Part shown: piece after piece, positions 1-64,000 of the stretch
How positions within the stretch are numbered: the first letter of the stretch is position 1
Layout: the number at the start of each line of letters is the position of its first letter
Origin: Candidatus Kapaibacterium sp.
Lineage (GTDB): Bacteria > Bacteroidota > Ignavibacteria > Kapaibacteriales > UBA961
DNA: 64,000 bases
Direction of reading: 5' to 3'
Assembly: GCA_017302855.1 (NCBI GenBank)
Contig: JAFLBY010000001.1
Coordinates: 9,208-73,207, forward strand
The notes under the pieces: generated by a model
Seen by the model: only the letters and a program-made list of their open reading frames with translations
What the model was told of the DNA's origin: nothing
Databases searched by the model: none
Position numbers and translations under genes: made by a program

Positions 1-788
1 GTGTTTGTCGATCGTGTAACTTCAATTCCGTCCAAGGTAAGAGATGCATCTAAATCACTTTTATTTGCCTTTTGATATCCAGCATTTGTTGCAGATAAAA
101 CCTGCCTTGCATCTGTATTGGGATTAAGCCCAGCCACCGTGATTCCTAAATCATTGAGCACTTCGGAATCTGTAAACGTAATGTTTTCTTCTGTACCTGT
201 TGTTTTTGAAGTAAAAGACAATCTCACGGTTGAACTTGTATCTTTGACTACGGAGGCTCTGATTTTGGAAGTCGCGTCTCCATTGATGGCTGCTGCAATT
301 TTTGTAAATGCAGTTTCATTTGTATCATCAACGCCAAATTCTGCGGAGTATGTTATTCCTAATATTTCAAAATTCTGAGTAGTACCTGCCAAAGTGGATG
401 CCGCATTTTTGTTTTTTCGGCTACTTACAAGAACATCATTTGTGGCTAACCGATTGACTTTTAGTGAATATGTGCCTGCAACTGCTGTCGTATCTGTTGA
501 TGTGCTAAGTACTGAATTATCTGAACTTGTTGTTTTACTTGCGAAGAATTTCGTGTTCGCACTGACATCGTTGAAAGATGTAAACTTCGATTGTAAGTCT
601 TCTAACCTTGTTCTAAATCCATTCAAAAATGTCTGACGATTTTCTAAATCAGTTTTTCTTTTATTGAGAGCATCAATTTGTGGCTGCTTTGTTCTTCTAA
701 AAGCAGATATAAGCAAATCAGTATTTGATTCGCTGCCGCTTGACAAGCCATTGCCTACACTAAACGCTGTTCCTAAAATATCAGACAT
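1..788 (-). CDS. fliD: Flagellar filament cap protein FliD (hook-associated protein 2), N-terminal ~263 aa; the C-terminus runs off the window edge
   Basis: My own reverse-strand translation from the ATG at 788-786 is open all the way to position 1: MSDILGTAFSVGNGLSSGSESNTDLLISAFRRTKQPQIDALNKRKTDLENRQTFLNGFRTRLEDLQSKF...DASLTLDGIEVTRSTN. This matches the FliD N-terminal coiled-coil pattern. It is absent from the ORF track because there is no stop inside the window. It lies directly downstream of fliS. Confidence 0.55.
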   Translation of the reverse strand, partial: MSDILGTAFSVGNGLSSGSESNTDLLISAFRRTKQPQIDALNKRKTDLENRQTFLNGFRTRLEDLQSKFTSFNDVSANTKFFASKTTSSDNSVLSTSTDTTAVAGTYSLKVNRLATNDVLVSSRKNKNAASTLAGTTQNFEILGITYSAEFGVDDTNETAFTKIAAAINGDATSKIRASVVKDTSSTVRLSFTSKTTGTEENITFTDSEVLNDLGITVAGLNPNTDARQVLSATNAGYQKANKSDLDASLTLDGIEVTRSTN

Positions 789-806
789 AGTTACTCAATT
801 TTGTTT

Positions 807-1163
807 TTATTCAAGAGAATGTGCTTTTGCCCACGTATCTCTTAATTCTTGAATTATTTTTATCGGAACATCGTAGTTCCTTTGCACTATACAACGCTGA
901 CAGAACTCATAAAGTCTATACAGACGCGTAGCAGGTTCTTCATAGTCAAAATTTAATGACCCCATCAACTCTATAAGTACCCGATTCATCTTATTCACAT
1001 CGTTTTTCTTACCGCTCATCAAGAACAAATCATACGTTTTCAGCGTTATTTTTTCAGGTGACCACGACAAAACCTCTTGATCCATATATGAGGGAGCGTT
1101 CCCATCTCCACCATAGAGTTTTCTTGCCGCTAGTCTTTGTGTCGCTTCTGTTGTCATGATCAA
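807..1163 (-). CDS. fliS: Flagellar export chaperone FliS
   Basis: 118 aa. The C-terminal region ...LYRLYEFCQRCIVQRNYDVPIKIIQELRDTWAKA matches the FliS family. Sits between flagellin and fliD. Confidence 0.7.
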   Translation of the reverse strand: MIMTTEATQRLAARKLYGGDGNAPSYMDQEVLSWSPEKITLKTYDLFLMSGKKNDVNKMNRVLIELMGSLNFDYEEPATRLYRLYEFCQRCIVQRNYDVPIKIIQELRDTWAKAHSLE

Positions 1164-1292
1164 TCCTTTGATTTATACATATTCCATTATCAAAATTTAC
1201 ACCAAAAGTGGTCTTTCGTGTCTTCTCTGCTCAAAAAGGGAAGTGAGTTTTAATTACCCACTTCCCTTTTCTTTTATCTCTTTTTTTAACTA

Positions 1293-2231
1293 TTACCGTA
1301 ACAACTGCAAGAAGTTCTGCGGATTCTGATTCGATTGAGCCAAAGAGGTCAAAGAAGTTTGCTGTAAGAACTGTGACTTAATTAACTCAAGTTGCTCCAA
1401 TGCTACATCAGCATCTTCAATACGAGAAATTGCAGCATTATAATTTGTTATCTGCGATTTCAATGCATCGGATTGCGAAGTTAATCGAACCGAAACACCG
1501 CCTAAGTAAGACGCGACTTTGTTTACATTGTTCAATGCTTCTGATAAACTCGTCAATGTTGACGAGATACTTGAATTACTGAAAATACCCAAGCTACTAG
1601 AACTTATCGAGTCGAGAGAAGCTAAACTCAGTCCGGTAACGCCGGCAAAATTTTGTCCCGTTGTTGAAAGCAAGAAATTACCGCCAATATTGAAATTTGA
1701 AGAGCTGACAGCGGTTGTTAAATCAACACTAATTGTCAATAGCGAGTTTGTAGCATTAAAACCAATGACGAAATCACCTGAGAAACCACCATCAAGCAAT
1801 TGACGACCTCCAAACACTGTCGAGTCAACAATAGTTTGGATTTGGTTTGTCAATCGAAATGCTGCTTTTGCTAAAGCTATTTTCTCATCAGTACCTAAAG
1901 CACCTGATGCCGCAGTTGCTGCTGCATCTTTTATTTGTGTTAACAGTGCATTAATGTTATCCAAACCATCTTGAGCTATGCTCGTTACATTTGAAGCATC
2001 GCCCACTGCATTTAATGCAGATCTCAAAGCACCATTTCTTGCTGCCAATCCTCTTGATGTGATATAGCCAGCAACATCGTCTTGTGCTGAGTTAATTCTT
2101 TTCCCTGTTGATAATCGCAATTGTCGTAGTGCGATATTAGAATTTGCCGCTTGAAGCGCATTAAATGCTGATTCAGATGGCGTATTGGTGCGGATCCTTG
2201 TTCCGCCGCTTATTGCCGATGGCATAATCAA
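1293..2231 (-). CDS. Flagellin
   Basis: 312 aa. N-terminal flagellin domain (...NALQAANSNIALRQLRLSTGKRINSAQDDVAGYITSRGLAARNGALR...). C-terminal flagellin helix (...LKSQITNYNAAISRIEDADVALEQLELIKSQFLQQTSLTSLAQSNQNPQNFLQLLR). GGAGG ribosome-binding site before the ATG. Confidence 0.85.
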   Translation of the reverse strand: MIMPSAISGGTRIRTNTPSESAFNALQAANSNIALRQLRLSTGKRINSAQDDVAGYITSRGLAARNGALRSALNAVGDASNVTSIAQDGLDNINALLTQIKDAAATAASGALGTDEKIALAKAAFRLTNQIQTIVDSTVFGGRQLLDGGFSGDFVIGFNATNSLLTISVDLTTAVSSSNFNIGGNFLLSTTGQNFAGVTGLSLASLDSISSSSLGIFSNSSISSTLTSLSEALNNVNKVASYLGGVSVRLTSQSDALKSQITNYNAAISRIEDADVALEQLELIKSQFLQQTSLTSLAQSNQNPQNFLQLLR

Positions 2232-2291
2232 ACCTCCATGTAGATTGACATAGTAAGCGGCTTCCTGCCGAAAATGTTGTTCCGCAGACAG

Positions 2292-2320
2292 TTATCGGTT
2301 TTTTGCCGCCGATACTTTAG
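2292..2320 (-). promoter_or_regulatory. Putative sigma-28 (FliA) promoter upstream of flagellin
   Basis: Minus strand reads CTAAAG-N16-CCGATAA. The sigma-28 consensus is TAAA-N15-GCCGATAA, so the spacer is 1 nt longer. Positioned ~60 nt upstream of the flagellin ATG. Confidence 0.4.
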
Positions 2321-2404
2321 TTTTATTTTTTACTATTGTGCTTGTTTTCTATATATTTGATTGTCAAAATCAACATAAATCATTTTTTAACAACAACTTA
2401 AATG

Positions 2405-3703
2405 TTATTGCTTTTTTTTCCTTAACGGTACAACCGGATATGTTTTCTTATTATCTTCACGATCTTGTCTTTTTATGACAACTATTGTAGAATCGTCTTT
2501 ATACGATCCTCCAGTTGAAAATTTTACAACAGACTCCAATATTGATCCGGCTATTTCCTTCGTTGTTTTGTGACGCAAACGCAATAGATCTCTCCCTAAT
2601 CTTTCATATCCATATTGCTCACCTTTTTTATTTTGTGCCTCAATAATCCCATCTGTGAACAATATACAAATGTCATTATTATTCATAATATAGCTTTCAA
2701 CTCGAAAATGTTGTACCGGCAAAACACCTAAAATTCCGCCGGTTGGCTCCACCGTCGCTAATGTTTTTGTTTGAGAATTGTACAGTATTGGAGCACAATG
2801 TCCTGCGTTTACATAGAGTACAACACCGTTTTCCATAGCCGTTAACTCACAATAGAATAAAGATACAAAGCGCTCATAAGGAAATGTTGCACATAATAAC
2901 TCATTGAGATTAGATATTAAATTTGAGAGCTTTGAATGATATTTTGCCCCCATTCTGAGAGCACCAGATACAAAAAGCGCTTGTATTGCTGCCGACATAC
3001 CTTTACTTGCGGCATCGCTGATTACAATTCCAACTCTGTCAGGATCAGATTCCGATTTTATATAGTCGAAATAGTCGCCTCCAACTTCTAAATCCGGTAC
3101 AGATATACCGAAAATAGAATAATGATGAAATTCTAACGTATGGTCAGGTAACAAACTTTTCTGCAATTCCGATGCTTTATCTAAGTCCTGTTTGAGCTTC
3201 CAACGTTCATGAAAACTGCGGTTGTTTCTTAGTTTATTTGTTGTTGCAGAACCAAGAACAGCAAGTAAACTTCTAAAATCATCATCAAGAACATCTGCGT
3301 GAAACGCGAGCACATACTCACACAACTTCCCTGAATGTCTGTGCATTGTTTCTCCTACACCAGTTGCGGAATACATTAATATACCGCGCGACACAAACTC
3401 TTTATCCATCTCTTTCTTTACAAGTGATTTTTTTTCTGCCACCATCAGAAAAACCGGCTGATGCTCTACCGTCACTTCATATTCTTCGGGCAACATTTCC
3501 ACATCTGATTCGGTTTGGAACACCAATTTATACGCATCATCATTTTCATTCAGTTTCCAGATTCTCCCGCCTTTTATATGCAATGTATCATAATCAACAA
3601 CAGTTCTTACAACGGCTTTTAGTAAAGACAAATCATTTTCTGACTCATTCTGAATGACACTTTGCACTAACTTATAGATGCCTCTTTGCCCAATTCTCAT
3701 CAC
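2405..3703 (-). CDS. PP2C-type serine phosphatase (SpoIIE/RsbU family) with an N-terminal sensory/regulatory region
   Basis: 432 aa. C-terminal half carries PP2C/SpoIIE motifs (GGDYFDY...VGIVISDAASKGMSAA...ILFTDGIIEA). Confidence 0.65.
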   Translation of the reverse strand: MMRIGQRGIYKLVQSVIQNESENDLSLLKAVVRTVVDYDTLHIKGGRIWKLNENDDAYKLVFQTESDVEMLPEEYEVTVEHQPVFLMVAEKKSLVKKEMDKEFVSRGILMYSATGVGETMHRHSGKLCEYVLAFHADVLDDDFRSLLAVLGSATTNKLRNNRSFHERWKLKQDLDKASELQKSLLPDHTLEFHHYSIFGISVPDLEVGGDYFDYIKSESDPDRVGIVISDAASKGMSAAIQALFVSGALRMGAKYHSKLSNLISNLNELLCATFPYERFVSLFYCELTAMENGVVLYVNAGHCAPILYNSQTKTLATVEPTGGILGVLPVQHFRVESYIMNNNDICILFTDGIIEAQNKKGEQYGYERLGRDLLRLRHKTTKEIAGSILESVVKFSTGGSYKDDSTIVVIKRQDREDNKKTYPVVPLRKKKQ

Positions 3704-3869
3704 ATTTCTTTCAATTTTGTTGTTTCATTTTTCAAATTTATGTATAATACTACAACCATTAGTATTTTTGCAAAAAACAATATTTGCCATTAGCCGTCAA
3801 GCGGTTTTTTTTAGACAATTTAGACTGATTTATACTCAGAATTTATATCATTATATAATTGAGGACACT

Positions 3870-4109
3870 ATGTTTTGGACACCGGAATTAGCTTCATATC
3901 TTGAAGACGCACCATGGCCCGCAACCAAAGAAGAACTGATTGATTATTGTAGCCGCACTTGTGCAGCACAACAGGTCATTGACAACTTACTCGAACTTGA
4001 GGACAATGACGAACTCTATGAGGGCATGGAAGACCTTTGGCCCGAATACGAAAGTGCTGTTGATGACCTCTATTTCAACGAAGACGAGGAAAACGACGAT
4101 TATTATTAA
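3870..4109 (+). CDS. Small acidic DUF2795-like protein
   Basis: MFWTPELASYLEDAPWPATKEELIDYCSRTCAAQQVIDNLLELED... resembles the DUF2795 YPAxKxELIxYA motif. The ORF track starts further upstream, but the internal Met at 3870 is the more plausible start. Confidence 0.4.
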   Translation: MFWTPELASYLEDAPWPATKEELIDYCSRTCAAQQVIDNLLELEDNDELYEGMEDLWPEYESAVDDLYFNEDEENDDYY

Positions 4110-4132
4110 CACAAAACTCACTATCATTTGTG

Positions 4133-4170
4133 CCCCATTTTCAATAGAATTTGGGGTTTTTTATTTTCTT
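4133..4170 (+). terminator. Rho-independent terminator after the DUF2795 gene
   Basis: CCCCA-loop-TGGGG hairpin followed by TTTTTTATTTT. Confidence 0.4.
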
Positions 4171-4182
4171 TCTCTTAAAAAC

Positions 4183-4196
4183 GTTTCACGTGAAAC
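4183..4196. promoter_or_regulatory. Perfect 14-bp palindrome GTTTCACGTGAAAC immediately upstream of the mnmG start; a second copy lies downstream of mnmG
   Basis: Seen directly at 4183-4196 and 6065-6078, with a CACGTG core. Flanks extend to AAAAACG on the left copy and CGTTTTT on the right copy. Confidence 0.3.
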
Positions 4197-4205
4197 ACTT
4201 TGTTT

Positions 4206-6062
4206 ATGAATTTTAACATTATTGTCATAGGCGGCGGACATGCCGGCATAGAAGCAAGCAGAATAGCAGCAAAACTAGATTGCAAAGTTGCGCTGATATC
4301 CATGGATTCACGAACCATCGGAAGACTATCATGTAATCCCTCTGTTGGCGGGACAGCAAAAGGTCATTTAGTTAAAGAAATAGACGCATTAGGGGGAATT
4401 ATGCCCACTATAGCCGACCACACCGGTTTACAATTCAAAATGCTCAATAAAAGCAAAGGTCCTGCCGTTTGGTCACCACGAGCGCAAAACGACAATGTGC
4501 TCTACCCTGTTTCTGCTCAAAAACAACTTCTTTCCAATCAGAATATTACCATTATTCCTGCAAACATTACCGAGATAATTATAGAACGACAACATGTTAA
4601 AGGCGTTCGTACCGACGAAGGAACTACAATTACAGCACCTATAGTAATACTATGCTCAGGCACATTTCTCAAAGGTCAAATGTTCACAGGGATGCACGCT
4701 ACACCCGGTGGCAGAGTCGGAGAAAAGCAAGCATACTCCATTTCCGACAAATTATCCGAACTTGGACTCGAACGCGGTCGCTTGAAGACAGGCACACCAC
4801 CTCGAATTGATATTAACTCTATAAACTTCAAAAAAACAAAGATTTCCACTGGTGACATCACACCAACTCCATTCTCTTTTAGAACAAAAAAAGTCAAAAA
4901 CAAACTTGTTTGTCATGAAACATCTACGAACTCAAAAACTCATGACATTTTACGTACAGGTTTTGAACAATCCCCCATGTTCACAGGCTTGATACATGGC
5001 TCGGGACCTCGTTATTGCCCATCTGTAGAAGATAAAATCTCTCGTTTTTCGGATAGAGACTCTCATCTTATTGTACTTGAAAGAGAAAGTTTGTTCACAA
5101 ATTCGGTCTATGTAAACGGTTTTTCAACGAGTTTACCGGCAGAAGTTCAACAAAACGCACTTTTTACCATACCCGGATTAGAACAGGCAAGGATTTTGCG
5201 GTACGGTTATGCGGTCGAATATGATTTCTTTTATCCGTATCAGTTGAAATATACTTTAGAAACAAAAAGTATAGACGGTCTGTTTTTAGCCGGGCAAATT
5301 AACGGTACATCAGGATATGAAGAGGCTGCTGCACAAGGATTGATAGCCGGAATAAACGCTGCACGGAAAGCAAAAAACATGAACGAATTTATTCTCAATC
5401 GTTCAGAAGCTTATATCGGCGTTATGATTGATGATTTGGTGAATAAAAACACCGAAGAACCTTACAGGATATTTACATCTTTAGCAGAATACAGACTTCT
5501 TCTTCGCCAAGACAATGTGTACGAACGACTATCTGATAAAGCATATTCAATGAATTTGTTTTCGTCGGAAGAGTTTGCACTGCTTGATTCTTGGCTATCC
5601 GACAAAAAAGAGTTTTTGAAGTATGCAGAAAACACAAAACTGAAACCTGATATGATTAACCCATATTTAAGCAGATGGAGTGAATCAATGGTTAATGAAA
5701 GTATTTCTGTTAAAGCTCTTTTGAAGCGTCCAACACTTTCATTAGATGTGCTTCAGTCTATATTGTTTCAAGATTCTTCCCTCAGTTTAGTTCAGCAGTA
5801 TAAAATGGATGCAGCTCAACTCGGTGAGATAGAAATCAAGTACGAAGGCTATATATCAGCACAACACAGAGAAGTAGAAAGATTCAAACACAATGAAAAA
5901 ATCACAATTTCTCCTGATTTTGATTTTCTACGTATCAATTCTTTGTCAAAAGAAGGTAGAGAGAAATTAACAAAAATTCGACCAATTACATTAGGGCAAG
6001 CATCCAGAATACCCGGAGTTTCTGCTTCTGATATTTCTATTCTGGCTGTCTATCTTCGATAA
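4206..6062 (+). CDS. mnmG: tRNA uridine 5-carboxymethylaminomethyl modification enzyme MnmG (GidA)
   Basis: [24 protein letters not shown]-binding start. ~620 aa with full-length MnmG architecture. The ORF-track start at 4200 is a TTG; the ATG at 4206 is more likely. Confidence 0.9.
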
Positions 6063-6064
6063 TT

Positions 6065-6078
6065 GTTTCACGTGAAAC
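6065..6078. promoter_or_regulatory. Second copy of the GTTTCACGTGAAAC palindrome (mnmG 3' end / 7 nt before the next start codon)
   Basis: Identical 14-mer followed by GTTTTTAT. Could equally be a weak terminator hairpin. Confidence 0.3.
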
Positions 6079-6084
6079 GTTTTT

Positions 6085-7026
6085 ATGGAACATATAAATT
6101 TAATTGGAATTGATGGCGGTGGTTCGAAGACTCGGGGAGTCTTAAAATCAGGCAACACTATTATAGCTCAAGCCCAAATGGGTACTACTCGCGTAGGTTC
6201 AATTGGTACGGGCGAATCTTGCGAAAGAGTATTGAACCTTATCAAAGATCTATGCAAAACAGCTAACATGGAATTGAATGAGGTAGAAGGAATCGTTGTA
6301 GGTTTAGCAGGAATTTGGTTAGAAGAAGAGAGAAAAAGATATGCAAACTTATTGAGAACTTTGGCAAGAAACGAAAAAACGCCCATAAACGAAGTACTAC
6401 TTACAAGTGATGCTGAAATTGCACTCGTAGGAGCTTTAGGCGGAAAACCCGGTATTATTCAAATTGCTGGAACAGGAACAATAACATTGGCAAAAAACAG
6501 TGCCGGTGAGATGTTCAGATGCAGTGGTTGGGGTATAGAGATTGACGATGAAGGAAGTGGTGCTTGGATTGGTCGTGAATGCTTGACTGCAATAGTAAGG
6601 GCTTTAGACGGAAGGGATAAAACAACTGAAATGACTGATAAAGTCGCAGAACGTTATTCCACATTCAATAAAAATAATCCACGAACTTTGGTGGCGGCAC
6701 TCAATGAAAAAAAATTCGAGTATCATGATTTCACAAAAATGGCAATGGAGTCAGCAGAAAACGGTGATGAAGTGGCTTACTCTATTCTTGAAAGAGCTTC
6801 TCAACACTTGACTGAAAGCATCAAAACGCTCCATAAAAAATTGGGAACAAAGACTTCTGATGTTTGCTTAATGGGCGGTATGCTCGAAAATGAAACAATT
6901 CTTTTGAGACTACTCAAAAAAAATCTGGATAGTAAAAGTGGTATAAAAATAAAGAAACCAATCGGCAACGCTTTGGATGGTGCTTTGTTATTAGCAGCAG
7001 ATATGGTTGAAATAAAGGAAATATAA
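6085..7026 (+). CDS. BadF/BadG/BcrA/BcrD-type ATPase (N-acetylglucosamine kinase-like)
   Basis: MEHINLIGIDGGGSKTRGVL N-terminal phosphate-1 motif of the ASKHA/BadF family; 313 aa. Confidence 0.55.
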   Translation: MEHINLIGIDGGGSKTRGVLKSGNTIIAQAQMGTTRVGSIGTGESCERVLNLIKDLCKTANMELNEVEGIVVGLAGIWLEEERKRYANLLRTLARNEKTPINEVLLTSDAEIALVGALGGKPGIIQIAGTGTITLAKNSAGEMFRCSGWGIEIDDEGSGAWIGRECLTAIVRALDGRDKTTEMTDKVAERYSTFNKNNPRTLVAALNEKKFEYHDFTKMAMESAENGDEVAYSILERASQHLTESIKTLHKKLGTKTSDVCLMGGMLENETILLRLLKKNLDSKSGIKIKKPIGNALDGALLLAADMVEIKEI

Positions 7027-8309
7027 TGAATAGTGTTACAAAACTTCTTTTCGCTCTGTGTTTCTTCGTCGCATATTCTGCATTAGCGCAAGATCCAACA
7101 CCAAAATATAATCCAACCACAGTTTCTATTGCCAGATCCTTATCAAGAGATTTGCTTGGTAACAATAGTACAGGATTTCTCACCCCTCTCGTAACAACAA
7201 GTAATGCAACTTCCAATTCTCGATTTTTTAGATCGGCTCATGTTCCGAAAAAAGTTGATAAACCATATTTTCGATTTGGTATCCACGCAATGACCGGTGC
7301 AGTTCGTGATGATCAAAAATCATTTAAACCCATAAGCCCTGTTGGTAATTCTAGTGATGAGTTAAATAAAACATTTAGTTCATTAATTGAACTTCCAGTA
7401 ACTAGAGATACATCAAAACTTATTTACGGAATAATACGATATATTTTTGCCAAGGGTTTAGAAGACCCTACAAGCGGAATAACATTTCCATCTTCATCAC
7501 CAACAATATTTGGTAAAGGTGAAGGCAATCTAACACTAGACAAAAACTACTTTAGAAAAGAGCTAGACGGATTACTAAGAATAATTCCAAACGCACAACT
7601 TTCAGAGGAACAAAGAATAAGTTTAAATAATGCGATCAATGGACTTCCCCCCGCTTTTCCCCTACCAACAGGTGGTGACATTTCTCAAGTGTTTGCGGGA
7701 GTTCCTCAATTTGAAATTGGCTCATTCTATGGAACAGAGTTACTTTTACGCTTTATTCCACCCGTGAAATTTGATAAAAACATAGGCGATTTCTCTTTTT
7801 ATGGCATTGGGCTTAAACACTCTCTTTCACAGTATTTCGATGAAGCACCATTAGATGTCGCCGTACAAGTAGTATATCAACAAACAAGCTTAGCGCAAAT
7901 AGTAGGTTTCACAAAAGCAGAGTTGAAAGCAGATGCCAATATCTATGATGCTAATCTTCAATTCAGTAAAAAATTTAAAGATATTACTCCTTGGTTTGGC
8001 GATCTTGAATTCTTTGGCGGCTATTCTTTTGAACAATTTAATATTGTCTCAACCTATACTTACACCCTACCCGTAACCTTACAAAAGGATTTGGGTCTCA
8101 GGGTTGAGAAAAATGGTGAAATAGTTGCAGACCCTGAAAATGGTTATCCGGGCGATACCGAACCCCAAGTAGCAAAAGGAACAATCGAAGATACTAACCA
8201 TAAACTGATTCTCGGTGTTGCAAAACCAATAGGTCCAGTGACAATTGCCTTCGACTACAGTATTAGTAGATTCAATTTGTTCTCTCTCGGTCTGGACTTT
8301 ACTTTCTAA
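7026..8309 (+). CDS. Secreted hypothetical protein, probable outer-membrane beta-barrel
   Basis: Signal peptide MNSVTKLLFALCFFVAYSALAQD. C-terminal ...LGLDFTF with a terminal aromatic residue. Confidence 0.35.
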   Translation: MNSVTKLLFALCFFVAYSALAQDPTPKYNPTTVSIARSLSRDLLGNNSTGFLTPLVTTSNATSNSRFFRSAHVPKKVDKPYFRFGIHAMTGAVRDDQKSFKPISPVGNSSDELNKTFSSLIELPVTRDTSKLIYGIIRYIFAKGLEDPTSGITFPSSSPTIFGKGEGNLTLDKNYFRKELDGLLRIIPNAQLSEEQRISLNNAINGLPPAFPLPTGGDISQVFAGVPQFEIGSFYGTELLLRFIPPVKFDKNIGDFSFYGIGLKHSLSQYFDEAPLDVAVQVVYQQTSLAQIVGFTKAELKADANIYDANLQFSKKFKDITPWFGDLEFFGGYSFEQFNIVSTYTYTLPVTLQKDLGLRVEKNGEIVADPENGYPGDTEPQVAKGTIEDTNHKLILGVAKPIGPVTIAFDYSISRFNLFSLGLDFTF

Positions 8310-8704
8310 TGCTTTTGTGTTTGTTTTTTATGGAGATACACAGGATAAGTAACAACAGAATCTTCGGCATTGGTATAAATGTAATAATCAACTCGCATAA
8401 CACTATCTGTTAATCGTGATACATCTATATTCAAATAAATGTAACCCAACGATGTTGGATGTATTACAGCACGACCAACACCGGCGGTTGCGCAACCACA
8501 AGAACTTTTTACCTCTTTGATAGTCATTGGTGAACCACCAGTGTTTATAACTTTGATGCTTTCACGTACAAACCTAACAGAATCAGGATAATAAACCACT
8601 GATTTTTTTGGCTTTAAATGCAATTGTGGTTTGGATTGCTCTTGCGCAATCACTAAAACTGCACCAACCAACAAAAACACACAAACAGACAGGGACTTAA
8701 ACAC
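8306..8704 (-). CDS. DUF1573-like secreted protein
   Basis: Signal peptide plus a CGC-containing beta-sandwich motif (SSCGCATAGVG); 132 aa. Confidence 0.35.
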   Translation of the reverse strand: MFKSLSVCVFLLVGAVLVIAQEQSKPQLHLKPKKSVVYYPDSVRFVRESIKVINTGGSPMTIKEVKSSCGCATAGVGRAVIHPTSLGYIYLNIDVSRLTDSVMRVDYYIYTNAEDSVVTYPVYLHKKQTQKH

Positions 8705-9443
8705 GAATCACCTCTTCAAAAACATCACTAAACTCATAAAGACCTTGTTTGCCAACGATCCATCGTGCTGCCATTAGTGCGCCTCTTGCAAAACCATCTC
8801 TGTTTTTTGCAGAATGTGACAGAGTTATTGTGTCGCAATCACTGTCAAATGATAATGTGTGCTCACCAATCACAGAACCCATTCTCTGAGACGATACATG
8901 AAGTTCATGAGGGAGAATATGGCGACCATTTACGGACTCAGTACATAGAACCGTTTTTGATTTAAATTCATCTAACACTATATTTGACAAAGATATAGCT
9001 GTTCCTGAAGGACTATCTAATTTGTGACGATGATGGGATTCATGTAAAGAGACATCATATATTTGGCTTTGATAAGCAAGCCGGCTTAACAAACTCGTCA
9101 TCGTGAAAAGGATATTCATACCTATTGAGAAGTTTGAACCATAGATAACACTTCCTTTTCCTTTTGCAACGATATCTTGTACTACCGATAGAGAATCATA
9201 CCATCCGGTCACCCCTAAAACTAATGGTGTATTGTGAGCAACAGCATATTCAATATGAGATAAAGCAGCAGAAGGAGCAGAAAAGTCAATCAGAACATCA
9301 ATATTTGACAAATCTTTATTTTTCAACAAGTTATAAATATCAAATTTTTCTACGATTGAAAGCGAAAAAGAATCTGAAAGTCGCTCCAATTCTTTCCCCA
9401 TTTTCCCATAACCAATCAAACCGACCCGTGTTGGATGTTCCAT
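8697..9443 (-). CDS. dapB: 4-hydroxy-tetrahydrodipicolinate reductase DapB
   Basis: N-terminal RVGLIGYGKMGKEL Rossmann fold. Diagnostic ESHHRHKLDSPSGTA motif. Confidence 0.8.
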   Translation of the reverse strand: MEHPTRVGLIGYGKMGKELERLSDSFSLSIVEKFDIYNLLKNKDLSNIDVLIDFSAPSAALSHIEYAVAHNTPLVLGVTGWYDSLSVVQDIVAKGKGSVIYGSNFSIGMNILFTMTSLLSRLAYQSQIYDVSLHESHHRHKLDSPSGTAISLSNIVLDEFKSKTVLCTESVNGRHILPHELHVSSQRMGSVIGEHTLSFDSDCDTITLSHSAKNRDGFARGALMAARWIVGKQGLYEFSDVFEEVIRV

Positions 9444-9445
9444 AC

Positions 9446-10126
9446 TTACTCCTCATTTTTCTTAGAATGTTGCACCTTAACTACATTACCATCAACAAGT
9501 TCAAAAAGTGCGTCAGTGTGTTTAACAAATGTGTTTCTATTGAAGGTAAACACCATAACCCCTTTTTTTTCAGGCATATACTTACTAACTATATCAAAGA
9601 AAACATCAGAAGATTTTGAGTCTAAGCCTATAGTAGGTTCATCAGCAAGAAGAAAATCAGGCTCAAAAATCGTTGCTTGGATAAGAGATAAAAGTTTCAA
9701 CTCACCAAAAGACACTTCATAAGGAAACTTTGAGCGCAAATGACTTAGCTCATACTCGGAGAGAATATCCATAGTCCTCTTTCTCGACTCATTTTCCTTC
9801 ATTCCGCAGACAAAAAGTGGTATCATGATATTTTCTTCAATAGTATAATGATGAGAGAATGCATTAGATTGACGAACAATACCTAATTTGCGTCGAAGTT
9901 CGCGTCTTTGCGACAGTTTCATAACTTTGGTACTTTGACCGTTAATATATGCTGTTCCTTGAGATGGTAATTTATCGCCTAGCAATAACTCAAACAACGT
10001 TGATTTACCGGCTCCCATGGCACCCTCGACAACAGTAAAACCATGTTCAGGAAACACCATTGAAAGCGAATCAATGACCGGTAGAACATCAAACATATAC
10101 GACACGGAACGGAATTCAAACTTCAT
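9446..10126 (-). CDS. FtsE-like ABC ATPase
   Basis: Degenerate Walker A (GAMGAGKST), ABC signature region, Walker B (LLADEPTIGLD); 226 aa. No adjacent permease gene. Confidence 0.5.
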   Translation of the reverse strand: MKFEFRSVSYMFDVLPVIDSLSMVFPEHGFTVVEGAMGAGKSTLFELLLGDKLPSQGTAYINGQSTKVMKLSQRRELRRKLGIVRQSNAFSHHYTIEENIMIPLFVCGMKENESRKRTMDILSEYELSHLRSKFPYEVSFGELKLLSLIQATIFEPDFLLADEPTIGLDSKSSDVFFDIVSKYMPEKKGVMVFTFNRNTFVKHTDALFELVDGNVVKVQHSKKNEE

Positions 10127-10137
10127 AATATAATGAC

Positions 10138-11295
10138 ATGAATAGATTTACAAACTTACTTAGTAACTGGAACAATAAACCCCAATACATCGTTGGTATC
10201 ATGACCGGAACATCTTTAGATGGTATAGACACCGCATTGTGCCGACTTCAAACCATTGATAATTCAATCACAATAGAACTATGCCACTTTATGTGTTCGG
10301 AATACCCAACTACAATGAAAGAGAACATAGTTACTTTGTTAAATGAACCAGCACCAATATCTATGTATAGCCATATACATCATGAACTTAGTAGAGTCTA
10401 TGCACAATGTATAAGAGACCTATGCACAAAGTCCAAATATGATATGAACTCAATTTCTGCAATTGGTATTCATGGACAAACTCTCTGGCATGATCCGCGA
10501 CAGAAAAACTGCACATTGCAAGCCGGCAATGGAGAAGTTCTTGCAAAAATACTATCTATCCCTGTAGTAAGTGATTTTAGAAGTGCCGATGTTGCACTTG
10601 GAGGTACGGGTGCTCCCCTGGTGCCAATATTTGACAAAGAATATTTTTCGTCCGATACCGATACGAATATAGCAATCAATATAGGAGGTATGGCAAATAT
10701 AACAGTGTTGCCACCTCGTGATTCACAAACTCCTATTGTTGCATGCGACACAGGTCCCGGCAATGTTCTCATAGACGCTCTTTGCATGAAATATTACAAT
10801 ATTCCTTTCGACAACAATGGAGAATATGCACGTAATGGCTTCATAATTCATGAGATGCTACAAGAGCTAAAAAGCCATTTATTCTATCGTACTCCCCTGC
10901 CAAAATCAACCGGACGAGAATTTTTTGGTCAAGACTATGCGGACTATCTCTGCAAAACATACGCAAATTATCCCCCTAATGACCTAATTCGCACAGTCAC
11001 AGAGCTTACTGCATGGCACATAACCGACCATATAGCAAGATTATCAAATAATCCCGGCACAATGATAGTTGCAGGCGGCGGTAAACACAACCTGTTTCTT
11101 ATGAAGAGATTGAAAGAAAATATGCCTCAACTTTCTCTGTGTTCCTCAGAATCATTCGGCATAAACAGCGATGCCAAAGAAGCTATGTGTTTTGCTTACC
11201 TTTGTTATAGAACATTATCTGGTTTACCATCCAATATTCCATCCGTCACAGGAGCATCGCGAGAAGCCATACTCGGTTCAATTTCCTTGCCTTAA
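10138..11295 (+). CDS. anmK: Anhydro-N-acetylmuramic acid kinase AnmK
   Basis: YIVGIMTGTSLDGIDTAL N-terminus typical of AnmK; 385 aa. Confidence 0.8.
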   Translation: MNRFTNLLSNWNNKPQYIVGIMTGTSLDGIDTALCRLQTIDNSITIELCHFMCSEYPTTMKENIVTLLNEPAPISMYSHIHHELSRVYAQCIRDLCTKSKYDMNSISAIGIHGQTLWHDPRQKNCTLQAGNGEVLAKILSIPVVSDFRSADVALGGTGAPLVPIFDKEYFSSDTDTNIAINIGGMANITVLPPRDSQTPIVACDTGPGNVLIDALCMKYYNIPFDNNGEYARNGFIIHEMLQELKSHLFYRTPLPKSTGREFFGQDYADYLCKTYANYPPNDLIRTVTELTAWHITDHIARLSNNPGTMIVAGGGKHNLFLMKRLKENMPQLSLCSSESFGINSDAKEAMCFAYLCYRTLSGLPSNIPSVTGASREAILGSISLP

Positions 11296-11732
11296 CAATG
11301 TGTAAGGCTGTGTATTTTATCAACACGTTTTTGATGACGACCACCTTCGAATTCAGTGGCTAAAAATGTTGTAACTATATCTTTTGCCTCGTCATACGAT
11401 AAAAACCGAGCACCCAAGGTTACAACATTACAATTATTATGCTGTCGGCACAAGGCAGCTTGTTCCTTAACAAGGCAATTAGCTGCACGTATCCCCTTCA
11501 CTTTATTGGCAGTAATACAAACACCTATGCCGCTGCCGCAAACAAGTACAGCACAATCACATTCATTGTTTTCGACCAAGTGACAAGCTGCAACTGCATA
11601 ATCGGGATAGTCTGCCGATTCTGAAGAATATGTTCCACAATCATTCACATTGTGACCTTGTTCTACTAAAAAAGAGACAATAAGATTTTTTAATTCATAA
11701 CCGGCATGATCGGCACCAATGGCAATATTCAT
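11292..11732 (-). CDS. rpiB: Ribose-5-phosphate isomerase B
   Basis: MNIAIGADHAGYELK...VLVCGSGIGVCITANKVKGIRAA. RpiB/LacA/LacB family, 146 aa. Confidence 0.85.
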   Translation of the reverse strand: MNIAIGADHAGYELKNLIVSFLVEQGHNVNDCGTYSSESADYPDYAVAACHLVENNECDCAVLVCGSGIGVCITANKVKGIRAANCLVKEQAALCRQHNNCNVVTLGARFLSYDEAKDIVTTFLATEFEGGRHQKRVDKIHSLTHC

Positions 11733-11797
11733 CGTAAGTCCTTGGAAAAATAAAAAAAACTACAGATAACTCAACTATATTAACTCACTTGAAGATA

Positions 11798-12031
11798 TTT
11801 TCCACAAAATTGCACACATTATGCTCATTTGGAGTAAAAAACACCATAATCTGTGGGGTAAACTCTCACTTTTTTTGTGGAGAACATAACTTTATCCACT
11901 TTTATGTGTAAAACATTACAATTATTCACAAAGTTTTCCACACAAATTTGGGGGGAAATTTTCTTTCTTTGTCTTTTGTACATAATCGCTTATATTACTT
12001 TTATCCACATTAGTTTTCCACATTTCCACAG
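11798..12031. promoter_or_regulatory. Cluster of DnaA-box-like 9-mers in an AT-rich intergenic region (candidate oriC or DnaA-regulated site)
   Basis: TTTTCCACA (11798), TGTGGGGTA (11852), TGTGGAGAA (11876), TTATCCACT (11892), TTATTCACA (11922), TTTTCCACA (11934), TTATCCACA perfect (12001), TTTTCCACA (12014), TTTCCACAG (12023). Confidence 0.35.
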
Positions 12032-12096
12032 GAGATAAAGTATTTTTACTATAAAAATTTAACTATTACTTAATACAAGAATAACTTTTTGCTCAT

Positions 12097-12756
12097 TTAC
12101 TCTACAAAAGTAGGAACAAAAGGAAAGCGATGAGATAAAAAACAAAGTAACTGACCATCATGGATTTCAATAGAACACATTGTCGCAGATGCTCTGTTGC
12201 GCGCCCCTTCCCTTTCCCCCAAACGAAGAAGTTCTTTGTGTAGATTCCAAACAAATCCATGTAAACTAAGAGTGCAAGATGGTTGAGGAATAAGAGAAAT
12301 AAGCTCATTTTTCACAGTGGAAAATGAAATACTTTGCATTACAGGAATAGCATAACGCTCTCCATCAAGTATAGTGAGGGACATAAGAGGACAAAATTTC
12401 ATGAACACACTCCAATTATTAAGTGTATGGTCAAGTTCCCCTCCGTGAAAGCCACAAATCAAAATGTGGTGATAATTGTTTTCAATGCAGAAACGCAAAG
12501 TTTTCTCAAAATCATTAGTCTCTTGTTCAGGAAGGTGGACAATATGGCTTTGAGGAAAAGAGGTATATACTTCTGTGCTGTCCATATCGCCAATAATAAC
12601 AGCCGGAAAGAAGCCTAACCTCTGAAGTTGTTTGGAAGCACCGTCGGCAGCAATAAAAGGTGCCGGATGCAGTGCCGCAAGTATATGAGGTGCTGGCATG
12701 TCTCCATTTAAACAAACAACGCAATCAAAAGGATTATTGTAAAACTCTAATCTCAT
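12097..12756 (-). CDS. Thiamine diphosphokinase
   Basis: AADGASKQLQRLGFFPAVIIGDMDS and ICGFHGGELDH motifs resemble TPK. 219 aa; 4-nt overlap with the upstream channel gene. Confidence 0.5.
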   Translation of the reverse strand: MRLEFYNNPFDCVVCLNGDMPAPHILAALHPAPFIAADGASKQLQRLGFFPAVIIGDMDSTEVYTSFPQSHIVHLPEQETNDFEKTLRFCIENNYHHILICGFHGGELDHTLNNWSVFMKFCPLMSLTILDGERYAIPVMQSISFSTVKNELISLIPQPSCTLSLHGFVWNLHKELLRLGEREGARNRASATMCSIEIHDGQLLCFLSHRFPFVPTFVE

Positions 12757-13820
12757 GGTTCATCAGGCAAAAAAGGAGGTTCTGAAGTAAGTAAATCAGG
12801 TAATTGTACATGATTGGTGTTTCCTATTCTATCTAAGTGAAGTAAAGTAAATTCTGAATCACGATCACGTTCATACATTGGGGTAAACTTATGTCCCCAT
12901 AAGAACTCATGCCATTTATATGAGTGAGTCTTTTGTACATTTTGCGAAAAAGTATTGTCAAAACCATTCAATAATATTAAAAACTCTGCATCAGATTCCT
13001 CAAATTCTTGTTGAGTGATACCGTAAAGAGGACTTGACTCATCCACAGGGTGATTGATAGTCCATCCTATAGTGAGGAAATTTACCGTATCGTATTCCAA
13101 AGGTAAACGGTAAAATTTACGGGAAGATATGCCATTGTTGATTTCCGTTCTTGCTAAAGTAACCTGTGCATGAACCTCGGATAGCAGATTGTTTTTGGCA
13201 TTGGCAACCCTAAACATAAAACCTCTTCCGGATTTGTGAGGGGCAACTATTGCCCGGGGACTAAAAATCAGATGAGCTACAGGACGCGAAAAACGTCCAT
13301 AGAGAAGTCCGGTGACAAGGGCAAACGATAACAAACCAAGGAAAGACTCGATAGCTGCCACACTTTGCGATAGAAAACCTCGTGGTGATATAGATCCATA
13401 TCCTACGGTTGTTATCGTGTGGGAGCTAAAGAAAAACGCCTCCATAAAATGCTCAAACATTGTCTGAGCACGTGATCCTTCCAAATACTCCGTGCCTATG
13501 AAAAAGTACAAAAGAGCAAACACGGTATTGATAATGACATAAAAGCCCGCCACAAATGCTAAAAACGTGGTCCACGAGGCTGTCATCAACCAATGGTATG
13601 AATCAAATATCTGAAAAAAGGGAATACCGGTTCGATGGATGAGAAATGTACCGTTTTTATCCATAAAACGGGTACCTTGATTGCCTGTTTGTGAACCAAA
13701 TCCAAGATTATCGGTAGTGTGAGCGCGGCGGTGTTTTTTTTTGAATGGGTTGGATACTTTCATAGTAAACCGAGTATGTTTTTCATAAGAATGAACAATC
13801 CTTGGTGTTTGTAACGTCAT
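12753..13820 (-). CDS. Inward-rectifier-type potassium channel (KirBac-like)
   Basis: Two TM helices flank a pore helix with the selectivity filter TITTVGYGSI. A cytoplasmic Ig-like C-terminal domain follows. 355 aa. Confidence 0.65.
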   Translation of the reverse strand: MTLQTPRIVHSYEKHTRFTMKVSNPFKKKHRRAHTTDNLGFGSQTGNQGTRFMDKNGTFLIHRTGIPFFQIFDSYHWLMTASWTTFLAFVAGFYVIINTVFALLYFFIGTEYLEGSRAQTMFEHFMEAFFFSSHTITTVGYGSISPRGFLSQSVAAIESFLGLLSFALVTGLLYGRFSRPVAHLIFSPRAIVAPHKSGRGFMFRVANAKNNLLSEVHAQVTLARTEINNGISSRKFYRLPLEYDTVNFLTIGWTINHPVDESSPLYGITQQEFEESDAEFLILLNGFDNTFSQNVQKTHSYKWHEFLWGHKFTPMYERDRDSEFTLLHLDRIGNTNHVQLPDLLTSEPPFLPDEP

Positions 13821-13876
13821 AAGAGAATCTTAATTGCTAATTTTGCAGACTTTTTATTCACTTACACATATAAGCG

Positions 13877-15595
13877 ATGTCCGAATCACAAGGTAAAGAA
13901 CTCACATACTCGCAGTTCATCTACAATCGTCCTTCTTTGACGGAGGTAACAACACAATATCAAGAGCTTAATGATAGGTTTGACAAAGCGCAGACATCGG
14001 AACAAGCAATTGAAATTATCAAAGAATGGAATGAAATACGTATTGATTACAGAACAAACACAAGTTTGATTGGAACAAAATTCAGCCAAAATGTCAAAGA
14101 TGAATGGGCTAAAAACGAAAAAGACTATCTTGATGAAATTGGTCCCGCTATCTCGGAAATTAAGACAAACTTTATAAAAAAAATTCTTGATTCTCCATTT
14201 GTGGAAGATATAGAAAAAGAATGGGGTAATGTATTGATTCTGCGTTTGCAAGATTCTATCCGTACATTTAATCCTGAAATTAAGCCCTTTTTAATAGAGC
14301 AAGCGCATATTGTAAAACAATATGAAGAAATCATTGCATCTGCTGAAATAGAATTTGACGGTACAACTCATAATTTGTCTTCACTCGGAAAATTATTAAC
14401 AGACACCGACAGAAATGTGCGATTGCGCGCTCAGCAAGCGAAATATGCCTATCTTGAAAAAAATGGTGAAAAAATTGATGAAATTTATGATAAATTAGTA
14501 AAAATCCGCCATAAAATGGCTGTTACTTTAGGATATAAAAATTATATTGAATTACGATACATTGAACTTGGTAGAAGTGAATATACAGCAAAAGATGTAG
14601 AAAAATTCCGCGATACCGTGTTTAACAAAATTGTACCTTTCTTGTCGGAATTGTACGAAGATCAACGCAAGCGACTCGGTGTGGACACTCTGTGTTTTCA
14701 CGATGAATCTTTAATGTTTTCGGAAGGCAACCCAACAGCACAAGGAAGTCCCGATTGGATAGTAGAAAGAGCAAAAGAAATGTATGCAGAATTATCACCG
14801 GAAACGGATGTGTTTTTCCGTACGATGATAGATCGTGATTTGATGGATTTAGTCACACGTCCCAATAAATCGGTAGGTGGATATTGCACTAATTTCCCAC
14901 GTTACGGGGTGCCGTTTATATTTTCTAATTTTAATGGTACAACCCACGACGTTGAAGTGCTGACCCATGAAGCCGGTCATGCATTCCAAGTATGGGAAAG
15001 CCGTCATCATAAAGCACCGGAATTTTATTTCCCTACCCTTGAAGCATGTGAAATACATTCTATGGGAATGGAATATATGACATGGAAATGGATGGATAAA
15101 TTTTTTGAAAAACAAACCAATAGATTTTATTATTATCATTTGGTCAAATCTTTAATGTTTATGGCGTATGGTTGTGCTGTAGATGAATTCCAACATTGGG
15201 TGTTTGACAATGTGGAAGCTACACCGCAAGAACGTAATGCAATGTGGCGAAGTCTTGAAAAAAAATATCTGCCATGGCGTAATTACGATAATATACCCTA
15301 TATGGAAAATGGTACTATGTGGCAATTTCAAAAACATATTTTTGGTATGCCTTTTTATTATATTGATTATGTGTTGGCGCAAACCTGTGCACTGCAATTT
15401 TGGGTTCGTTCCCGAAAAGATTGGGACACAGCGGTCAAGGATTATATTGCTATTTGTAAAGTGGGTGGAAGCCAAACATTTTTAGATATTATTAAAACAG
15501 GTAATTTGATTTCACCTTTCGATGAACAAGCACTTGAAATTGTCACAAAAGAAGCAAAAGAATGGCTTGCACAATGGCAAGATGATTGGAATTAA
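13877..15595 (+). CDS. pepF: M3B family oligoendopeptidase F
   Basis: 572 aa. HEAGHAFQ zinc-binding HExxH in the PepF context. Confidence 0.8.
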   Translation: MSESQGKELTYSQFIYNRPSLTEVTTQYQELNDRFDKAQTSEQAIEIIKEWNEIRIDYRTNTSLIGTKFSQNVKDEWAKNEKDYLDEIGPAISEIKTNFIKKILDSPFVEDIEKEWGNVLILRLQDSIRTFNPEIKPFLIEQAHIVKQYEEIIASAEIEFDGTTHNLSSLGKLLTDTDRNVRLRAQQAKYAYLEKNGEKIDEIYDKLVKIRHKMAVTLGYKNYIELRYIELGRSEYTAKDVEKFRDTVFNKIVPFLSELYEDQRKRLGVDTLCFHDESLMFSEGNPTAQGSPDWIVERAKEMYAELSPETDVFFRTMIDRDLMDLVTRPNKSVGGYCTNFPRYGVPFIFSNFNGTTHDVEVLTHEAGHAFQVWESRHHKAPEFYFPTLEACEIHSMGMEYMTWKWMDKFFEKQTNRFYYYHLVKSLMFMAYGCAVDEFQHWVFDNVEATPQERNAMWRSLEKKYLPWRNYDNIPYMENGTMWQFQKHIFGMPFYYIDYVLAQTCALQFWVRSRKDWDTAVKDYIAICKVGGSQTFLDIIKTGNLISPFDEQALEIVTKEAKEWLAQWQDDWN

Positions 15596-15627
15596 TTTTT
15601 TTATTATAAATTATTATTGAGATTACT

Positions 15628-16500
15628 ATGAATATTGAATTTGAACAAAAAGTATTTCCGAATCAAAGACAATCAGAGCAAGAATTGGCTGAAATAGCAT
15701 TGCATATTCGCAGGGATATTATTAAATCACTTGCTCTTGCGCAATCAGGTCACAGCGGAGGGCCTCTTGGTTCCTCTGATATTTTTGCAACAATGTATTT
15801 TGGCGGATATATGCGCTACAAACCCGAAGATATGCAATGGGAAGGGCGCGATAGATTTGTATTAAGTGCTGGTCATATGTGTCCGGTGATGTATGCTACT
15901 TTGGCAAATGCAGGGTGTTTTCCCAAAGCAGAATTAGCAACATTGCGCAAATATAATACACGTTTACAAGGTCACCCGGGACGTGATATGGGATTACCCG
16001 GTGTGGAAACATCTTCCGGGTCTCTCGGTCAAGGAATATCTATTGCTGTCGGTATGGCAATGAGTGATAAATTATTGGATAAAAATGATCGCAGAGTATT
16101 TAGTTTAACCGGCGACGGTGAATTACAAGAAGGAAGTGTGTGGGAAGCTGCTATGGCTGCTTCACATTTTAAATTAGATAATTTCTGCTGGATTATTGAT
16201 AATAATGACTGTCAAATTGACGGTAGAATAAAAGAAGTTTTGGATGTATATCCGATAGATGAAAAATGTAAATCATTCGGGTTTGATACCGTGGTTGTTG
16301 ATGGTCATAATTTTACGGAATTAATGGGTGCTTTTGATAGGTTCTTAGAAAATCAAAAAAATAACACAGGCAAACCAACAGCTATTATTGCAAAAACATA
16401 TATGGGACACGGTGTGTCATTTATGAATGATAATTATAAATGGCATGGTATGCCGCCATCGGTAGAACAAGCTCAACAAGCATTGGCTGAATTGGTGTGA
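15628..16500 (+). CDS. Transketolase, N-terminal (TPP-binding) subunit
   Basis: GHSGGPLGSSDIFATMYF, GHMCPVMYA and GDGELQEG motifs; 290 aa. Confidence 0.85.
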   Translation: MNIEFEQKVFPNQRQSEQELAEIALHIRRDIIKSLALAQSGHSGGPLGSSDIFATMYFGGYMRYKPEDMQWEGRDRFVLSAGHMCPVMYATLANAGCFPKAELATLRKYNTRLQGHPGRDMGLPGVETSSGSLGQGISIAVGMAMSDKLLDKNDRRVFSLTGDGELQEGSVWEAAMAASHFKLDNFCWIIDNNDCQIDGRIKEVLDVYPIDEKCKSFGFDTVVVDGHNFTELMGAFDRFLENQKNNTGKPTAIIAKTYMGHGVSFMNDNYKWHGMPPSVEQAQQALAELV

Positions 16501-17135
16501 CAATGACCATAAATATGAGAAATATCGTATTTGTTTTTGCCGTGATAATGTTGCTATCGTCATGTGCAGAAGAAAAAAAACCGGTGTACAGGGAATCGCC
16601 TGCCGTAGCAATACAGCCGCCCTCATCTATGCAGCAACAAACAACACAAAACAAAGAAAAAACAAAAATTGTTAAAGACGATTTTTCTCCTGTTACGGGA
16701 AAAGAATTGATGAAATGTATGCCTACGGTGGTTGGTGGTGCAAAAATTCTTACACCATCAACGGGAAGATCTGAAACAGCGTATGGTTATGAAACCAGAG
16801 CTGATATAGAAGTGATATATGGCACAGGTGTAACTGTGCGTATAGGAATAACCGATTATGCGGGACATTATTATGCCATACGTGAGCGCTATGAAGTGCC
16901 ACGTTCGGAAATAGGTGTTGAAATGACATCGTTAACATTAGGAGCGGGCAAAGGTTTTCAAATGGTAAACATCTACGAGAAATCAGCATCTATTCGTTTT
17001 GCTGTTTCTCAACGTTTTGGGATAGATATTGAAGTTCTTAAATATACCCAAGATTTTGGCTCACCTTCAAAAGTGCTGGAATTATTGGATTTGCAGTTAT
17101 TAGAAAAAATAGCACAAACAAACGTAAAAAAATAA
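16497..17135 (+). CDS. Lipoprotein of unknown function, inserted between the two transketolase subunit genes
   Basis: Lipobox LLSSC. Start overlaps the tkt-N stop (ATGA). Confidence 0.4.
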   Translation: MTMTINMRNIVFVFAVIMLLSSCAEEKKPVYRESPAVAIQPPSSMQQQTTQNKEKTKIVKDDFSPVTGKELMKCMPTVVGGAKILTPSTGRSETAYGYETRADIEVIYGTGVTVRIGITDYAGHYYAIRERYEVPRSEIGVEMTSLTLGAGKGFQMVNIYEKSASIRFAVSQRFGIDIEVLKYTQDFGSPSKVLELLDLQLLEKIAQTNVKK

Positions 17136-17147
17136 TAAGGAATTTGT

Positions 17148-18152
17148 ATGCAAGAATTAACATTACTCGGTTCTAAACCCACGCGCCACGGTTTTGGTGA
17201 AGGTTTGGTTACACTCGGTGAGAGACATGACAATGTCGTGGTTTTAGGTGGTGATATCACTGGTTCGGTTATGACATCTTTATTTAAAGATAAATTTCCC
17301 GACAGATTTTTTTCTATTGGTATTGCAGAGCAAAATGCAACCACAATAGCCGCCGGTTTGGCTTTAAGCGGAAAGATTCCGTTTTTTGCAAGTTATGGTG
17401 CTTTTTGTGCTTTGCGTAATGCCGATCAATTACGTATTTCCGTTTGCTATAATGAAGCGAATGTGAAAATTGGTGGTGGTCATGCCGGTATTTCCGTTGG
17501 TCCGGACGGTGCCACACACCAGGTTTTGGAAGAGGTTGCGTTTTTGCGTACTTTACCGCACATGACCATGATTGTGCCTTGCGATTATCTGGAAGCAAAA
17601 AAAGCAACGATAGCGATGGGTGAAAAAGTAGGTCCGGCATATATTCGTTTTGGACGCTCACCTGTGCCGCTTTTTACCACAGAGGATACACCCTTTGAAA
17701 TAGGAAAAGCACAAGTGTTCCGCGAAGGCAATGACATTGCTTTGATTGCTAATGGGGCTTTGGTATGGGAATCCATGCTTGCTGCCACAGAATTAGCAAA
17801 AAAAGGAATACAAGCACGTGTTATTAATTGTCCGTCAATTAAACCATTCGATGTAGAAACGGTTGTGAATGCTGCGCGTGAATGCGGTGCTATTGTTACT
17901 GCCGAGGAGCATCAAGTTCATGGTGGGCTTGGAGGAGCTGTTGCAGAAGTCACTGCAAAAAATGCTCCCGTGCCGGTTGAGTTTGTAGGAGTGAGAGATA
18001 GTTTCGGAGGTAGCGGCGAACCGGAAGAGTTGATGGTAAAATTCGGGCTGACATGGAAAGAAATATATGCTTCTGCATTAGTGGCAATGGAACGTCGAGA
18101 CAAAGGAAGCAGCGGCTATCGCCAAGTGAAAGATGTAGAGCAGTTTAGTTAG
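17148..18152 (+). CDS. Transketolase, C-terminal (pyrimidine-binding) subunit
   Basis: 334 aa with a transketolase Pyr domain and C-terminal domain. Confidence 0.85.
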   Translation: MQELTLLGSKPTRHGFGEGLVTLGERHDNVVVLGGDITGSVMTSLFKDKFPDRFFSIGIAEQNATTIAAGLALSGKIPFFASYGAFCALRNADQLRISVCYNEANVKIGGGHAGISVGPDGATHQVLEEVAFLRTLPHMTMIVPCDYLEAKKATIAMGEKVGPAYIRFGRSPVPLFTTEDTPFEIGKAQVFREGNDIALIANGALVWESMLAATELAKKGIQARVINCPSIKPFDVETVVNAARECGAIVTAEEHQVHGGLGGAVAEVTAKNAPVPVEFVGVRDSFGGSGEPEELMVKFGLTWKEIYASALVAMERRDKGSSGYRQVKDVEQFS

Positions 18153-18171
18153 TGCTCTTTTTTTAATACGC

Positions 18172-18214
18172 AAAAAAAATCCCTTTTCACCAATGTTGTG
18201 AAAAGGGATTTTTG
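18172..18214. terminator. Bidirectional rho-independent terminator between tkt-C and the convergent MCP gene
   Basis: AAAAAAAATCCCTTTTCAC-loop-GTGAAAAGGGATTTTTG. Confidence 0.5.
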
Positions 18215-18243
18215 ATATAATGAGCAAAAGGATATTTTTATAC

Positions 18244-19674
18244 TTAAGAAGTTATAGCTATGAGTAAACCATCTAATTTTTGAATAACTTGCTCACGCAA
18301 ATCAAACAATACATCCAATTGAGTTCTTGCTCTATCTACATCACCTCTCTCAACAGCATCCACGATTAATTTCCCTGTTTCATGTACTTTTTTATGGATT
18401 GGCTCAAGACTTGTAAATTCATGATAATTACTATAGCGTTGTGTGCCTATGGTGTAATACCATTTTCCCAAACGACAAGCATAGTGATCAGTTAATTCTT
18501 TGCTATGAACACTTGTTTTTCCTATAACCGAATCGGAAACACGTTTCACCCATGAAATATGGTCCGATTTTGCGATTGAAATTAAAATACTATCAAAATG
18601 GATTTTTGCAAAACATGTGACAGCTTCGGTATTGAAAGATGTCATTTGATCCGAAAGAGAAAATAAATTTTCGAGAGTATGTTTGTGTGATTCAAGTGAG
18701 GTGTCCAAACCAAAAAGTACGCGAGATAAATCTTCTGTGGCTATACTTTGATCTTTAGAAGCGGAACTGATTTGTGCTACGGCGGAACTCGCTTGTTCTG
18801 CAGTTTTGACAGATTCATTGAGAGAACCAACCAGAGTGTCGAAGGCAGAAAGAGTTGAATCCACAGATGAGCCACTTTCTGACACGTATGTTGTAATTGT
18901 AGAAGATTGACTTGAAATTGCTTTAGATGAATCTTGAATTTGTTTGACGGCAAGATTCGTTTTTTCAGATAGTTTTCGAACTTCATCGGCAACAACGGCA
19001 AAACCTCTGCCATGCTCACCCGCACGCGCTGCTTCAATAGCGGCATTAAGAGCGAGTAAGTTCGTTTGCGATGCGATTTGTTGAATTGTTTCCGACAAAT
19101 GATTAATGGACTCGGTCTGGCGCATAAACTCTGACATTTGTTTATCAATTTTTGTAATCGTGGTACGAACTGTGTTGAGCTCTACAGTTAAGTTTTTTAT
19201 GATACCTGCTGCATCAGCTGCTGTTTGTCTTGTGGTTTCTGTTACTTGAGAAGCATGATACGAATGGTTTGCTATTTCTTTGGCTGTTCCTGATAACTCC
19301 TCAACGGATGCTGCAAATCCTCGCATACGGTCAGCATCTTCGCTAAAGTTTTTATTGAAAAGATAACCATGTGTATTGAATTCAGTTAATAAACGTGCTG
19401 TTTGGACAGATCTTTCAATGGATAAAACGGCTGCTTGAATGTAGTTGTCTATAAGGTCTTTTATTGCAAGGGTTTGATTTTTAAGTTGATAGGGTAGTTC
19501 TTCATTGTTAAAAGACTGATCATCAAGATAATTATGAACAATATCCAGAACTGATTGTGCATGGTTATTACTTGTTGTTTCTTGTTGAGCTAAAACAGGT
19601 AAATCGGTTGATGAAGGTGGAATGTGTTCTTGTTCGACTTTTGAGGAAGAGGAACGAAAAAAAGAAAAAGACAT
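18244..19674 (-). CDS. Methyl-accepting chemotaxis protein, apparently cytoplasmic, with a C-terminal CZB (chemoreceptor zinc-binding) domain
   Basis: MCP signalling-domain core [36 protein letters not shown]-terminal H...CRLGKWY...H motif typical of CZB. No obvious TM segments. Confidence 0.8.
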
Positions 19675-19921
19675 AATTTATTGATAAAACTGTGTGACAT
19701 ATACCACAAATTTACATGTAAAAGCGAATAGAAAAAAGAACAAAAGTCAGAAAGAACAAAAGTCAGAATAGTGAACAACATAAAAAGGTAATGTTAAAGA
19801 AAAAGAAGTTTAAATTGTAGTGTTGTCGTAGTTTTGTCGTAGTGGTTAAACGAGAAATGGCAAGTATTTTGTGTTGTTTAGTTCAAAAAATTTATCAATT
19901 ACATACAAAAAAGGAAAGCCT

Positions 19922-20722
19922 ATGAAAAAAATCGTAATGTTCTGTCTGTTCGCTGCTTTAACATCTCTAACTATTCAAACAAGTTCTGCTCAGGCATTGC
20001 GGTTTGGTGCTGCGAAAAAGCTTCAGACAACAACTAACTTTACCACCATCGTTGATAATCTCACTATGGAATGTTGGGTACGATGGAATGGTACTCCGGG
20101 AGGAATTCGATTGCTTGTCTATAATGGTGATCCATCGACGAGTGGTTATGGATACTATATTAATACAAATACAGCTCAAATCCATTTTCTTGCCGGTGGA
20201 GTCATTGATGTTGGTACAGGATACAATTTGCCCGTAAATATATGGACACACCTTGCTTTGCGCCGAACAGCAGGGACATGGCATTTAATTGTTAATGGTG
20301 TCCAACAAGGGTGGACAGCCAGTAACGCACCAAATGTACCCGGTGCTCCGGGTGCTACTGTAGGAATTGATTTTCCGGGAGATATAGATGAATTGCGTGT
20401 GTGGAATATAGCTCTACCAACAGCAACCATCCTCAATAATTTTCAACAAGCTGCGAATTCTTCTCATCCAAATTTTGCAAATCTCGTGGCATATTATCCT
20501 ATGAATGAAGGTACGGGACAAACAACAGCGGATGCCATTGGAGGAAACACAATGACACTTGGCGCAACAAACGCTGTTGGGGCAGATGACCCCACGTGGA
20601 TTGCAGACTCTTCCCCTATTACTGTCCCAACTTTAGGCGAATGGGCAATGATTATATTTGCCGTACTGCTTGTTGGTACAGCTTGGTATAAAATGAGAGA
20701 AAAACAAGCGTTAACTGCATAA
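19922..20722 (+). CDS. Secreted LamG-like (concanavalin A-like lectin/glucanase, Laminin_G_3) protein with an IPTL-CTERM-like C-terminal sorting signal
   Basis: Signal peptide MKKIVMFCLFAALTSLTIQTSSAQA. LamG_3-like core (LTMECWVRWNG...WTHLALRR...DIDELRVWN). C-terminus VPTLGEWAMIIFAVLLVGTAWYKMREKQ is a motif, then a TM helix, then basic residues. Confidence 0.6.
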   Translation: MKKIVMFCLFAALTSLTIQTSSAQALRFGAAKKLQTTTNFTTIVDNLTMECWVRWNGTPGGIRLLVYNGDPSTSGYGYYINTNTAQIHFLAGGVIDVGTGYNLPVNIWTHLALRRTAGTWHLIVNGVQQGWTASNAPNVPGAPGATVGIDFPGDIDELRVWNIALPTATILNNFQQAANSSHPNFANLVAYYPMNEGTGQTTADAIGGNTMTLGATNAVGADDPTWIADSSPITVPTLGEWAMIIFAVLLVGTAWYKMREKQALTA

Positions 20723-20810
20723 GTTGAATACTATTCCTCATAGTAAAAAGGTATAGAAATTTAATTCTATACCTTTTTTATTTTGAAACAGTAATACATA
20801 GCTTAATTAT

Positions 20811-21380
20811 ATGGCAAATATCAAAAAAACAAACAAACCGGCTCAATCAATACAAGGAAAAATTATAGAGATAGTACAAAAAAACAAATCCCAATTGTTT
20901 TTTATCTTGACTGTAGGGATTGTTATGGTTATCTATTATAGTATTACGGGAACTCAGTGGTTCCGTCAAGATATGTTGCCAAGTTATCTACAAATACTTG
21001 CCCGGATTACTTCTGCATTGTTAAATATCATGGGAGAAAAGGTTTCTATAATACGCACAGTGGTCCAATCTCCTTCTTTTTCTATGGATATTGCGTATGG
21101 ATGTGATGCCCTTGAGCCGATAACTCTATTTTCTGTTGTTGTGCTATGTTTTCCTGCAAAAATATATGGACGCATTATGGGTGTAATATCAGGTGTCTGT
21201 TTGCTGTTTACACTGAATATTATTCGCTTGCTATCGCTTTATTATGCCGGTACATATTCACAGGAATTGTTTGAGTTATTCCATATTGAGATATGGCAAC
21301 CTGTTTTTATTATATGTGCTTTGGTGATGTTTTTGTTGTACGTGGGAATTATAAGAAAAAAAGGATGGAGTAATGTTTAA
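20811..21380 (+). CDS. Small polytopic membrane protein, possibly an exosortase/archaeosortase-family transpeptidase (short XrtF-like form)
   Basis: 189 aa with ~5 TM helices. Contains Cys in AYGCDALEP, followed ~40 residues later by NIIR inside a TM helix. This resembles the Cys...N-x-x-R arrangement of exosortases; inference only. Confidence 0.3.
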   Translation: MANIKKTNKPAQSIQGKIIEIVQKNKSQLFFILTVGIVMVIYYSITGTQWFRQDMLPSYLQILARITSALLNIMGEKVSIIRTVVQSPSFSMDIAYGCDALEPITLFSVVVLCFPAKIYGRIMGVISGVCLLFTLNIIRLLSLYYAGTYSQELFELFHIEIWQPVFIICALVMFLLYVGIIRKKGWSNV

Positions 21381-22017
21381 GACTATAGGGATATTTGTCG
21401 GAAAATTCTTTGCATGGTATGTATTTTTTATATTGATATTGTTTTTAGGATTTAACAAGCCATTTGCGGGGATGTTTCGATCAGTGGGAACAATGGTTTT
21501 TAAGACAATGTGGCATAATGTGGATGTGCAATATAAACCATCATATTCTGCACAAGGGATAGCGGCTCGTTTGAGGGATAACGATACACAAATCCAAATA
21601 ACAAATCACAATCTTCGTTTGCCCAATGGTTATCCACCAATGGGAAGTGTGGGGACTAATTCACGTTTACAAGCATATTTGCCAATAGCAATGATGATTG
21701 CTTTATCATTGTCTTTGCCTTTGGCTTTAAAAAGAAGTATGTTTATTATGGTAATAGGATTGGTGCTTCTTTGTATGTGGATATTGTTCTTACTTGGTTT
21801 TGTTGTTGTAGTATATGGTGAATTATCCGGTATTGGTTGGTATGGTTTTTCTCAAGAGTCGAAACAAAGTATGCAGGAAATATTAGAAATTATTCTTATG
21901 AATCAAATAGGTTTATCATATGTAATTCCTTTTGTACTGTGGATCATTATCATAGTATGTACAGGTGATTATCGTCAAATAGTAATGTTGTTGACGGAGA
22001 AAGAGAAAAGTATATAG
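21373..22017 (+). CDS. Polytopic membrane protein, possible partner of the upstream exosortase-like protein
   Basis: 214 aa with 4-5 TM helices; start overlaps the previous gene. Confidence 0.3.
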   Translation: MFKTIGIFVGKFFAWYVFFILILFLGFNKPFAGMFRSVGTMVFKTMWHNVDVQYKPSYSAQGIAARLRDNDTQIQITNHNLRLPNGYPPMGSVGTNSRLQAYLPIAMMIALSLSLPLALKRSMFIMVIGLVLLCMWILFLLGFVVVVYGELSGIGWYGFSQESKQSMQEILEIILMNQIGLSYVIPFVLWIIIIVCTGDYRQIVMLLTEKEKSI

Positions 22018-22170
22018 TCATTGTATGAACATTCTATGCAAAAAACTTAATTGTGAAATAATATAAAAACTCAGAATAATGTCATTGTGAATACATAGTT
22101 CTGAAACTCAAAATTTCCAAGTTTGCACTTCAATGTTCCTTAAAAACCCACATACCTAAAGACAAAACAC

Positions 22171-25100
22171 TTAATTCTTTATCAATGTTTGTGATAGTTG
22201 TTTGCCCTGTTCTGTTATGATGTTGATAATATAATTCCCCGTTGCTAAGTTCTCCGTGTTAATTGGTTTAGTATATGACGAATTTCCTTGTGAGACGATT
22301 CTCCCCTCTACATCAATTATTGTATAGCTGAAATTACCTTCAAGATTATCAGGGGAACTTACGGTAAATGAATGTGATACAGGATTGGGAAATACTTGAA
22401 CGAGATTATCTTGTACATCAAAATCATGCAGTGCGCTTATGACCGCTATATTAAAATCTTTCCAAACAGGTGTCTTTTTATATACATCTTGAGTTCCTTC
22501 GGGTACATATAAAATTACATTCGGTATAGTAACATTTTCAAAAACATTGGCGTTTATTTCTAAAGGCATTTTCCAATGTACCGTTACCGATGCCAATGCC
22601 GAACAATCAGAAAATGTTCTGTCACCAATGCTTGTCACAGACTGGGGAATGTTTACCGAAGTCAAGCCCTTGCACCCTGCGAATGCCTCTTCTTCAATAC
22701 CTGTAACATCATACGTAATAGAGGCATTTGTTATAGATGTCGAAACATTTCCATTGCCTGAAATTGATGTGGAGTTTACTGTTGCCGGAATATTTGCATT
22801 GCCAATAAACGAAGAATTTTTTGCCACCGCCACAGTAGGTGGAATTAATGATGTCACTGTGTAAGAGATATCATCATTTGTAAATTTTTGCCCAAAAACT
22901 TCGATTTTAAAATCTTTCCAAACGGGCGTAGTGCTGTAACGTTTTCTGGCTGTATCCGGTACATATAATGTTACTGCCGATAATATTACATCGTTAAAAA
23001 TATTGGCATTTATTGCCAAGGGGGTTATCCAATTCACGGTTACCGATGTCAAACCGGCACCTGCGAATGCTTGTTGCCCAATATTCATTACAGAATTAGG
23101 GATGTTAATCGAAGTCAAACTGCTACACTTTGCAAATGCACTTGCACCAATACTCTTAATAACATTAGGAATGCTTACCGATGCCAAATTGCTACACTCT
23201 GCGAATGTAGTTGCACTAATAATCGTTACAGAGTTAGGAATTCTTACAGAAACCAAGCCCTTACAATTTTTGAATGCGGCTGCACCAATACTCGTTACTG
23301 AATTTGGAATGCTTACAGAAGCCAAGCCCGTACAATTTTCAAATGCATTAGATCCAATTCTCGTTACGGAATATGTAATTGATGCATTTGTAACAGTCGC
23401 CGGAATGTTTGCACTTCCGACAAAGGAAGTATTCAATCCTACCTCTACAGTAGGCGGACTTGATGATGTAATTGTATAATTGATGTCATTAACAGAGAAA
23501 GTTTGTTTAATTACTTGTATTTTAAAATCCTTCCAAACAGGTGTAGTTCTATAAGCGTTTTGAGTTTCGATCGGCACATATAAAGTGTCCATTGATAATG
23601 GACCTGTAAATACATTGGTACTGATTTCCAAAGGTTTTGTCCAATTAACAGTGACCGATGTCAAGCCGGCATCTAAGAACGCACCTTCTTTAATATACTT
23701 AACAGTGTTAGGAAAGATTACTGACCTCAAACTGGAACAACCTTTGAATGCATCATAACCAATACTAATAGCAGATTTAGGGATATTTACAGAATGTAAG
23801 CGAAAACAGTTTTCGAATAAGCCGTCACCAACCCTCGTCACATGATCAGGAATATTGATCGAAGTCAATCCGTCACAACCGGAGAATGCATAATCACCAA
23901 TACTGATAACCGCATCAGGAATATTAATCGAAGTCAATCTGTAACAACCGGCAAATGCACCGTCACCAATACTTGTAACCGCATCAGGAATATTGATCGA
24001 AGTCAATTCTCTACAACCGGCGAATGTACTTTCACCAATACTTGTAACTGAAATAGGAATACTGATTGAACTCAACCTCCAACACTCTGCGAATACACGG
24101 CTTTCAATAGTTGTGATCGAATTAGGAATGGAAAGAGAAGTCAATCCGGTACAATATGCGAATGTACTTTCACCAATACTTGTAACTGAAATAGGAATAT
24201 TGATTGAAGTCAATCTGGTACAACTGTGGAATGCACTGTTTCCAATAGTGGTCACTGAATTAGGAATGGTAAGAGAAGTCAATCCGGTACAATATGCGAA
24301 TGCACTGTTTCCAATATTCGTCACCGAATTACCCAAAGTAACCGAAGTTAAGCCTGTACAATGTGCGAATGCAGATTCACCAATATTCGTCACCGAATTA
24401 CCCAAAGTAACCGAAGTTAAGCCTGTACAAACATTAAAAGCAGCCTCACCAATATTCGTCACCGAATTACCCAAAGTAACCGAAGTTAAGCCTGTACAAT
24501 GTGCGAATGCAGATTCACCAATATTCGTCACCGAATTACCCAAAGTAACCGAAGTTAAGCCTATACAATGTGCGAATGCAGATTCACCAATATTCGTCAC
24601 CGAATTACCCAAAGTAACCGAAGTGAATCCGGTACAATTTTCGAATGCTGATTTTCCAATAGTATTTACCGAATGAGGAATAATAATTGAAGTCAAGCTG
24701 GAACAACGTGAAAAAGCGTTATCACCAATACTCAATACTGAATTACCCAAAGTAACCGAAGTGAATCCGGTACAATTTTCGAATGCTGATTTTCCAATAG
24801 TTTTTACTGAAGAAGGAATAATAATCGAAGTCAAGCTGGAACAATCTAAGAAAGCGGCATCACCAATACTCGTTACTGAATTACCCAAAGTAACTGAAGT
24901 CATACTGTCGCAACCTTTGAATGCATAATCACTAATCTTGATAACAGAATTAGGAATGTTCACCGAAGTCAAACCTGTACAGTTTTGGAATGCATAACCT
25001 CCAATACTTGTGACCGAACTCGGAATGATAACCGAAGTCAAACCGGAACAACCTGAGAAAGCGGCATAACTAATACTCATTACCGAATTACCAATGTTCA

Positions 25101-26040
25101 CCGAGGTCAGATCTTTACAATTGTTGAATACATTGTCACCGATATATGTAACAGAATTGGGAATATCTAATGAAGTTAATCCGGCACTTGCGAATGCATA
25201 CGCCCCAATAGTTGTCAAGGAATTAGGAAGGTTAATAGATTTTAATCCGGCTCTTACGAATGCATACCTCCCAATAGTTGTGACCGAACTCGGAATATTT
25301 ACTGAAGTCAATCGTTGGCATTGTTCGAATACACTTTCTTCAATAGTTTCTACCGAATTTGGAATGTCTATTGAAGTCAAAGCGGTACAATATGCGAATG
25401 TACGGCTTCCAATAAATGTTACCGAATTAGGAATACTTACAGAAGTCAAGCTGATACAATTTATAAACGCACTCCCAGCAATAGTTGTGACCGAATTAGG
25501 AATGCTGATTGAACTCAACCTCCAACACTCTGCGAATACACGGCTTTCAATAGTTGTGATCGAATTAGGAATGGTAACTGAAGTCAAGCCGGTACAACCT
25601 GAGAAAGCGGCATCACCAATACTCATTACCGAATTAGGAATGGTAATTGAAGTCAAACTTGAACACCCGTAGAATGCACGATTTCCAATATTTTTTACCG
25701 AATTAGGAATGTTTGCTAATCTCAAGCTTTCACAATTAATGAAGGCATGATCACTAATATTTTTTACCGAATTAGGAATGATAACATATATCAATGCTTT
25801 GTTATATGCGAATGCACTACTTCCAATACTCGTTACACCATACGTAATTGATGCATTTGTTACAGTAGCCGGAATATTTGCCATGCCGGTAAAAGAATAA
25901 TGCGTAGCTACTTCTACAGTAGCCGGATTCATTGATGTTACTTTATAATTAATGCCATCAACTTTGAATTCTTGCCCAAAGACATTGATGTGGGACATAA
26001 TGATTGCTAACAAGGCAAGGCAAAAAATTTTCATATTCAT
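22171..26040 (-). CDS. Very large BspA-type leucine-rich-repeat surface protein with a T9SS C-terminal sorting domain
   Basis: 1289 aa. Signal peptide; dozens of IPNSVTSIGxxAFxxCxxLTSV repeats; three FxVDGINYxVTS modules. C-terminal VFPNPVSHSFTVS...GNYIINIITEQGKQLSQTLIKN matches the Por/T9SS CTD. Confidence 0.8.
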   Translation of the reverse strand: MNMKIFCLALLAIIMSHINVFGQEFKVDGINYKVTSMNPATVEVATHYSFTGMANIPATVTNASITYGVTSIGSSAFAYNKALIYVIIPNSVKNISDHAFINCESLRLANIPNSVKNIGNRAFYGCSSLTSITIPNSVMSIGDAAFSGCTGLTSVTIPNSITTIESRVFAECWRLSSISIPNSVTTIAGSAFINCISLTSVSIPNSVTFIGSRTFAYCTALTSIDIPNSVETIEESVFEQCQRLTSVNIPSSVTTIGRYAFVRAGLKSINLPNSLTTIGAYAFASAGLTSLDIPNSVTYIGDNVFNNCKDLTSVNIGNSVMSISYAAFSGCSGLTSVIIPSSVTSIGGYAFQNCTGLTSVNIPNSVIKISDYAFKGCDSMTSVTLGNSVTSIGDAAFLDCSSLTSIIIPSSVKTIGKSAFENCTGFTSVTLGNSVLSIGDNAFSRCSSLTSIIIPHSVNTIGKSAFENCTGFTSVTLGNSVTNIGESAFAHCIGLTSVTLGNSVTNIGESAFAHCTGLTSVTLGNSVTNIGEAAFNVCTGLTSVTLGNSVTNIGESAFAHCTGLTSVTLGNSVTNIGNSAFAYCTGLTSLTIPNSVTTIGNSAFHSCTRLTSINIPISVTSIGESTFAYCTGLTSLSIPNSITTIESRVFAECWRLSSISIPISVTSIGESTFAGCRELTSINIPDAVTSIGDGAFAGCYRLTSINIPDAVISIGDYAFSGCDGLTSINIPDHVTRVGDGLFENCFRLHSVNIPKSAISIGYDAFKGCSSLRSVIFPNTVKYIKEGAFLDAGLTSVTVNWTKPLEISTNVFTGPLSMDTLYVPIETQNAYRTTPVWKDFKIQVIKQTFSVNDINYTITSSSPPTVEVGLNTSFVGSANIPATVTNASITYSVTRIGSNAFENCTGLASVSIPNSVTSIGAAAFKNCKGLVSVRIPNSVTIISATTFAECSNLASVSIPNVIKSIGASAFAKCSSLTSINIPNSVMNIGQQAFAGAGLTSVTVNWITPLAINANIFNDVILSAVTLYVPDTARKRYSTTPVWKDFKIEVFGQKFTNDDISYTVTSLIPPTVAVAKNSSFIGNANIPATVNSTSISGNGNVSTSITNASITYDVTGIEEEAFAGCKGLTSVNIPQSVTSIGDRTFSDCSALASVTVHWKMPLEINANVFENVTIPNVILYVPEGTQDVYKKTPVWKDFNIAVISALHDFDVQDNLVQVFPNPVSHSFTVSSPDNLEGNFSYTIIDVEGRIVSQGNSSYTKPINTENLATGNYIINIITEQGKQLSQTLIKN
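24311..24655. repeat. Five near-identical 69-bp tandem repeats inside the LRR gene (one 23-aa LRR unit each); more diverged copies continue to ~24900
   Basis: The unit ccaatattcgtcaccgaattacccaaagtaaccgaagttaagcctgtacaatgtgcgaatgcagattca recurs at 69-nt period. Confidence 0.6.
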
Positions 26041-26708
26041 ACAACGAATAACTGATACCTACTTCCAGATAATTTTACGTCGCTGTTTCGGTAATTCCGA
26101 CTATGTATTTGTCTAAACAAAAAACTGGAAGCTCAACATTACTTTCTTTGCAATACCGATAACATGTTCTCAACAAGAACAATTCCACATTGTGATGGAA
26201 AGTAAGCTATTCTTATCGTTTAACCGATATAAGTCCCAATAATCAATGCAATCTAAATCATAGAAAGTTCGCTTGTCTGTTTTCTCAATAGTTTGAGCAA
26301 AGCACTCAGTCGAAAATATAATTATGAGAAGGACTGCACTGTTTATAGTTTGCCTACGCTTGTTGTTCGCGTGGACGCATTGTGCTTTCCCGTATCGCGA
26401 AACTACAAAACTTTAGCAACACAGTCAAAAATCTAACGATAATGTTGTAAACAACAAAACATTTTGTGCAGCATAGCATCATTATATGCGCTTGTTGTCA
26501 TTGAGTAAAGCTTATTTGTTTTGGATAAATTTGTCGTAAAAATTGTTTGAAGCCGGGTGTCTATAAAAATTGTTAAAATTACGTAGTTTGAAAAGTATGG
26601 TGTTGCGCTTATGGTTTCAGTGTTTCAGATTTCACTACATTAAGAAAATCTCTTCAATTGCCTTTGAGTATTCCTCAATAGACAGAGTTATAATAAAAGC
26701 ACGTATTA

Positions 26709-27794
26709 TTATTGTCTCAAAAAATCAGCGAGTAGTCTGTGAAAATGATGTGTTCCTTGTTCGCGATTCACAGAAAATCTTCCTGTTGAATACACTCTTG
26801 ATTTGAGACCTTTATATACATTTTCCACCACGAATTCATCTTCGCGCTCTACTTTGTCCAACATTGCTCCCGCCCCCGAATGCAATTTGCTCTCATCATA
26901 GAGATATGTAATAAAGCTAACTTTTGTTTTATCAATGGTTATTGGTTTCACGATATTGATAGATAAACCCCAAGGATAAAAATTGAACATCATATTCGGG
27001 AATATCCAATAATAATAAGCGGCAATGGATTTACCATAATCGGGATGTCCTTCAGGCAAAATGAAACATTCCTCACCATCTTTTGCATATCCGATTTGCA
27101 CATTGAAATAATCATATAATTCTGTGGTATATAGCCCATAATCCAAAACTGAGTTCAAATCCTGATGCACGTACGGAATATGAAATCCCTCAAGATAATT
27201 GTCGCAATACAATGCCCAATGCGCATTCACAAGATATTCTTTTCCTAAAGTCGGTTTATGAATAAATTCATCCAGAGGCAAAAAACCAATGCGTTCATTC
27301 ATGATGGAAAGAATATTACGCAGTTCGAATCGGGGAGAAATTCCCGTAAATAAAAATGGACCCCATTCCACCAAATCAAATTGATGTAAATTATCGCATG
27401 GTCTGGGGAAATTCTCAGTCAAAGAAAATTCAGGCATGGATACAAATGTTCCATCTTGTTTGAATCTTCTGCCATGATACATACACGTGAGAAATTTGGC
27501 TGATCCGGGGTTATGCACCACGATATTTCCACGATGAGTACATACATTGGAAAGACATCGAAGAGTGTCATCCGCAGAACGAATTAAAACCATTGGCTCA
27601 TTCAAATAACTATCTAATAGATAGAATGGATACGTGCTATTCGGTAAACTATTTAGACGTTTATCCCCAATCCATTGCCATGATGAGGCAAATATTCGAT
27701 CTTTCATACTCTCAAATATAGTGGTATCATGATAAAATGAGCCGGGCAATGTTTCGGCTTTGCTGATATCCGGGTCTATGTAGAGTTGTTTCAT
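26709..27794 (-). CDS. Rieske [2Fe-2S] non-heme-iron oxygenase, alpha-subunit-like (PaO/CMO/KshA-type)
   Basis: CTHRGNIVVHNPGSAKFLTCMYHGRRF Rieske motif; C-terminal catalytic domain with EGFHIPYVHQD. Confidence 0.7.
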   Translation of the reverse strand: MKQLYIDPDISKAETLPGSFYHDTTIFESMKDRIFASSWQWIGDKRLNSLPNSTYPFYLLDSYLNEPMVLIRSADDTLRCLSNVCTHRGNIVVHNPGSAKFLTCMYHGRRFKQDGTFVSMPEFSLTENFPRPCDNLHQFDLVEWGPFLFTGISPRFELRNILSIMNERIGFLPLDEFIHKPTLGKEYLVNAHWALYCDNYLEGFHIPYVHQDLNSVLDYGLYTTELYDYFNVQIGYAKDGEECFILPEGHPDYGKSIAAYYYWIFPNMMFNFYPWGLSINIVKPITIDKTKVSFITYLYDESKLHSGAGAMLDKVEREDEFVVENVYKGLKSRVYSTGRFSVNREQGTHHFHRLLADFLRQ

Positions 27795-27942
27795 TGTTCT
27801 CTCTCGAAAATAATTACCGTCACCGTAGGATTAAATATGCGAAAATGTCAGGAGCGTCGAAGTCCCTAAGGGGTTTTGCACACTTGTTGCCTTGAAGTAA
27901 AGAGTTTATCTTCTTCAAAACTACAAAACTTTGGCAACTAAA

Positions 27943-28797
27943 TTACTTTTGCAAATTTTGGGAGTATTGGTCAAGGAAATGACGTTCGGATTCAGTGAGG
28001 GCATCGTATCCAACTTCAATCATTCTGTCAAGGATGAGATTTAATTGTTCTTCATCCGTAAAATCTTCTTCTCTAAATTCTGTGAACATTGATGGTGTTT
28101 TGGATGATATCGTGCCGGTAATGCTAACAGGTTCAAGCTCTTCATCGGGCGGAGGTGCAATGACCGGTAATGTTGTTGATTGAATAATGCTTTGCTTTTT
28201 TACGGATGAGCGTTTATTAGACCAACTCAAAGCTATGCCGAGGCAACCACCGATAATACTTTGTGAGAACTGACGATAGAACAAAAATGATTCGGATGTC
28301 AGAAGATAAGCACCGGAGAATATAAGTCCTATGATTGCTAAAAGTGTAGCAAACACGGGAACAGGTATGCGATAACCGACAAACACTTCTGCAATGTGAC
28401 GCGGAAATAAAGCCACATACATTCCTAAAGTGAAAAATGAAATAAGCGTGGTGCCATTAAGTGGATTGGGGTCAGAAGGAAGAAATAACATAAAGCCCAA
28501 TGCTTGCAACACTGTCAGCATGGTTAACAAGAGAGGAAACTTGAAGCGAGGGAATACGGTTTCAACCTTGTCGCCGGCGAAAAACATGACAGACATAAAC
28601 ACAAGCAATTCACCAACAGATTGTCCGGAAAAAGGATAGGTGAATAATCGCCAAATGTCATAATGATGGAGAACCGCATCGGAACTGAGTTGAAGCAGAG
28701 GAACAATGTGAGTGCCTTTGCTAATAATGTCGAGCAAAAACGTCATCCCGACAATGAGAAGGAGTTTATGCGAAAACGATATACCGATGGGTTTCAT
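27943..28797 (-). CDS. Rhomboid-like polytopic membrane protein; the catalytic GxSG motif is not evident
   Basis: YDIWRLFTYPF motif typical of rhomboids and 6 TM helices. The expected Ser position reads LNGTTLISF. Soluble acidic C-terminal tail. Confidence 0.35.
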   Translation of the reverse strand: MKPIGISFSHKLLLIVGMTFLLDIISKGTHIVPLLQLSSDAVLHHYDIWRLFTYPFSGQSVGELLVFMSVMFFAGDKVETVFPRFKFPLLLTMLTVLQALGFMLFLPSDPNPLNGTTLISFFTLGMYVALFPRHIAEVFVGYRIPVPVFATLLAIIGLIFSGAYLLTSESFLFYRQFSQSIIGGCLGIALSWSNKRSSVKKQSIIQSTTLPVIAPPPDEELEPVSITGTISSKTPSMFTEFREEDFTDEEQLNLILDRMIEVGYDALTESERHFLDQYSQNLQK

Positions 28798-28914
28798 TAC
28801 TGTTTTATTCTCTATAAAAAATAGGTGATTACGTTAATGACACCGTAATCACCCAAAAGTTTCAACACATGATGATAGCGGAACAGCAATGGCTGTGCCG
28901 AAACCATTATCGGA

Positions 28915-29451
28915 TTATGAAAGTGAATCTAAAACCTTATCCACTTCTTGGAGATTGACTTTTTCATAAAACACTTCATTTACCGCAATCATTGGTGCCC
29001 CACCGCAAGCTCCCATACATTCCACTTCTTCGAGAGAGTACTTACCGTCGGGAGTTCTTTGATTATGAGAGATGCCGTATTTACCGGACACATGGCGATA
29101 TATGTCTTCACCGCCGCGCAACATGCACGAAATATTCGTACATACTTGGATATGATAATTGCCCATAGGTTTTTTAAAATACATTGTGTAAAAAGTTGCT
29201 ACTCCTTTTACATGTGCAGTGGGCAAATCAAGCAATTGACCAATGTATCGCATAACATCTTCGGACAACCAGCCCCATTTTTTTTGAGCCATCCACAAGA
29301 CGGGCATGATTGCCGCTTTGGGTTCGGGATACTTTGATTTGTGCAATTCCACCTGTTGCAATTCTTCAGGAGTAAATGTAATGTCCATGAGGAAAATCCT
29401 TTGTCGGTAGTAAAAACGATTGTGTGAAAGATACCCGCCAAAGGCGAGCAC
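28915..29451 (-). CDS. NuoE-like thioredoxin-fold [2Fe-2S] ferredoxin (24-kDa subunit family), standalone
   Basis: CTNISCMLRGG...CMGACGGAPMIAVN cysteine pattern; 178 aa. Confidence 0.65.
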   Translation of the reverse strand: MLAFGGYLSHNRFYYRQRIFLMDITFTPEELQQVELHKSKYPEPKAAIMPVLWMAQKKWGWLSEDVMRYIGQLLDLPTAHVKGVATFYTMYFKKPMGNYHIQVCTNISCMLRGGEDIYRHVSGKYGISHNQRTPDGKYSLEEVECMGACGGAPMIAVNEVFYEKVNLQEVDKVLDSLS

Positions 29452-29654
29452 ACTTTATTTCTATGGCAAAAATACGAAACACGATTATATAGACTTTCCA
29501 AAAAAGAGTATGCAGCGTCCTAAAATTGTCATAATCTCTGCCGACTTGGTAGTTTTGTGTAAATTTTGAGGACAACACTTTGTTGATGAATGAAGACTGC
29601 CTCGGATTTGTTGTGAAGAGTTTTTGTTTTCTAATCTTTTACTTTTGCTGACTT

Positions 29655-30521
29655 ATGGTTCGTGATCTCAATGACGCATCGGTGTTACGGCTTATACAAA
29701 TAGCTCTTACCGAAGATATTGGAACCGGTGATATTACTGCCGAAAGCATCTTTGATATTGATGCTATTGCAAGTGCTTCACTTCTTGCCAAAGAGAGTGG
29801 CATAATCTGTGGTTTGAAAATTGCCGAACTGACGTTCCGAAATTTTACCATTGATATGAACTGGCGAACATTTTGTAATGATGGTGATTATGTGGAAAAA
29901 GGAAGTGTTATTGCCCAAATTGAAGCCCCAAGCCGTGTTTTGCTTTCCGGGGAAAGAACAGCCCTTAATTTTTTACAAAGGATGTCGGGGGTTGCTACCC
30001 AAGCCAATAGATATGTTCGTGCTATCGAAGGAACGGGGTGCCGAGTATTAGATACACGAAAAACCATCCCCGGTTGGCGTTTGCTTGATAAATATGCTGC
30101 GAAAATTGGTGGCGCAACGAATCATCGCTATGGTCTTTACGATATGGTGATGATAAAGGATAACCATATCACGGCTGCCGGCAGTATTGAAAAAGCCATT
30201 GAGATTGTGATTAAAGAAACTTCGAATTATCCCTTACCTATAGAAGTGGAAACTGCCACATTAGGCGATGTTGCGAGGGTATTGCAAGTTGGCGGCATCA
30301 CGCGAATTATGTTCGATAATTTTAGCGTTGCGAATGTTCGCGAAGCCGTGAAGATGGTGGAAGGGCGTTTTGAAACAGAAGCCTCCGGCGGTATCAATCT
30401 TCAAACCATTCGCGATTATGCGGAAACAGGAGTAGATTTTGTCTCTGTGGGAGCTATTACCCATTCTGCCCCTGCTCTGGATATTTCGATGAACATTATT
30501 GTGTCACGACAATTTTATTAA
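29655..30521 (+). CDS. nadC: Nicotinate-nucleotide pyrophosphorylase (quinolinate phosphoribosyltransferase)
   Basis: LLSGERTALNFLQRMSGVAT and the rest of the NadC fold; 288 aa. Confidence 0.85.
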   Translation: MVRDLNDASVLRLIQIALTEDIGTGDITAESIFDIDAIASASLLAKESGIICGLKIAELTFRNFTIDMNWRTFCNDGDYVEKGSVIAQIEAPSRVLLSGERTALNFLQRMSGVATQANRYVRAIEGTGCRVLDTRKTIPGWRLLDKYAAKIGGATNHRYGLYDMVMIKDNHITAAGSIEKAIEIVIKETSNYPLPIEVETATLGDVARVLQVGGITRIMFDNFSVANVREAVKMVEGRFETEASGGINLQTIRDYAETGVDFVSVGAITHSAPALDISMNIIVSRQFY

Positions 30522-30527
30522 TAAAAC

Positions 30528-31325
30528 ATGGAACTGTCTGTTGCTCTTATACAGCAATCACCACTTTGGGCTAATCTGGAGTATAATTGCCAAATCATAC
30601 AACAAACTATTCACCAAACGGACGCAGATATTCTTGTATTTCCGGAATTGGCGACTTCGGGTTATTTTTTTACATCCAAAGAAGATTTGATGCCCCATAG
30701 CATTGATGTACATAGTGATATTTGTAAGACATTTCATACAATGGCACGCGAGAAAAATGCAATTATCGTGATTGGTTTTGCGGAAAGGGACAAAGATACA
30801 CTCTATAATTCTGCCATGCTTCTTTTTCCGCACGAAGAAAAACCTATCGTCTATAGAAAAACCCATTTGTTTTACAAAGAATTTTTATGTTTTTCACCGG
30901 GAAATACCGGTTTTTTTGTTGTGGAAGATACAGCCAAAGATATACGAGTGGGAACAATGATCTGTTATGATTGGCGGTTTCCTGAAAGTGCTCGGACCCT
31001 TGGTTTACGAGGCGCAGATATTATTGTATGTCCGTCTAATTTGGTAACGGATGTATGGCATATAGCCATGCCGTGCAGAGCTTTAGAAAATAAAGTATAT
31101 ATGGCGGTGGCTAATCGTTATGGCACAGAAAAAGTGGGCGATGAAGAACTTACTTTCAAAGGAGAAAGTGCTTTATGGGGTTATAATGGTGCGATAATGG
31201 CAAAAGCATTACCTCATGGTGATGCCATTGTCTATGGTAGTATTCAACCGGAACTTACACGCTCTAAAAGCTTTAATTCTGTCAATGATATTTTCAGAGA
31301 TCGCCGACCGGAAATGTATGTGTAA
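30528..31325 (+). CDS. Carbon-nitrogen hydrolase family protein (nitrilase/amidase superfamily)
   Basis: FPELATSGYFF (Glu), RKTHLF (Lys) and MICYDWRFPE (Cys) catalytic-triad context. Confidence 0.75.
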   Translation: MELSVALIQQSPLWANLEYNCQIIQQTIHQTDADILVFPELATSGYFFTSKEDLMPHSIDVHSDICKTFHTMAREKNAIIVIGFAERDKDTLYNSAMLLFPHEEKPIVYRKTHLFYKEFLCFSPGNTGFFVVEDTAKDIRVGTMICYDWRFPESARTLGLRGADIIVCPSNLVTDVWHIAMPCRALENKVYMAVANRYGTEKVGDEELTFKGESALWGYNGAIMAKALPHGDAIVYGSIQPELTRSKSFNSVNDIFRDRRPEMYV

Positions 31326-31328
31326 TAA

Positions 31329-32618
31329 ATGTATTTTTGTTGTAGAGTTATGAATAGCCGAGAGAAAATATGCTTACAATGTGGAACAACATATAAGGTA
31401 TATGATGGCTTTACAGAGTGGTGCGAATTCTGTGATTGGAATTTGAACAGCAATGATGAACCCGAGCAATTAGATATGTATGAGAAAATTGTTAGGAAAA
31501 TAGGCGATAAATACAGTAAAAAACTGTTTGCTACATTAATGGAAACAGATATAGAAAAATATAAACACAGAAATACTCTTGTTGCAACAACAACAGTTGT
31601 GATGGCTTTGTTGGTAGTTCTGGTTTGGTTGTCTTTGGTTATTAGCTCTGTTTTGTTGTTGCTTTTGTTCCCGAATATTTTCGCCATCTTGGGTTCTGTG
31701 ATGTGTTTGCTTCTCGTTATTTATTTACGCCCCAAATTTTCTAAAAAGCCAAAAGATGGTATTACAAAACAAGAAATGCCTGCATTGTGGGAATTTGTTG
31801 AATCATTAAATGAGAAATTAGGAGGAAAGCCGATAGATTATCTTGTTGTCAATGCTGATTTCAATGCATCAATGGGATATGTCGGAATACAAAGAAAAAA
31901 AGTATTAACATTAGGTTATCCACTTGTTTCTCTTTTGTCTAAACAGGAATTTGTTGATCTTGTTGGTCACGAACTTGCACATAATGTAAATCAAGACCCG
32001 GCTCGTGGTTTCTTGCATTATTATGTATTCACAAATGTTTGGGCATGGTATTATTTTTTATCACCCAAAGGCATAATGCAAGGTAGTGATGTTAACTATA
32101 TATTCAAAATAGCTTCTATTCCTTTTTATGTTTTAATGTGGTGCGCTTCCAAAACAGCTCTTGGTTTTCTGTTTGTGTACTACTGGATGATACACTATGA
32201 CTCACAAAAAGCAGAGTATTATGCTGATTATTTGGGAGCTTGTATGGGAGGTAGCGAGGATTCTGAAAAGTCTTTGTACAAGATAAGTTATGGTCTTTTC
32301 TTGCAATATGTTCAACAACAAGCTGTTGTAGCACCGAATGGTAAAACTATTATACAACGATTAAAAGAAATGATAGAAACAATCCCCGAAAAAGAAATTC
32401 TACGTTTGCAAAAATTAGCAACAAGGAAATCTTCGCGGGTAGATTCTTCACATCCTCCAACGACATATCGTATTGAGTTTGTAAAAAAGTTTGCTCCTAA
32501 GGTCGGTTTGTTTCAACTCACTCAGGAACACTTTCACAAAATCTGTGAAGAGTTGGCACAACAAGAAGAAAAAATAAATATAAAATTGATAGATGAGTAT
32601 AAATGGTACATTTCATAA
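31329..32618 (+). CDS. Membrane metallopeptidase (M48/M56-like HExxH) with an N-terminal zinc-ribbon
   Basis: CLQCG...CEFCDWN zinc ribbon, TM segments, then VGHELAHNVNQD. The true start may be Met at 31350. Confidence 0.45.
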   Translation: MYFCCRVMNSREKICLQCGTTYKVYDGFTEWCEFCDWNLNSNDEPEQLDMYEKIVRKIGDKYSKKLFATLMETDIEKYKHRNTLVATTTVVMALLVVLVWLSLVISSVLLLLLFPNIFAILGSVMCLLLVIYLRPKFSKKPKDGITKQEMPALWEFVESLNEKLGGKPIDYLVVNADFNASMGYVGIQRKKVLTLGYPLVSLLSKQEFVDLVGHELAHNVNQDPARGFLHYYVFTNVWAWYYFLSPKGIMQGSDVNYIFKIASIPFYVLMWCASKTALGFLFVYYWMIHYDSQKAEYYADYLGACMGGSEDSEKSLYKISYGLFLQYVQQQAVVAPNGKTIIQRLKEMIETIPEKEILRLQKLATRKSSRVDSSHPPTTYRIEFVKKFAPKVGLFQLTQEHFHKICEELAQQEEKINIKLIDEYKWYIS

Positions 32619-32639
32619 GTTCTTTTTTTAATCAACACT

Positions 32640-33404
32640 ATGATAAAAATACATAACCTTCATAAAGCATTTGGACAAAAACAAGTATTGAACGGCATAG
32701 ATTTAACCATCAGCGATGGTGAAACTATTTGTGTTATTGGTAAATCGGGGTGCGGTAAAAGTGTCTTGCTCAAACATGTGGTTGGTCTGCTTGATGGCGA
32801 TCAAGGTCATGTGGAAGTGGATGGGAAAAATGTTGTGAATTTCACCAAAGAAGAATTGTTTTCTTTACGCCGTCGTGTGGGATATGTTTTTCAAGGCGCT
32901 GCTTTATTTGATTCACTTACTGTATTTGAAAATGTCATTATCAGCCAATGGGAACATGGCGAACGCGATACCATAGCTTTAACAAAAGAGGCGCAAAGAG
33001 TATTGAGTGCGGTGGGATTATTACCTGCTTCATCGGCAGAAGGTTTTGCAAAAGAATGGGCAATATTGCGCGATAAAAAACCCTCCGATTTATCCGGTGG
33101 AATGCGTAAACGTGTTGGTGTGGCTCGTGCTTTGGTTGGCAGTCCCGATTATGTGTTTTATGATGAACCCACAACCGGTTTAGATCCCGTTACTTCAGAG
33201 CAAATAGATAATTTAATTGCCGAACTTTCTTCTACATTCAACATGACATCCGTTGTGATTACCCATGATATGTTTTCTGTGTTTAAAATTGCCAATAGAG
33301 TCGCCATGCTCGATAAAGGTAAAGTCCGTTTTGAAGGTAGTGTGAAAGAATTATTAGATTGTAAAGATACTGTTGTCGTCGAATTTTTAGAACGATATGT
33401 TTGA
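32640..33404 (+). CDS. ABC transporter ATP-binding protein (MlaF/MkL-like)
   Basis: Walker A GKSGCGKS, signature LSGGMRKRVGVARAL, Walker B VFYDEPTTGLD. Confidence 0.7.
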   Translation: MIKIHNLHKAFGQKQVLNGIDLTISDGETICVIGKSGCGKSVLLKHVVGLLDGDQGHVEVDGKNVVNFTKEELFSLRRRVGYVFQGAALFDSLTVFENVIISQWEHGERDTIALTKEAQRVLSAVGLLPASSAEGFAKEWAILRDKKPSDLSGGMRKRVGVARALVGSPDYVFYDEPTTGLDPVTSEQIDNLIAELSSTFNMTSVVITHDMFSVFKIANRVAMLDKGKVRFEGSVKELLDCKDTVVVEFLERYV

Positions 33405-33453
33405 TATAACACACAGAAATATTGTGTACTCACTGATGTTCTAATCTTTATTG

Positions 33454-34338
33454 TCAATCACAATTCTTTGATTCATTATGAATATGTAGAAAATCTGCAA
33501 TAGCGTCCGCAACAATATCGGGTTCTTCCTCTTGTGGAAAATGCCCGCAATTTTCTAATTTTATAGTTGTTGAATTAATAAAACCACTTTGGAATTTGTC
33601 TAAATATTTAGGGATAATAACAGGGTCTTTCATTCCCCATATACATAATGTAGGCTTATTGGCAATACTCTCTTTTTTATTCCACAATTCTTGAAACCAG
33701 TCCTGATCATTGAGCAATGATTGTGCAAAAGCCAAAGTGCCATTGCGTTCTGTTGAGCTTGCAAATGGTTTGGTGTAATGTTTCAAAATATGTTTTGTCG
33801 GTTTTTTGTCACCATACACTGTTGGTAAAACAAATCTCGGTGAAAAATTGAGATACCTGTATAAAAAAGGCAAAAGTGGATTACGAAGAATTTTGCTGAA
33901 TTTCTTAAAGTGAGGGTCATCGGCGCTGCTCCAAAGCCACGAATTGAATATGACGATGTGTTTTATAAGATGTGGGTATTTTATGGCAACATTGAGTCCT
34001 ATAGGTCCGCCAAAATCTTGTACAATAAGTGTAATATCGGTTAATTCTTTTTTTAGAATAAATTGTTCCAAAGTGTTACTGTGATTTTGTGTAGAATAAT
34101 CGTAATGCTCCGGTTTATCAGAAAGCCCAAAACCGATATGATCAATGGCAATGCAACGAAAAGAAGATGAGAGTTTTTTTATGCATTTTCTGAAATCGAA
34201 ACTCCACGATGGTGTTCCGTGAACGAATAATAAAATATTGCCCTTCCCTTCATCAATATAATGCAGTTTATGACCATTTGTTTTTGTAAAGTGTGATGTG
34301 AAAGGATATTCTTCTCTGTCAAGCCATGAAACATTCAT
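33454..34338 (-). CDS. Alpha/beta-hydrolase (haloalkane dehalogenase-like fold)
   Basis: LLFVHGTPSWSFDF ... IVQDFGGPIG nucleophile-elbow context; 294 aa. Confidence 0.7.
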   Translation of the reverse strand: MNVSWLDREEYPFTSHFTKTNGHKLHYIDEGKGNILLFVHGTPSWSFDFRKCIKKLSSSFRCIAIDHIGFGLSDKPEHYDYSTQNHSNTLEQFILKKELTDITLIVQDFGGPIGLNVAIKYPHLIKHIVIFNSWLWSSADDPHFKKFSKILRNPLLPFLYRYLNFSPRFVLPTVYGDKKPTKHILKHYTKPFASSTERNGTLAFAQSLLNDQDWFQELWNKKESIANKPTLCIWGMKDPVIIPKYLDKFQSGFINSTTIKLENCGHFPQEEEPDIVADAIADFLHIHNESKNCD

Positions 34339-34413
34339 ACAGCATTGCTTTTATGTGAATAATCACAAAGTTACGGTACAAAACAATATAGTATCTTGGT
34401 ATAAACCAAGATG

Positions 34414-35010
34414 TCAAAATCGTACTGTGCGCAATAATTTACTGAAATTGGTTGCATCAATTCCCAGATAGGAGGCAATGTATTTGTGAGGAACCATCGT
34501 AAGCAAATGAGGGCTGCGAGAGCAAAAAGCTGAGAATCGTTGCTCCATTGTCAGTGTGTGTAATTCCCTGTGGCGTTGCAGAATACCTATAAGAATTTTT
34601 TCGGTTGCTTTGCGGAATAATCGCTCAATAGAAGGGTAACGGTCAAACAGTATTTGCAAATCATCAAAAGAAAGTGCAAGCAAGGTACTGTCTGTGACAC
34701 ATGTTAAACAACACGGTGACGGTTGTTGAGTGAGAAAAGATTCGGGTATGGCACAAAGACTTGGCGGGTAAGTAAATGCAAGTACAAGAAGTTTTTTTTC
34801 ATCCTCATAGTAAGACATTTGTGTACCGCTTTGCACAAAATAAAATTCTTTCTGTCTATGACCCTGCAACACTATATCCTCGCCTTTTTTGTATAATCGT
34901 GTTTGTAATGATTGAAAAAGTGCATGAAATATATGGTCATCCAATGGGTGAATGACAGAAAGAAATTGTCTGTATATATCCTGTGTTGAGTCCATACTGT
35001 TTTTTGGCAT
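34414..35010 (-). CDS. Crp/Fnr-family transcriptional regulator
   Basis: cNMP-binding beta-roll followed by a C-terminal HTH (ASYLGIDATNFSKLLR). Confidence 0.7.
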   Translation of the reverse strand: MPKNSMDSTQDIYRQFLSVIHPLDDHIFHALFQSLQTRLYKKGEDIVLQGHRQKEFYFVQSGTQMSYYEDEKKLLVLAFTYPPSLCAIPESFLTQQPSPCCLTCVTDSTLLALSFDDLQILFDRYPSIERLFRKATEKILIGILQRHRELHTLTMEQRFSAFCSRSPHLLTMVPHKYIASYLGIDATNFSKLLRTVRF

Positions 35011-37055
35011 TATTGCATAAGAATATATGCGCTTATGGGTGGAATAGTTAGTGACCCCGAATAATATTCAAGACATTGCGACGATGATTTTTCTGCATCG
35101 GTAAAACAAGCCCACTCCCCTTCCTGTAAAGTATAAAACCACTCTTGTTCGGGGTGAGTGTTGATAATAATCAAACACTCTGCATAAGGATTGGGCTGAT
35201 CGGATACTAAACGTACCGTCATTTGATGTGGTGTTCCTTGATATGACAAAGAAATATTTGCTCTTGGGCATTGACCGAAAAAGAAAGGCATTGCCGTGCG
35301 GAGAGAAAATAATCCCTGATAATATTTCCACAGTGCTTGGTTGTAGTCTCGATGAGTATAGTTGAGATAATTGGTCGCATTATCTTTGTTGTAGCTGTTG
35401 TGGTCAAGAGTTAGCATTGAGGGGTCTTGCACAGCATCGTCCCATGCAATGATTTTACTCCGCCCATATTCTTGCCCTTGGTGAATCATTATACAGCCCT
35501 GCGAAATACATAAAAACACCGCCGCTAATTTATGATACGATTGTTGCCGCGATGTGAGTTTTGCATGTGCTTCAACATTTTCAATACGTGCATGATAGTT
35601 ATATTCTCCAATGGCAATACGGATAAAATCACCAAGAGTCATATCATCATGCGATTCAAGATAATTTATGGAAAAATCGGGTGATGGAAAAATAAATCCG
35701 TCTTGTTGTAATGTACCTGTCATATAAGCGAGTAATGATTCGGGGGTATGATGGTGAAAATAATGTCCGAAAACAGCACCTTGACCATTATATGGATTTT
35801 GTCCTTTTATTCCATTCCGAAAAATATCATTCCACGCTTTCCATCCCAAAGAAGCATATCGCTCAATATCGTAACTACCACCACCCCACGGTTCTGCAAT
35901 GATTATGACATTCGGCTTTATGGCGCGAGCTGTTTGGGTAATTAATCGGCACGTTTCTGTGTCAATCATTGCCGCTAAATCAAAACGAAAGCCATCAACA
36001 TTATATTCTTCCAACCAAAAACGCACACTGTCAATAATAAGCCGCCGCGCCATGGGGCTTTCAGTAAAAACATCATTCCCACACCCGGAGTTCCCGATAA
36101 ATTCCCCATTCTCATTACAACGGAAATATAAAAACTTATCACAGTATTTCAGTGGGTTTTCATCATAATGCGATACATGATTATACACCACATCAAGTAT
36201 GACGGCAATCCCTTCTTTATGGAGAGTTTTGATCATGGTTTTTAGTTCATGGACAGATTTTCCCTCCGTACCGCTATATTCCCCCGCGACAATGCTGCCA
36301 TCGCTTGCATAATATGATTCGGGTGCAAAGAAAAAACTTGTCATATAACCCCAATGATTGCGGGAATATGGATTCCATGTATTGACAAGTCCTAAGTGTT
36401 CTTTAACGGACGCATCATTATACGGAGGTTCTATATTGGCAAATTCATGTATGGGCAATAATTCAACAGCATTGATTCCCAATTCTTTTATAGAGGAAAG
36501 ACCTCCTTTTTTACCGTATTCCACAAAACCGGTATATGTTCCCTTTGCTTGTATTTCTGCACTTGGGTGCATGGTCATATCACGAATATGACATTCATAG
36601 ATAATAAGTTCTCTGTGATCGGCAGGTGGAGAAAATGTATCATCCGACCAATCGAAATGCGTATCAAGAATAATTGATTTTGCCCTATGGCTATATGTAT
36701 TATGTGTGACGACGGCTTGGGAATACGGGTCGGCAATGATGATGGAGCCATTAAAATGTTCCGGCTTTTCTTCAGGTCCGCATACACGATACCCATAGTA
36801 ATGTTGAGTCGGTTTTGTCATTGAATATTCCCATACACCTTGTTCATCGCGTACCATAGGAAACTCCACCCCTTGTGTATCGGTATAATTGTCGAACAAT
36901 ACAAGAGAAACCCGAAATGCTCTCGGTGCAAAAAGTCGGAACATACTATCTGATGCGATGATTGAGTACCCAAGTGTTTTATCGGAATAAAGATTGCGTG
37001 CTTCTTGGAGGGTAAATGGCTGTGTTAACATCATTTTTTGTGCTTTTTTATCCAT
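35010..37055 (-). CDS. GH13 pullulanase / debranching-type alpha-glucanase
   Basis: GH13 regions VYNHVSH, GFRFDLAAMID and IAEPWGGG, with N-terminal CBM48-like and pullulanase N-domains. 681 aa. Confidence 0.75.
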   Translation of the reverse strand: MDKKAQKMMLTQPFTLQEARNLYSDKTLGYSIIASDSMFRLFAPRAFRVSLVLFDNYTDTQGVEFPMVRDEQGVWEYSMTKPTQHYYGYRVCGPEEKPEHFNGSIIIADPYSQAVVTHNTYSHRAKSIILDTHFDWSDDTFSPPADHRELIIYECHIRDMTMHPSAEIQAKGTYTGFVEYGKKGGLSSIKELGINAVELLPIHEFANIEPPYNDASVKEHLGLVNTWNPYSRNHWGYMTSFFFAPESYYASDGSIVAGEYSGTEGKSVHELKTMIKTLHKEGIAVILDVVYNHVSHYDENPLKYCDKFLYFRCNENGEFIGNSGCGNDVFTESPMARRLIIDSVRFWLEEYNVDGFRFDLAAMIDTETCRLITQTARAIKPNVIIIAEPWGGGSYDIERYASLGWKAWNDIFRNGIKGQNPYNGQGAVFGHYFHHHTPESLLAYMTGTLQQDGFIFPSPDFSINYLESHDDMTLGDFIRIAIGEYNYHARIENVEAHAKLTSRQQSYHKLAAVFLCISQGCIMIHQGQEYGRSKIIAWDDAVQDPSMLTLDHNSYNKDNATNYLNYTHRDYNQALWKYYQGLFSLRTAMPFFFGQCPRANISLSYQGTPHQMTVRLVSDQPNPYAECLIIINTHPEQEWFYTLQEGEWACFTDAEKSSSQCLEYYSGSLTIPPISAYILMQ

Positions 37056-37165
37056 ATAGGGCTCGAAAATACAGCCAAAAAACCATATTGTGGGCGAAGA
37101 CAGTGTGACAAAGCAAATTGTTTTGTAATTTTGGGCAGCAGCATTTTTGTAAAAACATCATACGT

Positions 37166-37867
37166 ATGCCGAATATTGTACAGTATCGTCTGCCGCAAGA
37201 CAGCAACCTTCATATCATTGCCATAGAAGCCGGACCGGTGATGACATGGTGTTATCTGTGTGTGGATGAAAAAAATAAATGTGCCGTCTTATTTGATGCG
37301 CCATTCGGTTCCATGGCTATCATAGACGAAATCATCGAAGAACATGGTTATATGCTTGAGGGGCTTTATCTGACTCATTCTCATTGGGATCATACCGCCG
37401 AGGCAGCACTCTTAAAGCAAAAACACGATATTCCTGTTTATATTCATCCCGATGATAATTATAGACTTGTATCACCAATGGAACATACTCTCTGGGAATT
37501 ACCTTTTGAAATACAACCTATTGAGAATGCACAATTTCTCCGAATGGACGACAAAGTACAATGCGGAAAATGGTTGTTTTCTATGCGTCATGTTCCCGGG
37601 CATACTGAGGGCAGTGTTTGTTTTTATGATGCACAAGCCCACATTCTCATTGCCGGTGATACGCTTTTTGCTGGGAGTATAGGGCGCACTGATTTACCCG
37701 GTGGGAATCATCAACTTTTACTCACATCGCTTCGTGAACAAGTGTTAACCCTTGATGATGCAACGGTTGTTTTGAGCGGGCATGGTGAAGCAACAACCAT
37801 AGGTCATGAGCGACTCAATAATCCATATATTGGACAGCAAGCCACTCAATTTTTTGATGAAATGTGA
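37166..37867 (+). CDS. MBL-fold metallo-hydrolase
   Basis: THSHWDHTAEA (HxHxDH) plus downstream His/Asp ligands. Start set at the internal Met (37166) that gives the canonical MBL N-terminus. Confidence 0.7.
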   Translation: MPNIVQYRLPQDSNLHIIAIEAGPVMTWCYLCVDEKNKCAVLFDAPFGSMAIIDEIIEEHGYMLEGLYLTHSHWDHTAEAALLKQKHDIPVYIHPDDNYRLVSPMEHTLWELPFEIQPIENAQFLRMDDKVQCGKWLFSMRHVPGHTEGSVCFYDAQAHILIAGDTLFAGSIGRTDLPGGNHQLLLTSLREQVLTLDDATVVLSGHGEATTIGHERLNNPYIGQQATQFFDEM

Positions 37868-37877
37868 TGTGAACACA

Positions 37878-38414
37878 ATGAAAATGAACAATTTTTCATA
37901 TTTCCGTAATAGTGCGCTTCATTTAGTTTCCATAATTTGCATCTTGATAACCTGTCTTTTCTATTTTGGATGCTATTCGTTTACGGGTGGTGGCAATCTT
38001 CCGCCCCATTTGAAAACAGTAGTTATACAAATAACGGCAGACAATAGTGGGCAGGGAATTCCACAATTCAGGGATGTTTTGACCCAATCGCTTATCGAGC
38101 GATTCAGAAATGACAATACATTGACATTGGTAGAGCAAAAAGGTGATGCGAAATTACTAACGACCATTACCGCTATCAGTGAAGCAACAATCAATTTGCG
38201 TCAAGGCGAAGTTGAAAGTGAAAGAAAAGTCAATGTAACGGTTAAAGCAGAATTGTACGATGCTGTAAAAAAGAAAAATTTCATAAGTAAGGATATAACA
38301 AACACACAGTTGTTTGATGTGTCGGGCGGTATTCCGGCAAAAAATGAAGCCGTGAATAAAGCATTACGACAAATATCCGAGGATGTGTTGCTTGCCGTTA
38401 TTTCCGGCTGGTAA
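37878..38414 (+). CDS. Lipoprotein, possibly LptE-like
   Basis: Signal and lipobox (FYFGCYS). ~170-aa mature part with LptE-like size; weak similarity only. Confidence 0.3.
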   Translation: MKMNNFSYFRNSALHLVSIICILITCLFYFGCYSFTGGGNLPPHLKTVVIQITADNSGQGIPQFRDVLTQSLIERFRNDNTLTLVEQKGDAKLLTTITAISEATINLRQGEVESERKVNVTVKAELYDAVKKKNFISKDITNTQLFDVSGGIPAKNEAVNKALRQISEDVLLAVISGW

Positions 38415-38533
38415 CTATGTGAAGAACATACAAATGGAACTCTTGTGATAAACGCAAGGTGCGGTTATCAAATTTTTATAAAAAATGAAGAGTTTTTTTT
38501 TAACCAACTGAAAGGTATAGGTGATCTTTCCAA

Positions 38534-39994
38534 ATGGAAGGTGCGTTATTACTTCTCTACATTCTTTCCCTCACAATTTTGTTTGCATTCGGATTGCACG
38601 GTTTGGTGATGATTTACTATTATCACAAAACAGCAGGCAATGTCCGCAACACCCCTCCCCAACAGTTATCGGATGATTTGCCTGTGGTAACAGTGCAATT
38701 GCCGATGTATAATGAAGTCTATGTCGTAGAGCGTCTTGTGAGTGCTGTCTGCGATATACGCTATCCCAAAGACAAACTTGAGATTCAAGTTTTGGATGAT
38801 TCTACTGATGAAACGGTGGAAGTTACTCGTCGTTTGGTAGAAGAGTATGCGGCTCAGGGCTTCGACATTAAACATATTCATCGTATTGACAGAACAGGCT
38901 ACAAAGCCGGTGCTTTGAAGCATGGCTTGGCTATGGCTCGCGGTGAATTTGTTGCCATTTTCGATGCGGATTTTGTGCCAAAACCCGATTTTCTTGAAAT
39001 GACGGTGCCACATTTCCAAAACGATAATGTGGGAATGGTGCAAACACGTTGGGAGCATCTCAATGAAGATTATTCTTTCTTGACTCGGGCACAAGCTTTG
39101 GCTTTGGACGGTCATTTTGTTATTGAACAGCAAGTGCGCAATAAAGCAGGTTTCTTTATCAATTTTAATGGCACTGCCGGTATATGGCGCAAAAAAACTA
39201 TCGAAGATGCCGGTAATTGGCATTCCGATACTCTTGCCGAAGATCTTGACCTTAGTTACCGTGCCCAATTAAAAGGATGGAAATTTGTGTTTCTCAATGA
39301 TGTGACTTCTCCGGCTGAATTACCTGCCGACATCAATGCACTCAAAACACAACAATTCCGCTGGACAAAAGGGGCTGTGGAAACAGCAAAAAAACTCTTA
39401 CCCGCAGTATGGAAATCCGATATGCCTTTCAAGGTCAAAATGGAATGTACTGTCCATTTAACCAGCAATATTGTGTTTCCGTTTATTATTATGGTTGCCA
39501 TGCTCAATGTTCCCTTAGTAATAATCAAAAACAATGTGGCGGGCTATGATGCTTACTTTACTTTAATGTCTGTTTTTGTATTGGCTTCTATCAGTACATT
39601 CTTGTTTTATCTGTATGCTCAAAAAGCCATCCATTTGGATTGGCAGCGTCGTTTAATGTTATTCCCCGTTTTTATGGCAGGCAGTATGGGCTTTGCTGTC
39701 AATAATTCAAAAGCGGTTTTTGAAGCATTAACAGGAAAAAAATCGGAATTCAAACGTACTCCCAAATACAAAATCGTTACGAATAATGATGATTGGAAAA
39801 AGAAAAAATATGTTCAACGTAAAATTGGTGGCGGAGTAATTATCGAATTATTATTTACACTCTATTTTATTGGTGGAATTGCAACATCCGCAATGTATTT
39901 GGAAATTGCTGCTATTCCTTTCCAATTAATGTTTTTAACAGGATTTGGCACCGTTGGCGGCTTATCATTGCGCCATGCTCTTTCTCGTACATAA
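38534..39994 (+). CDS. GT2 processive beta-glycosyltransferase (cellulose-synthase superfamily)
   Basis: DDSTDET, FDADF, TED-like AEDLD and QQFRW (QxxRW) motifs; N- and C-terminal TM helices. Confidence 0.7.
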   Translation: MEGALLLLYILSLTILFAFGLHGLVMIYYYHKTAGNVRNTPPQQLSDDLPVVTVQLPMYNEVYVVERLVSAVCDIRYPKDKLEIQVLDDSTDETVEVTRRLVEEYAAQGFDIKHIHRIDRTGYKAGALKHGLAMARGEFVAIFDADFVPKPDFLEMTVPHFQNDNVGMVQTRWEHLNEDYSFLTRAQALALDGHFVIEQQVRNKAGFFINFNGTAGIWRKKTIEDAGNWHSDTLAEDLDLSYRAQLKGWKFVFLNDVTSPAELPADINALKTQQFRWTKGAVETAKKLLPAVWKSDMPFKVKMECTVHLTSNIVFPFIIMVAMLNVPLVIIKNNVAGYDAYFTLMSVFVLASISTFLFYLYAQKAIHLDWQRRLMLFPVFMAGSMGFAVNNSKAVFEALTGKKSEFKRTPKYKIVTNNDDWKKKKYVQRKIGGGVIIELLFTLYFIGGIATSAMYLEIAAIPFQLMFLTGFGTVGGLSLRHALSRT

Positions 39995-40030
39995 ATAGAG
40001 ATACTTGCCTATTTCTTCAGAAAAACTCTT

Positions 40031-40068
40031 GCTGCTTTTTGTGGCAAGAGTTTTTTTGTTTTTCTGCT
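40031..40068 (+). terminator. Rho-independent terminator after the GT2 gene
   Basis: ACTCTTGC-loop-GCAAGAGT followed by TTTTTTTGTTTTT. Confidence 0.45.
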
Positions 40069-40243
40069 TCATTATTTTCATTGTGATGATGCCATTTGTC
40101 GGGATGAAAAAATCCCGTCATTATGTCATCATACGAGAAAAAATACATCCACCCCGTCCTTCGGACACTCCCTCAAAACGGGAATTTTGAAATTCAGCGC
40201 GTCATGGAATCCCGCAGGGATGACATTATACTAGCAAATCTTT

Positions 40244-40273
40244 CCAAAAAACCTTCCCCTCCATCGGAGGGGT
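40244..40273 (-). terminator. Rho-independent terminator (minus strand) downstream of the CTD remnant and STAND gene
   Basis: CCCCTCC-gat-GGAGGGG hairpin followed on the minus strand by GGTTTTTTGG. Lies in a locally GC-rich segment. Confidence 0.4.
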
Positions 40274-40336
40274 GTCCGCAGGACGGGGTGGGTTCATTCC
40301 ATCAGACGCAGTCTGACGGGGTGGACGCATTTATCA

Positions 40337-40567
40337 CTACCTCACCACCATAAACAGAGCTTTTTGTCCTGTGGCGGGAATGCGTGCACAATACATACCT
40401 GTCTGCGATCTGCTTATGTCTATCGAATGTTCATATCCCTGATACATAAGCGAACCCTGCATATCGGCAATGAAGACCAAGGCATTATCTGTACCGGTAG
40501 GCGTGTGGTTGTGATGTGTTGGTATTTTAAACTTCTTGGTCATGGAGTTTGTTGGAATTAATTTCAA
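40337..40567 (-). pseudogene. Orphan T9SS C-terminal sorting-domain remnant (3' fragment of a disrupted secreted-protein gene)
   Basis: The 76-aa ORF ...ALVFIADMQGSLMYQGYEHSIDISRSQTGMYCARIPATGQKALFMVVR matches the T9SS CTD pattern. It has no upstream cargo domain, and its 5' end overlaps the STAND gene stop in another frame. Confidence 0.35.
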
Positions 40568-43500
40568 ACATCGATAACTCCAAGAAATTTATAAAACTTT
40601 CATAGAATGAATAGAAATTAGTTTCTATTTTATAATCATTTATAAGTTTCAGTGTGTTTCCGGGAAAAAAATACAAACTATGAAAATAGTTGATAGTGTT
40701 CACTTTTCCAACAATAGCATTAAATAAAATTGGTTTTATGCTTCTTTTAACTTCTTTTTTGGGAAACAACTGAAATAGTTTTAAATCCGACAACGAAGAG
40801 TGTAATCCATCAGAATAAGATGCTACTTCATCTGGCTTTAATTTCAGTTCGGAAATTATTTTTTTGTCATTTATAGTAAGTATTCCGTTGTTTAATCGTG
40901 ATTGACTATCTTGTCTGTATGAGTTGTTGTGATCTGAATATTCAGTATAAGGAATTCCAATGTTCTTAAGAGACTTTGTTTTTTTATTCCGTTTTGAAAT
41001 ACGAACTCTGAATTTGTTAACTTCTAATATGTCTCTAAACTGATTACATCTATTTGAACTGAGAATGTTTTGAATATCATTAAAATCTATTTGCCTATCA
41101 TATATGTTATGTTGAAGTAATCTTTCTATTGATAGATTAAAAATACTATCTGGAAAACAGTTAATATGATTTGTAGGTAAACTAAACCAAGATACTTCTA
41201 ATTTGTTAATATCAAAATACTTTACCAAGATGTCAATTATACTCGTGGAATGTTGTTCAATATATTCTTCTAAAAGATGACGTACTCCCTTTTCTGATAA
41301 AGTCTGAATAGATGCTATTAGTTTAATAGATTCTATTTCTTTAACAAGACCCTTTTCTTCAAAAACTGAAAGTATGGTGGGGATAAATAGAACAGAATAA
41401 TCCTTTCTTTGATAGTATTTTGTCCAAAAAGTAGAAATGCTCGAGATATCAATGGTTTTATTTAAATGCAAGTTCAGACGAATATAATTTAATATTTCAA
41501 TCCATAAGTCAAAACTACCCAATTGACTGTTTTTAATGATAAAGTCTGCTAGTGATAAATTTAAGTAATCGTTTGTTCTTGCAACATGGCCAAGTGCCAG
41601 TATGTTGCGTCTCGCATCTTTTAATATAGACTTTGCAAATGCAGCGGGAATACGTTTCTTTTCAAGAAATTCTCGTAAATATAATAAGGACTCTTCATCT
41701 TCAGTATAAAAGTATTTATTAATAGTCATTTTTAAGTCTAAATAATCAGATTGTAGTTTTTCGTGGATGAATAAATTTTCCAACACAAAGGTCATTTTTT
41801 CGACGAATTCATAGTTGTCGTTAGATTCTATCAAAGCTTCAATTTCTATATTAGATAGTGCAGATTTGTGTGCGTTAAAAAAGGTATCTTCTTTTGTTGT
41901 TTCGTCTAATAAATTTTCAAAAAAACTGTTTGTATTATAATGGTCATTACTAGAAAGATTAAGCAACAATGAGATATTCCCCGTTTTAATAAAGTAAAAC
42001 ATACCAAAAAGATAGTCTGAGCTTGTAAAGTCTTTCTCTGTATATCCATGAAATAACAATGATTTTATATAGGTGTATAAAAATTTATTGTTAGTTGAAA
42101 TATAATCCCTTGATATTATATTGATAATTAATGATAAATCATAATAATCTTTCACATCTAAATCATTGGGTGAAAGTTCAAACAATGATCCTCTAAGTTG
42201 TCCATAGAATGATTGGATAGCCTCAAAATCTACAGTACCACTAACAAGAACTTTAAACTCAGAAATGTTTGAGAATCTGAGAATGATTTCTCGTTTCATT
42301 TCCATATCTAGATAGAAGAAATCAAACCTTGTAAGAAATGCAACTTCTGAGTTAAGGATTGAGTTGTAAACAATCATTTTTACTGTCTTTTGTCGTTCAG
42401 AATAATCAATGTTTTGGTTACGTAAATAAGTATTAAAGCTGTCGTGCAATAAAGAAACTCTGTTTAGCTTCTTTTCAAATAAATAAGGGTACTCACTTAT
42501 AAATTCTGAAACACTAACTCCTAATTCTTTACCTAAAAATTTTTCTATTTCATGGTGCATGATAAAAGAACGACAACAAAGAAACAATGTCAATAAAGAT
42601 TTTGTGTTTACCTTGTCTTTAAAAATTTCATCATAATACTCGTCTATAGTCTTTAACGTATTTAATTCAGGTAGATTGTTGTGTTCTTTATAATGTTCTG
42701 CCAAATATTTGACTAAAATAGGATAACCATCTGTAATCGAATATATGCGACTACAAACATCGTAATCGGTAATGTGAAAAAGTTTATCAAGAACCTTTTT
42801 TGTTTGCTCCTTGTTCCAATTAATAAGTTCATGTTTACTCCACTCCCATTGATGTTTCAATGGTCTGGTTAAAACTATTGTTTTACACTTTGTTTGTAAT
42901 TTTTGGATAAAGTCAATGATTTTTTTTAACTCTTTGCTATCGTAGTTTTCAACGTGGTCAATCCCGTCAATTATGACTATTTTGTTTACCTCCCATAATT
43001 TTGATAAAACTTCATTCTCATTCCTGTTAACTTGATCATTAAACAGTTTCTTCGAAAAGTCAAAGATAAAATTTGAAAACTTTAGCCTTTGATTATACTC
43101 TTTATCTTGGCTTGAAATCCAAAATCTGTAAATTATATTGTTTGGATATTCTTGAGTCAGACTATTGACAAGATGGCTTTTGCCAACTCCAGGTTTGCCT
43201 TCTATTACTATAATATTTTCAACAAATAGATGATTTCTTCCGACATCAATTGTTTGTTCGGTCAAATTGGTATCGAAAACGAGAATTGTTGGCAAATCCT
43301 TTCTCGCTATTCTAAATTTCCGCTCATCTAAACATGAATTAAAAAATCTGTTTATAATAAGTTCCCTTTCTTGGTTCAAATTGTATAAATTGGAAATTCT
43401 CTCATCAACATTTTCTCTGTTTAAAGAAACAATGTAAACATTGTTTGAAATATATGCAGGAATTCCGAATATTTCACAATTTGGCGAAATCTCGATTTGT

Positions 43501-43781
43501 TTAAAAAATATAATATTAGTGAATTGTGACAATAAATGTTTTTTGTTTTTTATAATTACTGAGTTTTCTTTGAATCGAAGAGAGTTAAGAGAAATGTCAT
43601 CAATATCTTTAATCTGGATGCAAAATTTTTCGTTAGTAGATGTTACTATTAAATCATCAAAGTGATTGTTAGCGTTTACTTCCATTTCAATTGAATCAAT
43701 ACTACGTTCAACATCCATTTTTGCTAAAAACAAAGATGTTATTTGTTTTTGATATGTGTATCCTGTATAAGCGTTTTTCAT
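40527..43781 (-). CDS. STAND-class P-loop NTPase (NACHT/NB-ARC-like), Avs-like candidate antiviral sensor: N-terminal PD-(D/E)xK-like domain plus long C-terminal helical-repeat region
   Basis: Walker A GKPGVGKSHLVNSL, Walker B KIVIIDGIDHV and TIVLTRP motifs. ~190-aa N-terminal domain with FDDLIV...EKFCIQIK (D...QxK). ~700-aa alpha-helical C-terminal half. Confidence 0.7.
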   Translation of the reverse strand: MKNAYTGYTYQKQITSLFLAKMDVERSIDSIEMEVNANNHFDDLIVTSTNEKFCIQIKDIDDISLNSLRFKENSVIIKNKKHLLSQFTNIIFFKQIEISPNCEIFGIPAYISNNVYIVSLNRENVDERISNLYNLNQERELIINRFFNSCLDERKFRIARKDLPTILVFDTNLTEQTIDVGRNHLFVENIIVIEGKPGVGKSHLVNSLTQEYPNNIIYRFWISSQDKEYNQRLKFSNFIFDFSKKLFNDQVNRNENEVLSKLWEVNKIVIIDGIDHVENYDSKELKKIIDFIQKLQTKCKTIVLTRPLKHQWEWSKHELINWNKEQTKKVLDKLFHITDYDVCSRIYSITDGYPILVKYLAEHYKEHNNLPELNTLKTIDEYYDEIFKDKVNTKSLLTLFLCCRSFIMHHEIEKFLGKELGVSVSEFISEYPYLFEKKLNRVSLLHDSFNTYLRNQNIDYSERQKTVKMIVYNSILNSEVAFLTRFDFFYLDMEMKREIILRFSNISEFKVLVSGTVDFEAIQSFYGQLRGSLFELSPNDLDVKDYYDLSLIINIISRDYISTNNKFLYTYIKSLLFHGYTEKDFTSSDYLFGMFYFIKTGNISLLLNLSSNDHYNTNSFFENLLDETTKEDTFFNAHKSALSNIEIEALIESNDNYEFVEKMTFVLENLFIHEKLQSDYLDLKMTINKYFYTEDEESLLYLREFLEKKRIPAAFAKSILKDARRNILALGHVARTNDYLNLSLADFIIKNSQLGSFDLWIEILNYIRLNLHLNKTIDISSISTFWTKYYQRKDYSVLFIPTILSVFEEKGLVKEIESIKLIASIQTLSEKGVRHLLEEYIEQHSTSIIDILVKYFDINKLEVSWFSLPTNHINCFPDSIFNLSIERLLQHNIYDRQIDFNDIQNILSSNRCNQFRDILEVNKFRVRISKRNKKTKSLKNIGIPYTEYSDHNNSYRQDSQSRLNNGILTINDKKIISELKLKPDEVASYSDGLHSSLSDLKLFQLFPKKEVKRSIKPILFNAIVGKVNTINYFHSLYFFPGNTLKLINDYKIETNFYSFYESFINFLELSMFEINSNKLHDQEV

Positions 43782-44061
43782 TAATTACAAATAATATTAA
43801 CTTCTTTCATTACTTAAATTTCTTCTTCGGTCAGTTCGTAAAGTTTCTGAACTAATGTGTCAATTTGGTCTGTTTAAGTCATCTGTGCTTCCGATGGCGG
43901 TAGATCTCACACAGCGAAGTAAACCACCGTTTGTTTCTCCAAAACTACAAAACTTTGAAAACTCAGACAAATATGAAGTTCTCATATTTCATTATGATAT
44001 AGCGTATCCTTGCTTTGCAATTCAATGACTGTCACCCTTTTCATACAAGAGGAGTGTTGAA

Positions 44062-44084
44062 TAAAAAAAGGGGCTTGCGCCCCT
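44062..44084 (-). terminator. Rho-independent terminator of the sugar-nucleotide operon
   Basis: Minus strand GGGGCGCAAGCCCC followed by TTTTTTT, immediately after the gmd stop. Confidence 0.55.
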
Positions 44085-44087
44085 TGT

Positions 44088-45233
44088 TTATCCTGCATCA
44101 CCTATAATATCTTTGGCGGTGCCATGTTCTGTCCAATCAAACCCTTTATTCTTAATGGCATCAATACCGCGCCGCGATGTACTAAGTCCGCAACTCATCA
44201 TATCATGGTCGGTCATAATTTCCACTAATTCCTTAAATGTGACACGCGGTTGCCATCCTAAAATTCTTTGCGCTTTGGAAATATCCGCTTGCAGAAAATC
44301 CACTTCGGTCGGGCGAAAATATCGCGGGTCAATTTCCACGATAACTGTGCCCGGAGCTATAGAATACTGTGGGGCGGCACTGCGTACAATTCCTTGTTCG
44401 TGAATACCTTCTCCCCTCCACTCTATTTCCACACCGACATAAGCAAAAGCCATTTCCACAAATTCACGGACGGTATGGCTTTCACCTGTCCCGACAGTAA
44501 AATCATCGGGCGTATCATGGGCAAGAATTAAGTGCATCATTTCCACATATTCCGGTGCAAAACCCCAATCACGTTTGGCATCAAGATTTCCCAAATAAAG
44601 CCGATTTTGTTTACCCGAAAGAATATGCGCTACGGCACGAGTAATTTTTCTTGTTACGAAAATTTCGCCGCGCCGCGGACTTTCATGATTGAATAAAATA
44701 CCATTGGAACAAAAAAGATTATAGCCCTCACGATAATTAACAACTAACCAATAAGCATAGAGTTTGGCAGCGGCATAAGGGCTTTGCGGTTGGAATGGTG
44801 TGGTTTCCGATTGTGGCGGCATTGCCGAGCCGAATAATTCGGAGGTTGATGCCTGATATAATTTGGTACGAATACCGCTGCGGCGAATTGCTTCCAAAAT
44901 ACGTGTTGTGCCCAACCCCGTGACATTACCCGTATATTCCGGCATATCGAAAGAAACACGCACATGGCTTTGTGCCCCCAGATGATACACTTCATCGGGT
45001 TGGATATTATACATTATTTCGGTCATAATGCCCGGATCGGATAAATCACCATAATGAAGTCGCAGCCGCGCGCCTTTTTCATGCGGATCAAGGTAAATAT
45101 GATCAATGCGATGGGTATTAAATGTACTGGCGCGGCGAATAATGCCATGCACCTCATAGCCCTTAGCAAGAAGAAATTCCGCCAAATAAGAGCCGTCTTG
45201 TCCCGTAATACCCGTAATTAATGCTTTTTGCAT
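44088..45233 (-). CDS. gmd: GDP-mannose 4,6-dehydratase
   Basis: [34 protein letters not shown]; full-length Gmd, 381 aa. Confidence 0.9.
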
Positions 45234-45235
45234 GA

Positions 45236-46627
45236 TTATTTTTTACCTTCACCCAATAAACGTACTTTCTTTTTCGCGCCTTTTACTTTTTTACATGCAT
45301 TGCGTGTGTCAATCACGACTTTACTGTGTTTGACAATCATCTCATAATCGAAAGAAGTATGGTCCGTGGTGATGACGGCAATATCGAATTTTTCAAGCAT
45401 TTGCGGCGTGAGTTTTTTCTCCGATTTTACTTTTTTGCCATGAATTTCTGTTTCGGGAATATATGGATCATAATAGCTGATATTTTTCATACCGTCTTCA
45501 AGTAATAATTCCGCAACTTTTAAGGCGGGAGAATGGCGTAAATCATCCACATCGCGCTTAAATGCCATGCCGAGTAAAAGAATTTTTGCTTTTTCCATTG
45601 TCACAGGTTGCCGTGCAATTTCACGCTCAATCATGGAACGCACATAAAAAGGCATGGACTCATTCACTTCGGCAGCAAGTGTGATAAAGTTGGTCACAAA
45701 ATCCACTTCCCTTGCCATCCATGATAAATAATAGGGGTCAATAAGAATACAATGCCCGCCAATGCCCGGTCCCGGGAAAAATGGCATAAAACCAAAAGGT
45801 TTGGTAGAAGCGGCTTCCACTACTTCCCATATATTTACACCAATCCTATCACATAATTGTGCTAATTCATTCACCAAAGCAATATTCACACTGCGGAAAA
45901 TATTTTCAAGTAATTTTTCCATTTCAGCAACTTCGGGAGTGCTGACAGCAATGACTTTATCAATAATAAGTTCATTGACAGCCACAGACAAAGCAGTGCA
46001 TGATGCGCTTACGCCACCCACAACAATAGGAGTATTACCCGTATGCCATGTTGTATTGCCCGGATCAATTCTTTCCGGTGAAAAAGCCAAATAATAATCT
46101 TTGCCTGCTTTTTTGCCCATGCGTTCCAAAATCGGCTGCACATATTTTGTCGTTGTACCCGGAAACGTGGTGCTTTTTAGAATAACAATATGTCCGTCGC
46201 GCAAATATTTGGCAACTTCTTCGGTTGAATGAACAATATGGGAAATATCCGGTTCTTTATTGGGGGTAAATGGCGTGGGTACGCATATATAGATGACATC
46301 ACATTCCCCGCAAACAGAAAAATCCGTCGTTGCGCTTAATGTCTTATTGGCAATGCACTGCGCCACATTCTCGGAGCTGATGTCTTGGATATAATTGTGC
46401 CCTTGTTGCAAAGCGGAGATTTTACGATTGTCAATATCAATACCGATGGTGCGAATGCCTTTCATCGCAAATTCTACGGCAAGTGGCAAGCCGACATATC
46501 CCAAACCAACCACACCGATGACGATGTCTTGGGAGCGAATACGAGAAAGAAGTGTGGTGGGGTCTGAGGAATACACCATTGCTTCGGAGGTGCTTTTCTT
46601 GAGTGAAGAGTGAGTTTTCTTTGCCAT
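45236..46627 (-). CDS. Nucleotide-sugar dehydrogenase (UDP-glucose/GDP-mannose dehydrogenase family)
   Basis: [22 protein letters not shown]-binding start and catalytic Cys region GGHCI. The ORF track extends to 46714; the internal Met at 46627 or 46579 is more plausible. Confidence 0.8.
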
Positions 46628-46974
46628 TGTGAGTATGAGTAATTGAATAAAATTGCTGTTGTAATAACAAGTGCCGTGCCATTGACGATGCACTATGACG
46701 AAACTTACAGTCAAAATTACTTAATTGCTTTGATTGGTTTGATAGAAAAGAGGTAATGGACAGGTACGAAGTCGCCAAAAATGCTGCAGAAAGTAATTGT
46801 GATGAAGAATGTGATTGATTTGAGTCAGTGTTCTTTCTTTGCTAATACGCAGATGTAAGATAATGCAGAAAAAGAAAGCACTTCCGTCCCGTCGCCACCC
46901 CTTCTAAAGGTATATTAGCGACGACGGGTTGACGCTTGTCATATATGTATCACATGATCTGTTTGGTCAATAGA

Positions 46975-47910
46975 CTATAGCGATTGAGATTTCAGACTTT
47001 CAATCATCGTCCTGATACCTTGTTTCGGAGCTGTGGCAGTGATGCCGAAACGTTGCTCAAATTTGGAACTGTCGAACATATAATCTTGCTCATATTGATA
47101 CATCATCTCAGGAAACTCTTTCAAAGAAGGAATAAATATCCCAAGCATTTTTATCATCCATAATGGCAAGTGTTGAATATCGGGTTTGACTTGCAGTTCT
47201 TCCGCTATAAGGTGAATCCATTGCAAAGTAGTTAAACATTCTTTTGTTGTCGGCACATGCCATACTTGATGAAAAGCATCGGGAGTATTGCCAAGTAAAG
47301 CTGTTGCCTTTGCCGCATCGGGCGTATAAGTAAAGGTATGGATTTTATTGACATTGCCAAAAGACTGTGCCTTTTTCCCTTTCAGCAAATTATCAACCAC
47401 CATAATACGAAGAGCACTGGTTTTATTGTCGGGTCCATAAAAATCGGCAGAGCGAGCAATTAATGCATTAAGAGAATTGTTCTCTACCTCTTTCATAATC
47501 ATTTCATGAATCCGCTGCCGTATCATACCTTTTTTGCTTGGAGCATTGATGGGTGATGTTTCCACCATGTGCGGTATAGCGGATGAGTCATACATATAGA
47601 CATTATCAAAAAACACCAGCTTTGCATTATGGTTTTTGCATGCCTGAATAACTGCTTGCATAAATGGAACCCATATTTGTTCCCACACATGCAATCTATA
47701 CTCAAAACCAACAGTTACATACACAATCTCACTGCCTGCCACTGCTGAGTCAATACTGTTTGTATCATGAAGATCGGCGGGATATAATTCATCCGAGTCA
47801 TTTACTTTTTGGGGCTTTCTGCTTACTAATCTGATATGGGGAGTGTAATGAGATAACTCTTTTGCTAAAGGTATGCCGATAGCACCGCCTGCACCGAGTA
47901 TTGTTTGCAT
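46975..47910 (-). CDS. NAD-dependent epimerase/dehydratase-family (SDR) protein
   Basis: MQTILGAGGAIGIPLAKEL Rossmann start; 311 aa. Confidence 0.6.
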   Translation of the reverse strand: MQTILGAGGAIGIPLAKELSHYTPHIRLVSRKPQKVNDSDELYPADLHDTNSIDSAVAGSEIVYVTVGFEYRLHVWEQIWVPFMQAVIQACKNHNAKLVFFDNVYMYDSSAIPHMVETSPINAPSKKGMIRQRIHEMIMKEVENNSLNALIARSADFYGPDNKTSALRIMVVDNLLKGKKAQSFGNVNKIHTFTYTPDAAKATALLGNTPDAFHQVWHVPTTKECLTTLQWIHLIAEELQVKPDIQHLPLWMIKMLGIFIPSLKEFPEMMYQYEQDYMFDSSKFEQRFGITATAPKQGIRTMIESLKSQSL

Positions 47911-47969
47911 ATATAGTCCTTACTATGTGAAATTATTAACTGTCAGAATCCCGAAAAGATATATAATCC

Positions 47970-49034
47970 TTAGGCTTCAATCAATTCATTTACTTCTTCA
48001 TTCATTACTTCTTCATTCATTACTTCTTCATTCATTACTTCTTCATATACACAACTGTTTACCAAAGCATTTGCAATGTGCCACATTAAGACAGGTGGAA
48101 CAGCATTGCCAATTGCTCTGTATTGTCTATTCTCTGAAACACTGTCTAACGTAAATGTTAGCGGAAAAGATTGAATGTTTGCTGCTTCTCTTGGTGTAAA
48201 TCTTCTGTAACGTTCACCAACCATTAATACAGGGTCCGTTCCATTCAAACTGACTTTTGCAAGATGTGCACTGATTGTGTTACAGGGCTGTTCTAAATCT
48301 TGTACTCGTCCTTTGTTCATCTTTTCTCTTACTCGCAACATTCCATCAATGGCTCTTTGGCTGAAAAACCATTTTTCATCTTTGTGAGCTTCTTTATCAA
48401 TAACCTGTTTTAATTTTACTTTTGAACCGTTCAATGTGTTTGGTCTTGGAAATCTAAAATTAAAATAATCGTCAAAATCTCTGAAGCCAACAATAAAAAT
48501 GCGTTCGCGTTTTTGAGGAATACCAAATTCTGACGCATTTAACAGCTTAAAATGAATGTGATAACCTGCTTTCTCAAATTCGTTTACAATCATAGGGAGT
48601 GCTTTTCCTTTGTTTGCAGAAAGTAAACCTTTAACATTTTCTCCAATGAAAAAACGTGGCTGTTTTTCTTTCAGAATTTTTACCATCTCAAAAAACAATT
48701 TTCCTCTATCGTCTTTGTAGCCTAATCTGGGTGGGTTCTGTGCACTGATAGAAAATGATTGACAAGGAAAACCACCTAACAGAATATCGTGGTCAGGAAC
48801 TTCGTTTGGTATGATAGCTCTAACGTCTTTTATCTCACATTTATGCTCAAAATTATCGTTGTAAATTTTTGTTGAGTAACTATCGTTATCGACGGCATAC
48901 ACAACCTCAAAAGGTAAGGCAGCGTAATGATTGTCAAGAAAATCGAAATTTCCTTGAATACCTAAATCCATTCCTCCACAACCACAGAAAAGAGATGAGA
49001 CCTTTAATTTGTTATTTCCAGCAGTTTGTGCCAT
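47970..49034 (-). CDS. DNA (cytosine-5)-methyltransferase (M2 of the RM operon) with a C-terminal EEVMN peptide-repeat tail
   Basis: Motif I LFCGCGGMDLG, motif IV GGFPCQSFS, ENV motif. C-terminus (EEVMN)x3-4. Confidence 0.85.
   Translation of the reverse strand: MAQTAGNNKLKVSSLFCGCGGMDLGIQGNFDFLDNHYAALPFEVVYAVDNDSYSTKIYNDNFEHKCEIKDVRAIIPNEVPDHDILLGGFPCQSFSISAQNPPRLGYKDDRGKLFFEMVKILKEKQPRFFIGENVKGLLSANKGKALPMIVNEFEKAGYHIHFKLLNASEFGIPQKRERIFIVGFRDFDDYFNFRFPRPNTLNGSKVKLKQVIDKEAHKDEKWFFSQRAIDGMLRVREKMNKGRVQDLEQPCNTISAHLAKVSLNGTDPVLMVGERYRRFTPREAANIQSFPLTFTLDSVSENRQYRAIGNAVPPVLMWHIANALVNSCVYEEVMNEEVMNEEVMNEEVNELIEA
47985..48050. repeat. 15-bp tandem repeat (ttcattacttcttca, 3 perfect copies plus 1 variant) at the 3' end of the methyltransferase gene
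   Basis: Seen directly; in-frame, 5 aa per unit. Confidence 0.6.
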
Positions 49035-50446
49035 TGTCCTGATATTTTAGAAAATTCAACAACTAAGTTTTTATCAACTTTTAAATTACCTAATTTGAAT
49101 TGTTTAAATGGGTTTTGAATAATAAAGATGTTCTTGCTCTTATCGTTAATTACCAAGTAATAGACAAAATAACTGTCCCCTAATGTTTCTGCACTGTCCC
49201 ATTCGTTAGGCGTGAGTTTGAAACGATTATTGTTAATTGCTTTTCGTGATTTAGTTGTTTTTACTTCAATATATCGTTTTTTTTGAGGTATTTCGATACT
49301 TTGTAGGTCATATCCAACACCAAGAGGTGTCGGGATTTTGTTTATTAAGTGTTGACGGTTTGAACCACCTCTTGTTCTCAAATATTCATGTGCTAAAATT
49401 AACGTTTCACCATAATCCCCAAATATTTTTGTAGGTACTTTTCTATCTCCTTTGATGCGTGAGTAATACTCTTGAATAAGAGTAGATATGTTCTGTACTT
49501 CTTGTTCTTCTAAATGAGGGGCAAACGCTTCAATATTATCAAAGTTATTTACATAATCAAACCAAAGCTCTTCTAGTTTTCCAATTTCAGAATTTTTTGT
49601 TTCTTCTTCTAAATTGTAATATCTGTCATACTCACCAAACCATGTATTGTTTTGCAAGTGAAAGTTAATTGCTTCTATGTTTTTGTGATTCAGATAATAA
49701 TAATAACCTGTTCCTTTATGGTGCAAAAGATTGGCTAAAACCATGTAATCCAAAATGTCGCCAGCGTACCGATTAGTATCACCTTTTGATGGAAATTCGC
49801 CTGTTCGTTCGTTTCTTAATGCTTCGTAATTATATTCGTATTCCACTTTGTCTTTTCTGTTCTCTAGAATGAGATTTACAACTTCGTTTGCTTGCCTTTT
49901 TCCTGTTGTAACTCGAAGGTCGAAGTAAGCGCATTGCGTGAGTTCTTCTACTGTTAAGCTAAATGGTTTTCCTGTAATTTTTTCTCCCTCAACAAATAAA
50001 TTAAGTATGAATTGACAAGGTCTAAATTTTATACCAGCTTCAATTTGCTTAATTGTATTTTGAGATTTAATGTGTCCACCTGGGTATTGAAATGAAAACA
50101 AAAAGTAATTAAAAAATTCATCCAAATATTGATTGTTTGCAAGCCTCTTTGCTGTTAAGCCGGGTTCGGAGAAACCGTTCTTTTCTTGAATAAAACCAAA
50201 CAACGCTGAAATTTCAGTCCGCCAATTATCTATTGTCTTTTGTGCTGCTGTTGTGTTTTTTTTAAAACCAAACAATACCTTGTTTAATTCATTTTTAAAA
50301 TTGTTTTTTGATAAAACGGGCATTTCTGAAATTGTTGTTGCTACATACAATAAAACTTCTTCTACGTCATTTTTGAAACGTGGTCTTACATGATGTAATC
50401 TAAAAAAATACTCATCAGGTATTCTGTATGATTTTATTCTGCTCAT
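49004..50446 (-). CDS. Putative type II restriction endonuclease (C-terminal DUF3883-like PD-(D/E)xK domain)
   Basis: 480 aa. C-terminal ...GYDLQ...KKRYIEVKTTKS...FKLTPNEW...YFVYYLV is a D...EVK nuclease core. Sits between two m5C methyltransferase genes with overlapping start/stop. Confidence 0.5.
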   Translation of the reverse strand: MSRIKSYRIPDEYFFRLHHVRPRFKNDVEEVLLYVATTISEMPVLSKNNFKNELNKVLFGFKKNTTAAQKTIDNWRTEISALFGFIQEKNGFSEPGLTAKRLANNQYLDEFFNYFLFSFQYPGGHIKSQNTIKQIEAGIKFRPCQFILNLFVEGEKITGKPFSLTVEELTQCAYFDLRVTTGKRQANEVVNLILENRKDKVEYEYNYEALRNERTGEFPSKGDTNRYAGDILDYMVLANLLHHKGTGYYYYLNHKNIEAINFHLQNNTWFGEYDRYYNLEEETKNSEIGKLEELWFDYVNNFDNIEAFAPHLEEQEVQNISTLIQEYYSRIKGDRKVPTKIFGDYGETLILAHEYLRTRGGSNRQHLINKIPTPLGVGYDLQSIEIPQKKRYIEVKTTKSRKAINNNRFKLTPNEWDSAETLGDSYFVYYLVINDKSKNIFIIQNPFKQFKLGNLKVDKNLVVEFSKISGQWHKLLEITN

Positions 50447-51480
50447 AAGTATTTCATAATTTCATTTGCTAACACAGCTGCTAATATTGGAGGAACAGCA
50501 TTGCCTACCTGTTTGTATTGGCTCGTTTTACTTCCTAAAAAAATGAATGAATCTGGAAAGGATTGTATTCTCGCACTTTCTCTAACAGTAGGCACACGAT
50601 TGTATTTGTAATGAAAATGATGTCTGTGTCCTGTGTCAATAGTAAAACTTGGCTTCTTGCTGTTTAGTCTCGTCCAAGCAATATTTACATTCCTTGTTTT
50701 TCGTAATTCTTTAGGCAAGTCTTTATAGTTTCCGCCATCGGGAACTAATGAAATAATATGTGTTGTTTGCTCACTATGGTTAGTTGTTTCGTGATTGTAA
50801 ATACCCTTTGACCCTTCTCTAATTAATCTTTGATAATGAGATTTAGGTTTAGTTGTATATTTTGTCCCGTTTTCTAACGAATTTTTAGGCAAATCTGAAA
50901 TTGCATCTTTCGTATTTATAGGGGTTTTAGTTGTTGGTTCTGGGAAAACAAACTCTTTGTTGCTCTTTGTTCCAATAAAGAAAGCACGTTTTCTATTCTG
51001 CGGAACTCCATAATCAGAGGCTAATAAAATTTTGTAAACTACGGTGTAACCAAGTTTTTCAAAATCACTGAGAATTGTCTCTTTTACAATACCTTTTCCC
51101 ATAGAAATAATGTTTGGCACATTTTCCATTACAAACGCCTTAGGCTTGTAAAAACTAACAAAACTCAAAAATGATTTGTAAAGTTGATTGCGCTCGTCAT
51201 CAATTATTCTTTTTCCTGCAATAGAAAAACCTTGACAAGGAGGACCTCCAATAATCACATCTATACTTTTTATTCCTGTTTTTTTTGAAATTTCTTTCGC
51301 TGTCTCCGTAAATAAATCGGCTACAATTCCTTTTGCATTTTTGTGAGTGTTTTCAAAAGTTACAATCGCATCTTTCCAATTGTCAATTCCCAAAAGTACA
51401 TCATAGCCAGCTTCGATGAATCCATAAGAAAGTCCACCGCAGCCACAAAACAAGTCTATTACTGTTGGCTTCTTTTTCAT
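50443..51480 (-). CDS. DNA (cytosine-5)-methyltransferase (M1 of the RM operon)
   Basis: IDLFCGCGGLSYGF, GGPPCQGFSIAGKR and ENVPN motifs. Confidence 0.85.
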   Translation of the reverse strand: MKKKPTVIDLFCGCGGLSYGFIEAGYDVLLGIDNWKDAIVTFENTHKNAKGIVADLFTETAKEISKKTGIKSIDVIIGGPPCQGFSIAGKRIIDDERNQLYKSFLSFVSFYKPKAFVMENVPNIISMGKGIVKETILSDFEKLGYTVVYKILLASDYGVPQNRKRAFFIGTKSNKEFVFPEPTTKTPINTKDAISDLPKNSLENGTKYTTKPKSHYQRLIREGSKGIYNHETTNHSEQTTHIISLVPDGGNYKDLPKELRKTRNVNIAWTRLNSKKPSFTIDTGHRHHFHYKYNRVPTVRESARIQSFPDSFIFLGSKTSQYKQVGNAVPPILAAVLANEIMKYL

Positions 51481-51499
51481 TTTCTAACTTGATAATGTC

Positions 51500-51808
51500 T
51501 CATTTTGTGTTCATATTCTTCAAATAGTTTACCTTTTCTTCTGCAACCACCAATGTTTCGGTAGGGCAGTTATAAGCATACATCTTTTTTGCAAATTGAT
51601 CTCCAAAATATTCAATCTTTAATCTTTCAATATCAAGACTAAAAACTATTGCTAATTTGGTTAATCGCTTTTCGTCAAACTCTCTCTTCCCATTTTCGAT
51701 TTTGCTAAGATTTGCAGAATCAAGGTCAAGACGGAATGCAAGTTGCGTTAAAGTCAAGCCATTGTCTGTTCTTAGTTTCTTGATGTATTCACCAAAAGTT
51801 GCCTTCAT
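51500..51808 (-). CDS. XRE-family HTH regulator, candidate RM controller (C) protein
   Basis: FGEYIKKLRTDNGLTLTQLAFRLDLDSANLSKIENGKR HTH_3. First gene of the C-M-R-M operon. Confidence 0.6.
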   Translation of the reverse strand: MKATFGEYIKKLRTDNGLTLTQLAFRLDLDSANLSKIENGKREFDEKRLTKLAIVFSLDIERLKIEYFGDQFAKKMYAYNCPTETLVVAEEKVNYLKNMNTK

Positions 51809-51826
51809 AAGATTATACCTCGAAAC

Positions 51827-51843
51827 TTGTCAATCATTGACAA
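51827..51843. promoter_or_regulatory. 17-bp palindrome TTGTCAAT-C-ATTGACAA 19 bp upstream of the controller gene (candidate C-box operator)
   Basis: Seen directly; perfect inverted repeat around a single central base. Confidence 0.45.
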
Positions 51844-52002
51844 ATTTAACAATAGTTTTTGGTTAAACAATCTCTATTGATTCTGCTCTCCTGTGTTCTA
51901 TCACCTATGTTTGTCTAACTGTGCTGTTCTTTCGGATGACCAATCTATTCATATTATACCCCTCAATAACCATTTGCCCCAGAAAGCGGCTCATTTCTAT
52001 TA

Positions 52003-52096
52003 TCCATCGGAAGAAATAGGGCTTTGTTTCGGTCATCTTCGCCGCCAATCGGAAGAAAAGTAGTTTCGTTTCGGTCATCTTCGCCGCCCATCGCCT
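52003..52096. repeat. Imperfect ~44-bp direct repeat x2 (core tttcggtcatcttcgccgcc)
   Basis: Seen directly. Confidence 0.5.
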
Positions 52097-52242
52097 TGTA
52101 TGAATCAGATTCTCTTTTGTATAGGGTAAAAAGGGGCTGAGATATATCGAAAATGCAATGAGATGAGGCAAAGTTTTGGCTTTATGAACCGAAAACTGCC
52201 TGTTTTGCCCTAAAAACGCGGAAAGTTGTATAAGAAATGGCG

Positions 52243-52557
52243 GTTTCCTGCTCAATTCAAGTGGTTTCCTGTTCAATTCAAGTGGTTTCCTGTTCAATTC
52301 AAGTGGTTTCCTGTTCAATTCAAGTGGTTTCCTGTTCAATTCAAGTGGTTTCCTGTTCAATTCAAGTGGTTTCTTGCTCAATTCAAGTGGTTTCCTGTTC
52401 AATTCAAGTGGTTTCTTGCTCAATTCAAGTGGTTTCCTGTTCAATTCAAGTGGTTTCCTGTTCAATTCAAGTGGTTTCCTGTTCAATTTAAGTGGTTTCC
52501 TGTTCAATTTAAGTGGTTTCCTGTTCAATTTAAGTGGTTTCCTGTTCAATTTAATGA
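52243..52557. repeat. Tandem array of about 14.5 copies of a 21-bp unit (ggtttcctgttcaattcaagt) with a few point variants (cttgctc; caattta)
   Basis: Seen directly. The array is head-to-tail with no spacers, so it is not a CRISPR array. Confidence 0.9.
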
Positions 52558-52796
52558 GGTTTTGCAGCATCCGATGAAGGTTTTGATACATTTCATTCGC
52601 TCTTTATGGTATATGGTCGAGGTTTTTGTGTATCCGAGAGGGGCTTCAGGGCATTTGTCTGCGTTTTTTATGAATATGATTAAGAAGATTCCTCACACAA
52701 TGCGGTTTTTTGTGCATTTGAGCGGAAGGATGAGCCATTCGTTGCAAGAGTTTGTGCATCCGAAGCAATCGTTATTGCTTGTTTTGATGTGTTTTG

Positions 52797-53720
52797 TTAT
52801 GATTGCTGCGTATTGAGTATAGCCCTAAGAGAGTCATGTTGTTGTTGGGAAATCATTGCATAGCTGTATGCGATGGTCGCGGTGGCATTGCTGAAGTATT
52901 TGTATGAAGTCTGAATGTCGGTAGTATCTGCCAGAGCATCAATGTGATGACTGACGGTATGGGTATCGCCGCGAGAGATGGGTCCGGTCAAGGGAGGAAT
53001 GTCCGCGTCGAGTGTGTTGAGGCAATTTTCTACTGCGGTGAGAATGATGGGTGGTAAAAAGAGTTCGGGTTCTATGCCTGCTTGGTTTGCTAATGATTTT
53101 GCATGGGTTATTGCTGCCACAAGAAAGTTCGATGCCGCCACTGCCGCGGCGTGGTATTGTGCTTTGTGTTGGCGGGTATAGTCGCTAAGAATGATGGGAT
53201 TGCCGCCCAAAGCCATGACGAAAGCGGAAAGTAAGTCTTCGCTGTCGCTCATGCAATCAATGCCCCATGCGATGTCACGCAAGACGGTATCGGTTTCGCC
53301 CGTGAAGGTTTGGAAGGGATGAATGGCAGCACAGATCGCGCCGTTCATCATACATTCGGTTAAGGGTTCTATGCTGTATGCGCCGGAACAATGCACGATG
53401 GTACATCCGGCGAGAGATGCTCCAAAATGCGCTGCCACATCGGCAGACACTGTCTCAATGGCACTATCAGGCACGGCAAGGATAAGGAGTTGGGGCGGAT
53501 GGGGTATATAGTCAAGTTCTTGGAGTAAGGGGATTTCCGTTGGCAATATGGAGGTAAGTTGCTCCAAACGCGCACCGGAACGAATCAGCATCCATTCAAG
53601 TTTGTGCATTTTTGCAGTTGCCATTGCTAATGTTGTCCCCAATTTTCCACCACCGATAATGCCGACGGTCGGTACTGTGTCAGCGGAGCCAAAGACCCCA
53701 CCCCCTGCATAGTGTGCCAT
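52797..53720 (-). CDS. Rossmann-like / DUF2520-domain protein (predicted NAD(P)-dependent oxidoreductase)
   Basis: VGIIGGGKLGTTLA dinucleotide-binding start; 307 aa. Confidence 0.45.
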   Translation of the reverse strand: MAHYAGGGVFGSADTVPTVGIIGGGKLGTTLAMATAKMHKLEWMLIRSGARLEQLTSILPTEIPLLQELDYIPHPPQLLILAVPDSAIETVSADVAAHFGASLAGCTIVHCSGAYSIEPLTECMMNGAICAAIHPFQTFTGETDTVLRDIAWGIDCMSDSEDLLSAFVMALGGNPIILSDYTRQHKAQYHAAAVAASNFLVAAITHAKSLANQAGIEPELFLPPIILTAVENCLNTLDADIPPLTGPISRGDTHTVSHHIDALADTTDIQTSYKYFSNATATIAYSYAMISQQQHDSLRAILNTQQS

Positions 53721-53723
53721 AAC

Positions 53724-55181
53724 TTACCTTTCGTTTACTTCAAGTGTATATCCTTCTTTTGTATCTTTCAGTGTATATCCTTTTTCTGCAATGGCAGCAC
53801 GCAAACTGTCGGCTTCGGCAAAGTTTTTGTCTTTTTTTGCTTGGAGTCTGCGTTCGGCAAGTGCAATAATCTCATCGGGAATGATGATATGTTCTTGCGG
53901 CTTTGCTTCTATGTTCCACACGCCGAATATGTCATTGATAGTACGAAATTCCTCAATAAGAGCCAATTTGCTTTCGGCTGTCAATGTGGCGGGATTGGTA
54001 TTGTTGATAAAGCTGAAGAGAATCTCAAGTGCTTTGGGTGTGTGAAGATTATCAGCCAAAGCGGTTGCCACATCGTGGAATACAGTTGCCGAAGCATCGC
54101 CATTGATGCGGGTGTCGAAGAGCGCATAGACAAAATCTTGGACACGTTTTCTGGCTTTTTGCACAGCATCCAAACCGCTGAATGTGAAGTTTATCACAGA
54201 GGAATAATGTCCCGAGAGCATGAGGAAGCGAATATCGAGCGGATCATACCCTTTGTCGGTGATGTCACGCAAGGTATAGAAGTTGCCGAGCGATTTACTC
54301 ATTTTTTTGCCTTCTACTTCCAAGAATTCATTGTGGCACCAATAGTTGGCAGTGTCCAAACCATAGCCGGCTTTGCTTTGGGCTATCTCATCTTCATGAT
54401 GGGGAAATCGCAAGTCCACGCCGCCTGTGTGAATATCTAAGGGTAATCCGAGAATGTCTTGCCCCATAGCGGAACATTCGATATGCCATCCGGGACGACC
54501 GGGGAGATTGTAACCATTATAGGGGAAATCCCAGTATGGTTCATTGTTCTTACGTGCTTTCCAAAGGACAAAATCACTGACACTTTCTCTGTCATACTCA
54601 TCGGCATCAATGCGCACTCCGGCTTTGAAATGCTCTGTATCAACGGTAAAGAGTTTGCCATAATGCTCTTGTGCCATCCAATCGCCCAAGGCGAAATAGA
54701 CATTGCCCTCAGAAACATAGCCATAGCCATTGTCAATGATATTGCGTATGAGTTGTTGCATCGGCTCAATATAATCCGTTGCGCGGGGCATGGTATGGAA
54801 ATGCGCCGTTTGAATACCGACGCTTTGTATGTCTTCAATGAATTTTTGAGCAAAATATTCCGTAAAGAGTCGAAGATTATGGTTGGGGTCATCGGATTGT
54901 ATTCCCATGTCATTTAGCCATTCTTTACTGCCTATTGCGCTGTCACGTATTGTTTTGTCATCAATATCGGTGATATTCATAACCCATTGTACATCGTACT
55001 TGCCCACAATGCGCAAGACTCTTTGCAGCAGATCGGAAAATAAGAATGAGCGAATATTGCCGATGTGAATATAATTATAGACCGTGGGTCCGCATGTATA
55101 TACTTTTACTGTTGAGCCGCCGGAAACGGATTGGAAATCTTCTATTGTTTTGGATAAAGTGTTAAATAATCGTATGGTCAT
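53724..55181 (-). CDS. cysS: Cysteine--tRNA ligase
   Basis: CGPTVYNYIHIGNIRSF (HIGH region) and KMSKSLGN motif; 485 aa. Confidence 0.9.
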   Translation of the reverse strand: MTIRLFNTLSKTIEDFQSVSGGSTVKVYTCGPTVYNYIHIGNIRSFLFSDLLQRVLRIVGKYDVQWVMNITDIDDKTIRDSAIGSKEWLNDMGIQSDDPNHNLRLFTEYFAQKFIEDIQSVGIQTAHFHTMPRATDYIEPMQQLIRNIIDNGYGYVSEGNVYFALGDWMAQEHYGKLFTVDTEHFKAGVRIDADEYDRESVSDFVLWKARKNNEPYWDFPYNGYNLPGRPGWHIECSAMGQDILGLPLDIHTGGVDLRFPHHEDEIAQSKAGYGLDTANYWCHNEFLEVEGKKMSKSLGNFYTLRDITDKGYDPLDIRFLMLSGHYSSVINFTFSGLDAVQKARKRVQDFVYALFDTRINGDASATVFHDVATALADNLHTPKALEILFSFINNTNPATLTAESKLALIEEFRTINDIFGVWNIEAKPQEHIIIPDEIIALAERRLQAKKDKNFAEADSLRAAIAEKGYTLKDTKEGYTLEVNER

Positions 55182-55207
55182 GATAATGTTGAATAGTATC
55201 GAGAAGT

Positions 55208-55444
55208 TTAATGAATGATGAATGAGAAAACGAATGATTGTGTTGTATTGGTAATGCGTATAAAGTAAAGTCCGGAGCTAAGTCCCGCAGTGCTGATAGT
55301 TGTGACAGTGTCCGTACATCGTGTAGAAGACAGTGAATTACCGACAAGTGAATATAATTCTGCCTTCATGCCTTGTGCGCCATGAAGATTGAGATTATTG
55401 TTGATATAGTCATAGGCAATGCTTATGTCTTGAGTGGGAATATC
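55208..55444 (-). pseudogene. Out-of-frame T9SS C-terminal sorting domain belonging to the upstream metalloprotease (frameshift or error at ~55445)
   Basis: My own translation of the adjacent minus-strand frame gives DALLFPLEDIPTQDISIAYDYINNNLNLHGAQGMKAELYSLVGNSLSSTRCTDTVTTISTAGLSSGLYFIRITNTTQSFVFSFIIH, a good T9SS CTD match ending at the cysS start. Confidence 0.5.
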
Positions 55445-55445
55445 T

Positions 55446-57740
55446 TCAAGAGGAAACAGCAGCGCATCCTATTTGATTGGTGACACGCACAGAATATATG
55501 CCATTGTTTGCAGGTACGAAACGATTGCCCGTTGCATTGGGAATAGGATTTCCGTCGAGCAACCATTGAATGATTCCGGTAGCATTAACGGAAAGAGTGT
55601 CGCCTTTGCGGGCAATGACGGGTTTGATATTTTCTAAGACTGTTACTGTGACGGTATCACGCCCGATGCAACCATTTTTATCGGAAACGATAACGGTATA
55701 GACAGTTGTTGTTGTGGGTTTTACTCTGGCGACTGCGTTAGTACGTCCGGACACAATACTTGCTGCGGGTGACCAAGAGAATGTATAGGGGCTTGTTCCT
55801 CCCGAGATAATGTCTGTGCCACCGATGGTAAGAGTGGAGTCTTTGCAAATGGTGAACGAGGGTATGGTTGCAATGCGTGGAGCATCATAGACAGTAATAT
55901 AGTTTTTGCGAATAACGGTATCTGCCCATTCGCCATTATTTGCAATTAAGCGAACAGAATACTGACCGGGCTTGGTGAAAGTGGTTGTAGGATTTTCTTT
56001 AAAATCATCATTTGCACCATCGCCATCGGTATCCCATAAATAAAATTCCGGTGAATTAACCGATAAATTTTTGAAGTCCACCGTCAAAGGTGCGCAACCT
56101 TCTATCGGGGTTTTGGTGTCATGTGAGAACCATGCTTTGGGGTAGTCCGCGCTGCATTGATCTGTGGGTATGCGGCTGAATTTTTCGACTGCACTGCAAC
56201 GCAAAGCTATACTGCTATCATTAATCACAATACCTGCGGGTATATCGGTGAAGGCATTGAGCGAACGGCGGAATGTACTGGTATCAATAGCAAAATTCAT
56301 TACTTTGCTTGGGTCAATGATGTGTCCAAGTTGATGTGCATGACCTAACTCATGGGTTATAATTGATTCAAGGTCATATTTACCAACGGAATCTAATTCC
56401 GTTGAATAATTCCAATTGATGTCCTTATTAATAACCATATCCATTTCGATAATGGTGAAATAACGCATTTCATCAGACCCTAAGCATGGTTGATTTACCC
56501 AAATACTGCTTGTATAAGCAAGTACACCAACAAAAGGCATAGGACAACCGACGCTCGATAAAGCAACGGTGTTGATATTGTCATTTTTTGCACAATTTGC
56601 AGTTGAGGTTTCATCGCTATAGCTGAAATTTATGCCAGTGCCGCAACGCCATGTCTCCAAAGAGCGTTTAAAGACATTAACGGCTTGCGTGTTTTGTTTG
56701 AGTGCAAAACTCGGGCGAAAGGTATAGCCGCCAAAACCATTTTGATTAATGAAGTGCGGTCGAAACGTTTCATACACAGGCGGGTTGGTTTGATTTGTCT
56801 GGTATGTACGGCTGTTCACGGAAGAAATCACGGTAAGAACTTGGGTACTTGTGACACTCAGCCCGGATTCGCGTTTGACACGGACAAGACCTGTGCCGGC
56901 AGATACATTTTTCGTTTCGTTTAAGGTGTACCAATCTCCCCCGGGTACAATAACTTTGATGATACCCGGTTGCCAAAGAATAATATGATTAGGAGGTACG
57001 CTTATCCATGTTTGTCCCCCATCATCGGCATTTTTGAACTCAACGGTCGCTTGATTACGAAAAGTGCCGAAACTTACTCCATCCTCTAAGAAAATGGTCA
57101 ATGTATCTTTAAGTCCACCGCGAACTAAAGTTGGGGTGATGCTGATTATGTCCGCTGCCACAGATTGATGCGTTTGCTCATCTTTATGAGGGATTGCAAT
57201 AAAATCGTCAGCGTTAAAAGAAGATACAATGTTTTCGTTGCCGCCTATATGGTTTCGTATGGGGATATAGAGTTCATGAGAAATATCTGTATAGCGGTGA
57301 AACATATCGGAGGCAAAGCCCTCATGTTTATGATAGGTAACAAGCGATTGTTGAGCAGCAAAGGCATAAAAACGAGGTATGGATGATGAGGTTTGCAAAT
57401 CGGGTCGATGCGATACCATAAACAAACCGGTTTGTCCATTATGCGCGGTAAATGTTGGTTCGACTACTTGAAAAGTGCCATTGTAAAAACCACCCGGGCT
57501 TATGACCTCTACTTCGGATGCAGCAACCGTACCTTTGAATACTTTGTGAACAGTTACACGGAACACCGTATAAATGGTATTGTCTAACGATAATGAGTAA
57601 GAAGAAATAACCGTTCCTTCTATAACAATATCAGCCATGCCAACACGTAAAGAAAGTGGTAATTTGACCATATCACTATGGGAGAATGCTGTGCCCAAAG
57701 TAGCGGCAAATAACAAAGCAATAAACAGGAGCGTTTTCAT
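55446..57740 (-). CDS. Secreted metzincin-family zinc metalloprotease with Ig/PKD-like domains; the T9SS sorting domain lies downstream in another frame
   Basis: Signal peptide; HELGHAHQLGH (HExxHxxGxxH); C-terminal beta-sandwich domains. Confidence 0.7.
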   Translation of the reverse strand: MKTLLFIALLFAATLGTAFSHSDMVKLPLSLRVGMADIVIEGTVISSYSLSLDNTIYTVFRVTVHKVFKGTVAASEVEVISPGGFYNGTFQVVEPTFTAHNGQTGLFMVSHRPDLQTSSSIPRFYAFAAQQSLVTYHKHEGFASDMFHRYTDISHELYIPIRNHIGGNENIVSSFNADDFIAIPHKDEQTHQSVAADIISITPTLVRGGLKDTLTIFLEDGVSFGTFRNQATVEFKNADDGGQTWISVPPNHIILWQPGIIKVIVPGGDWYTLNETKNVSAGTGLVRVKRESGLSVTSTQVLTVISSVNSRTYQTNQTNPPVYETFRPHFINQNGFGGYTFRPSFALKQNTQAVNVFKRSLETWRCGTGINFSYSDETSTANCAKNDNINTVALSSVGCPMPFVGVLAYTSSIWVNQPCLGSDEMRYFTIIEMDMVINKDINWNYSTELDSVGKYDLESIITHELGHAHQLGHIIDPSKVMNFAIDTSTFRRSLNAFTDIPAGIVINDSSIALRCSAVEKFSRIPTDQCSADYPKAWFSHDTKTPIEGCAPLTVDFKNLSVNSPEFYLWDTDGDGANDDFKENPTTTFTKPGQYSVRLIANNGEWADTVIRKNYITVYDAPRIATIPSFTICKDSTLTIGGTDIISGGTSPYTFSWSPAASIVSGRTNAVARVKPTTTTVYTVIVSDKNGCIGRDTVTVTVLENIKPVIARKGDTLSVNATGIIQWLLDGNPIPNATGNRFVPANNGIYSVRVTNQIGCAAVSS

Positions 57741-57900
57741 ACTACACTCGCATAATAAGTGGAAAAAGAAAAATTCAAAGAACGAAATTACTAATATTTT
57801 ACGCCTGTTATATCATTTTTCACGTATTGACGGTATTTTAGGGCTATTGGCGGAGTCTTTGGACAGATTTCAATAACTAAAACCGCAGGAAATACAGAAG

Positions 57901-59265
57901 ATGAAAATACAAGAGCAATACACAGTTAATATGCTAATAACGATGGTCAAAGCACCGTTACATATATCACGCATATCATTTCTTATAAGTGTGGTCTTAG
58001 TCGCTTTGCTCATGCGACTGGGACTGGTGGGATTCGTAGGACAAATACGAGGTACACAGATGTACGAACCATTACAGATAGCTAAAAATATTACAACAGG
58101 ATATGGTTTTTCCTTACATTGGCAATATGAATCAAGTATTCCGGAACGACATAAACTTATGGAAGAAGTATCGGCACCGCCTTATGGCACGACATTTATT
58201 CCCCCGATAGTACCATATATCTATTCATCTATTATTACGATAATGGGATGGAACGATACAACGCTCTTCGTGATAATGATAGTGCAGGCGTTTATAGGGG
58301 CATTGTTACCTTTTTTTGTGTATTATGCCACGCTTCAGTTTTTTGATGACACAGCGTCTCGTTATGCTGCTATACTTAGTTTGCTGTATTTTCCCGTAGC
58401 CATGACTGCCATTACATTTAGTGGGTCTGTTTTGTATTCTCTGTTCGGTGTGGCATTATTATGGTCAATAGGAAAAATGCGACACGCAAAAACATCCACG
58501 TATTTTTTCGCTTTTGGGGTTGTGTCCGGGTTACTAAGTTTGACCCGCAGCGAATGGTATTATATCTTTTTTATTCTTGTTGCAATAATTGTGTTCTATA
58601 GGTCTATATTCTTTGAAAAACCATACTATGCTCGCAAATTATCCGTTGCCGTATTGATGTTTTTTATGACAACAGGGTGGTGGACTACCCGTAATTATCA
58701 AGAGTTTGGCAGAATCATTCCGGTAACAGGGCATCCGTGGCGAGAAATGTGGCGCGGTTTTAACTTATATTCAACGGGGTCGGGAACGAATGCTCAAGGA
58801 TTGAGTATATGGGAACACAGAGCCGAGTATGAACATATACGGAAACAATTGGATGCCATTCCTATGGACGTGTCCTTTGAGGAAAAAGCCGATCAGATAT
58901 ATAAAAACGAAGTATTGACTTTCTGGAGGCAGCACCCTTCTGAGTCTATTGTGTTAATGATAAAAAAAATAGTAATGTTGTGGACTATTGACATATATTA
59001 TGACAAAGCAAATCATGTGTTATATATATTTCCACAGCTATTGCTTTGTGCATTAATCTTTATAGGGTATGTTAATGTTTTCCATAAGGATAAAAGAAGT
59101 GTTATTCTGTGGGGTACATTGTTTGTATGCTTATCATCTGTGTTTTCGTTGACATACATTTTACCACGATATCAAAGTTATATATTCCCGATGTTTTTAC
59201 CATTGTGTGGTCACGCAATACAGATTCTATACTCTAAAATTATGGCGATGAGACTTAACCCTTAG
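57901..59265 (+). CDS. Polytopic membrane protein, possibly a GT-C-fold glycosyltransferase (ArnT/PMT-like)
   Basis: 454 aa with >=10 TM helices. Located in a cluster with GT87-like and GT4 genes. Confidence 0.3.
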   Translation: MKIQEQYTVNMLITMVKAPLHISRISFLISVVLVALLMRLGLVGFVGQIRGTQMYEPLQIAKNITTGYGFSLHWQYESSIPERHKLMEEVSAPPYGTTFIPPIVPYIYSSIITIMGWNDTTLFVIMIVQAFIGALLPFFVYYATLQFFDDTASRYAAILSLLYFPVAMTAITFSGSVLYSLFGVALLWSIGKMRHAKTSTYFFAFGVVSGLLSLTRSEWYYIFFILVAIIVFYRSIFFEKPYYARKLSVAVLMFFMTTGWWTTRNYQEFGRIIPVTGHPWREMWRGFNLYSTGSGTNAQGLSIWEHRAEYEHIRKQLDAIPMDVSFEEKADQIYKNEVLTFWRQHPSESIVLMIKKIVMLWTIDIYYDKANHVLYIFPQLLLCALIFIGYVNVFHKDKRSVILWGTLFVCLSSVFSLTYILPRYQSYIFPMFLPLCGHAIQILYSKIMAMRLNP

Positions 59266-60521
59266 AATCCTTTTCATGTATAATGTTCTGATTATAATAT
59301 GTGTGTATTAATGGTATGGCAAAAAGAAAAAGTAAGAACCAACGCGAAAAATATAAATGAAAAAACATATCGGGAAGACGTGATTGTAAGCGTAATAATG
59401 CTTCGTCACCTATTTTAGGTATGCATAAAGCAATAAGTATAATCATTGTCAGATATAACAACAATGAGCTCTTATTGTGCTGTGATAATCCGATGCTGTA
59501 TAAAATGCCGAGAATTGGTAAACATAAAACATACACATATTCCCATCCCAAAGGACTTAAAAGAGGCATACTTGCTATTATCACAGAACAAACAAAAAAA
59601 CTGTAAAAAGAGTGGTTGTGCTTTAGCAAAGATCGAACAGCCCAAATGATGCCGGATATTTGGGTTAGAAGTACCATTGCTTTTACCACAGGTGCAATGC
59701 GCACAATAGTCCAAGAACCTGCATTAAATTCAGGTGTAAGAATACGCATGACTATGCCGGAAAATGATTGATTAAACCCACTTAAACAGGTGTAATCGGA
59801 AAGCAAGGGCATATATTTGGTAAAATAAAATATGTATAATGAAGGAGGAATAAGTACTAATGATATAATCTGAATCCCTACAAAAGCAGCCATAATACTG
59901 AGTACTTGTTTTGTTCGCTGTGGAGATATTGTGTTCTGAAACACAAGTGCAATAAGAGGCGCAAGCAAATACCGGATAGAGTTTAAACCCAAAACCGCAT
60001 GAAATAAAGACAGCCGACAGAGTGTATCTTTTGCGCAACATAAATAAAACAGATATAATGCATAATAATACAATAATGCCATTGATTTGAGCATGTTTGG
60101 CGTTTTGAGTGACAGGGGCTAATCCGGCGCATAACAGTAAAAACCATAGCTGTTGTAAGCGCGAAATGTGGAATTGTGAATACGTTCGTACAAGTATGAG
60201 TGTTATATATCCGACGGCAACACAACAAGCTGTGTTCAGTAAAGAAAAAAGTATATAGGAAACAGAAAAAGGCAGTAAAGATAATGGATAAAAGAGTAGC
60301 ATAGAAAAGGGAGGATAATTAAAAGACCCGCCTTTTGCATCCGGTGCCGACAAAGCATACACAGAGTTTTTGTCTATAGAAAAATGTTGTGCAGCTTGGT
60401 AATAGACAGAGTAATCCGTGTAAAGTTCTTGCCCGCTAAGTATGGGAATATAATATTTTTGTGCTGTATAGAAAAAACCATAGAGTATCGAAAAAAAAGT
60501 AATGATAACGGTGATGAACAA
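59255..60521 (-). pseudogene. GT87/DUF2029-like membrane glycosyltransferase split into two overlapping ORFs (59772..60521 and 59255..60094) by an apparent frameshift
   Basis: The N-terminal ORF has YPPFSMLLFYPLSLLP and GFGFKLYP motifs, then degenerates. The second ORF continues with TM helices in another frame. Overlap 59772-60094. Confidence 0.45.
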
Positions 60522-60599
60522 AAAAATGTGATTAAATTTCGATTTTCGATTATGAATTTATTAAACATTTTTCTCTATGGAATATGAGGAAAGCGTGAT

Positions 60600-61790
60600 T
60601 TATAACGATTGTACTACATTAATCACTCTTTGAGCATTGTGCTTCCATGAATATGTTGTCACAGCGTCATATCGGGCATTTTTACCGAGAATATGACACA
60701 ATTCAGGCTCTTGAGTTAAACGAATAATGGCATGAGCTAAATCCACGGGGTTTCGTTGTTTAACAAGCACGCCATTGTGCCCATCTTTAATGATGTCCGC
60801 AATTTGACCCACGGCAGAAGCAATGATAGCTTTTCCCATCCCCATATATTCAAATAATTTGGTGGGAGAGCCAAAGAACAGTGTCCCGTCGGTGTTTTCT
60901 GTGTGCGGACTTAATAAGATTTGACATAATGATAAATAAGAAGGCACAAGATGATGAGTCACGGTACCGAGTAAAGTGACATGGTTTTGCATATTGTTTT
61001 CTGCAATTATTTTTTCAACATTACCGCGTAATTTTCCGTCCCCGATAAGCATAAAATGAATATTGGGATTTTCGCGTACAGCATGAACCACAGAGTGAGC
61101 AAGAACTTCCACGCCGTGCCATTCGCCAAAAGTACCGACAAAACCACAAAGTGTTTTGCCTTCCCAACGTTGCTGTAATTCAGCCGATAAAGAAGCAAAA
61201 AACGCATTGCTGTCAATGTTATCGGTAAATGTGTGGACATCAACTCCGTTAGGGTTAACATGTATTTTTTCCGGAGGAAGATTAAACAATCGTACTAAAT
61301 CTTGTTTAAGAACTTCCGAGACGACCATAATTGCATCGGCAGCATGAAAATGAACATCTTCGCATCGGCGTAGGATATCGTCAAAAAATAAATTTGCCCA
61401 GTTTTTTTTCCACCACCATTCACTATTGTTTGCTTCAAGAATAAAGGGAATGGAATGTTTTTTAGCAATATTCGATGGTGTATAAACAAACTCGCTATGG
61501 CGTTGATAGAGAAAATCCGGTTGAATTTCCCGCAGTAATGGCGGCAATTTTTTTTGCAAGGTGTTATTGTATGCCAAGCATGGTATCTCAGGGAAATTTT
61601 TGTATAAAAAAGGGTAAGGGATATGGCGAAAATCATATTTCCCCGAAGGATAACATTGAGCGGAAGCGGTGAAGGTCATTTCATGTCCAAGTTCTATCAT
61701 GCCATCCAAGAAACCTCCTATATGAGAGAAAGACCCGCCTGTGTTGAGATGTCCGAAAAAATCGGTACGTAAAAAAATGCTCTTCATGAA
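60600..61790 (-). CDS. GT4 family glycosyltransferase
   Basis: C-terminal EYMGMGKAIIASAVGQIADIIKDGHNGVLV (the E-x7-E region). The ORF track extends to 61859; the MKSIF start at 61790 is more plausible. Confidence 0.75.
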   Translation of the reverse strand, partial: FMKSIFLRTDFFGHLNTGGSFSHIGGFLDGMIELGHEMTFTASAQCYPSGKYDFRHIPYPFLYKNFPEIPCLAYNNTLQKKLPPLLREIQPDFLYQRHSEFVYTPSNIAKKHSIPFILEANNSEWWWKKNWANLFFDDILRRCEDVHFHAADAIMVVSEVLKQDLVRLFNLPPEKIHVNPNGVDVHTFTDNIDSNAFFASLSAELQQRWEGKTLCGFVGTFGEWHGVEVLAHSVVHAVRENPNIHFMLIGDGKLRGNVEKIIAENNMQNHVTLLGTVTHHLVPSYLSLCQILLSPHTENTDGTLFFGSPTKLFEYMGMGKAIIASAVGQIADIIKDGHNGVLVKQRNPVDLAHAIIRLTQEPELCHILGKNARYDAVTTYSWKHNAQRVINVVQSL

Positions 61791-62278
61791 AGTCCTCCTC
61801 TTTTTTCTGTGCGTGCTCTGAGGCGCAGCCGTATCCATGCTTGGGCAACAATGCCGCAAGAAGCCACTATCTCGGTTGCGAGAATAAATGACTCGACAAA
61901 GATAGTGTGCAATGGGGAGTAAACGGATCGTTCCCCTGTTTCATCAGCAAGGTAGCCGGATGTTTTTCCGGCAAGGAGCAACACACCTTTGAGAATTTGA
62001 TGATAGCGTTGCAATGACAGCTTCTTCATGCCAAAGACCACCGTATGTGCCGGAGTGGATCGTATGAATTTGACAGTAGAGCGCAAAGATAATAACTGCT
62101 TTTCCGAAAAAGGGATAACAAGAGTGTCATGGGGTAATTTGTGGGCAGCAATTATGCTTTTGCTGTCGCCCGATATAAGAAAAAGAGTGGTGGACATGCG
62201 CATCAAAAATGAAGAAAACGATAAAAAAATCAGACGCAAAATAGGTAATAGGATTGAGCAAGCAATACATCCGAGCAA
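61784..62278 (-). CDS. Hypothetical protein
   Basis: 164-aa ORF upstream of GT4; no recognisable motif. Confidence 0.2.
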   Translation of the reverse strand: MLGCIACSILLPILRLIFLSFSSFLMRMSTTLFLISGDSKSIIAAHKLPHDTLVIPFSEKQLLSLRSTVKFIRSTPAHTVVFGMKKLSLQRYHQILKGVLLLAGKTSGYLADETGERSVYSPLHTIFVESFILATEIVASCGIVAQAWIRLRLRARTEKRGGLS

Positions 62279-62372
62279 TGAAAGGTCTATACGCTACAGC
62301 CGTTTTGCGTAAATTTGCGCTACTATGCCATGCAAAAGGGCATAATTTCATGAGTTCAAAAGCAAATTCACT

Positions 62373-63830
62373 ATGATTGAGAATTACGAAGCTATAATAG
62401 GATTAGAGGTACATGCGCAATTGCTGACGGCAACAAAAGCATTCTGTCGTTGTTCAACATCCTACAGTTTATCGCCGAATGCCCATACTTGTCCCGTATG
62501 TCTTGGGCTTCCGGGTGCATTGCCTGTATTGAATCGTAACGTAGTGGATTATGCAATCAAAATGGGGCTTGCAACCCATTGCTCTATACGAGAGTATTCG
62601 GTGTTTTCGCGTAAGAACTATTTCTATGCGGATTTACCGAAAGGATACCAGATATCGCAGTATGAAGATCCGATTTGTCATCATGGATATATAGACATAG
62701 AAGTGGGTGAAGAAGGCGCGACCAAACGCATTGGTATTACCCGTATTCACATGGAAGAGGATTCCGGGAAATCAATCCATGATGTTGATATTGATACCCT
62801 TGTTGATTTGAATCGCAGTGGTGTTCCGCTTATAGAAATTGTGAGTGGGCCTGACATGCGAACGGCACGGGAAGCATATCAATATCTCAATCAAATACGA
62901 CAGATTGTTATGTATTTGGGGATTTGTGACGGAAATTTAGAAGAAGGCTCTTTGCGCTGCGATGCGAATATCTCGGTGAGAAAAAAAGGTGCGACCGAGT
63001 TTGGAACTAAGATAGAAATCAAAAATCTTAATTCATTTCGTAATGTAGAAAAAGCCATAGAATACGAGATTAAGCGACAAGTTGAAGCAATTGAACAGGG
63101 TGAAATATTAACGCAGGAAACGCGAATGTGGGATGCGGGGACACATCAAACGAAAAGTATGCGTTCCAAAGAATTTGCGCATGATTATCGTTACTTCCCT
63201 GAGCCGGATTTGGCGGGAGTAAATGTGACGGATGCAATGATTGAGAATATTGGCAATACAATGCCGGAGTTGCCACTTGCTCGCAAGAAACGCTTTGTGA
63301 ATGAATATGGGTTGCCGTGGTATGATGCCGGCATTCTTACTGAATCACAACACTTAGGGACATACTTTGAAGAATGTTGTCAATCATTGACTCAGCAAAC
63401 AAAAGACCGCTATAAATTGGTGAGTAATTGGATTATGACAGAGGTGTTGCGATATCTTTCCGATAAAGGGGTTGGTATCGAACAGTTTCCTGTTACATCT
63501 TCATATATTGCCGAACTTGTAGAGCTTTTTGCGGCAGAGTTGATAAGCAGTAAGATTGCAAAGGATATATTTCCGGAGGTGATTGCCGGTGAATCACCCA
63601 AGAGTGTTGTCGAGCGCAAGGGATTGCTGCAAATTTCCGATGAAAGTATTATACTTGCAGTCGTTGAGAAAATTCTTGCAGAGCAAACCGACAATGTAAC
63701 AAAATATCACGAAGGCAAAAAAAATCTGTTTGGACATTTTGTCAGCTCGACTTTGAAGGAGTTGGGAGGAAAAGCAAACCCAAGAATTGTAACAAAATTG
63801 TTGCAAGAACGGCTACAAGAGGTAAAGTAA
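62373..63830 (+). CDS. gatB: Asp-tRNA(Asn)/Glu-tRNA(Gln) amidotransferase subunit B
   Basis: MIENYEAIIGLEVHAQL...CPVCLGLPGALPVLN; full-length GatB. Confidence 0.9.
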   Translation: MIENYEAIIGLEVHAQLLTATKAFCRCSTSYSLSPNAHTCPVCLGLPGALPVLNRNVVDYAIKMGLATHCSIREYSVFSRKNYFYADLPKGYQISQYEDPICHHGYIDIEVGEEGATKRIGITRIHMEEDSGKSIHDVDIDTLVDLNRSGVPLIEIVSGPDMRTAREAYQYLNQIRQIVMYLGICDGNLEEGSLRCDANISVRKKGATEFGTKIEIKNLNSFRNVEKAIEYEIKRQVEAIEQGEILTQETRMWDAGTHQTKSMRSKEFAHDYRYFPEPDLAGVNVTDAMIENIGNTMPELPLARKKRFVNEYGLPWYDAGILTESQHLGTYFEECCQSLTQQTKDRYKLVSNWIMTEVLRYLSDKGVGIEQFPVTSSYIAELVELFAAELISSKIAKDIFPEVIAGESPKSVVERKGLLQISDESIILAVVEKILAEQTDNVTKYHEGKKNLFGHFVSSTLKELGGKANPRIVTKLLQERLQEVK

Positions 63831-63891
63831 ACAAAGGGTTTAGACAGATACTAAATTTTTGAAAAATAAAGAAATAACGAAAGGAGACATT

Positions 63892-64000
63892 ATGCCGCCA
63901 CTTCCAAAAACAGAATATATCTGGATGAATGGAGACTTTGTCGCATGGGACGATGCTCGAATCCATGTCCTCTCTCATGTTGTCCATTATGGATCAAGCT
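63892..64000 (+). CDS. Branched-chain amino acid aminotransferase, N-terminal 36 aa only (gene runs off the window)
   Basis: AAGGAGA ribosome-binding site, then [36 protein letters not shown], a typical BCAT N-terminus. Confidence 0.45.

Follow-up and report, generated by a model that had tools for sequence, protein, structure and literature searches.

Replication origins (oriC) of bacterial chromosomes are typically adjacent to dnaA, but this adjacency is not a defining trait, and gidA (mnmG) is a classic marker gene of origin neighbourhoods. Read directly from the sequence, oriC of E. coli lies between mnmG/gidA and mioC and presents, in this order, the 13-mer DNA unwinding element (DUE), a 13-nt spacer, and the R1 box (TGTGGATAA). 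E. coli is not known to have parS sites. Clusters of DnaA boxes are also well known outside of origins. Among them, datA and the DnaA-box clusters of B. subtilis are not known to sit at the strand-skew switch or to have an unwinding element. Some plasmid origins carry DnaA boxes too. Dual origins are rare in bacteria. At oriC of B. subtilis, the BUS comprises DnaA-box#6/#7, DnaA-trios, and an AT-rich region, and the rule used to search for it asks for at least 3 NAN trinucleotides, separated by a spacer of no more than 16 nt from a box that has 2 mismatches or fewer (PMC8287927). In Melioribacter roseus, GC-skew transitions and DnaA boxes led to the prediction of oriC in the 303-bp gap between dnaA and dnaN (PMC3534657). 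In Elizabethkingia meningoseptica, Ori-Finder predicted an oriC 1.87 Mb away from dnaA (PMC8994065).

We studied a stretch of 64 kb, hereafter called the window, from an uncultured relative of 'Ignavibacteria bacterium UBA2373' and 'Candidatus Kapabacteria'. An earlier note on this DNA had singled out a strongly AT-rich gap of ~360 bp between rpiB and the tpk/KirBac genes as a candidate origin. The gap measures 364 bp (window 11733-12096), its flanks were confirmed by Pfam, and its GC content is 28% vs ~38% for the window. Judging from the sequence, the region from ~11798 to 12096 is very probably the chromosomal oriC. The note had delimited the element at 11798-12031; the location is right, and the element is slightly larger, reaching ~12096 to take in the unwinding element. 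The immediate surroundings of the gap are the following:

11292-11732, minus strand: rpiB (Pfam LacAB_rpiB, 1e-57), on the side of the boxes and transcribed away from the candidate origin
11733-11797, minus strand: putative rpiB leader with a probable promoter, at the edge of the origin, including the conserved block CAAGTGAGTTAATATAGT
12097-12756, minus strand: tpk, thiamine pyrophosphokinase (Pfam TPK_catalytic, 1e-19)
12753-13820, after tpk: gene of a KirBac-type channel

Both tpk and the KirBac gene are transcribed towards the candidate origin. Transcription of tpk enters the gap on the side of the unwinding element, which the tpk stop codon abuts, and terminator prediction gave none on the minus strand from tpk to the boxes. 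On the other side, the block CAAGTGAGTTAATATAGT upstream of the rpiB ATG is conserved in close species, and a scan for the sigma-70 consensus gave no match in the leader (11733-11797). Several other interpretations of the DNA in the gap were rejected. Searches with Rfam (at the gathering thresholds) and ARAGORN gave nothing in the whole window, which dismisses a known RNA or riboswitch in the gap. Two small ORFs (11825-11983 and 11877-12038) and a 46-aa gene call (L099/L100) were discarded, being in variable spacer with 1-nt indels. A terminator-like hairpin at 11853-11869 is weak and lies on the plus strand, where no gene ends.

The closest locus in the genome collection is that of 'Ignavibacteria bacterium UBA2373', whose rpiB protein is 86% identical. 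The sources label the homologues of tpk 'Candidatus Kapabacteria bacterium' or Ignavibacteria, and proteins identical to those of the window were found on metagenome contigs from activated sludge and bioreactors. We compared the window with four relatives, in which the tpk protein is 80%, 75%, 73%, and 52% identical to that of the window. The five species have in common the gene order transketolase, pepF, KirBac, tpk, gap, rpiB, anmK, ABC ATPase, and dapB, onward to gidA and flagellin. The transketolase of the window is split (15628-18152), its N-terminal and C-terminal halves being encoded by two genes on either side of an unannotated 212-aa ORF. With tpk and rpiB next to it, the candidate origin is surrounded by a small group of genes of pentose-phosphate and thiamine metabolism.

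The gap contains nine putative DnaA boxes and one other conserved motif (L104 is the most distant relative):

11798-11806, plus strand: DnaA box TTTTCCACA, nearest to rpiB; conserved in 5 species, perfect TTATCCACA in L104
11854-11863: conserved 10-mer TGGGGTAAAC (GTTTACCCCA on the minus strand), not a DnaA box; invariant in 4 close species, absent in L104
11876-11884, minus strand: DnaA box TTCTCCACA, in opposite orientation; conserved in 5 species, TTTTCCACA in L104
11892-11900, plus strand: DnaA box TTATCCACT; conserved, perfect TTATCCACA in L104
11905-11913, minus strand: weak DnaA box TTTTACACA with 2 mismatches; position conserved, TTATACACA (1 mismatch) in L104
11922-11930, plus strand: DnaA box TTATTCACA, in tandem with the box at 11934; invariant in 4 species, box-like TTATCCAAC with a 1-nt indel in L104
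11934-11942, plus strand: DnaA box TTTTCCACA; conserved in 5 species
12001-12009, plus strand: perfect DnaA box TTATCCACA, opening a series of three co-oriented boxes; unchanged in 4 species, CTACCCACA in L104
12014-12022, plus strand: DnaA box TTTTCCACA, in the middle of this series; relatives have TTTTCCACT or TTATCCACT
12022-12030, plus strand: DnaA box ATTTCCACA with 2 mismatches, closest to the unwinding element and sharing one base with the previous box; TTTTCCACA and TTATCCACC (1 mismatch) in relatives

The earlier note had listed nine 9-mers, all of which are present: TTATCCACA at 12001, TTATCCACT at 11892, TTTTCCACA at 11798, 11934, and 12014, TTATTCACA at 11922, TTTCCACAG at 12023, TGTGGAGAA at 11876, and TGTGGGGTA at 11852. 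Seven of them have at most one mismatch. As for the remaining two, shifting TTTCCACAG by one base to the left gives the better reading ATTTCCACA, and TGTGGGGTA (11852-11860) is not a credible DnaA box, having at least 3 mismatches and being lost in the most distant relative. The list was also incomplete, as it missed the conserved box TTTTACACA on the minus strand. The conserved 10-mer TGGGGTAAAC overlaps the weak terminator-like hairpin of the plus strand and could be the site of some accessory protein.

The density of boxes, described in the note as typical of oriC or of a strongly DnaA-regulated promoter, is well above chance. Seven boxes with at most one mismatch from TTATCCACA are found within 225 bp (11798-12022), whereas no other 300 bp of the 64 kb contain more than 2 and the largest cluster in 200 first-order Markov simulations of 64 kb had 3. 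In the whole window there are 34 such boxes, for 23.4 expected. The low GC content of the gap (28%) could by itself suggest a chance cluster in AT-rich DNA, or the origin of an integrated plasmid or mobile element using DnaA boxes. Yet, 5000 simulations with the gap's own composition gave 0.16 boxes on average and never more than 3, to be compared with the 7 observed. Iteron-type plasmid origins have iterons and an adjacent rep gene. Here, the DnaA boxes are the only repeats in the gap, and neither a rep nor a mobility gene is near it; the neighbours are housekeeping genes, in an order conserved in five species. We give almost no credit to a chance cluster or a plasmid origin.

Alignment of the five gaps, from the window species and the four relatives, revealed a clear footprint. 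The nine boxes are kept in place and in orientation in the five species, and the fraction of invariant columns is 84.5% in the boxes (71 columns) vs 23% in the rest of the gap (293 columns). The length of the spacers is near constant among the four closer species, and their sequence is essentially randomised in L104. Hence, boxes were conserved while spacers diverged. The substitutions within boxes exchange accepted variants, e.g., TTTTCCACA for TTATCCACA or TTATCCACT for TTATCCACA, and such box-for-box swaps are what selection for DnaA binding predicts. The DnaA-box consensus of the lineage, as deduced from these sequences, is TT[A/T]TCCACA. Beyond these species, there is no box cluster near rpiB in a more divergent locus of Ignavibacteria (L071), and a contig of Kapabacteria that ends 189 bp after tpk (L103) has no boxes in that stretch and different genes upstream. 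The arrangement seen at the rpiB–tpk gap is therefore not universal in the class.

Origins vary in position across the wider group, from the dnaA–dnaN gap in M. roseus (PMC3534657) to a place far from dnaA in Elizabethkingia (PMC8994065), and dual origins were predicted in some bacteria (bioRxiv 10.1101/2025.08.05.668638). One could therefore envisage that the gap is one of two chromosomal origins, or a relic or recently displaced oriC that coexists with a dnaA-linked one. But a relic would not have kept nine boxes under purifying selection in five species, nor would it sit at the current skew switch (see below), and nothing found here suggests a second origin. Such scenarios seem very unlikely to us, and an oriC in use remains our preferred reading of the gap. 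It has a further element next to the boxes:

12034-12083, strand not applicable: putative AT-rich DNA unwinding element, proposed from its low stability, conservation, and geometry

In a nearest-neighbour scan of the 64 kb, only one 50-mer is less stable than this element, whose dG is -49.2 kcal/mol, relative to a mean of -64.4 (sd 4.5), and whose AT content is 82-88%. The four closer species have it almost unchanged, and in the fifth it is still rich in AT. The three co-oriented boxes (12001-12030) point at the element, which starts a few bases after them, directly 3' of the boxes when these are read as TTATCCACA. On the minus strand, the order is the AT-rich element, a spacer of ~9-10 nt, TGTGGAAAT, GTGGAAAA, and TGTGGATAA. 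A low-stability element is thus adjacent to the boxes, on the side and in the orientation that the DUE has relative to R1 in E. coli oriC. The minus strand also has a run of four NAN trinucleotides (5'-TAG TAA AAA TAC-3', from 12051 down to 12040), 9 nt away from the box at 12022-12030, the strand of the trios being deduced from the geometry. They formally satisfy the BUS rule, but in 85% AT DNA this pattern is expected by chance and almost uninformative.

Strand composition provides further evidence. The earlier note had proposed the GC skew as one check of its claim, and the minimum of the cumulative G-C curve of the window is at 12224, ~130 bp from the gap. It remains there when 8.7 kb are added on the left (contig NODE_444, L090), for a total of ~73 kb. 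In the 20.9 kb that precede the minimum the curve loses 785, and in the 52 kb that follow it gains ~1050. Because GC skew partly follows the coding strand, we computed it from third codon positions, with the plus strand as reference, for the genes of each strand:

Left arm: -0.22 in plus-strand genes, -0.10 in minus-strand genes, -0.150 pooled
Right arm: +0.17 in plus-strand genes, +0.12 in minus-strand genes, +0.139 pooled

The sign changes whichever the coding strand, and the two arms differ significantly (Mann-Whitney p = 1.6e-6 for 20 left-arm and 41 right-arm genes). There is an excess of G over C on the would-be leading strand, which fits an origin and not a terminus. Local skew reversals can also result from rearrangements. 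At the orthologous gap, no fewer than three of the four relatives show this change of sign too (values for the two sides):

L096: -0.185 / +0.181, p = 0.009
L098: -0.204 / +0.178, p = 0.007
L099: -0.169 / +0.100, p = 0.027
L104: -0.132 / +0.098, p = 0.001

Most unrelated rpiB loci used as controls lack such a switch. Hence, the gap is at a GC-skew switch, locally, over ~73 kb. Other features speak against an origin. The T-A skew has no switch at the gap and its minimum is at 28934. Genes of the right arm are mostly head-on, with ~34% of the coding bases co-directional with a rightward fork, and the direction of tpk and the KirBac gene, towards the gap, is unfavourable too. Further along this arm, at 52000-55000, the GC content reaches 45-47% and the plus-strand skew is positive, even though the genes (a DUF2520/Rossmann-like protein and cysS) are on the minus strand.

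These results bear on another explanation, in which DnaA binds the gap for purposes other than initiation, either at a titration or reactivation site of the kind of datA, DARS, or the DnaA-box clusters of B. subtilis, or at a DnaA-controlled promoter of rpiB, the true origin being elsewhere, e.g., between dnaA and dnaN. The gap is indeed the upstream region of rpiB, with the DnaA box at 11798 lying ~65 nt from the start codon, beside the conserved block of the leader, and the origin of M. roseus was reported between dnaA and dnaN (PMC3534657). Against this, the skew switches at the gap in the window and in relatives, independently of gene strand, and a conserved element of low stability adjoins the co-oriented boxes in an origin-type geometry, whereas sites of the datA, DARS, or DnaA-box cluster type would be away from the switch and lack such an element. 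The parS sites and gidA described below point in the same direction, and nine conserved boxes far exceed what known DnaA-regulated promoters need. We therefore consider a non-origin locus unlikely. The box closest to rpiB may have a regulatory side role, which is compatible with function of the gap as oriC.

Genes and sites that are usual close to origins are found on the side of rpiB:

4182-4197: parS-like site CGTTTCACGTGAAACA, 1 mismatch, just upstream of gidA; conserved in L001, L096, L100, and L104
4200-6062, plus strand: gidA/mnmG (Pfam GIDA)
6064-6079: parS-like site TGTTTCACGTGAAACG, 1 mismatch, just downstream of gidA; conserved in relatives

Both parS-like sites are one mismatch away from TGTTTCACGTGAAACA, in a sequence where 0.49 sites with at most 3 mismatches were expected by chance, and are 6-8 kb from the gap. 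All relatives with contigs reaching so far have kept the arrangement parS–gidA–parS, with the sites at 9507/11389 in L001, 16682/18564 in L096, 10090/11972 in L100, and 16703/18577 in L104. The candidate origin is thus accompanied by gidA and its two flanking parS sites. An ssb gene is located ~2 kb to the left of the start of the window, i.e., ~14 kb from the gap. We failed to find dnaA, dnaN, gyrB, parB, or dnaB from -8.7 kb to +64 kb using Pfam on essentially all ORFs, precomputed gene tables, and a motif search, in agreement with the note, which had reported no dnaA, dnaN, or gyrB nearby. As the origin of M. roseus is reported between dnaA and dnaN (PMC3534657), a dnaA-linked box cluster may be present elsewhere in this genome, which speaks against our reading of the gap.

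The rest of the window has a few other regions worth mentioning. At 22171-26040 lies the gene of a BspA-type protein of 1289 aa, with leucine-rich repeats and a C-terminal sorting domain for type IX secretion. An island of low GC (40527-43781, ~29% vs 38%), probably acquired horizontally, encodes a 1084-aa protein whose sole Pfam match is weak (AAA_18). Another low-GC island (47970-51808) carries a restriction-modification system, with two C-5 cytosine methyltransferases, a BpuJI-like endonuclease with a NOV_C domain, and a small HTH (controller-like) protein.

Taken together, the box cluster, the purifying selection specific to the boxes, the conserved low-stability element, the strand-independent skew switch, and the parS/gidA neighbourhood argue for an oriC. 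The note had hesitated between an oriC and a strongly DnaA-regulated promoter, and the skew, the unwinding element, the parS/gidA sites, and the five-species footprint favour the former. DnaA binding, unwinding, and firing at the gap are proposed by analogy with E. coli and B. subtilis. DnaA would occupy the nine boxes of consensus TT[A/T]TCCACA, and the co-oriented boxes (12001-12030) would seed an oligomer of ATP-DnaA that extends onto 12034-12083 and melts this element of 82-88% AT. The distal boxes (11798-11942) would supply and stabilise further DnaA. Helicase loading would follow, after which forks would depart both ways. It is tempting to speculate that transcription of the flanking genes, away from the gap for rpiB and into it for tpk, modulates initiation in the way of gidA and mioC in E. 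coli.

The practical outcome is an origin annotation for a sludge lineage of the Kapabacteria/Ignavibacteria type that is uncultured and represented only by metagenomes. It can be used to orient assembled genomes and to estimate growth rates from read coverage (peak-to-trough ratio), and it comes with a lineage-specific consensus of the DnaA box. It also adds a data point on the evolutionary separation of the positions of the origin and dnaA in the Bacteroidota–Ignavibacteria group. The rpiB–tpk locus is one that standard origin predictors would call. The note had implied that an origin away from dnaA is a surprise, but this is already so in E. coli and was predicted in Elizabethkingia (PMC8994065). 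Since origins far from dnaA are already known, the annotation is solid but ordinary, and it does not change the understanding of how origins work.

Among the known systems, E. coli oriC resembles the gap in many respects. Neither is adjacent to dnaA, both have multiple DnaA boxes in the two orientations, and in both the boxes, when read as TGTGGATAA, have the AT-rich element on their 5' side, across a spacer of ~10-13 nt. The two also have gidA/mnmG in the neighbourhood and flanking genes transcribed into and out of the origin. On the other hand, the gap lacks the 13-mer GATC repeats and Dam sites, its flanks are rpiB and tpk, its boxes are more numerous and closer to the consensus, gidA is 5.7 kb away instead of ~110 bp, and there are parS sites nearby. 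Relative to the BUS of B. subtilis, the gap also has co-oriented tandem boxes that adjoin the unwinding region, distal boxes upstream, and a run of at least 3 NAN trinucleotides close enough to a box to satisfy the search rule of PMC8287927, a likeness of little statistical weight at 85% AT. However, it is not located between dnaA and dnaN, and its proximal boxes are differently spaced, with 4 bp between the first two and an overlap of 1 bp between the second and third, whereas the rule assumes gaps of at most 3 bp. With datA and the DnaA-box clusters of B. subtilis, the gap shares an intergenic cluster of high-affinity DnaA boxes away from dnaA, but it differs from them by its skew switch and unwinding element. 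M. roseus is a cultured member of the same broad Ignavibacteria/Chlorobi-related group and its origin was predicted from the same kind of evidence (PMC3534657). Yet, that origin is beside dnaA, and here there is neither dnaA nor dnaN from -8.7 kb to +64 kb.

There are also parallels in the Weeksellaceae (Bacteroidota), where the origin of Elizabethkingia was predicted far from dnaA as well (PMC8994065). In Chryseobacterium (L052, 9260-9991), a 732-bp AT-rich gap between pgk and rpiB, directly upstream of the latter, has 5 DnaA boxes. Within 5 kb, two parS sites, at 5045 and 6953, flank gidA, which is ~2.3 kb from the gap and ~3 kb from rpiB. Two other loci of Chryseobacterium/Epilithonimonas (L040 and L077, ~9450-9730) also have a gap with DnaA boxes upstream of rpiB, and there are 4-5 boxes across these loci. 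These gaps are probably the oriC of Weeksellaceae, although the 20-kb loci have no clear skew switch. They differ from ours by belonging to another phylum-level lineage, with rpiB only ~56% identical, by having gidA on the other side of the gap, and by having pgk, not tpk, as the second flank. Several loci from bins of Flavobacteriales and Bacteroidales, and another one labelled Akkermansia (together L004, L010, L014, L031, L038, L073, L076), have a local cumulative G-C minimum at ~9400-10070, just upstream of rpiB (start at 10001). The DNA upstream is AT-rich and has no canonical DnaA-box cluster; these loci may be origins with divergent boxes or a coincidence. The box gaps of Chryseobacterium/Epilithonimonas and the skew minima of the other Bacteroidota are a hint of an old link between the origin and rpiB. 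We tentatively raise the possibility, on which we would not insist, that Kapabacteria and parts of Bacteroidota share an old placement of oriC directly upstream of rpiB, with parS–gidA–parS nearby. If this were true, some of these origins of Bacteroidota would lack canonical DnaA boxes, and the dnaA–dnaN origin of Melioribacter would mean that either dnaA or the origin moved separately within the superphylum.

Follow-up and report, generated by a model that had tools for sequence, protein, structure and literature searches.

A probable exosortase H-type module for protein sorting in a Kapaibacterium-like bacterium of the Bacteroidota

We analysed a 64-kb stretch of DNA (the window) and observed a three-gene set at 19922-22017, all on the + strand, which encodes a LamG cargo, an exosortase-family enzyme and a membrane partner. 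Very probably these genes make up a protein-sorting module of the exosortase H (XrtH) type in a Kapaibacterium-like Bacteroidota member. The module is not a new kind of system but a divergent version of one already defined in the databases. Of this reading, the assignments to families, the residue conservation and the recurrent gene order were observed and are the demonstrated part. The open reading frames, tail, hairpin, enzyme motifs and gene overlap described in an initial annotation of this DNA were all found where it had placed them. The features are listed below.

19922..20722, + strand: cargo gene, a secreted Laminin_G_3 (concanavalin A-like lectin/glucanase) protein; open reading frame of 266 aa from ATG
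19922..19996, + strand: predicted Sec signal peptide, cargo residues 1-25, MKKIVMFCLFAALTSLTIQTSSAQA; read by eye from the translation
20624..20722, + strand: IPTL-CTERM sorting signal; TIGR04174 and PF18203
20745..20788, + strand: terminator-like hairpin and T-run between the cargo and enzyme genes; fold and conservation
20811..21380, + strand: XrtH-like exosortase, 189 aa, a polytopic membrane protein and candidate cysteine protease/transpeptidase; open reading frame and family models
21102-21104, 21225-21227 and 21282-21284, + strand: candidate catalytic residues Cys98, Arg139 and His158 of the enzyme; invariance
21373..22017, + strand: membrane partner, 214 aa, a distant member of the family to which the exosortase H-associated membrane protein belongs; open reading frame

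The cargo is identical to NCBI MBN8572298.1, which is named 'IPTL-CTERM sorting domain-containing protein'. An alternative start, GTG at 19871, would extend it to 283 aa. Pfam Laminin_G_3 (PF13385) matched cargo residues 35-170 with 59 bits. The signal peptide proposed earlier was recognised by eye: the N-terminus reads as a Sec signal, with predicted cleavage at MKKIVMFCLFAALTSLTIQTSSAQA/L, after A-Q-A, and the V-M-F preceding Cys8 does not fit a lipobox. Together with this signal peptide, the cargo has the tripartite IPTL-CTERM architecture of motif, transmembrane (TM) helix and basic cluster. The tail runs V-P-T-L-G-E-W-A, the helix MIIFAVLLVGTAWY, the basic cluster KMREK, four further residues and the stop codon; the Kyte-Doolittle TM segment covers residues 250-268, numbered from the GTG at 19871. 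Both curated models of the sorting signal were passed on residues 235-259 of 266 (TIGR04174, 30.8 bits, cutoff 20.5; PF18203, 21.4 bits, cutoff 20.8). The earlier assignment of the tail to the IPTL-CTERM class therefore stands, while the protein end quoted with it does not, as the real end, SSPITVPTLGEWAMIIFAVLLVGTAWYKMREKQALTA, is four residues longer. Further, positions 33-64 of the 'midcut-by-XrtH' profile NF033207 matched cargo residues 231-262 (E 2e-5).

We built a consensus from 38 distinct tails adjoining related exosortases. The cargo tail fits this consensus, [IV]-P-[TA]-[VLM]-[SG]-[EQ]-W-[GA]-[LM]-I followed by hydrophobic residues and RR. It is slightly atypical, with G-E-W-A in place of S-E-W-G and a conserved Gly two positions earlier, and its basic cluster is weak (KMREK in place of RRR). 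The cargo was the only open reading frame with an IPTL-type tail in the 64-kb window.

The enzyme gene begins 89 bp after the end of the cargo gene, on the same strand. Its product belongs to the exosortase/archaeosortase family, as had been suspected: it passed both the TIGR04178 signature (47.9 bits, cutoff 23) and PF09721 (29.4 bits, cutoff 25.7). The two motifs pointed out in the initial annotation, AYGC98DALEP and N136-I-I-R139, are present, and so is His158. We observed that G97, C98, N136, R139 and H158 were invariant in an alignment of 41 lineage representatives. Cys, Arg and His make up the triad proposed for this family (Haft preprint, 10.1101/2023.06.07.544157). Searched against PDB sequences, the exosortase profile gave no match at E <= 1.

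The top subfamily was exosortase H (TIGR04177), with 77.5 bits, which is below the curated cutoff of 86. XrtH led the other subfamily models by 23 bits (XrtX 54, XrtM 49, XrtF 36). The enzyme is NCBI MBN8572299.1, and since its XrtH score lies below the cutoff, it carries only the name 'archaeosortase/exosortase family protein'.

The membrane partner that had been proposed to follow with an overlapping start was found at 21373-22017; its gene shares its first 8 nt, ATGTTTAA, with the enzyme gene. In the protein, an N-terminal TM helix is followed by a loop of approximately 70 residues and by three further TM helices. The loop motifs RDNDTQ and PPMGSV.TNSR are conserved, and the Cys and Arg of exosortases are lacking. 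In NCBI it is MBN8572300.1, a 'hypothetical protein'. No direct family match was obtained for the partner; at E <= 1 none of the NCBIfam models recognised it, including the XrtH-associated model NF041730 (cutoff 35 bits). A profile search with the partner returned at least 475 representative clusters (50% identity), most of them outside the curated model. We scanned 149 sequences, namely the 148 top matches and the window partner, against NF041730 (XrtH_assoc), and 25 of them matched. The best family members reached E 1.5e-7 and 3.1e-7, with no tested member at the 35-bit cutoff, and the family consensus aligned with NF041730 from end to end (positions 3-181 of 184) with 23.8 bits. At family level the 214-aa protein is thus homologous to NF041730, and it is probably the counterpart of the XrtH-associated membrane protein in this lineage.

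Between the cargo and enzyme genes we observed the terminator that had been noted there before, a hairpin resembling an intrinsic terminator. The hairpin proper (20745-20778) has a 14-bp stem and a 6-nt loop, and is followed by a T-run. Its folding energy was -18.2 kcal/mol (z = -5.85 in comparison with shuffled sequences). In two relatives of 72% identity (L007 and L009) the stem was kept, while the loop was altered and the flanking intergenic DNA had diverged.

The same arrangement was found elsewhere. We surveyed 91 related loci, which represent 42 lineages from Kapaibacterium-like bacteria, Phycisphaerae, Lentisphaerales, Chitinophagales, Saprospiraceae and metagenomes. The partner gene lay immediately 3' of the exosortase gene in 39 of the 42 lineages, and a gene with an IPTL-type tail was present within the locus in 17 of the 31 lineages with enough flanking sequence. 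The tail pattern gave 54 matches among the 3190 open reading frames of the 91 loci, compared with 2 in reversed decoys. The Pfam IPTL-CTERM model recognised eight of ten sampled tails (E <= 0.001), six of them above the gathering cutoff. At 72% identity the order of cargo, hairpin, enzyme and partner was conserved. Four neighbours with the same cargo, enzyme and partner layout as the window had enzymes above the XrtH cutoff (L022, 98.9 bits; L023, 92.9; L034, 96.0; L066, 104.7); the window enzyme shares 38% identity with those of L022 and L023 over the best aligned segment. The domains of the cargo varied among the loci (LamG, metalloprotease-like, subtilisin-like, beta-propeller, DUF7901) and the tail was constant, as would be expected of a sorting signal.

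Of the 41 lineage representatives, 16 attained roughly the XrtH cutoff or more. Taken with the recurring order of partner and tail genes, this places the Kapaibacterium branch as a peripheral XrtH system, to which public annotation gives generic names only. The proposed pairing of cargo and sortase, with a membrane partner, is thus backed by family models and by a gene order that recurs across phyla. The pairing is not new. The initial annotation held that no dedicated enzyme had been assigned to IPTL-CTERM, which is incorrect: NCBIfam contains XrtH (TIGR04177), NF041730 and NF033207, and comparative genomics had therefore already brought the IPTL-CTERM/XrtH pairing to light. TIGR04177 has been described as IPTLxxWG-CTERM-specific. 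We found no experimental work on any XrtH system or on its IPTL-CTERM pairing in the literature searched, where the only relevant match for XrtH/IPTL-CTERM was an IPTL-CTERM tail on a Methylomirabilis S-layer protein.

We compared the module with known systems. It shares with the XrtH/IPTL-CTERM system (TIGR04177; TIGR04174, PF18203) the length and layout of the enzyme (a polytopic core of approximately 160 aa) and its Cys/Arg/His triad, and also the gene for an IPTL-type cargo directly before the enzyme gene and that for a membrane partner directly after it. It differs from that system in the sub-cutoff enzyme score, the G-E-W-A variant of the tail and the weak basic cluster. Proteins of the NF041730 model are, like the window partner, approximately 200 aa long, have the same order of N-terminal TM helix, loop and three TM helices, and are encoded directly after XrtH; the window partner differs in escaping the model, which covers a small part of the family of at least 475 clusters. 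The PEP-CTERM/XrtA and PGF-CTERM/ArtA systems likewise have a tripartite signal abutting the membrane and a deeply embedded Cys/Arg/His enzyme of the same superfamily (10.1101/2023.06.07.544157). Their motif is PEP or PGF, whereas that of the window system is IPTLxEWG; the window enzyme, a short protein, does not have the N-terminal helices found in the 8-TM XrtA, and unlike both systems the module has a separate partner protein that appears paralogous to the enzyme. The module also differs in lying outside an exopolysaccharide locus, at least 16 kb from sugar-nucleotide and glycosyltransferase genes. We also looked for a link to a polysaccharide locus in the window and none was evident, the nearest such genes starting at 38.5 kb.

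Several other explanations were weighed. According to the initial annotation, the enzyme would be an exosortase of the short XrtF-like form, its partner would be XrtF-associated, and an orphan IPTL-CTERM signal would gain its first enzyme. The window set does resemble the XrtF system of Flavobacteriia (TIGR04128) in its short enzyme (189 aa), its Bacteroidota lineage and a small membrane partner encoded downstream with an overlapping start. However, TIGR04128 gave only 36.1 bits on the enzyme (cutoff 90) and ranked sixth among the subfamilies, the partner gave no NCBIfam match that would make it XrtF-associated, and the signal class is no orphan, because the XrtH, XrtH-associated and midcut-by-XrtH models have been curated already. 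XrtF is not known to have an assigned sorting signal, in contrast to the exosortase clade of the window, which is tied to IPTL tails. We rejected the XrtF-like system on model scores and regard it as extremely improbable. It also seems improbable, if somewhat less so, that the LamG protein keeps its C-terminal helix as a permanent, uncleaved membrane anchor and that the exosortase-like gene and its partner serve other substrates or another role. The slight departure of the cargo tail from the consensus and the terminator-like hairpin between the two genes would agree with such an anchor, as would the enzyme-partner pairs that had no adjoining IPTL-tail gene (L010, L011, L013, L015, L018, L019). 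Against it, the cargo tail passed two curated sorting-signal models, such tails adjoin the exosortase clade in at least 17 lineages of several phyla with only 2 decoy matches per 3190 frames, and the tail stayed constant where the cargo domains changed.

A more serious possibility, to which we give a little under an even chance, is that the XrtH-like enzyme acts on several IPTL-CTERM proteins encoded at various places in the genome and that the LamG protein merely happens to be the adjacent one. Three more distant Kapaibacterium-like lineages (L010, L011 and L013; 56-59% identity) kept the enzyme and partner genes together, and no gene with an IPTL tail lay within 10 kb of them; therefore the pair is not strictly tied to the LamG cargo. 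Two to four tandem IPTL-tail genes were found at L016, L033, L036 and L066, lineages such as the three just named retain the pair with no adjacent cargo, and other exosortase systems are many-to-one (Haft preprint, 10.1101/2023.06.07.544157). The single tail of this type in the window and the cargo-hairpin-enzyme order preserved at 72% identity speak against it and fit a dedicated cargo. A protein search with the final 47 residues of the cargo, aimed at further IPTL proteins of this lineage, yielded no candidates. A rhomboid at 27943-28797 was considered as the processing enzyme, since rhombosortases process C-terminal signals, and dropped: their class is tied to GlyGly-CTERM (10.1101/2023.06.07.544157), and the adjacency of the exosortase is far stronger.

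For the XrtH-like module we infer cleavage, its site, an acceptor, an enzyme-partner complex and attenuation, the first three wholly by analogy with the exosortase/archaeosortase family. By this analogy, the LamG lectin-like protein would be exported by Sec through its N-terminal signal peptide, and the one TM helix in its IPTL-CTERM tail would keep it tethered to the inner membrane. The XrtH-like enzyme, with Cys98, Arg139 and His158 placed in or near the membrane, would recognise VPTLGEW at the periplasmic end of the helix and cut off the tail through an acyl-enzyme intermediate. For display at the cell surface, the mature protein would then be set free or passed on to an acceptor. The partner would most likely work with XrtH as a non-catalytic subunit, either docking the substrate or serving as a scaffold. 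The conserved hairpin (20745..20788) probably acts as an attenuator that keeps cargo transcripts above enzyme transcripts.

The origin of the partner may be a new finding. Alignment of the partner family with XrtH by hhalign gave 96.5% probability and E 7e-10, and the partner appears to be an XrtH paralogue that is catalytically dead. We put forward, tentatively and with rather more doubt than belief, that this partner and all XrtH-associated membrane proteins descend from an ancient dead XrtH duplicate, and that enzyme and pseudo-enzyme form an obligate heteromer which sorts IPTL-CTERM proteins. On such a reading the partner would have retained the N-terminal helix, the loop and a TM hairpin and would have lost Cys and Arg. 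If it is true, short exosortases would be two-gene units rather than single enzymes; the apparent paralogy of XrtH and its partner is in any case a concrete and testable idea of how short exosortases function. Compact loci with a single cargo, like the module of the window, would suit reconstitution.

The assignment brings the 'IPTL-CTERM domain protein', the 'exosortase family protein' and the 'hypothetical protein' of Kapaibacterium-like genomes into one defined sorting system. It suggests that a Bacteroidota lineage which uses T9SS also runs a second, unrelated route of surface-protein sorting. A large share of each family escapes the curated XrtH and XrtH-associated models, whose cutoffs could be revisited.

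Two minor observations concern the partner. AlphaFold2 run on a 7-sequence alignment gave a poor model (pLDDT 50.5, pTM 0.25). Further, we noted one enzyme-partner fusion (P0188, 375 aa), a singleton on a single 5-kb metagenome contig, to which little weight was given; it is explicable by one frameshift error, because the enzyme and partner genes overlap by 8 nt.

The segment 19922-22017 is filled by three ORFs on one strand, and a hairpin follows the first of them.

19922-20722, + strand: cargo ORF, 266 aa
20745-20788: hairpin (stem of 14 bp) followed by a T-run, between the cargo and enzyme genes
20811-21380, + strand: enzyme ORF, 189 aa, polytopic
21373-22017, + strand: partner ORF, 214 aa

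We observed that the cargo protein starts with MKKIVMFCLFAALTSLTIQTSSAQA, which reads by eye as a Sec signal peptide, and that its residues 35-170 form a Laminin_G_3 / concanavalin A-like (LamG) domain (PF13385, 59 bits). The C-terminal tail, ...SSPITVPTLGEWAMIIFAVLLVGTAWYKMREKQALTA, scored above cutoff in TIGR04174 (30.8 bits, cutoff 20.5) and in PF18203 (21.4 bits, cutoff 20.8), and no second IPTL-type tail was found among the other ORFs of the 64-kb window. The hairpin has a folding energy of -18.2 kcal/mol (z = -5.9). Its stem is retained, with altered loop and flanks, in Kapaibacterium-like relatives (72% enzyme identity); it probably keeps cargo transcripts in excess. The initial annotation had described a LamG protein with signal peptide and IPTL-CTERM-like tail, a terminator between it and a 189-aa polytopic protein carrying a Cys and N-I-I-R, and a 214-aa membrane partner with an overlapping start, and we recovered each of these elements.

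The module matches, part for part, the XrtH / IPTL-CTERM / XrtH-associated-protein system of TIGRFAMs and NCBIfam. Therefore it does not provide the first enzyme assignment for the IPTL-CTERM class, as had been proposed; the NCBIfam 'midcut-by-XrtH' model matches the window cargo tail itself. What we add is of modest novelty: a divergent Kapaibacterium branch in which enzyme and partner both fall under curated cutoffs, quantitative cross-phylum neighbourhood evidence for the cargo-enzyme pairing, and the size of the partner family together with its apparent origin as an XrtH paralogue. MAGs labelled Candidatus Kapabacteria, Kapaibacterium sp. or Ignavibacteria bacterium encode proteins identical to the cargo and to the enzyme, and a partner from the same 90% cluster as the window partner (representative 99% identical). 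NCBI names the three proteins 'IPTL-CTERM sorting domain-containing protein', 'archaeosortase/exosortase family protein' and 'hypothetical protein', respectively. The same locus is also present in GCA_051715385.1.

The enzyme carries the motifs AYGC98DALEP, N136-I-I-R139 and H158, exceeds the cutoff of the exosortase/archaeosortase signature TIGR04178 (47.9 bits vs 23) and passes PF09721. Its top subfamily was exosortase H (TIGR04177, described as IPTLxxWG-CTERM-specific) with 77.5 bits, missing the cutoff of 86; XrtX (54), XrtM (49) and ArtB (43) followed. The XrtF-like identity suggested in the initial annotation was ruled out, as the enzyme scored 36 on the XrtF model against a cutoff of 90. 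Judged by these profiles, the enzyme is XrtH-like and lies just below the curated XrtH cutoff.

A word-indexed protein search returned only four clusters of close enzyme relatives (56-98% identity). When GTDB genomes and JGI metagenomes were scanned for the conserved stretches GCDALEPI and HxExWQxxF, 80 further loci were recovered. With 11 from contig look-ups they make 91 loci, which were grouped into 42 lineages (single linkage, 70% identity); named sources include Phycisphaerae, Lentisphaerales, Chitinophagales and Saprospiraceae. Across 41 aligned lineage representatives, G97, C98, N136, R139 and H158 were invariant, and Cys, Arg and His form the catalytic triad proposed for the exosortase/archaeosortase superfamily (10.1101/2023.06.07.544157). 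The TIGR04177 threshold of E <= 3e-24 (~86-bit cutoff) was reached by 16 of the 41 representatives, and single examples in the exosortase clade scored 90-105 bits. The clade has members on both sides of the XrtH cutoff, with the Kapaibacterium branch at its periphery. No solved structure related to exosortase by sequence was found in a PDB search with the exosortase profile.

The start of the partner gene falls within the stop region of the enzyme gene; the two overlap by 8 nt, ATGTTTAA. The window partner had no match in Pfam or NCBIfam. The protein is strongly conserved, with motifs RDNDTQ, PPMGSV.TNSR, YGELSG.GW, MNQIG.SYV and GDYR. A seven-homologue profile run against 1.84 billion representative proteins identified 475 partner-family clusters (E <= 1e-3), nearly all of 190-240 aa and matched over their full length. 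The curated model NF041730, 'exosortase H-associated membrane protein', was matched by 25 of the 149 proteins scanned (148 best hits and the window protein; best E 1.5e-7), and the family consensus gave a full-length alignment to it with 23.8 bits (cutoff 35). Partners beside above-cutoff XrtH genes were still below the NF041730 cutoff (best E 3.1e-7). The partner family extends well beyond the curated model. Directly downstream of the exosortase, the family profile matched an ORF in 39 of 42 lineages; locus L014 was the sole one with adequate flank and no downstream partner. The profile search also returned P0188, a 375-aa metagenome protein that looks like a natural fusion: residues 10-143 are XrtH-like and residues 154-341 correspond to the partner. 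This singleton comes from a single 4987-bp contig, and a frameshift may have created it.

Profile-profile comparison of partner and XrtH gave 92.8% probability (E 4e-7, 41 columns) with the first alignment pair and 96.5% (E 7e-10, 112 columns) with locus-built alignments, while reversed-sequence controls gave E 0.01-0.04. The aligned region covers an N-terminal helix, a loop and a TM hairpin, of which the hairpin spans Cys to Arg in XrtH; the XrtH His region found no aligned counterpart in the partner. At the level of sequence profiles, this shows homology of the partner to XrtH itself. Opposite Cys98 and Arg139 the partner has hydrophobic residues of variable identity (in the window, Leu99 and Leu140). 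Since these positions are replaced in a homologue of XrtH, we read the partner as an apparent catalytically dead XrtH paralogue.

Cargo tails were sought with the pattern P-[TAS]-[LIVMF]-[SGTNAD]-[EQDNPH]-[WFY]-[GASMT], followed by a hydrophobic stretch and a basic residue. It gave 54 matches in the 3190 ORFs from all 91 loci, vs 2 in reversed decoys, and at least one IPTL-type tail gene was present in 17 of the 31 lineages having adequate flanking DNA. In most of these the tail gene lies upstream of the exosortase gene on the same strand and ends within a few hundred bases of it; in several other lineages it is convergent, just downstream of the partner. When ten sampled tails were compared with the Pfam IPTL-CTERM model, eight matched at E <= 0.001 and six of these exceeded the gathering cutoff, and NCBIfam matched the tails of L014 and L016. 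The consensus of 38 distinct tails is [IV]-P-[TA]-[VLM]-[SG]-[EQ]-W-[GA]-[LM]-I, then hydrophobic residues including a conserved Gly, then RR. The window tail conforms to it with minor departures (G-E-W-A, Gly two positions earlier, KMREK). Passengers are LamG in the window, metalloprotease-like in L016, subtilisin/mycosin-like in L014, a beta-propeller in L059 and DUF7901 in L083; a common tail on unrelated passengers is how a sorting signal behaves. The layout is common to above-cutoff XrtH loci (L022, L023, L034, L038, L066, L074) and to the below-cutoff L054, L059, L070, L083 and the window. Kapaibacterium-like relatives at 72% enzyme identity keep all four elements (cargo, hairpin, enzyme, partner). 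In the branch at 56-59% identity, enzyme and partner are present, with no IPTL-tail gene within 10 kb.

Upstream of XrtH in locus L066 (1116-4586), and also in L067, lies a tandem array of four genes whose tails, (V/I)PAVSEWGLIALT...RRR, are nearly identical. The L066 XrtH scores 104.7 bits, and this arrangement is a multi-cargo version of the module. Four further loci encode a 'mid-cut' cargo:

L014, 5652-9854
L017, 8047-9900
L038, 4547-5662
L070, 7222-8400

Here the signal (IPTL motif, TM helix, basic cluster) lies ~105-112 residues ahead of the C-terminal end; the two tails that were read, those of L014 and L017, have two more hydrophobic segments after it. If cleaved, such a cargo would yield a small residual membrane protein. 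These proteins weakly resemble the NCBIfam midcut-by-XrtH family.

By analogy with the exosortase/archaeosortase family, the LamG protein would be exported via Sec and retained in the inner membrane by its IPTL-CTERM helix. XrtH would recognise the motif at the periplasmic face and remove the helix via a Cys98 acyl-enzyme intermediate. Once mature, the protein could be released or passed to an acceptor, and would be displayed at the surface in a lectin-like role. Substrate docking or enzyme stabilisation is the probable task in which the partner helps; a physical XrtH-partner complex is something we only infer. In the literature searched we found no experimental test of these steps for any XrtH system. 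The sole experimental mention of the signal found was an IPTL-CTERM tail on a Methylomirabilis lanthanidiphila S-layer protein (PMC8671808), which is consistent with a surface-display role.

The surroundings of the module contain the following features.

15628-16500 and 17148-18152: split transketolase halves
16497-17135, + strand: 212-aa ORF between them, lipoprotein-like N-terminus (...VIMLLSSC)
18244-19674, - strand: methyl-accepting chemotaxis protein with CZB zinc-binding domain
22171-26040, - strand: 1289-aa BspA-type leucine-rich-repeat (LRR) protein (LRR_5, 933 bits) with T9SS C-terminal sorting domain
27943-28797, - strand: rhomboid + DUF6576 membrane protein (counterparts at L010 11242-12102, L011 2879-3739 and L013 8892-9752)
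40527-43781, - strand: 1084-aa protein with a borderline AAA_18 match only
49004-50446, - strand: BpuJI-like restriction endonuclease

Kapaibacterium is assigned to Bacteroidota, and this placement fits, since the T9SS-tailed BspA-type protein is encoded next door. Its gene sits between the partner gene and a Rieske gene. In L007 (72% identity) the same position holds a different 494-aa ORF; the slot beside the module looks like a variable surface-protein slot. All Kapaibacterium-like loci have the rhomboid + DUF6576 gene in synteny with the XrtH pair, and in the more distant branch it is directly convergent on the partner gene. The chemotaxis gene is divergent and just upstream of the cargo gene; L009 keeps only a 102-aa CZB fragment. 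The 212-aa ORF had no Pfam match and is kept in relatives. GC content is low (0.29-0.34 vs ~0.38 elsewhere) at 40000-44000 and 48000-52000, where the genes for the 1084-aa protein and the BpuJI-like endonuclease lie, respectively; these stretches are probably acquired defence or restriction-modification islands.

Follow-up and report, generated by a model that had tools for sequence, protein, structure and literature searches.

A candidate sigma-A promoter module recurring in front of accessory genes in an Ignavibacteria-like genome

A 22-nt motif that occurs three times in the window, by which we mean the whole 64-kb stretch of DNA analysed here, is probably the core of a sigma-A promoter module whose paralogous copies front accessory transcription units and appear to travel with transferred DNA. 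We note that this function is putative, as it is predicted by sequence comparison. A shared promoter was among the possibilities raised in a preliminary description of the motif, and the idea is supported in silico by the fit of the copies to the consensus, by the positional enrichment of the -7 box in the window, by an island of conservation around the core of site 1 in a diverged relative (L092), and by the intrinsic terminator that precedes site 3.

Read on the plus strand, the three copies are GAAACTACAAAACTTTAGCAAC (site 1), AAAACTACAAAACTTTGGCAAC (site 2) and AAAACTACAAAACTTTGAAAAC (site 3), and each lies in the intergenic gap upstream of a minus-strand ORF (Table 1). The preliminary description had reported three plus-strand copies at these positions, which we confirm: a search for the 22-mer with up to three mismatches returned three matches in the window, compared with 0.00 in 100 dinucleotide-preserving shuffles. 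Searching the 64-kb window with an nhmmer profile for the family yielded no fourth copy. The copies do share 15 identical nucleotides, as had been claimed, but these are positions 2–16 of the 22-mer (26400–26414, 27918–27932 and 43942–43956) and not its first 15, since the first base is G in site 1 and A in sites 2 and 3. Similarly, the placement upstream of minus-strand starts stands, but the distances to the start codons, given earlier as 125–360 bp, are corrected to 358 nt (site 1), 122 nt (site 2) and 159 nt (site 3). The repeat similarity is wider than 22 nt, reaching 33 nt in repeat finding (family D7) and about 60 nt in alignments, and pairwise identity among the three window copies is 60%–69% over 67 nt, with only about 25–35 nt common to all three. 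Outside the 22-mer, sites 1 and 3 have in common a CAAA five bases past the AAC, and sites 2 and 3 have in common TTTACTTC about 15 nt downstream, on the opposite side from the AAC. The site 1 22-mer is unchanged in five strain assemblies. We read the three window copies as what are likely old, diverged paralogues of one module.

Table 1. Positions of the three motif copies and of associated features in the window.
Feature	Coordinates	Strand	Basis
BspA-type LRR protein with T9SS C-terminal sorting domain; next gene past site 1	22171..26040	-	LRR_5/Por_Secre_tail domains
Site 1 promoter-like core	26398..26429	-	-33 TTTG 26426-26429, 20-nt spacer, -7 TAGTTTCG 26398-26405
Site 1 22-mer; partial spacer and most of -7 box	26399..26420	-	window sequence, mismatch search
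Rieske / ring-hydroxylating oxygenase gene, downstream of site 2	26709..27794	-	Rieske/Ring_hydroxyl_A domains
Putative 5' leader of Rieske gene, downstream of site 2	27795..27915	-	87% mean column identity, three lineages
Site 2 22-mer	27917..27938	-	window sequence, strain alignments
1084-aa P-loop NTPase, island cargo gene, downstream of site 3	40527..43781	-	sub-threshold NACHT/AAA matches
260-nt non-coding defence-island leader carrying site 3	43803..44062	-	strain comparison
Putative DNA methyltransferase C-terminal remnant (..IDTLVQKLYELTEEEI*), between site 3 and cargo	43814..43864	-	motif read by eye
Site 3 full promoter match TTTG-N20-TAGTTTTG	43940..43971	-	-33 43968-43971, -7 43940-43947
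Site 3 22-mer	43941..43962	-	window sequence, mismatch search
Intrinsic terminator of GDP-mannose dehydratase (Gmd) gene; end of core-genome homology	44068..44085	-	terminator search, strain alignment

The organization of the copies resembles that of a Bacteroidetes sigma-A promoter. Such promoters, as described in work on Bacteroides fragilis and Flavobacterium, combine a -33 element (TTTG or TTG), a spacer of 17–23 nt and a -7 element, TAnnTTTG. In Chlorobi, the sister group, dRNA-seq has found a related RpoD motif (bioRxiv 10.1101/172254). On the minus strand, which is the strand of the genes, the layout of the module is TTTG-N20-TAGTTTTG, with a spacer ending in AAAGTTTTG, and it follows from this match that the conserved 15-mer consists of the -7 box and the 3' part of the spacer. 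Seven of eight non-orthologous family members fit a TTTG-N20-TAGTTT(T/C)G layout: site 1, site 3, a variant of site 2 in the UBA2373 genome, three copies from a sludge metagenome described below (L005, L057 and L058) and, by geometry, a fourth (L041). The -33 element with its 20-nt spacer is found at sites 1 and 3 and in all five related copies elsewhere, and is absent at site 2 of the window, where the spacer and -7 box are kept; the missing element is accounted for by the loss of homology to the full-length module at 27942, only 4 nt away from where a rhomboid-like gene has its stop codon. An exact TAnnTTTG box is present in six of the eight family members, the exceptions being site 1 (TAGTTTCG) and L041 (TAGTTTTT). 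The earlier observation that the reverse complement of the motif fits TAnnTTTG is thus accurate for copies 2 and 3, both of which carry TAGTTTTG (at 27916–27923 on the minus strand in site 2), but copy 1 departs from the box by one mismatch. The three window copies, as well as L041 and L057, are each oriented towards a downstream gene on their own strand. A by-eye check for ECF-sigma and sigma-54 promoter layouts gave no consistent match in the copies.

The -7 box shows the positional bias expected of a promoter element in this genome. Over the whole window, TAnnTTTG is not over-represented (77 occurrences compared with 80.6 expected), and nine boxes in sense orientation lie 15–50 nt upstream of the 53 ORF starts, where the window-wide frequency predicts about 1.1; the antisense count is three. 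The host organism evidently uses TAnnTTTG-type promoters. The usual distance from box to ATG in the window is 24–37 nt, which agrees with the median 5'UTR of 24 nt in Flavobacterium psychrophilum (PMC9723704). At the three sites this distance is atypical, being about 355 nt (site 1), 121 nt (site 2) and 158 nt (site 3), so that their orientation is that of a sigma-A promoter while their leaders exceed the short 5'UTRs (median about 24–32 nt) that go with one. The predicted leaders of about 120–360 nt are unusually long, and the promoter reading does not appear to explain them.

Compared with known sigma-A promoters of Bacteroidetes, the module presents both likenesses and differences. The two boxes and their 20-nt spacing match, the module is co-oriented with downstream genes, its host belongs to the Bacteroidota/Chlorobiota group, and the host genome shows the expected enrichment of the box. 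In contrast, the leaders of the module are 4–15 times longer than is typical, its spacer matches the -7 box in strength of conservation, and one copy has TAGTTTCG while another lacks the -33 element. Under the promoter reading, the module would span about 60–170 nt of the minus strand, comprising the -33 TTTG, the 20-nt spacer ending in AAAGTTTTG and the -7 box TAGTTTTG, a layout that the primary sigma factor (sigma-A) of the Bacteroidota/Chlorobiota group would recognize. Each copy would stand at the 5' edge of a transcription unit that is accessory or varies between strains, with site 2 leading to the Rieske oxygenase, site 1 to the region running into the LRR/T9SS gene, and site 3 to a defence-island leader and its cargo. 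RNA polymerase carrying sigma-A would initiate a few nucleotides downstream of TAGTTTTG, producing leaders of about 115–350 nt. We infer that transcription starts at the sites.

Conservation around the sites in a more diverged relative suggests selection on the core. L092, whose Rieske protein is 91% identical, has kept both site 1, which reads TTGACTGTATTGTCAAAATTTTGTAGTTTCG, and site 2, which reads ..CGCCCAAATTTTGTAGTTTTG. In the Rieske–LRR spacer of this relative, 25 of 30 positions are identical across 26400–26429, compared with 6/30 and 6/30 in the next 60 nt downstream. The conserved block at site 1, TTGACTGT.TTG..AAA.TTTTGTAGTTTCG, stands among neighbouring sequence that is deleted or scrambled; about 190 nt further upstream of the core are missing from L092, and about 200 nt past the site are poorly conserved. 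We interpret the site 1 core island as a footprint of constraint. Sites 1 and 2 of L092 also show the same G-to-A difference at one spacer position, which could have come about by gene conversion from one site to the other or by co-evolution with a factor.

The genes behind the module are heterogeneous, including an LRR surface protein, a Rieske oxygenase and a defence-island leader in the window and a TPR protein elsewhere. Domain matches agree with the identities first given to the LRR/T9SS and Rieske genes, but the protein that had been called a STAND NTPase gives just sub-threshold NACHT/AAA matches; the region of this gene is low in GC (29%–33%). No tRNA genes were found in the window. 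For site 1, the gene served is uncertain. The last ~150 nt upstream of the LRR start codon are conserved in L092, and LRR paralogues of other strains have only about 66 nt of upstream sequence in common and lack site 1. Given this conserved proximal sequence and the existence of LRR paralogues without the site, the LRR gene is probably controlled from a proximal region of its own, and its promoter may not be site 1.

Site 2 shows that the core can persist next to different upstream neighbours. The UBA2373 and L073 sequences cease to match the window at 27942, where site 2 has its edge. Their element is complete: it has a -33 TTTG and, upstream, a stretch that looks like site 3, and before it come about 900 nt of AT-rich DNA and a gene other than that of the window. 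In a second group, made up of the window, L069, L074, L092 and many Logan contigs, the rhomboid-like gene cuts site 2 short with its 3' end at about -25. The -7 box and the leader are conserved in three lineages despite the differing neighbour. A search for further site 2 neighbourhoods of group B (the UBA2373/L073 type), or for strains without the Rieske–LRR block, gave nothing new, as contigs break in the LRR repeats. We rejected the possibility that the element is simply conserved vertically with the Rieske gene, as orthologues that are 81%–84% identical are found in other operons without it.

Differences in gene content downstream of Gmd show that site 3 arrived with a defence island. Strains with an identical Gmd protein have three alternative contents at this position: a STAND-like NTPase (the window and L070), the Shedu protein SduA (L094, L097, L100 and L101), or a 714–797-aa BNR/sortilin protein with a T9SS tail (L093, L095, L096, L098 and L099). 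Site 3 is found only in strains with the STAND-like and Shedu versions, which have the 260-nt leader in common, and both leader and site are absent from the BNR/T9SS strains. Homology with the BNR version ends at 44061–44063, just past the Gmd terminator, and resumes at 40497, inside the 3' end of the BNR gene; the island thus took the place of most of the BNR gene. With the island came the 260-nt leader (44062–43803) with site 3 and the methyltransferase-like remnant, which in L071 is open as a 53-aa ORF, and the cargo was exchanged later between 43803 and 40523. The strain comparison shows that site 3 belongs to an imported island. Since site 3 lies about 100 nt past the Gmd intrinsic terminator, it is placed to start a new transcript.

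Relatives of the module are rare in other genomes. An exact-pattern scan of 185,579 species-representative genomes with AAACTACAAAACTTTNNNAAC returned 59 matches, almost all of them unrelated singletons. Two matches (L018 and L023) correspond to sites 1 and 3, with near-identical flanks, in the metagenome-assembled genome 'Ignavibacteria bacterium UBA2373' (Ignavibacteriota, Bacteroidota/Chlorobiota group), so that the window derives from a close, near-identical relative of it. Exact matches in that genome are limited to these two sites, and the site 2 position has the variant AAACTACACAATTTAGGTAAC, which indicates a low-copy element and not an abundant dispersed repeat. The preliminary description had offered a small dispersed repeat as an alternative; this applies in the weak sense of paralogous low-copy modules, but two exact copies and a variant per genome do not make an abundant one. 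We rejected an abundant genome-wide repeat on these counts, given three copies in the window and two exact plus one variant in the representative genome. A metagenome scan found only orthologous loci of related strains, a scan of viral sequences gave chance matches only, and no plasmid matched the module, the only plasmid match being to the 3' flank of ermF. We found no evidence of a plasmid or phage origin.

Four further relatives came from one EBPR sludge metagenome. Three of them (L005, L041 and L057) are binned as Chloroflexota and one (L058) as Flavobacterium, and these bin labels are doubtful, the contigs being short and low in GC. The four resemble site 3 and one another over about 100–170 nt, far beyond the search pattern, and L041, L057 and L058 are 88%–94% identical over 67 nt and can be aligned down to the start codons of unrelated genes. 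The L057 module leads to a TPR protein and has a winged-helix (MarR-like) gene directly upstream, the L041 module leads to a short ORF followed by a weak TIR-domain protein, and the L058 module faces the 3' end of ermF, antisense to it. The contig of L005 breaks off within the element, and those of L041 and L058 are short, a pattern typical of repeats. Because these copies were found by an exact-pattern search, the invariance of the core 15-mer in them is partly a matter of ascertainment.

The strong conservation of the spacer raises the question of whether the module is more than a promoter. A promoter combined with an operator, in which a dedicated factor binds the conserved spacer and co-regulates the three units as a small accessory regulon, is a reading we consider unlikely. 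In sites 1–3 and in the foreign copies, conservation of the 9 nt preceding the -7 box equals that of the box, the spacer end AAAGTTTTG and the -7 box form a direct repeat (GTTTTG-TA-GTTTTG), and none of the 11 other TAnnTTTG promoter candidates in the window has the AAAGTTTTG spacer. The paired G-to-A change in L092 and the MarR-like gene next to the L057 module also point in this direction, and conserved spacer and long leaders together leave room for an additional operator. However, no regulator gene is consistently linked to the module, there is no dyad symmetry, the repeat period of 8 nt is not a helical turn, the spacers of orthologues vary (AAAATTTTG, CAAATTTTG and TAAATTGTG), the way in which the foreign copies were found favours an invariant core in them, and common descent explains a shared spacer without any regulator. 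A shared regulator does not seem to be needed to explain the data. The copies could instead be non-functional relics of an intergenic sequence that was once duplicated, promoter-like by chance in an AT-rich genome, which we regard as improbable. Their low number, the long and variable distances to downstream genes, the gene remnant that follows site 3, the ~200 nt of poorly conserved sequence past site 1 and the L058 copy with no gene to drive would all suit decay, but the core of site 1 is a sharp island of conservation where adjacent non-coding DNA in L092 was deleted or scrambled, the core of site 2 outlived a rearrangement that removed everything upstream of -25, and modules from another community keep the -33 element, the -7 box and their spacing. 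Finally, we regard it as extremely unlikely that the motif belongs to a small or structured RNA, be it the product of an sRNA gene or a cis-regulatory leader motif. Site 3 and L058 are conserved over about 100–170 nt, and the site 3 core is preceded, at a distance of 45 nt, by a sigma-70-like TTGCAA-N18-CATAAT, but Rfam gave no match at the gathering threshold or at relaxed E-values, the copies have no shared secondary structure, their fold energies do not differ from those of shuffles, no terminator follows the motif, and ~25–35 nt is all that sites 1, 2 and 3 have in common. We rejected a structured RNA given the lack of an Rfam match and of a conserved fold, and a coding sequence because ORFs over the motif are in different frames in each copy and the differences between L057 and L058 are all non-synonymous.

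The association of the copies with strain breakpoints could also be driven by recombination, with the motif acting as a site-specific recombination site or mobile cassette end (att-like, attC-like or a MITE terminus), to which we give little credence. All copies are at the edges of strain-variable segments, homology between two strain groups is lost precisely where site 2 ends in ..AAC (27942), the triplet preceding the AAC is variable, and the L005, L041 and L058 contigs end in the element or are short. At site 3, however, the motif is 100 nt away from the upstream breakpoint (44062) and 138 nt away from the downstream one (43803), which argues against a recombination site, and the junction at site 2 could equally be the product of a rearrangement in which the essential -7 part of the promoter was kept. 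No hairpin or inverted repeat is conserved among the copies (DNA-fold z-scores between -2.75 and 0.02, without a common structure), target-site duplications were not seen, and the flank homology of L041, L057 and L058 fades gradually, with no sharp end. The 20 window ORFs scanned around the sites contained no integrase or transposase domain, including integron integrases and tyrosine recombinases (IntI). Integron attC sites are imperfect palindromes that form a bulged hairpin, with the order R''(RYYYAAC)...R'(GTTRRRY). Like attC, the module is a short conserved sequence recurring at accessory-gene boundaries, with a GTT/AAC-containing core, variable neighbouring bases and one strain breakpoint at the AAC; unlike attC, it has no imperfect palindrome or bulged hairpin, a GTT precedes the AAC only in site 2 and in the reversed order, and it lies 5' of genes and not 3'. 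MITE and REP repeats are likewise intergenic, repeated, AT-rich, about 100 nt long and found on short metagenome contigs, but the module lacks terminal inverted repeats, target-site duplications and a stable hairpin, and its copies are very few (two to three per genome, with one representative genome scanned). We rejected an integron-like attC or MITE, as no hairpin, terminal inverted repeat or target-site duplication was seen and the 20 ORFs scanned held no recombinase.

With no Rfam match, hairpin or terminal inverted repeat, and no transposase domain in the 20 window ORFs scanned, the module is not explained by an IS element, MITE or riboswitch. As a promoter, it resembles the putative mobile promoters described under the term 'promoter propagation' by Matus-Garcia, Nijveen and van Passel in 2012, which were defined by at least 80% identity over 50–100 nt (PMC3488235). 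In both cases, homologous upstream sequences precede non-homologous genes, within and across genomes, and neither a transposase nor a MITE structure is present. The L041, L057 and L058 copies (88%–94% identical) are above the 80% level, whereas the window copies, at 60%–69%, are below it and keep just a ~22–35-nt core, such that the published pipeline would miss them. The module appears to move with transferred or rearranged DNA and to supply a ready-made, host-type promoter, and we infer that its copies spread as a 'portable promoter'. A broader version, in which a promoter–operator cassette moves together with accessory and defence genes among members of the Bacteroidota/Ignavibacteriota group and its spacer is read by a dedicated factor, so that new genes join a common control circuit, seems to us a long shot; under this version the module might additionally double as a homology patch for the swapping of cargo. 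The acquired genes linked to the module so far are STAND, Shedu and TIR-like genes and what may be the context from which ermF was mobilized.

If the sites are confirmed as promoters, they would provide three promoters with a clear consensus in a poorly studied, Ignavibacteria-like activated-sludge lineage in which, to our knowledge, no promoters have been mapped so far. The module would be useful for annotation and is not a novel type of element; its strong spacer conservation and long leaders are the only hints of extra regulation in what would otherwise be ordinary promoter biology. Site 3 would offer a concrete case of an imported defence island that brings its own host-compatible promoter and leader, behind which the cargo, STAND or Shedu, has been exchanged.

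The 122-nt region between site 2, the copy of the repeated 22-mer upstream of the Rieske gene, and the Rieske start codon was unusually strongly conserved in three lineages and contained a small CCCCTTAGGG hairpin. This region may be a cis-regulatory leader. The ~150 nt immediately 5' of the start codon of the BspA-type leucine-rich repeat (LRR) gene were 80–90% conserved relative to the diverged relative L092 and were partly common to LRR paralogues. This stretch has no TAnnTTTG box, the Bacteroidetes-type -7 element, and may represent an alternative-sigma-factor promoter or a leader. The LRR gene itself is composed of 69-nt (23-aa) repeats, and most short-read contigs break within it. In related strains (L073, L018), several LRR paralogues lie in tandem and rearrangements are present.

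Site 1, the copy upstream of the LRR gene, and site 2 both had an A in L092 (1393-1440 and 2737-2780) where the window has a G, changing AAAG to AAAA/CAAA immediately 5' of TTTTGTAG. Concerted change, gene conversion of one site by the other, or coincidence could each account for this shared substitution at sites 1.5 kb apart.

Coordinates and strand of features in the window
Feature	Position	Strand
BspA-type LRR gene	22171-26040	
Conserved stretch 5' of LRR start codon	26041-26190	minus
Site 2–Rieske region (putative leader)	27795-27915	minus
BNR gene remnant	40208-40497	
Gmd–GT2 interval	40333-44062	
Low-GC island	47932-51934	
Methyltransferase ORF	47970-49034	minus
15-nt tandem repeat	47990-48046	
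228-aa ORF	51905-52591	minus
21-nt tandem array	52179-52619	

The interval between the GDP-mannose dehydratase (Gmd) gene and the GT2 glycosyltransferase gene, compared across L093–L101, was a hot spot. Strains with an identical Gmd protein had three alternative contents in this slot: a STAND-like NTPase, Shedu (SduA_C), or a BNR/sortilin T9SS protein of 714–797 aa, of whose gene the window retains ~160–290 nt from the 3' end. Further along lies an island of low GC content, with genes for a BpuJI-type restriction endonuclease, its two accompanying C-5 cytosine methyltransferases, and an HTH controller protein. The island was missing from the contig (L023) of the near-identical genome UBA2373, and L100 carried a different system, DNA_methylase plus Bse634I, at the same position. 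A perfect 15-nt tandem repeat (TTACTTCTTCATTCA, ~3.8 copies) sits at the 3' end of a methyltransferase ORF.

A 21-nt tandem array of ~15–20 copies, 95–98% identical in its centre, lies mostly within a 228-aa ORF that had no Pfam match, overrunning the ORF start by ~28 nt. The alignment of UBA2373 is only patchy there, which suggests that the number of repeats varies.

Finally, we compared ermF flanks in L058 (831-933), a contig from an EBPR sludge metagenome, in L086 (Riemerella plasmid NZ_CP073240.1), and in 15 plasmid matches. On Bacteroidota plasmids, the 3' end of the resistance gene ermF had a constant 68–81 nt companion, homologous to the putative transcribed leader of the candidate promoter family around the 22-mer and terminating within that leader (..CGCCAATACG). 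On L058, ermF was followed by the complete candidate promoter module in convergent orientation; because of this arrangement, L058 may be nearer to the original context of ermF mobilisation.

Follow-up and report, generated by a model that had tools for sequence, protein, structure and literature searches.

The window, that is, the whole 64-kb stretch of DNA analysed here, contains a variable region between a GT2 gene on one side and the DUF2520 and cysS genes on the other. The region carries a STAND gene that overlaps an orphan T9SS fragment, three sugar-nucleotide genes with a terminator, a C-M-R-M restriction-modification (R-M) operon and a block of repeats. The original prediction had listed all of these together with the core flanks, and each was found at about the position given there. 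From left to right, the genes and the variable positions (slots) are:

38534-39994, plus strand: GT2 gene, core flank
40018-40058, plus strand: intrinsic terminator of the GT2 gene (terminator scan), marking the left edge of the conserved core sequence
40067-40338, unstranded: GC-rich nested-hairpin element, slot 0 (inverted repeats and RNA fold)
40337-40497, minus strand: T9SS cargo pseudogene remnant, the final 53 codons and stop codon of a 793/797-aa gene
40498-40523, unstranded: 26-bp linker (junction alignment)
40524-43802: slot 1 cassette, carrying the STAND gene in the window
40527-43781, minus strand: STAND gene, 1084 aa, P-loop/NACHT-like
43803-44062, unstranded: 260-bp leader (alignments)
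44068-44085, minus strand: intrinsic terminator of the epimerase-ugd-gmd operon, just 3' of gmd
44088-45233, minus strand: gmd (TIGR01472, E=9e-161)
45236-46714, minus strand: nucleotide-sugar dehydrogenase gene, ugd (Pfam/NCBIfam)
46975-47910, minus strand: SDR epimerase gene (Pfam/NCBIfam)
47933-51933, minus strand: slot 2 insert, 4001 bp, a BpuJI-type Type IIS-like C-M-R-M operon
51934-52745: repeat block, about 0.8 kb
52797-53720: DUF2520 gene, core flank
53721-53741, unstranded: slot 3, the DUF2520-cysS junction, empty in the window
53724-55181: cysS, core flank

The window was aligned by blastn with about 40 conspecific contigs (MAG UBA2373, labelled Ignavibacteria) drawn from ENA, JGI, NCBI and Logan assemblies. 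The comparators are metagenome contigs or MAGs throughout, and many of the short ones stop at two tandem repeats (47984-48046 and a 21-mer array), which are short-read assembly breakpoints. Linkage across these repeats was deduced from overlapping contig ends, the window being the only read-through assembly. The haplotypes could thus be suspected of being chimeras of assembly or binning rather than strain polymorphism. However, each haplotype was recovered repeatedly and independently by different projects and assemblers, and the locus is covered from end to end by long contigs (45-737 kb; L001, L093-L096, L099). A further contig (L102), found in 17 samples, showed no differences from the window along 7552 bp, and junctions were base-identical among independent contigs. 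It is therefore highly improbable that the haplotypes are artefacts.

On the left, homology to all strains extended as far as 40066, where blastn breakpoints lay in L004, L010 and L094, and the terminator at 44068-44085 was the core boundary in all haplotypes. The epimerase-ugd-gmd operon is conserved core and lies outside any insert: its three genes (44063-47932) were found in all strains examined, at 98-100% identity, with or without the STAND or R-M genes, and with a GC content of 0.40-0.45 they were native in both GC and GC3. Background (native) genes had a mean GC of 0.398 ± 0.033. In contrast, the STAND gene (GC 0.284) and the R-M genes (0.32-0.36) were compositionally foreign as well as strain-variable, in agreement with the original prediction.

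That prediction had gone further, in proposing that the STAND gene, the sugar genes, the R-M operon and the repeats were acquired en bloc as a single 12.5-kb island in a secreted-protein gene. All strain-variable DNA indeed fell inside 40.07-52.75 kb when conspecific contigs were compared by blastn, but the STAND and R-M cassettes are separate indels that were seen in all combinations. The edge of the R-M insert (47933-48019) occurred with STAND (L102), with a Shedu nuclease gene (L103, L105, L106) and with a cargo-type junction (L107-109), and contigs lacking R-M likewise carried STAND (L013), Shedu (L001) or the cargo gene (L093). The DNA at the supposed right-hand boundary (51934-52227) was kept in strains without R-M, so that the repeats do not mark an island end. 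A gene order shared by all relatives, with an intact gene where the window has the remnant, had been named as a check on the island. The outcome was mixed: some strains do have the intact gene, but they lack the STAND cassette only, not the whole block. Gene order to the left of ugd is not the same in a sister lineage (L122), and ugd-gmd may therefore have moved together with the slot at a deeper divergence. At the species level the single-island reading is already contradicted by the native composition and constancy of the sugar genes, and there is very little chance that it is correct.

The locally GC-rich segment noted beside the remnant was present, but it is one of many widely scattered copies of a small palindromic repeat and not island DNA. 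The hairpin element folded with an MFE of -115.6 (z=-8.8), and its core 20-mer was found in more than 120 metagenome contigs. In three strains (L094, L010, L004), slot 0 was occupied instead by a DUF1016_N / PDC-S02 gene fragment.

As had been predicted, a secreted-protein gene lost its 5' part by replacement, and the remnant is its surviving 3' end. An intact BNR/sortilin-type (F510_1955-like) T9SS cargo gene of 793/797 aa, with a GC content of 0.415, lies between GT2 and gmd in L093/L095/L096, L098 and L010. Window positions 40339-40497 matched the final 159 bp of this gene in L010 at 98.7% nucleotide identity, with 52 of 53 amino acids identical. The ORF bearing the remnant (40337-40567, minus strand) overlaps the 3' end of the 1084-aa STAND gene; only 40337-40497 derives from the cargo gene, the remainder being the 26-bp linker and the STAND 3' end. 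Its match to Por_Secre_tail, with 19 bits (E=1.8e-3), fell short of the 27-bit cutoff. A decayed copy of the remnant was also found 3' of an 84%-identical STAND gene in the sister lineage L122.

Slot 1 thus has three states with base-exact junctions, namely the STAND gene, the Shedu nuclease gene and the intact T9SS cargo gene. In other strains, the Shedu ORF (a clear PADLOC SduA match, E=1e-49; GC 0.32) lies in exactly the place of STAND, within the same 260-bp leader and 26-bp trailer. Both flanks are common to the STAND and Shedu haplotypes and unique to this locus among 255 loci compared, and the 26-bp linker is missing from the intact cargo gene. The leader, which probably contains a promoter, terminates in TAATGAAAGA. 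Other strains use this as the start codon of Shedu; in the window it forms a 9-codon uORF. A 53-aa ORF annotated in the leader of Shedu strains is frameshifted in the window, and a search with it found no homologs outside the locus. An exchange that is exact to the ORF, with both flanks shared, is neater than illegitimate recombination usually gives. Since Shedu occupies slot 1 in sister strains, this slot can be regarded, on positional evidence, as a defence slot.

The slot 2 insert takes the place of 87 bp found in strains without R-M, and it consists of the following:

47970-49034, minus strand: M2, 5mC methyltransferase (DNA_methylase)
49004-50446, minus strand: R gene, BpuJI_N (E=2.4e-114) and NOV_C
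50443-51480, minus strand: M1, 5mC methyltransferase (DNA_methylase)
51500-51808, minus strand: C gene, HTH_3
51823-51847: candidate C-box palindrome (palindrome search)

This confirms the predicted complete operon (47970-51808), in which PADLOC matched REase_II, MTase_II and Control_protein. The R protein matched the N-terminal domain of BpuJI in the PDB at E=5e-15 (phmmer), a distant relationship. The prototype BpuJI site, CCCGT, was not depleted in the window (55 observed against 51.7 expected), the R protein here being only a distant relative of BpuJI. The operon would act as a C-protein-controlled R-M system with one recognition/nuclease protein, and its specificity is presumably for an asymmetric site, with one 5mC methyltransferase for each strand.

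The repeat block was shorter than the ~1 kb claimed, and it is composed of two parts:

51934-52227, unstranded: native intergenic DNA, in all strains at 79-92% identity, those without R-M included
52006-52093: 42-bp repeat, two copies
52228-52745, unstranded: 518-bp indel with the 21-bp array and degenerate repeats
52242-52551: 21-bp tandem array, x14.8 (15 copies), 96% matches (TRF)

Of the strains examined, 7 lacked the 518-bp indel. The 21-bp array is independently polymorphic in copy number, ranging from 0 to 19 copies, other strains having 15, 18 or 19. A comparison of 52228-52745 with viral contigs gave no match. An ORF in this region was not conserved. At slot 3, other strains carry Vsr-linked R-M systems, consisting of either Vsr and HNH genes or Vsr, a Bse634I-like REase, a 5mC methyltransferase and DUF6471. 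These inserts are flanked by a duplicated cysS 3' end (TTACCTTTCGTTTA...) of ~18 bp, a duplication that is compatible with a site-directed process.

The STAND gene has a low GC content throughout (0.28-0.29 across the gene). The encoded protein, whose AF2 model had a pLDDT of 86.3, has three parts:

aa 1 to ~170: Cap4-like PD-(D/E)xK nuclease, with invariant D43, Q56 and K58
P-loop NTPase: Walker A at G195-S202, Walker B at D272/D275
aa ~340-1084: alpha-helical sensor

The nuclease and Walker residues were invariant in 58 homologs, and 5 of 9 homologs gave Cap4_nuclease Pfam matches, below threshold. The protein itself reached none of the curated Pfam/NCBIfam cutoffs and had no match among the PADLOC v2 defence models. 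Foldseek returned Avs3 (E=2.9e-10) and then Avs4 as the top PDB matches to the model; the global TM-scores were low (0.14-0.17). Low scores can be expected when a protein is flexible and has several domains, and because of them the modelled sensor domain may be unrelated to the Avs3 and Avs4 sensors. Foldseek also returned MalT, ORC/Cdc6 and plant NLR cores at E values of about 1e-5 to 1e-4. The protein could thus have a housekeeping or regulatory function as a STAND/AAA+ protein, MalT-like or ORC/Cdc6-like, and be present here by chance; the missing PADLOC match and the generic source annotations of the family ('NACHT domain-containing', 'AAA family ATPase' or 'hypothetical' only) would fit such a role. 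However, the gene varies between strains, is very rich in AT and has Shedu as an allele, the protein has an N-terminal Cap4-type nuclease with invariant catalytic residues in place of a DNA-binding output, and its best structural matches are Avs3 and Avs4. In unrelated Bacteroidota, homologs are located in mobile or defence islands, next to MmeI-type R-M, SIR2-HerA, Upx-like, AbiEii, ParDE and integrase genes; a few contigs predicted to be viral or prophage also carry them. A non-immune role is accordingly unlikely, and from fold, architecture and genomic position we infer that the STAND protein serves in defence. In the context of Avs, a 2026 catalogue reportedly includes at least 90 families.

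By analogy with Avs3 and Avs7, whose mechanism is taken from PMC13581612, the sensor of the Avs-like protein would bind a phage protein. This binding may lead to ATP-dependent oligomerisation, upon which the nuclease would cut DNA and abort infection.

As to how the alleles move, the window contains no integrase or transposase, as originally noted, and no tRNA or Rfam families were found in its 64 kb. In junction alignments, neither slot 1 nor slot 2 had a target-site duplication. One explanation is a dedicated, site-directed exchange of cassettes by a recombinase encoded elsewhere, with the 260-bp leader, the 26-bp trailer and the duplicated cysS 3' end as docking sequences. Shedu and STAND are swapped nearly ORF-for-ORF in identical flanks, two different R-M cassettes in slot 3 have the same ~18-bp flanking duplication, and a hairpin-rich repeat adjoins slot 1. 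But the 64 kb hold no recombinase, the slot 1 flanks recur at none of the other loci compared, the slot 1 and slot 2 junctions have no inverted or direct repeats, and only two cassette types were seen in the 'socket'. Moreover, both start codons share an ATGAAA microhomology with the end of the common flank, a pattern consistent with an ordinary event, either illegitimate or mediated by microhomology, after which the alleles spread by homologous exchange. Dedicated exchange is thus unlikely.

We consider it very likely that the locus is a chromosomal core defence hotspot, made up of several small slots that vary independently of one another and lie among conserved housekeeping genes. The ancestral occupant of slot 1 was the gene for a T9SS-secreted BNR/sortilin-type protein, of which, in one lineage, the 5' 2.2 kb were replaced by the AT-rich, horizontally acquired STAND gene. 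The most likely route is a rare illegitimate insertion and then strain-to-strain spread by homologous recombination via the conserved flanking genes, which would allow alleles to move without an integrase or transposase.

The arrangement is of a known kind, and one of its slots holds a putative Avs-like immune sensor that is as yet uncharacterised. Avs proteins with Cap4 effectors (SeAvs3, PDB 8dgc; SeAvs7, PMC13581612) share with it the N-terminal Cap4-type PD-(D/E)xK nuclease, the STAND NTPase and the large helical C-terminal sensor, and both are single-gene systems. The window protein differs in having no sequence-level match to the PADLOC Avs models and in belonging to a family found almost entirely in Bacteroidota-type genomes; its 1084 aa make up about half the length of SeAvs3 (8dgc chains have ~2000 residues). 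Shedu (SduA, DUF4263) shares the position and the leader of the STAND gene in sister strains only and is missing from the window. The BpuJI system of Bacillus pumilus (PMC1874659; PDB 2vla, 5hlt) likewise combines a BpuJI_N recognition domain with a C-terminal AHJR/NOV_C-type nuclease, and in both systems the R gene lies between two 5mC methyltransferase genes. The M-R-M layout is that of the prototype (PMC1874659). The window system has a C-protein gene and a candidate palindromic operator upstream; it differs in that the relationship of the R proteins is distant and that the window shows no avoidance of CCCGT. For the locus as a whole, the closest parallels are the core defence hotspots (cDHS) of Pseudomonas aeruginosa and the integrase-free E. 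coli pan-genome hotspots (PMC10250203, PMC10121019). In these, as here, positions are fixed, core genes flank them, and strains differ in defence systems (here Shedu, Avs-like STAND and R-M) without mobile-element genes. The present locus differs in having three slots, each very small (1.3-4 kb) and with a single system, instead of one large hotspot. These slots are interleaved with a sugar-nucleotide operon, DUF2520 and cysS, one of them was made at the cost of a T9SS cargo gene that is intact in some strains, and the host is an uncultured Ignavibacteria-like lineage.

The DNA that the original prediction had described as one ~12.5-kb minus-strand island (40.3-52.8 kb) is a multi-slot core defence hotspot. 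The features on which that prediction was built are all present in the sequence, including the remnant ORF, the STAND and sugar genes, the restriction-modification (R-M) operon, the terminator, the repeats and the flanks:

40337-40567, minus strand: ORF of 76 codons with a sub-threshold match to a T9SS sorting domain (Pfam)
40527-43781, minus strand: STAND, a P-loop/NACHT-like protein of 1084 aa
44068-44085: terminator 3' of gmd (terminator scan)
44088-45233, minus strand: gmd
45236-46714, minus strand: nucleotide-sugar dehydrogenase (ugd)
46975-47910, minus strand: SDR epimerase
47970-49034, minus strand: 5mC methyltransferase (Pfam)
49004-50446, minus strand: endonuclease with BpuJI_N and NOV_C domains (Pfam)
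50443-51480, minus strand: 5mC methyltransferase (Pfam)
51500-51808, minus strand: HTH_3 controller (Pfam)
51934-52745: repeat block, a 42-bp repeat in two copies and a 21-bp array of 14.8 copies
Flanks: GT2 at the left; the DUF2520 gene and cysS at the right

About 40 conspecific contigs were gathered by exact-protein look-ups with GT2, DUF2520, Gmd, the epimerase and the R protein from independent ENA, JGI, NCBI and Logan assemblies; several, of 45-737 kb, cover the entire locus. The epimerase is 99% identical to its counterpart in the MAG 'Ignavibacteria bacterium UBA2373'. Beyond the species, 79 loci with epimerase homologs (≤75% identity) had no common neighbouring genes, and therefore only the within-species comparison is informative. 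When window positions 38000-56000 were searched by blastn against the conspecific contigs, the variable DNA around the core genes appeared as several separate pieces, which we call slots 0-3. GT2, gmd-ugd-epimerase, DUF2520 and cysS are conserved at 97-100% identity in all contigs and form the conserved flanks of a core defence hotspot. The segment 44063-47932 (the gmd terminator, gmd, ugd and the epimerase with 22 bp upstream) was found in every conspecific contig at 98-100% identity and has native GC and GC3, so that the sugar genes are not part of an island as had been proposed. The locus is not present or absent as one unit; the sugar genes are conserved, whereas each of the two cassettes, STAND and R-M, varies on its own around them. 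The occupants of slots 1, 2 and 3 differ between strains, slots 2 and 3 being empty in some of them.

The expectation that STAND and the R-M genes are foreign was upheld, since both are strain-variable and GC-poor. GC falls to 0.28 in the STAND gene and to 0.32-0.36 in the R-M genes, against a background of 0.398 ± 0.033 (27 genes). The DUF2520/Rossmann-like gene (52797-53720) has a GC of 0.505 and a GC3 of 0.506, ~3 sd above the window gene background, and is kept in all strains despite its high GC. The window also encodes a 1289-aa BspA-type leucine-rich-repeat protein with a clear T9SS sorting domain (22171-26040, minus strand; Por_Secre_tail E = 1.4e-11), flagellin (1293-2231, minus strand) and an MCP chemoreceptor (18244-19674, minus strand). 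This combination of T9SS cargo, flagellin and MCP is consistent with Ignavibacteria rather than classical Bacteroidia.

Slot 1 (40524-43802) exists in three states among conspecifics. STAND occupies it in the window and in contigs L102 and L013; L102, which was recovered in 17 samples, is identical to the window across 7552 bp. Shedu, a 418-aa nuclease (PADLOC SduA, E = 1e-49), occupies it in L001, L002, L094, L097, L099, L100 and L103-106. The third state, found in L093, L095, L096, L098 and L010, is an intact BNR/sortilin-type, probable T9SS cargo gene of 793/797 aa, which lies directly between GT2 and gmd. This is the intact gene that the original prediction had suggested seeking in related strains, and it bears out the claim that a secreted-protein gene had lost its 5' part. 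The remnant (40339-40497) shows 98.7% nucleotide identity to the 3'-terminal 159 bp of the cargo gene in L010, and its translation corresponds to the last 53 residues with one substitution (52/53 identical), indicating that it is derived from the full-length gene. The remnant scored 19 bits against Por_Secre_tail, below the cutoff of 27, and the intact 797-aa protein scored 22.1 bits, just below a cutoff of 23, and gave in addition a weak Pfam match; in both proteins the match is located at the C-terminus, as expected.

The STAND and Shedu haplotypes have in common a 26-bp linker (40498-40523) and a 260-bp leader (43803-44062). Neither is present in the cargo haplotype, and neither was found elsewhere among the 255 loci fetched. 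The leader ends with TAATGAAAGA. Shedu strains have their Shedu start codon here; in the window the same terminal TAATGAAAGA opens a 9-codon uORF, which precedes the STAND ATG by 21 nt. Since the leader and linker surround both ORFs, STAND and Shedu have been exchanged almost ORF-for-ORF in one promoter context. A 53-aa ORF in the leader was rejected as a gene or regulator, because the window copy contains a frameshift and no homolog turned up outside the slot 1 locus.

The sister lineage represented by contig L122 shares 86-88% DNA identity with the window in ugd-gmd and STAND. In L122, ugd and gmd are followed by an MmeI-type R-M fusion of 1454 aa, next by STAND, and last by a CTD remnant that has decayed and carries a frameshift. 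The presence of STAND together with the decayed remnant indicates that the replacement of the cargo gene by STAND is old or has crossed lineages. The MmeI-type (Type IIG/IIL) fusion (L122 3621-7985) is inserted into the gmd-STAND leader at the equivalent of window position 43880/43893, which shows that the slot 1 site took up a further system in this lineage. Left of ugd, the place of the epimerase is taken in L122 by an MCP gene and an unrelated gene of 191 aa, and 46715-46974 is therefore a synteny breakpoint between the lineages.

The STAND protein scored below cutoff against all curated Pfam and NCBIfam models, its Pfam matches to NACHT, AAA_16 and nSTAND3 being sub-threshold. No PADLOC v2.0 model, the curated Avs/AVAST ones included, matched it at E ≤ 1e-3. 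Its family nevertheless comprises 638 scored matches conserved along the full ~1080 aa at 44-84% identity, mainly annotated as 'hypothetical' or 'NACHT domain-containing', from Flavobacterium, Pedobacter, Arenibacter, Formosa and many MAGs. In a 58-member alignment, Walker A (GKPGVGKS, G195-S202) and Walker B (DGxDH; D272, D275) are invariant, as expected for a STAND/NACHT-type P-loop NTPase core, and the N-terminal effector, a Cap4-type nuclease, has the motif GYxYQ...D43...Q56-x-K58. The AlphaFold model (pLDDT 86.3, pTM 0.84) is mostly α-helical at high pLDDT over residues ~340-1084. Its best three PDB matches were Avs3 chains A and B and Avs4 (E = 2.9e-10 to 1.9e-7), followed by the plant NLR RPP1, MalT and ORC/Cdc6; of these, Avs3/4, RPP1 and MalT are STAND proteins. 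The Foldseek alignment with Avs3 covers the full length with a TM-score of only 0.17. The homologs adjoin SIR2-HerA, Upx-like, AbiEii, ParDE, SLFN-like helicase and MmeI-type R-M genes as well as tyrosine integrases and IS21; a few are on contigs predicted to be viral or prophage, and the protein had no match among PLSDB plasmids. A conserved partner gene was considered and rejected, because the 340-366-aa genes just upstream of STAND in L126, L249 and L250 show no relationship among themselves or with the window.

Avs3 and Avs7 are triggered by phage proteins according to PMC13581612, a study that covers ≥90 Avs families. By analogy, the helical C-terminal part of STAND would bind a phage protein, and this binding would free the protein from autoinhibition and allow its ATP-dependent oligomerisation, after which the Cap4-type nuclease would degrade DNA. 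We infer this putative phage-sensing and nuclease mechanism from fold, architecture and position. The Cap4-STAND family is a strong candidate for an Avs-type antiviral sensor on account of its fold, the identity of its effector and its allelism with Shedu.

Slot 2 holds the BpuJI-type R-M operon or is empty. The insert (47933-51933, 4001 bp) replaces 87 bp of the strains lacking R-M. Among the contigs with the R-M edge (to 48019), STAND was found in L102, Shedu in L103, L105 and L106, and a cargo-type junction in L107-109. The contigs lacking R-M likewise show each slot 1 state (STAND in L013, Shedu in L001, cargo in L093). As every slot 1 state occurs both with and without R-M, slots 1 and 2 assort independently. 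The short-read R-M contigs all end at two flanking tandem repeats. One of these repeats, a 15-bp unit in four in-frame copies (47984-48046) inside which every short-read contig of the locus ends, gives the second methyltransferase an (EEVMN)x3-4 stretch at its very C-terminus.

The R protein has the recognition domain and the C-terminal AHJR-like nuclease of a BpuJI-type enzyme. It matched PF11564 (BpuJI_N; E = 2.4e-114, 381.7 bits, cutoff 25), the AHJR-type nuclease family PF13020 (NOV_C; E = 7.6e-13) and PDB 5hlt/2vla (E = 5e-15); PLSDB contained only two distant matches of 36% identity. Plasmid carriage of STAND and R was rejected on the PLSDB results. Two 5mC methyltransferases (PF00145; E = 1e-76 and 2e-74) lie on either side of it, the same M-R-M arrangement as in the BpuJI prototype (PMC1874659), although the N-terminal domain of R is only distantly related to that of BpuJI. 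CCCGT, the prototype BpuJI site, is not depleted window-wide (55 versus 51.7 expected), a count that is uninformative on specificity for a self-methylating host. The upstream HTH gene (HTH_3, E = 1e-10; PADLOC Control_protein, E = 4e-7) and a 12+12-nt palindrome 15 nt upstream of its start codon (51823-51847), a putative operator, are consistent with C-protein control. Since the native 87-bp region upstream of the epimerase was lost to the insert, transcription from the R-M operon may now extend into the sugar operon.

Slot 0 (40067-40338), the locally GC-rich segment, contains nested hairpins (MFE -115.6 kcal/mol, z = -8.8) with two copies of a core 20-mer (40149-40168, plus strand; 40272-40291, minus strand). 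More than 120 metagenome contigs, ranging in GC from 28% to 67%, contain the 20-mer, often in multiple or tandem copies. The hairpin element is a dispersed small repeat and not island DNA. Across loci L127-L206, a double-hairpin unit of ~42-45 nt was observed: CCACCCCGTCCT[T/G]CGGACA-CCCCTCC-(variable loop)-GGAGGGG. Each contig holds 1-9 copies of it, with a period of 42 or 45 bp in tandem cases. CCCGT/ACGGG occurs five times in 210 bp of the element (40114-40320). A search for an RNA gene or riboswitch in the segment gave no Rfam match at the gathering threshold and only chance-level ones at E ≤ 1; no Rfam family was found in the window. The exact conservation of the 20-mer could reflect a MITE/REP-like element, or a conserved protein or RNA target. 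In L004, L010 and L094, the GT2-to-CTD interval contains, instead of the hairpin element, a truncated gene with the following coordinates:

L094 12896-13318; L004 11628-12050; L010 7013-7192: DUF1016_N fragment (PADLOC candidate PDC-S02, YhcG-like nuclease)

This fragment is a decayed earlier occupant of the GT2-CTD intergenic zone.

At the other end, the repeat block had been taken as the island boundary. However, 51934-52227 is present in all strains (79-92% identity), and 52228-52745 is a separate indel holding the 21-mer array, which has 0, 15, 18 or 19 copies among strains. The array (52242-52551, unit GGTTTCCTGTTCAATTCAAGT) is open in four of six frames, and its period is approximately two helical turns; the unit was not found in viral contigs. 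A 228-aa ORF over the array was considered as a repeat protein, (PLELNRK)n, and rejected, because the ORF of other strains stops right after the array. We read the array as a non-coding VNTR.

Slot 3 (53721-53741), situated precisely where the cysS stop codon adjoins the DUF2520 start codon, is empty in the window. It contains Vsr and HNH genes in L011 and L012 (in L011, 8480-10010, Vsr, HNH_2 and a 47-aa ORF), and Vsr, a Bse634I-like REase, a 5mC methyltransferase and DUF6471 in L099 (2880-6010). A duplicated cysS 3' end of ~18 bp borders either type of insert. DUF2520 of L099 is truncated to 216 aa. The cysS duplication and the ORF-exact Shedu/STAND swap at slot 1 leave some room for a minority view that a site-directed mechanism moves the cassettes. 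Against this, no integrase or transposase gene was found within the 64-kb window, as the original prediction had noted, and the window contains no tRNA or att sites; target-site duplications, flanking direct repeats and terminal repeats were absent from the slot 1 and slot 2 junctions. Together with the common flanks and independent assortment, these results make illegitimate insertion followed by homologous exchange the simplest acquisition route. A rare illegitimate insertion would first place an allele in a slot, and alleles would then spread and be exchanged between strains by homologous recombination in the core flanks. We consider improbable a joint reading in which slot 1 is a fixed 'expression socket', made up of the 260-bp promoter/leader, which ends at a start codon, and of a 26-bp trailer joined to the defunct CTD remnant, where unrelated single-gene defence ORFs (Avs-like STAND, Shedu) are swapped ORF-for-ORF by dedicated integrase-independent machinery including the double-hairpin repeat and the duplicated cysS end, and in which the ~1080-aa Cap4-STAND proteins form an uncharacterised Bacteroidota Avs family with its own phage trigger.

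At base resolution, the locus shows how defence genes turn over in a non-model lineage that is uncultured. It displays the ancestral state, an intact secreted-protein gene, and two alternative immune genes replacing it, with R-M cassettes assorting independently a few kb away and no mobile-element genes throughout. The most useful by-product is the candidate Avs-type sensor family of Cap4-STAND proteins, which has >600 detectable relatives and was missed by PADLOC v2; it may serve for the annotation of Bacteroidota defence systems and for picking a candidate for trigger screens. The proposed combination of illegitimate insertion and homologous exchange agrees with descriptions of integrase-free core defence hotspots. 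Such hotspots are the subject of two published studies (PMC10250203, PMC10121019). The multi-slot arrangement is of a known kind, and conceptually it extends known hotspot biology without changing it.
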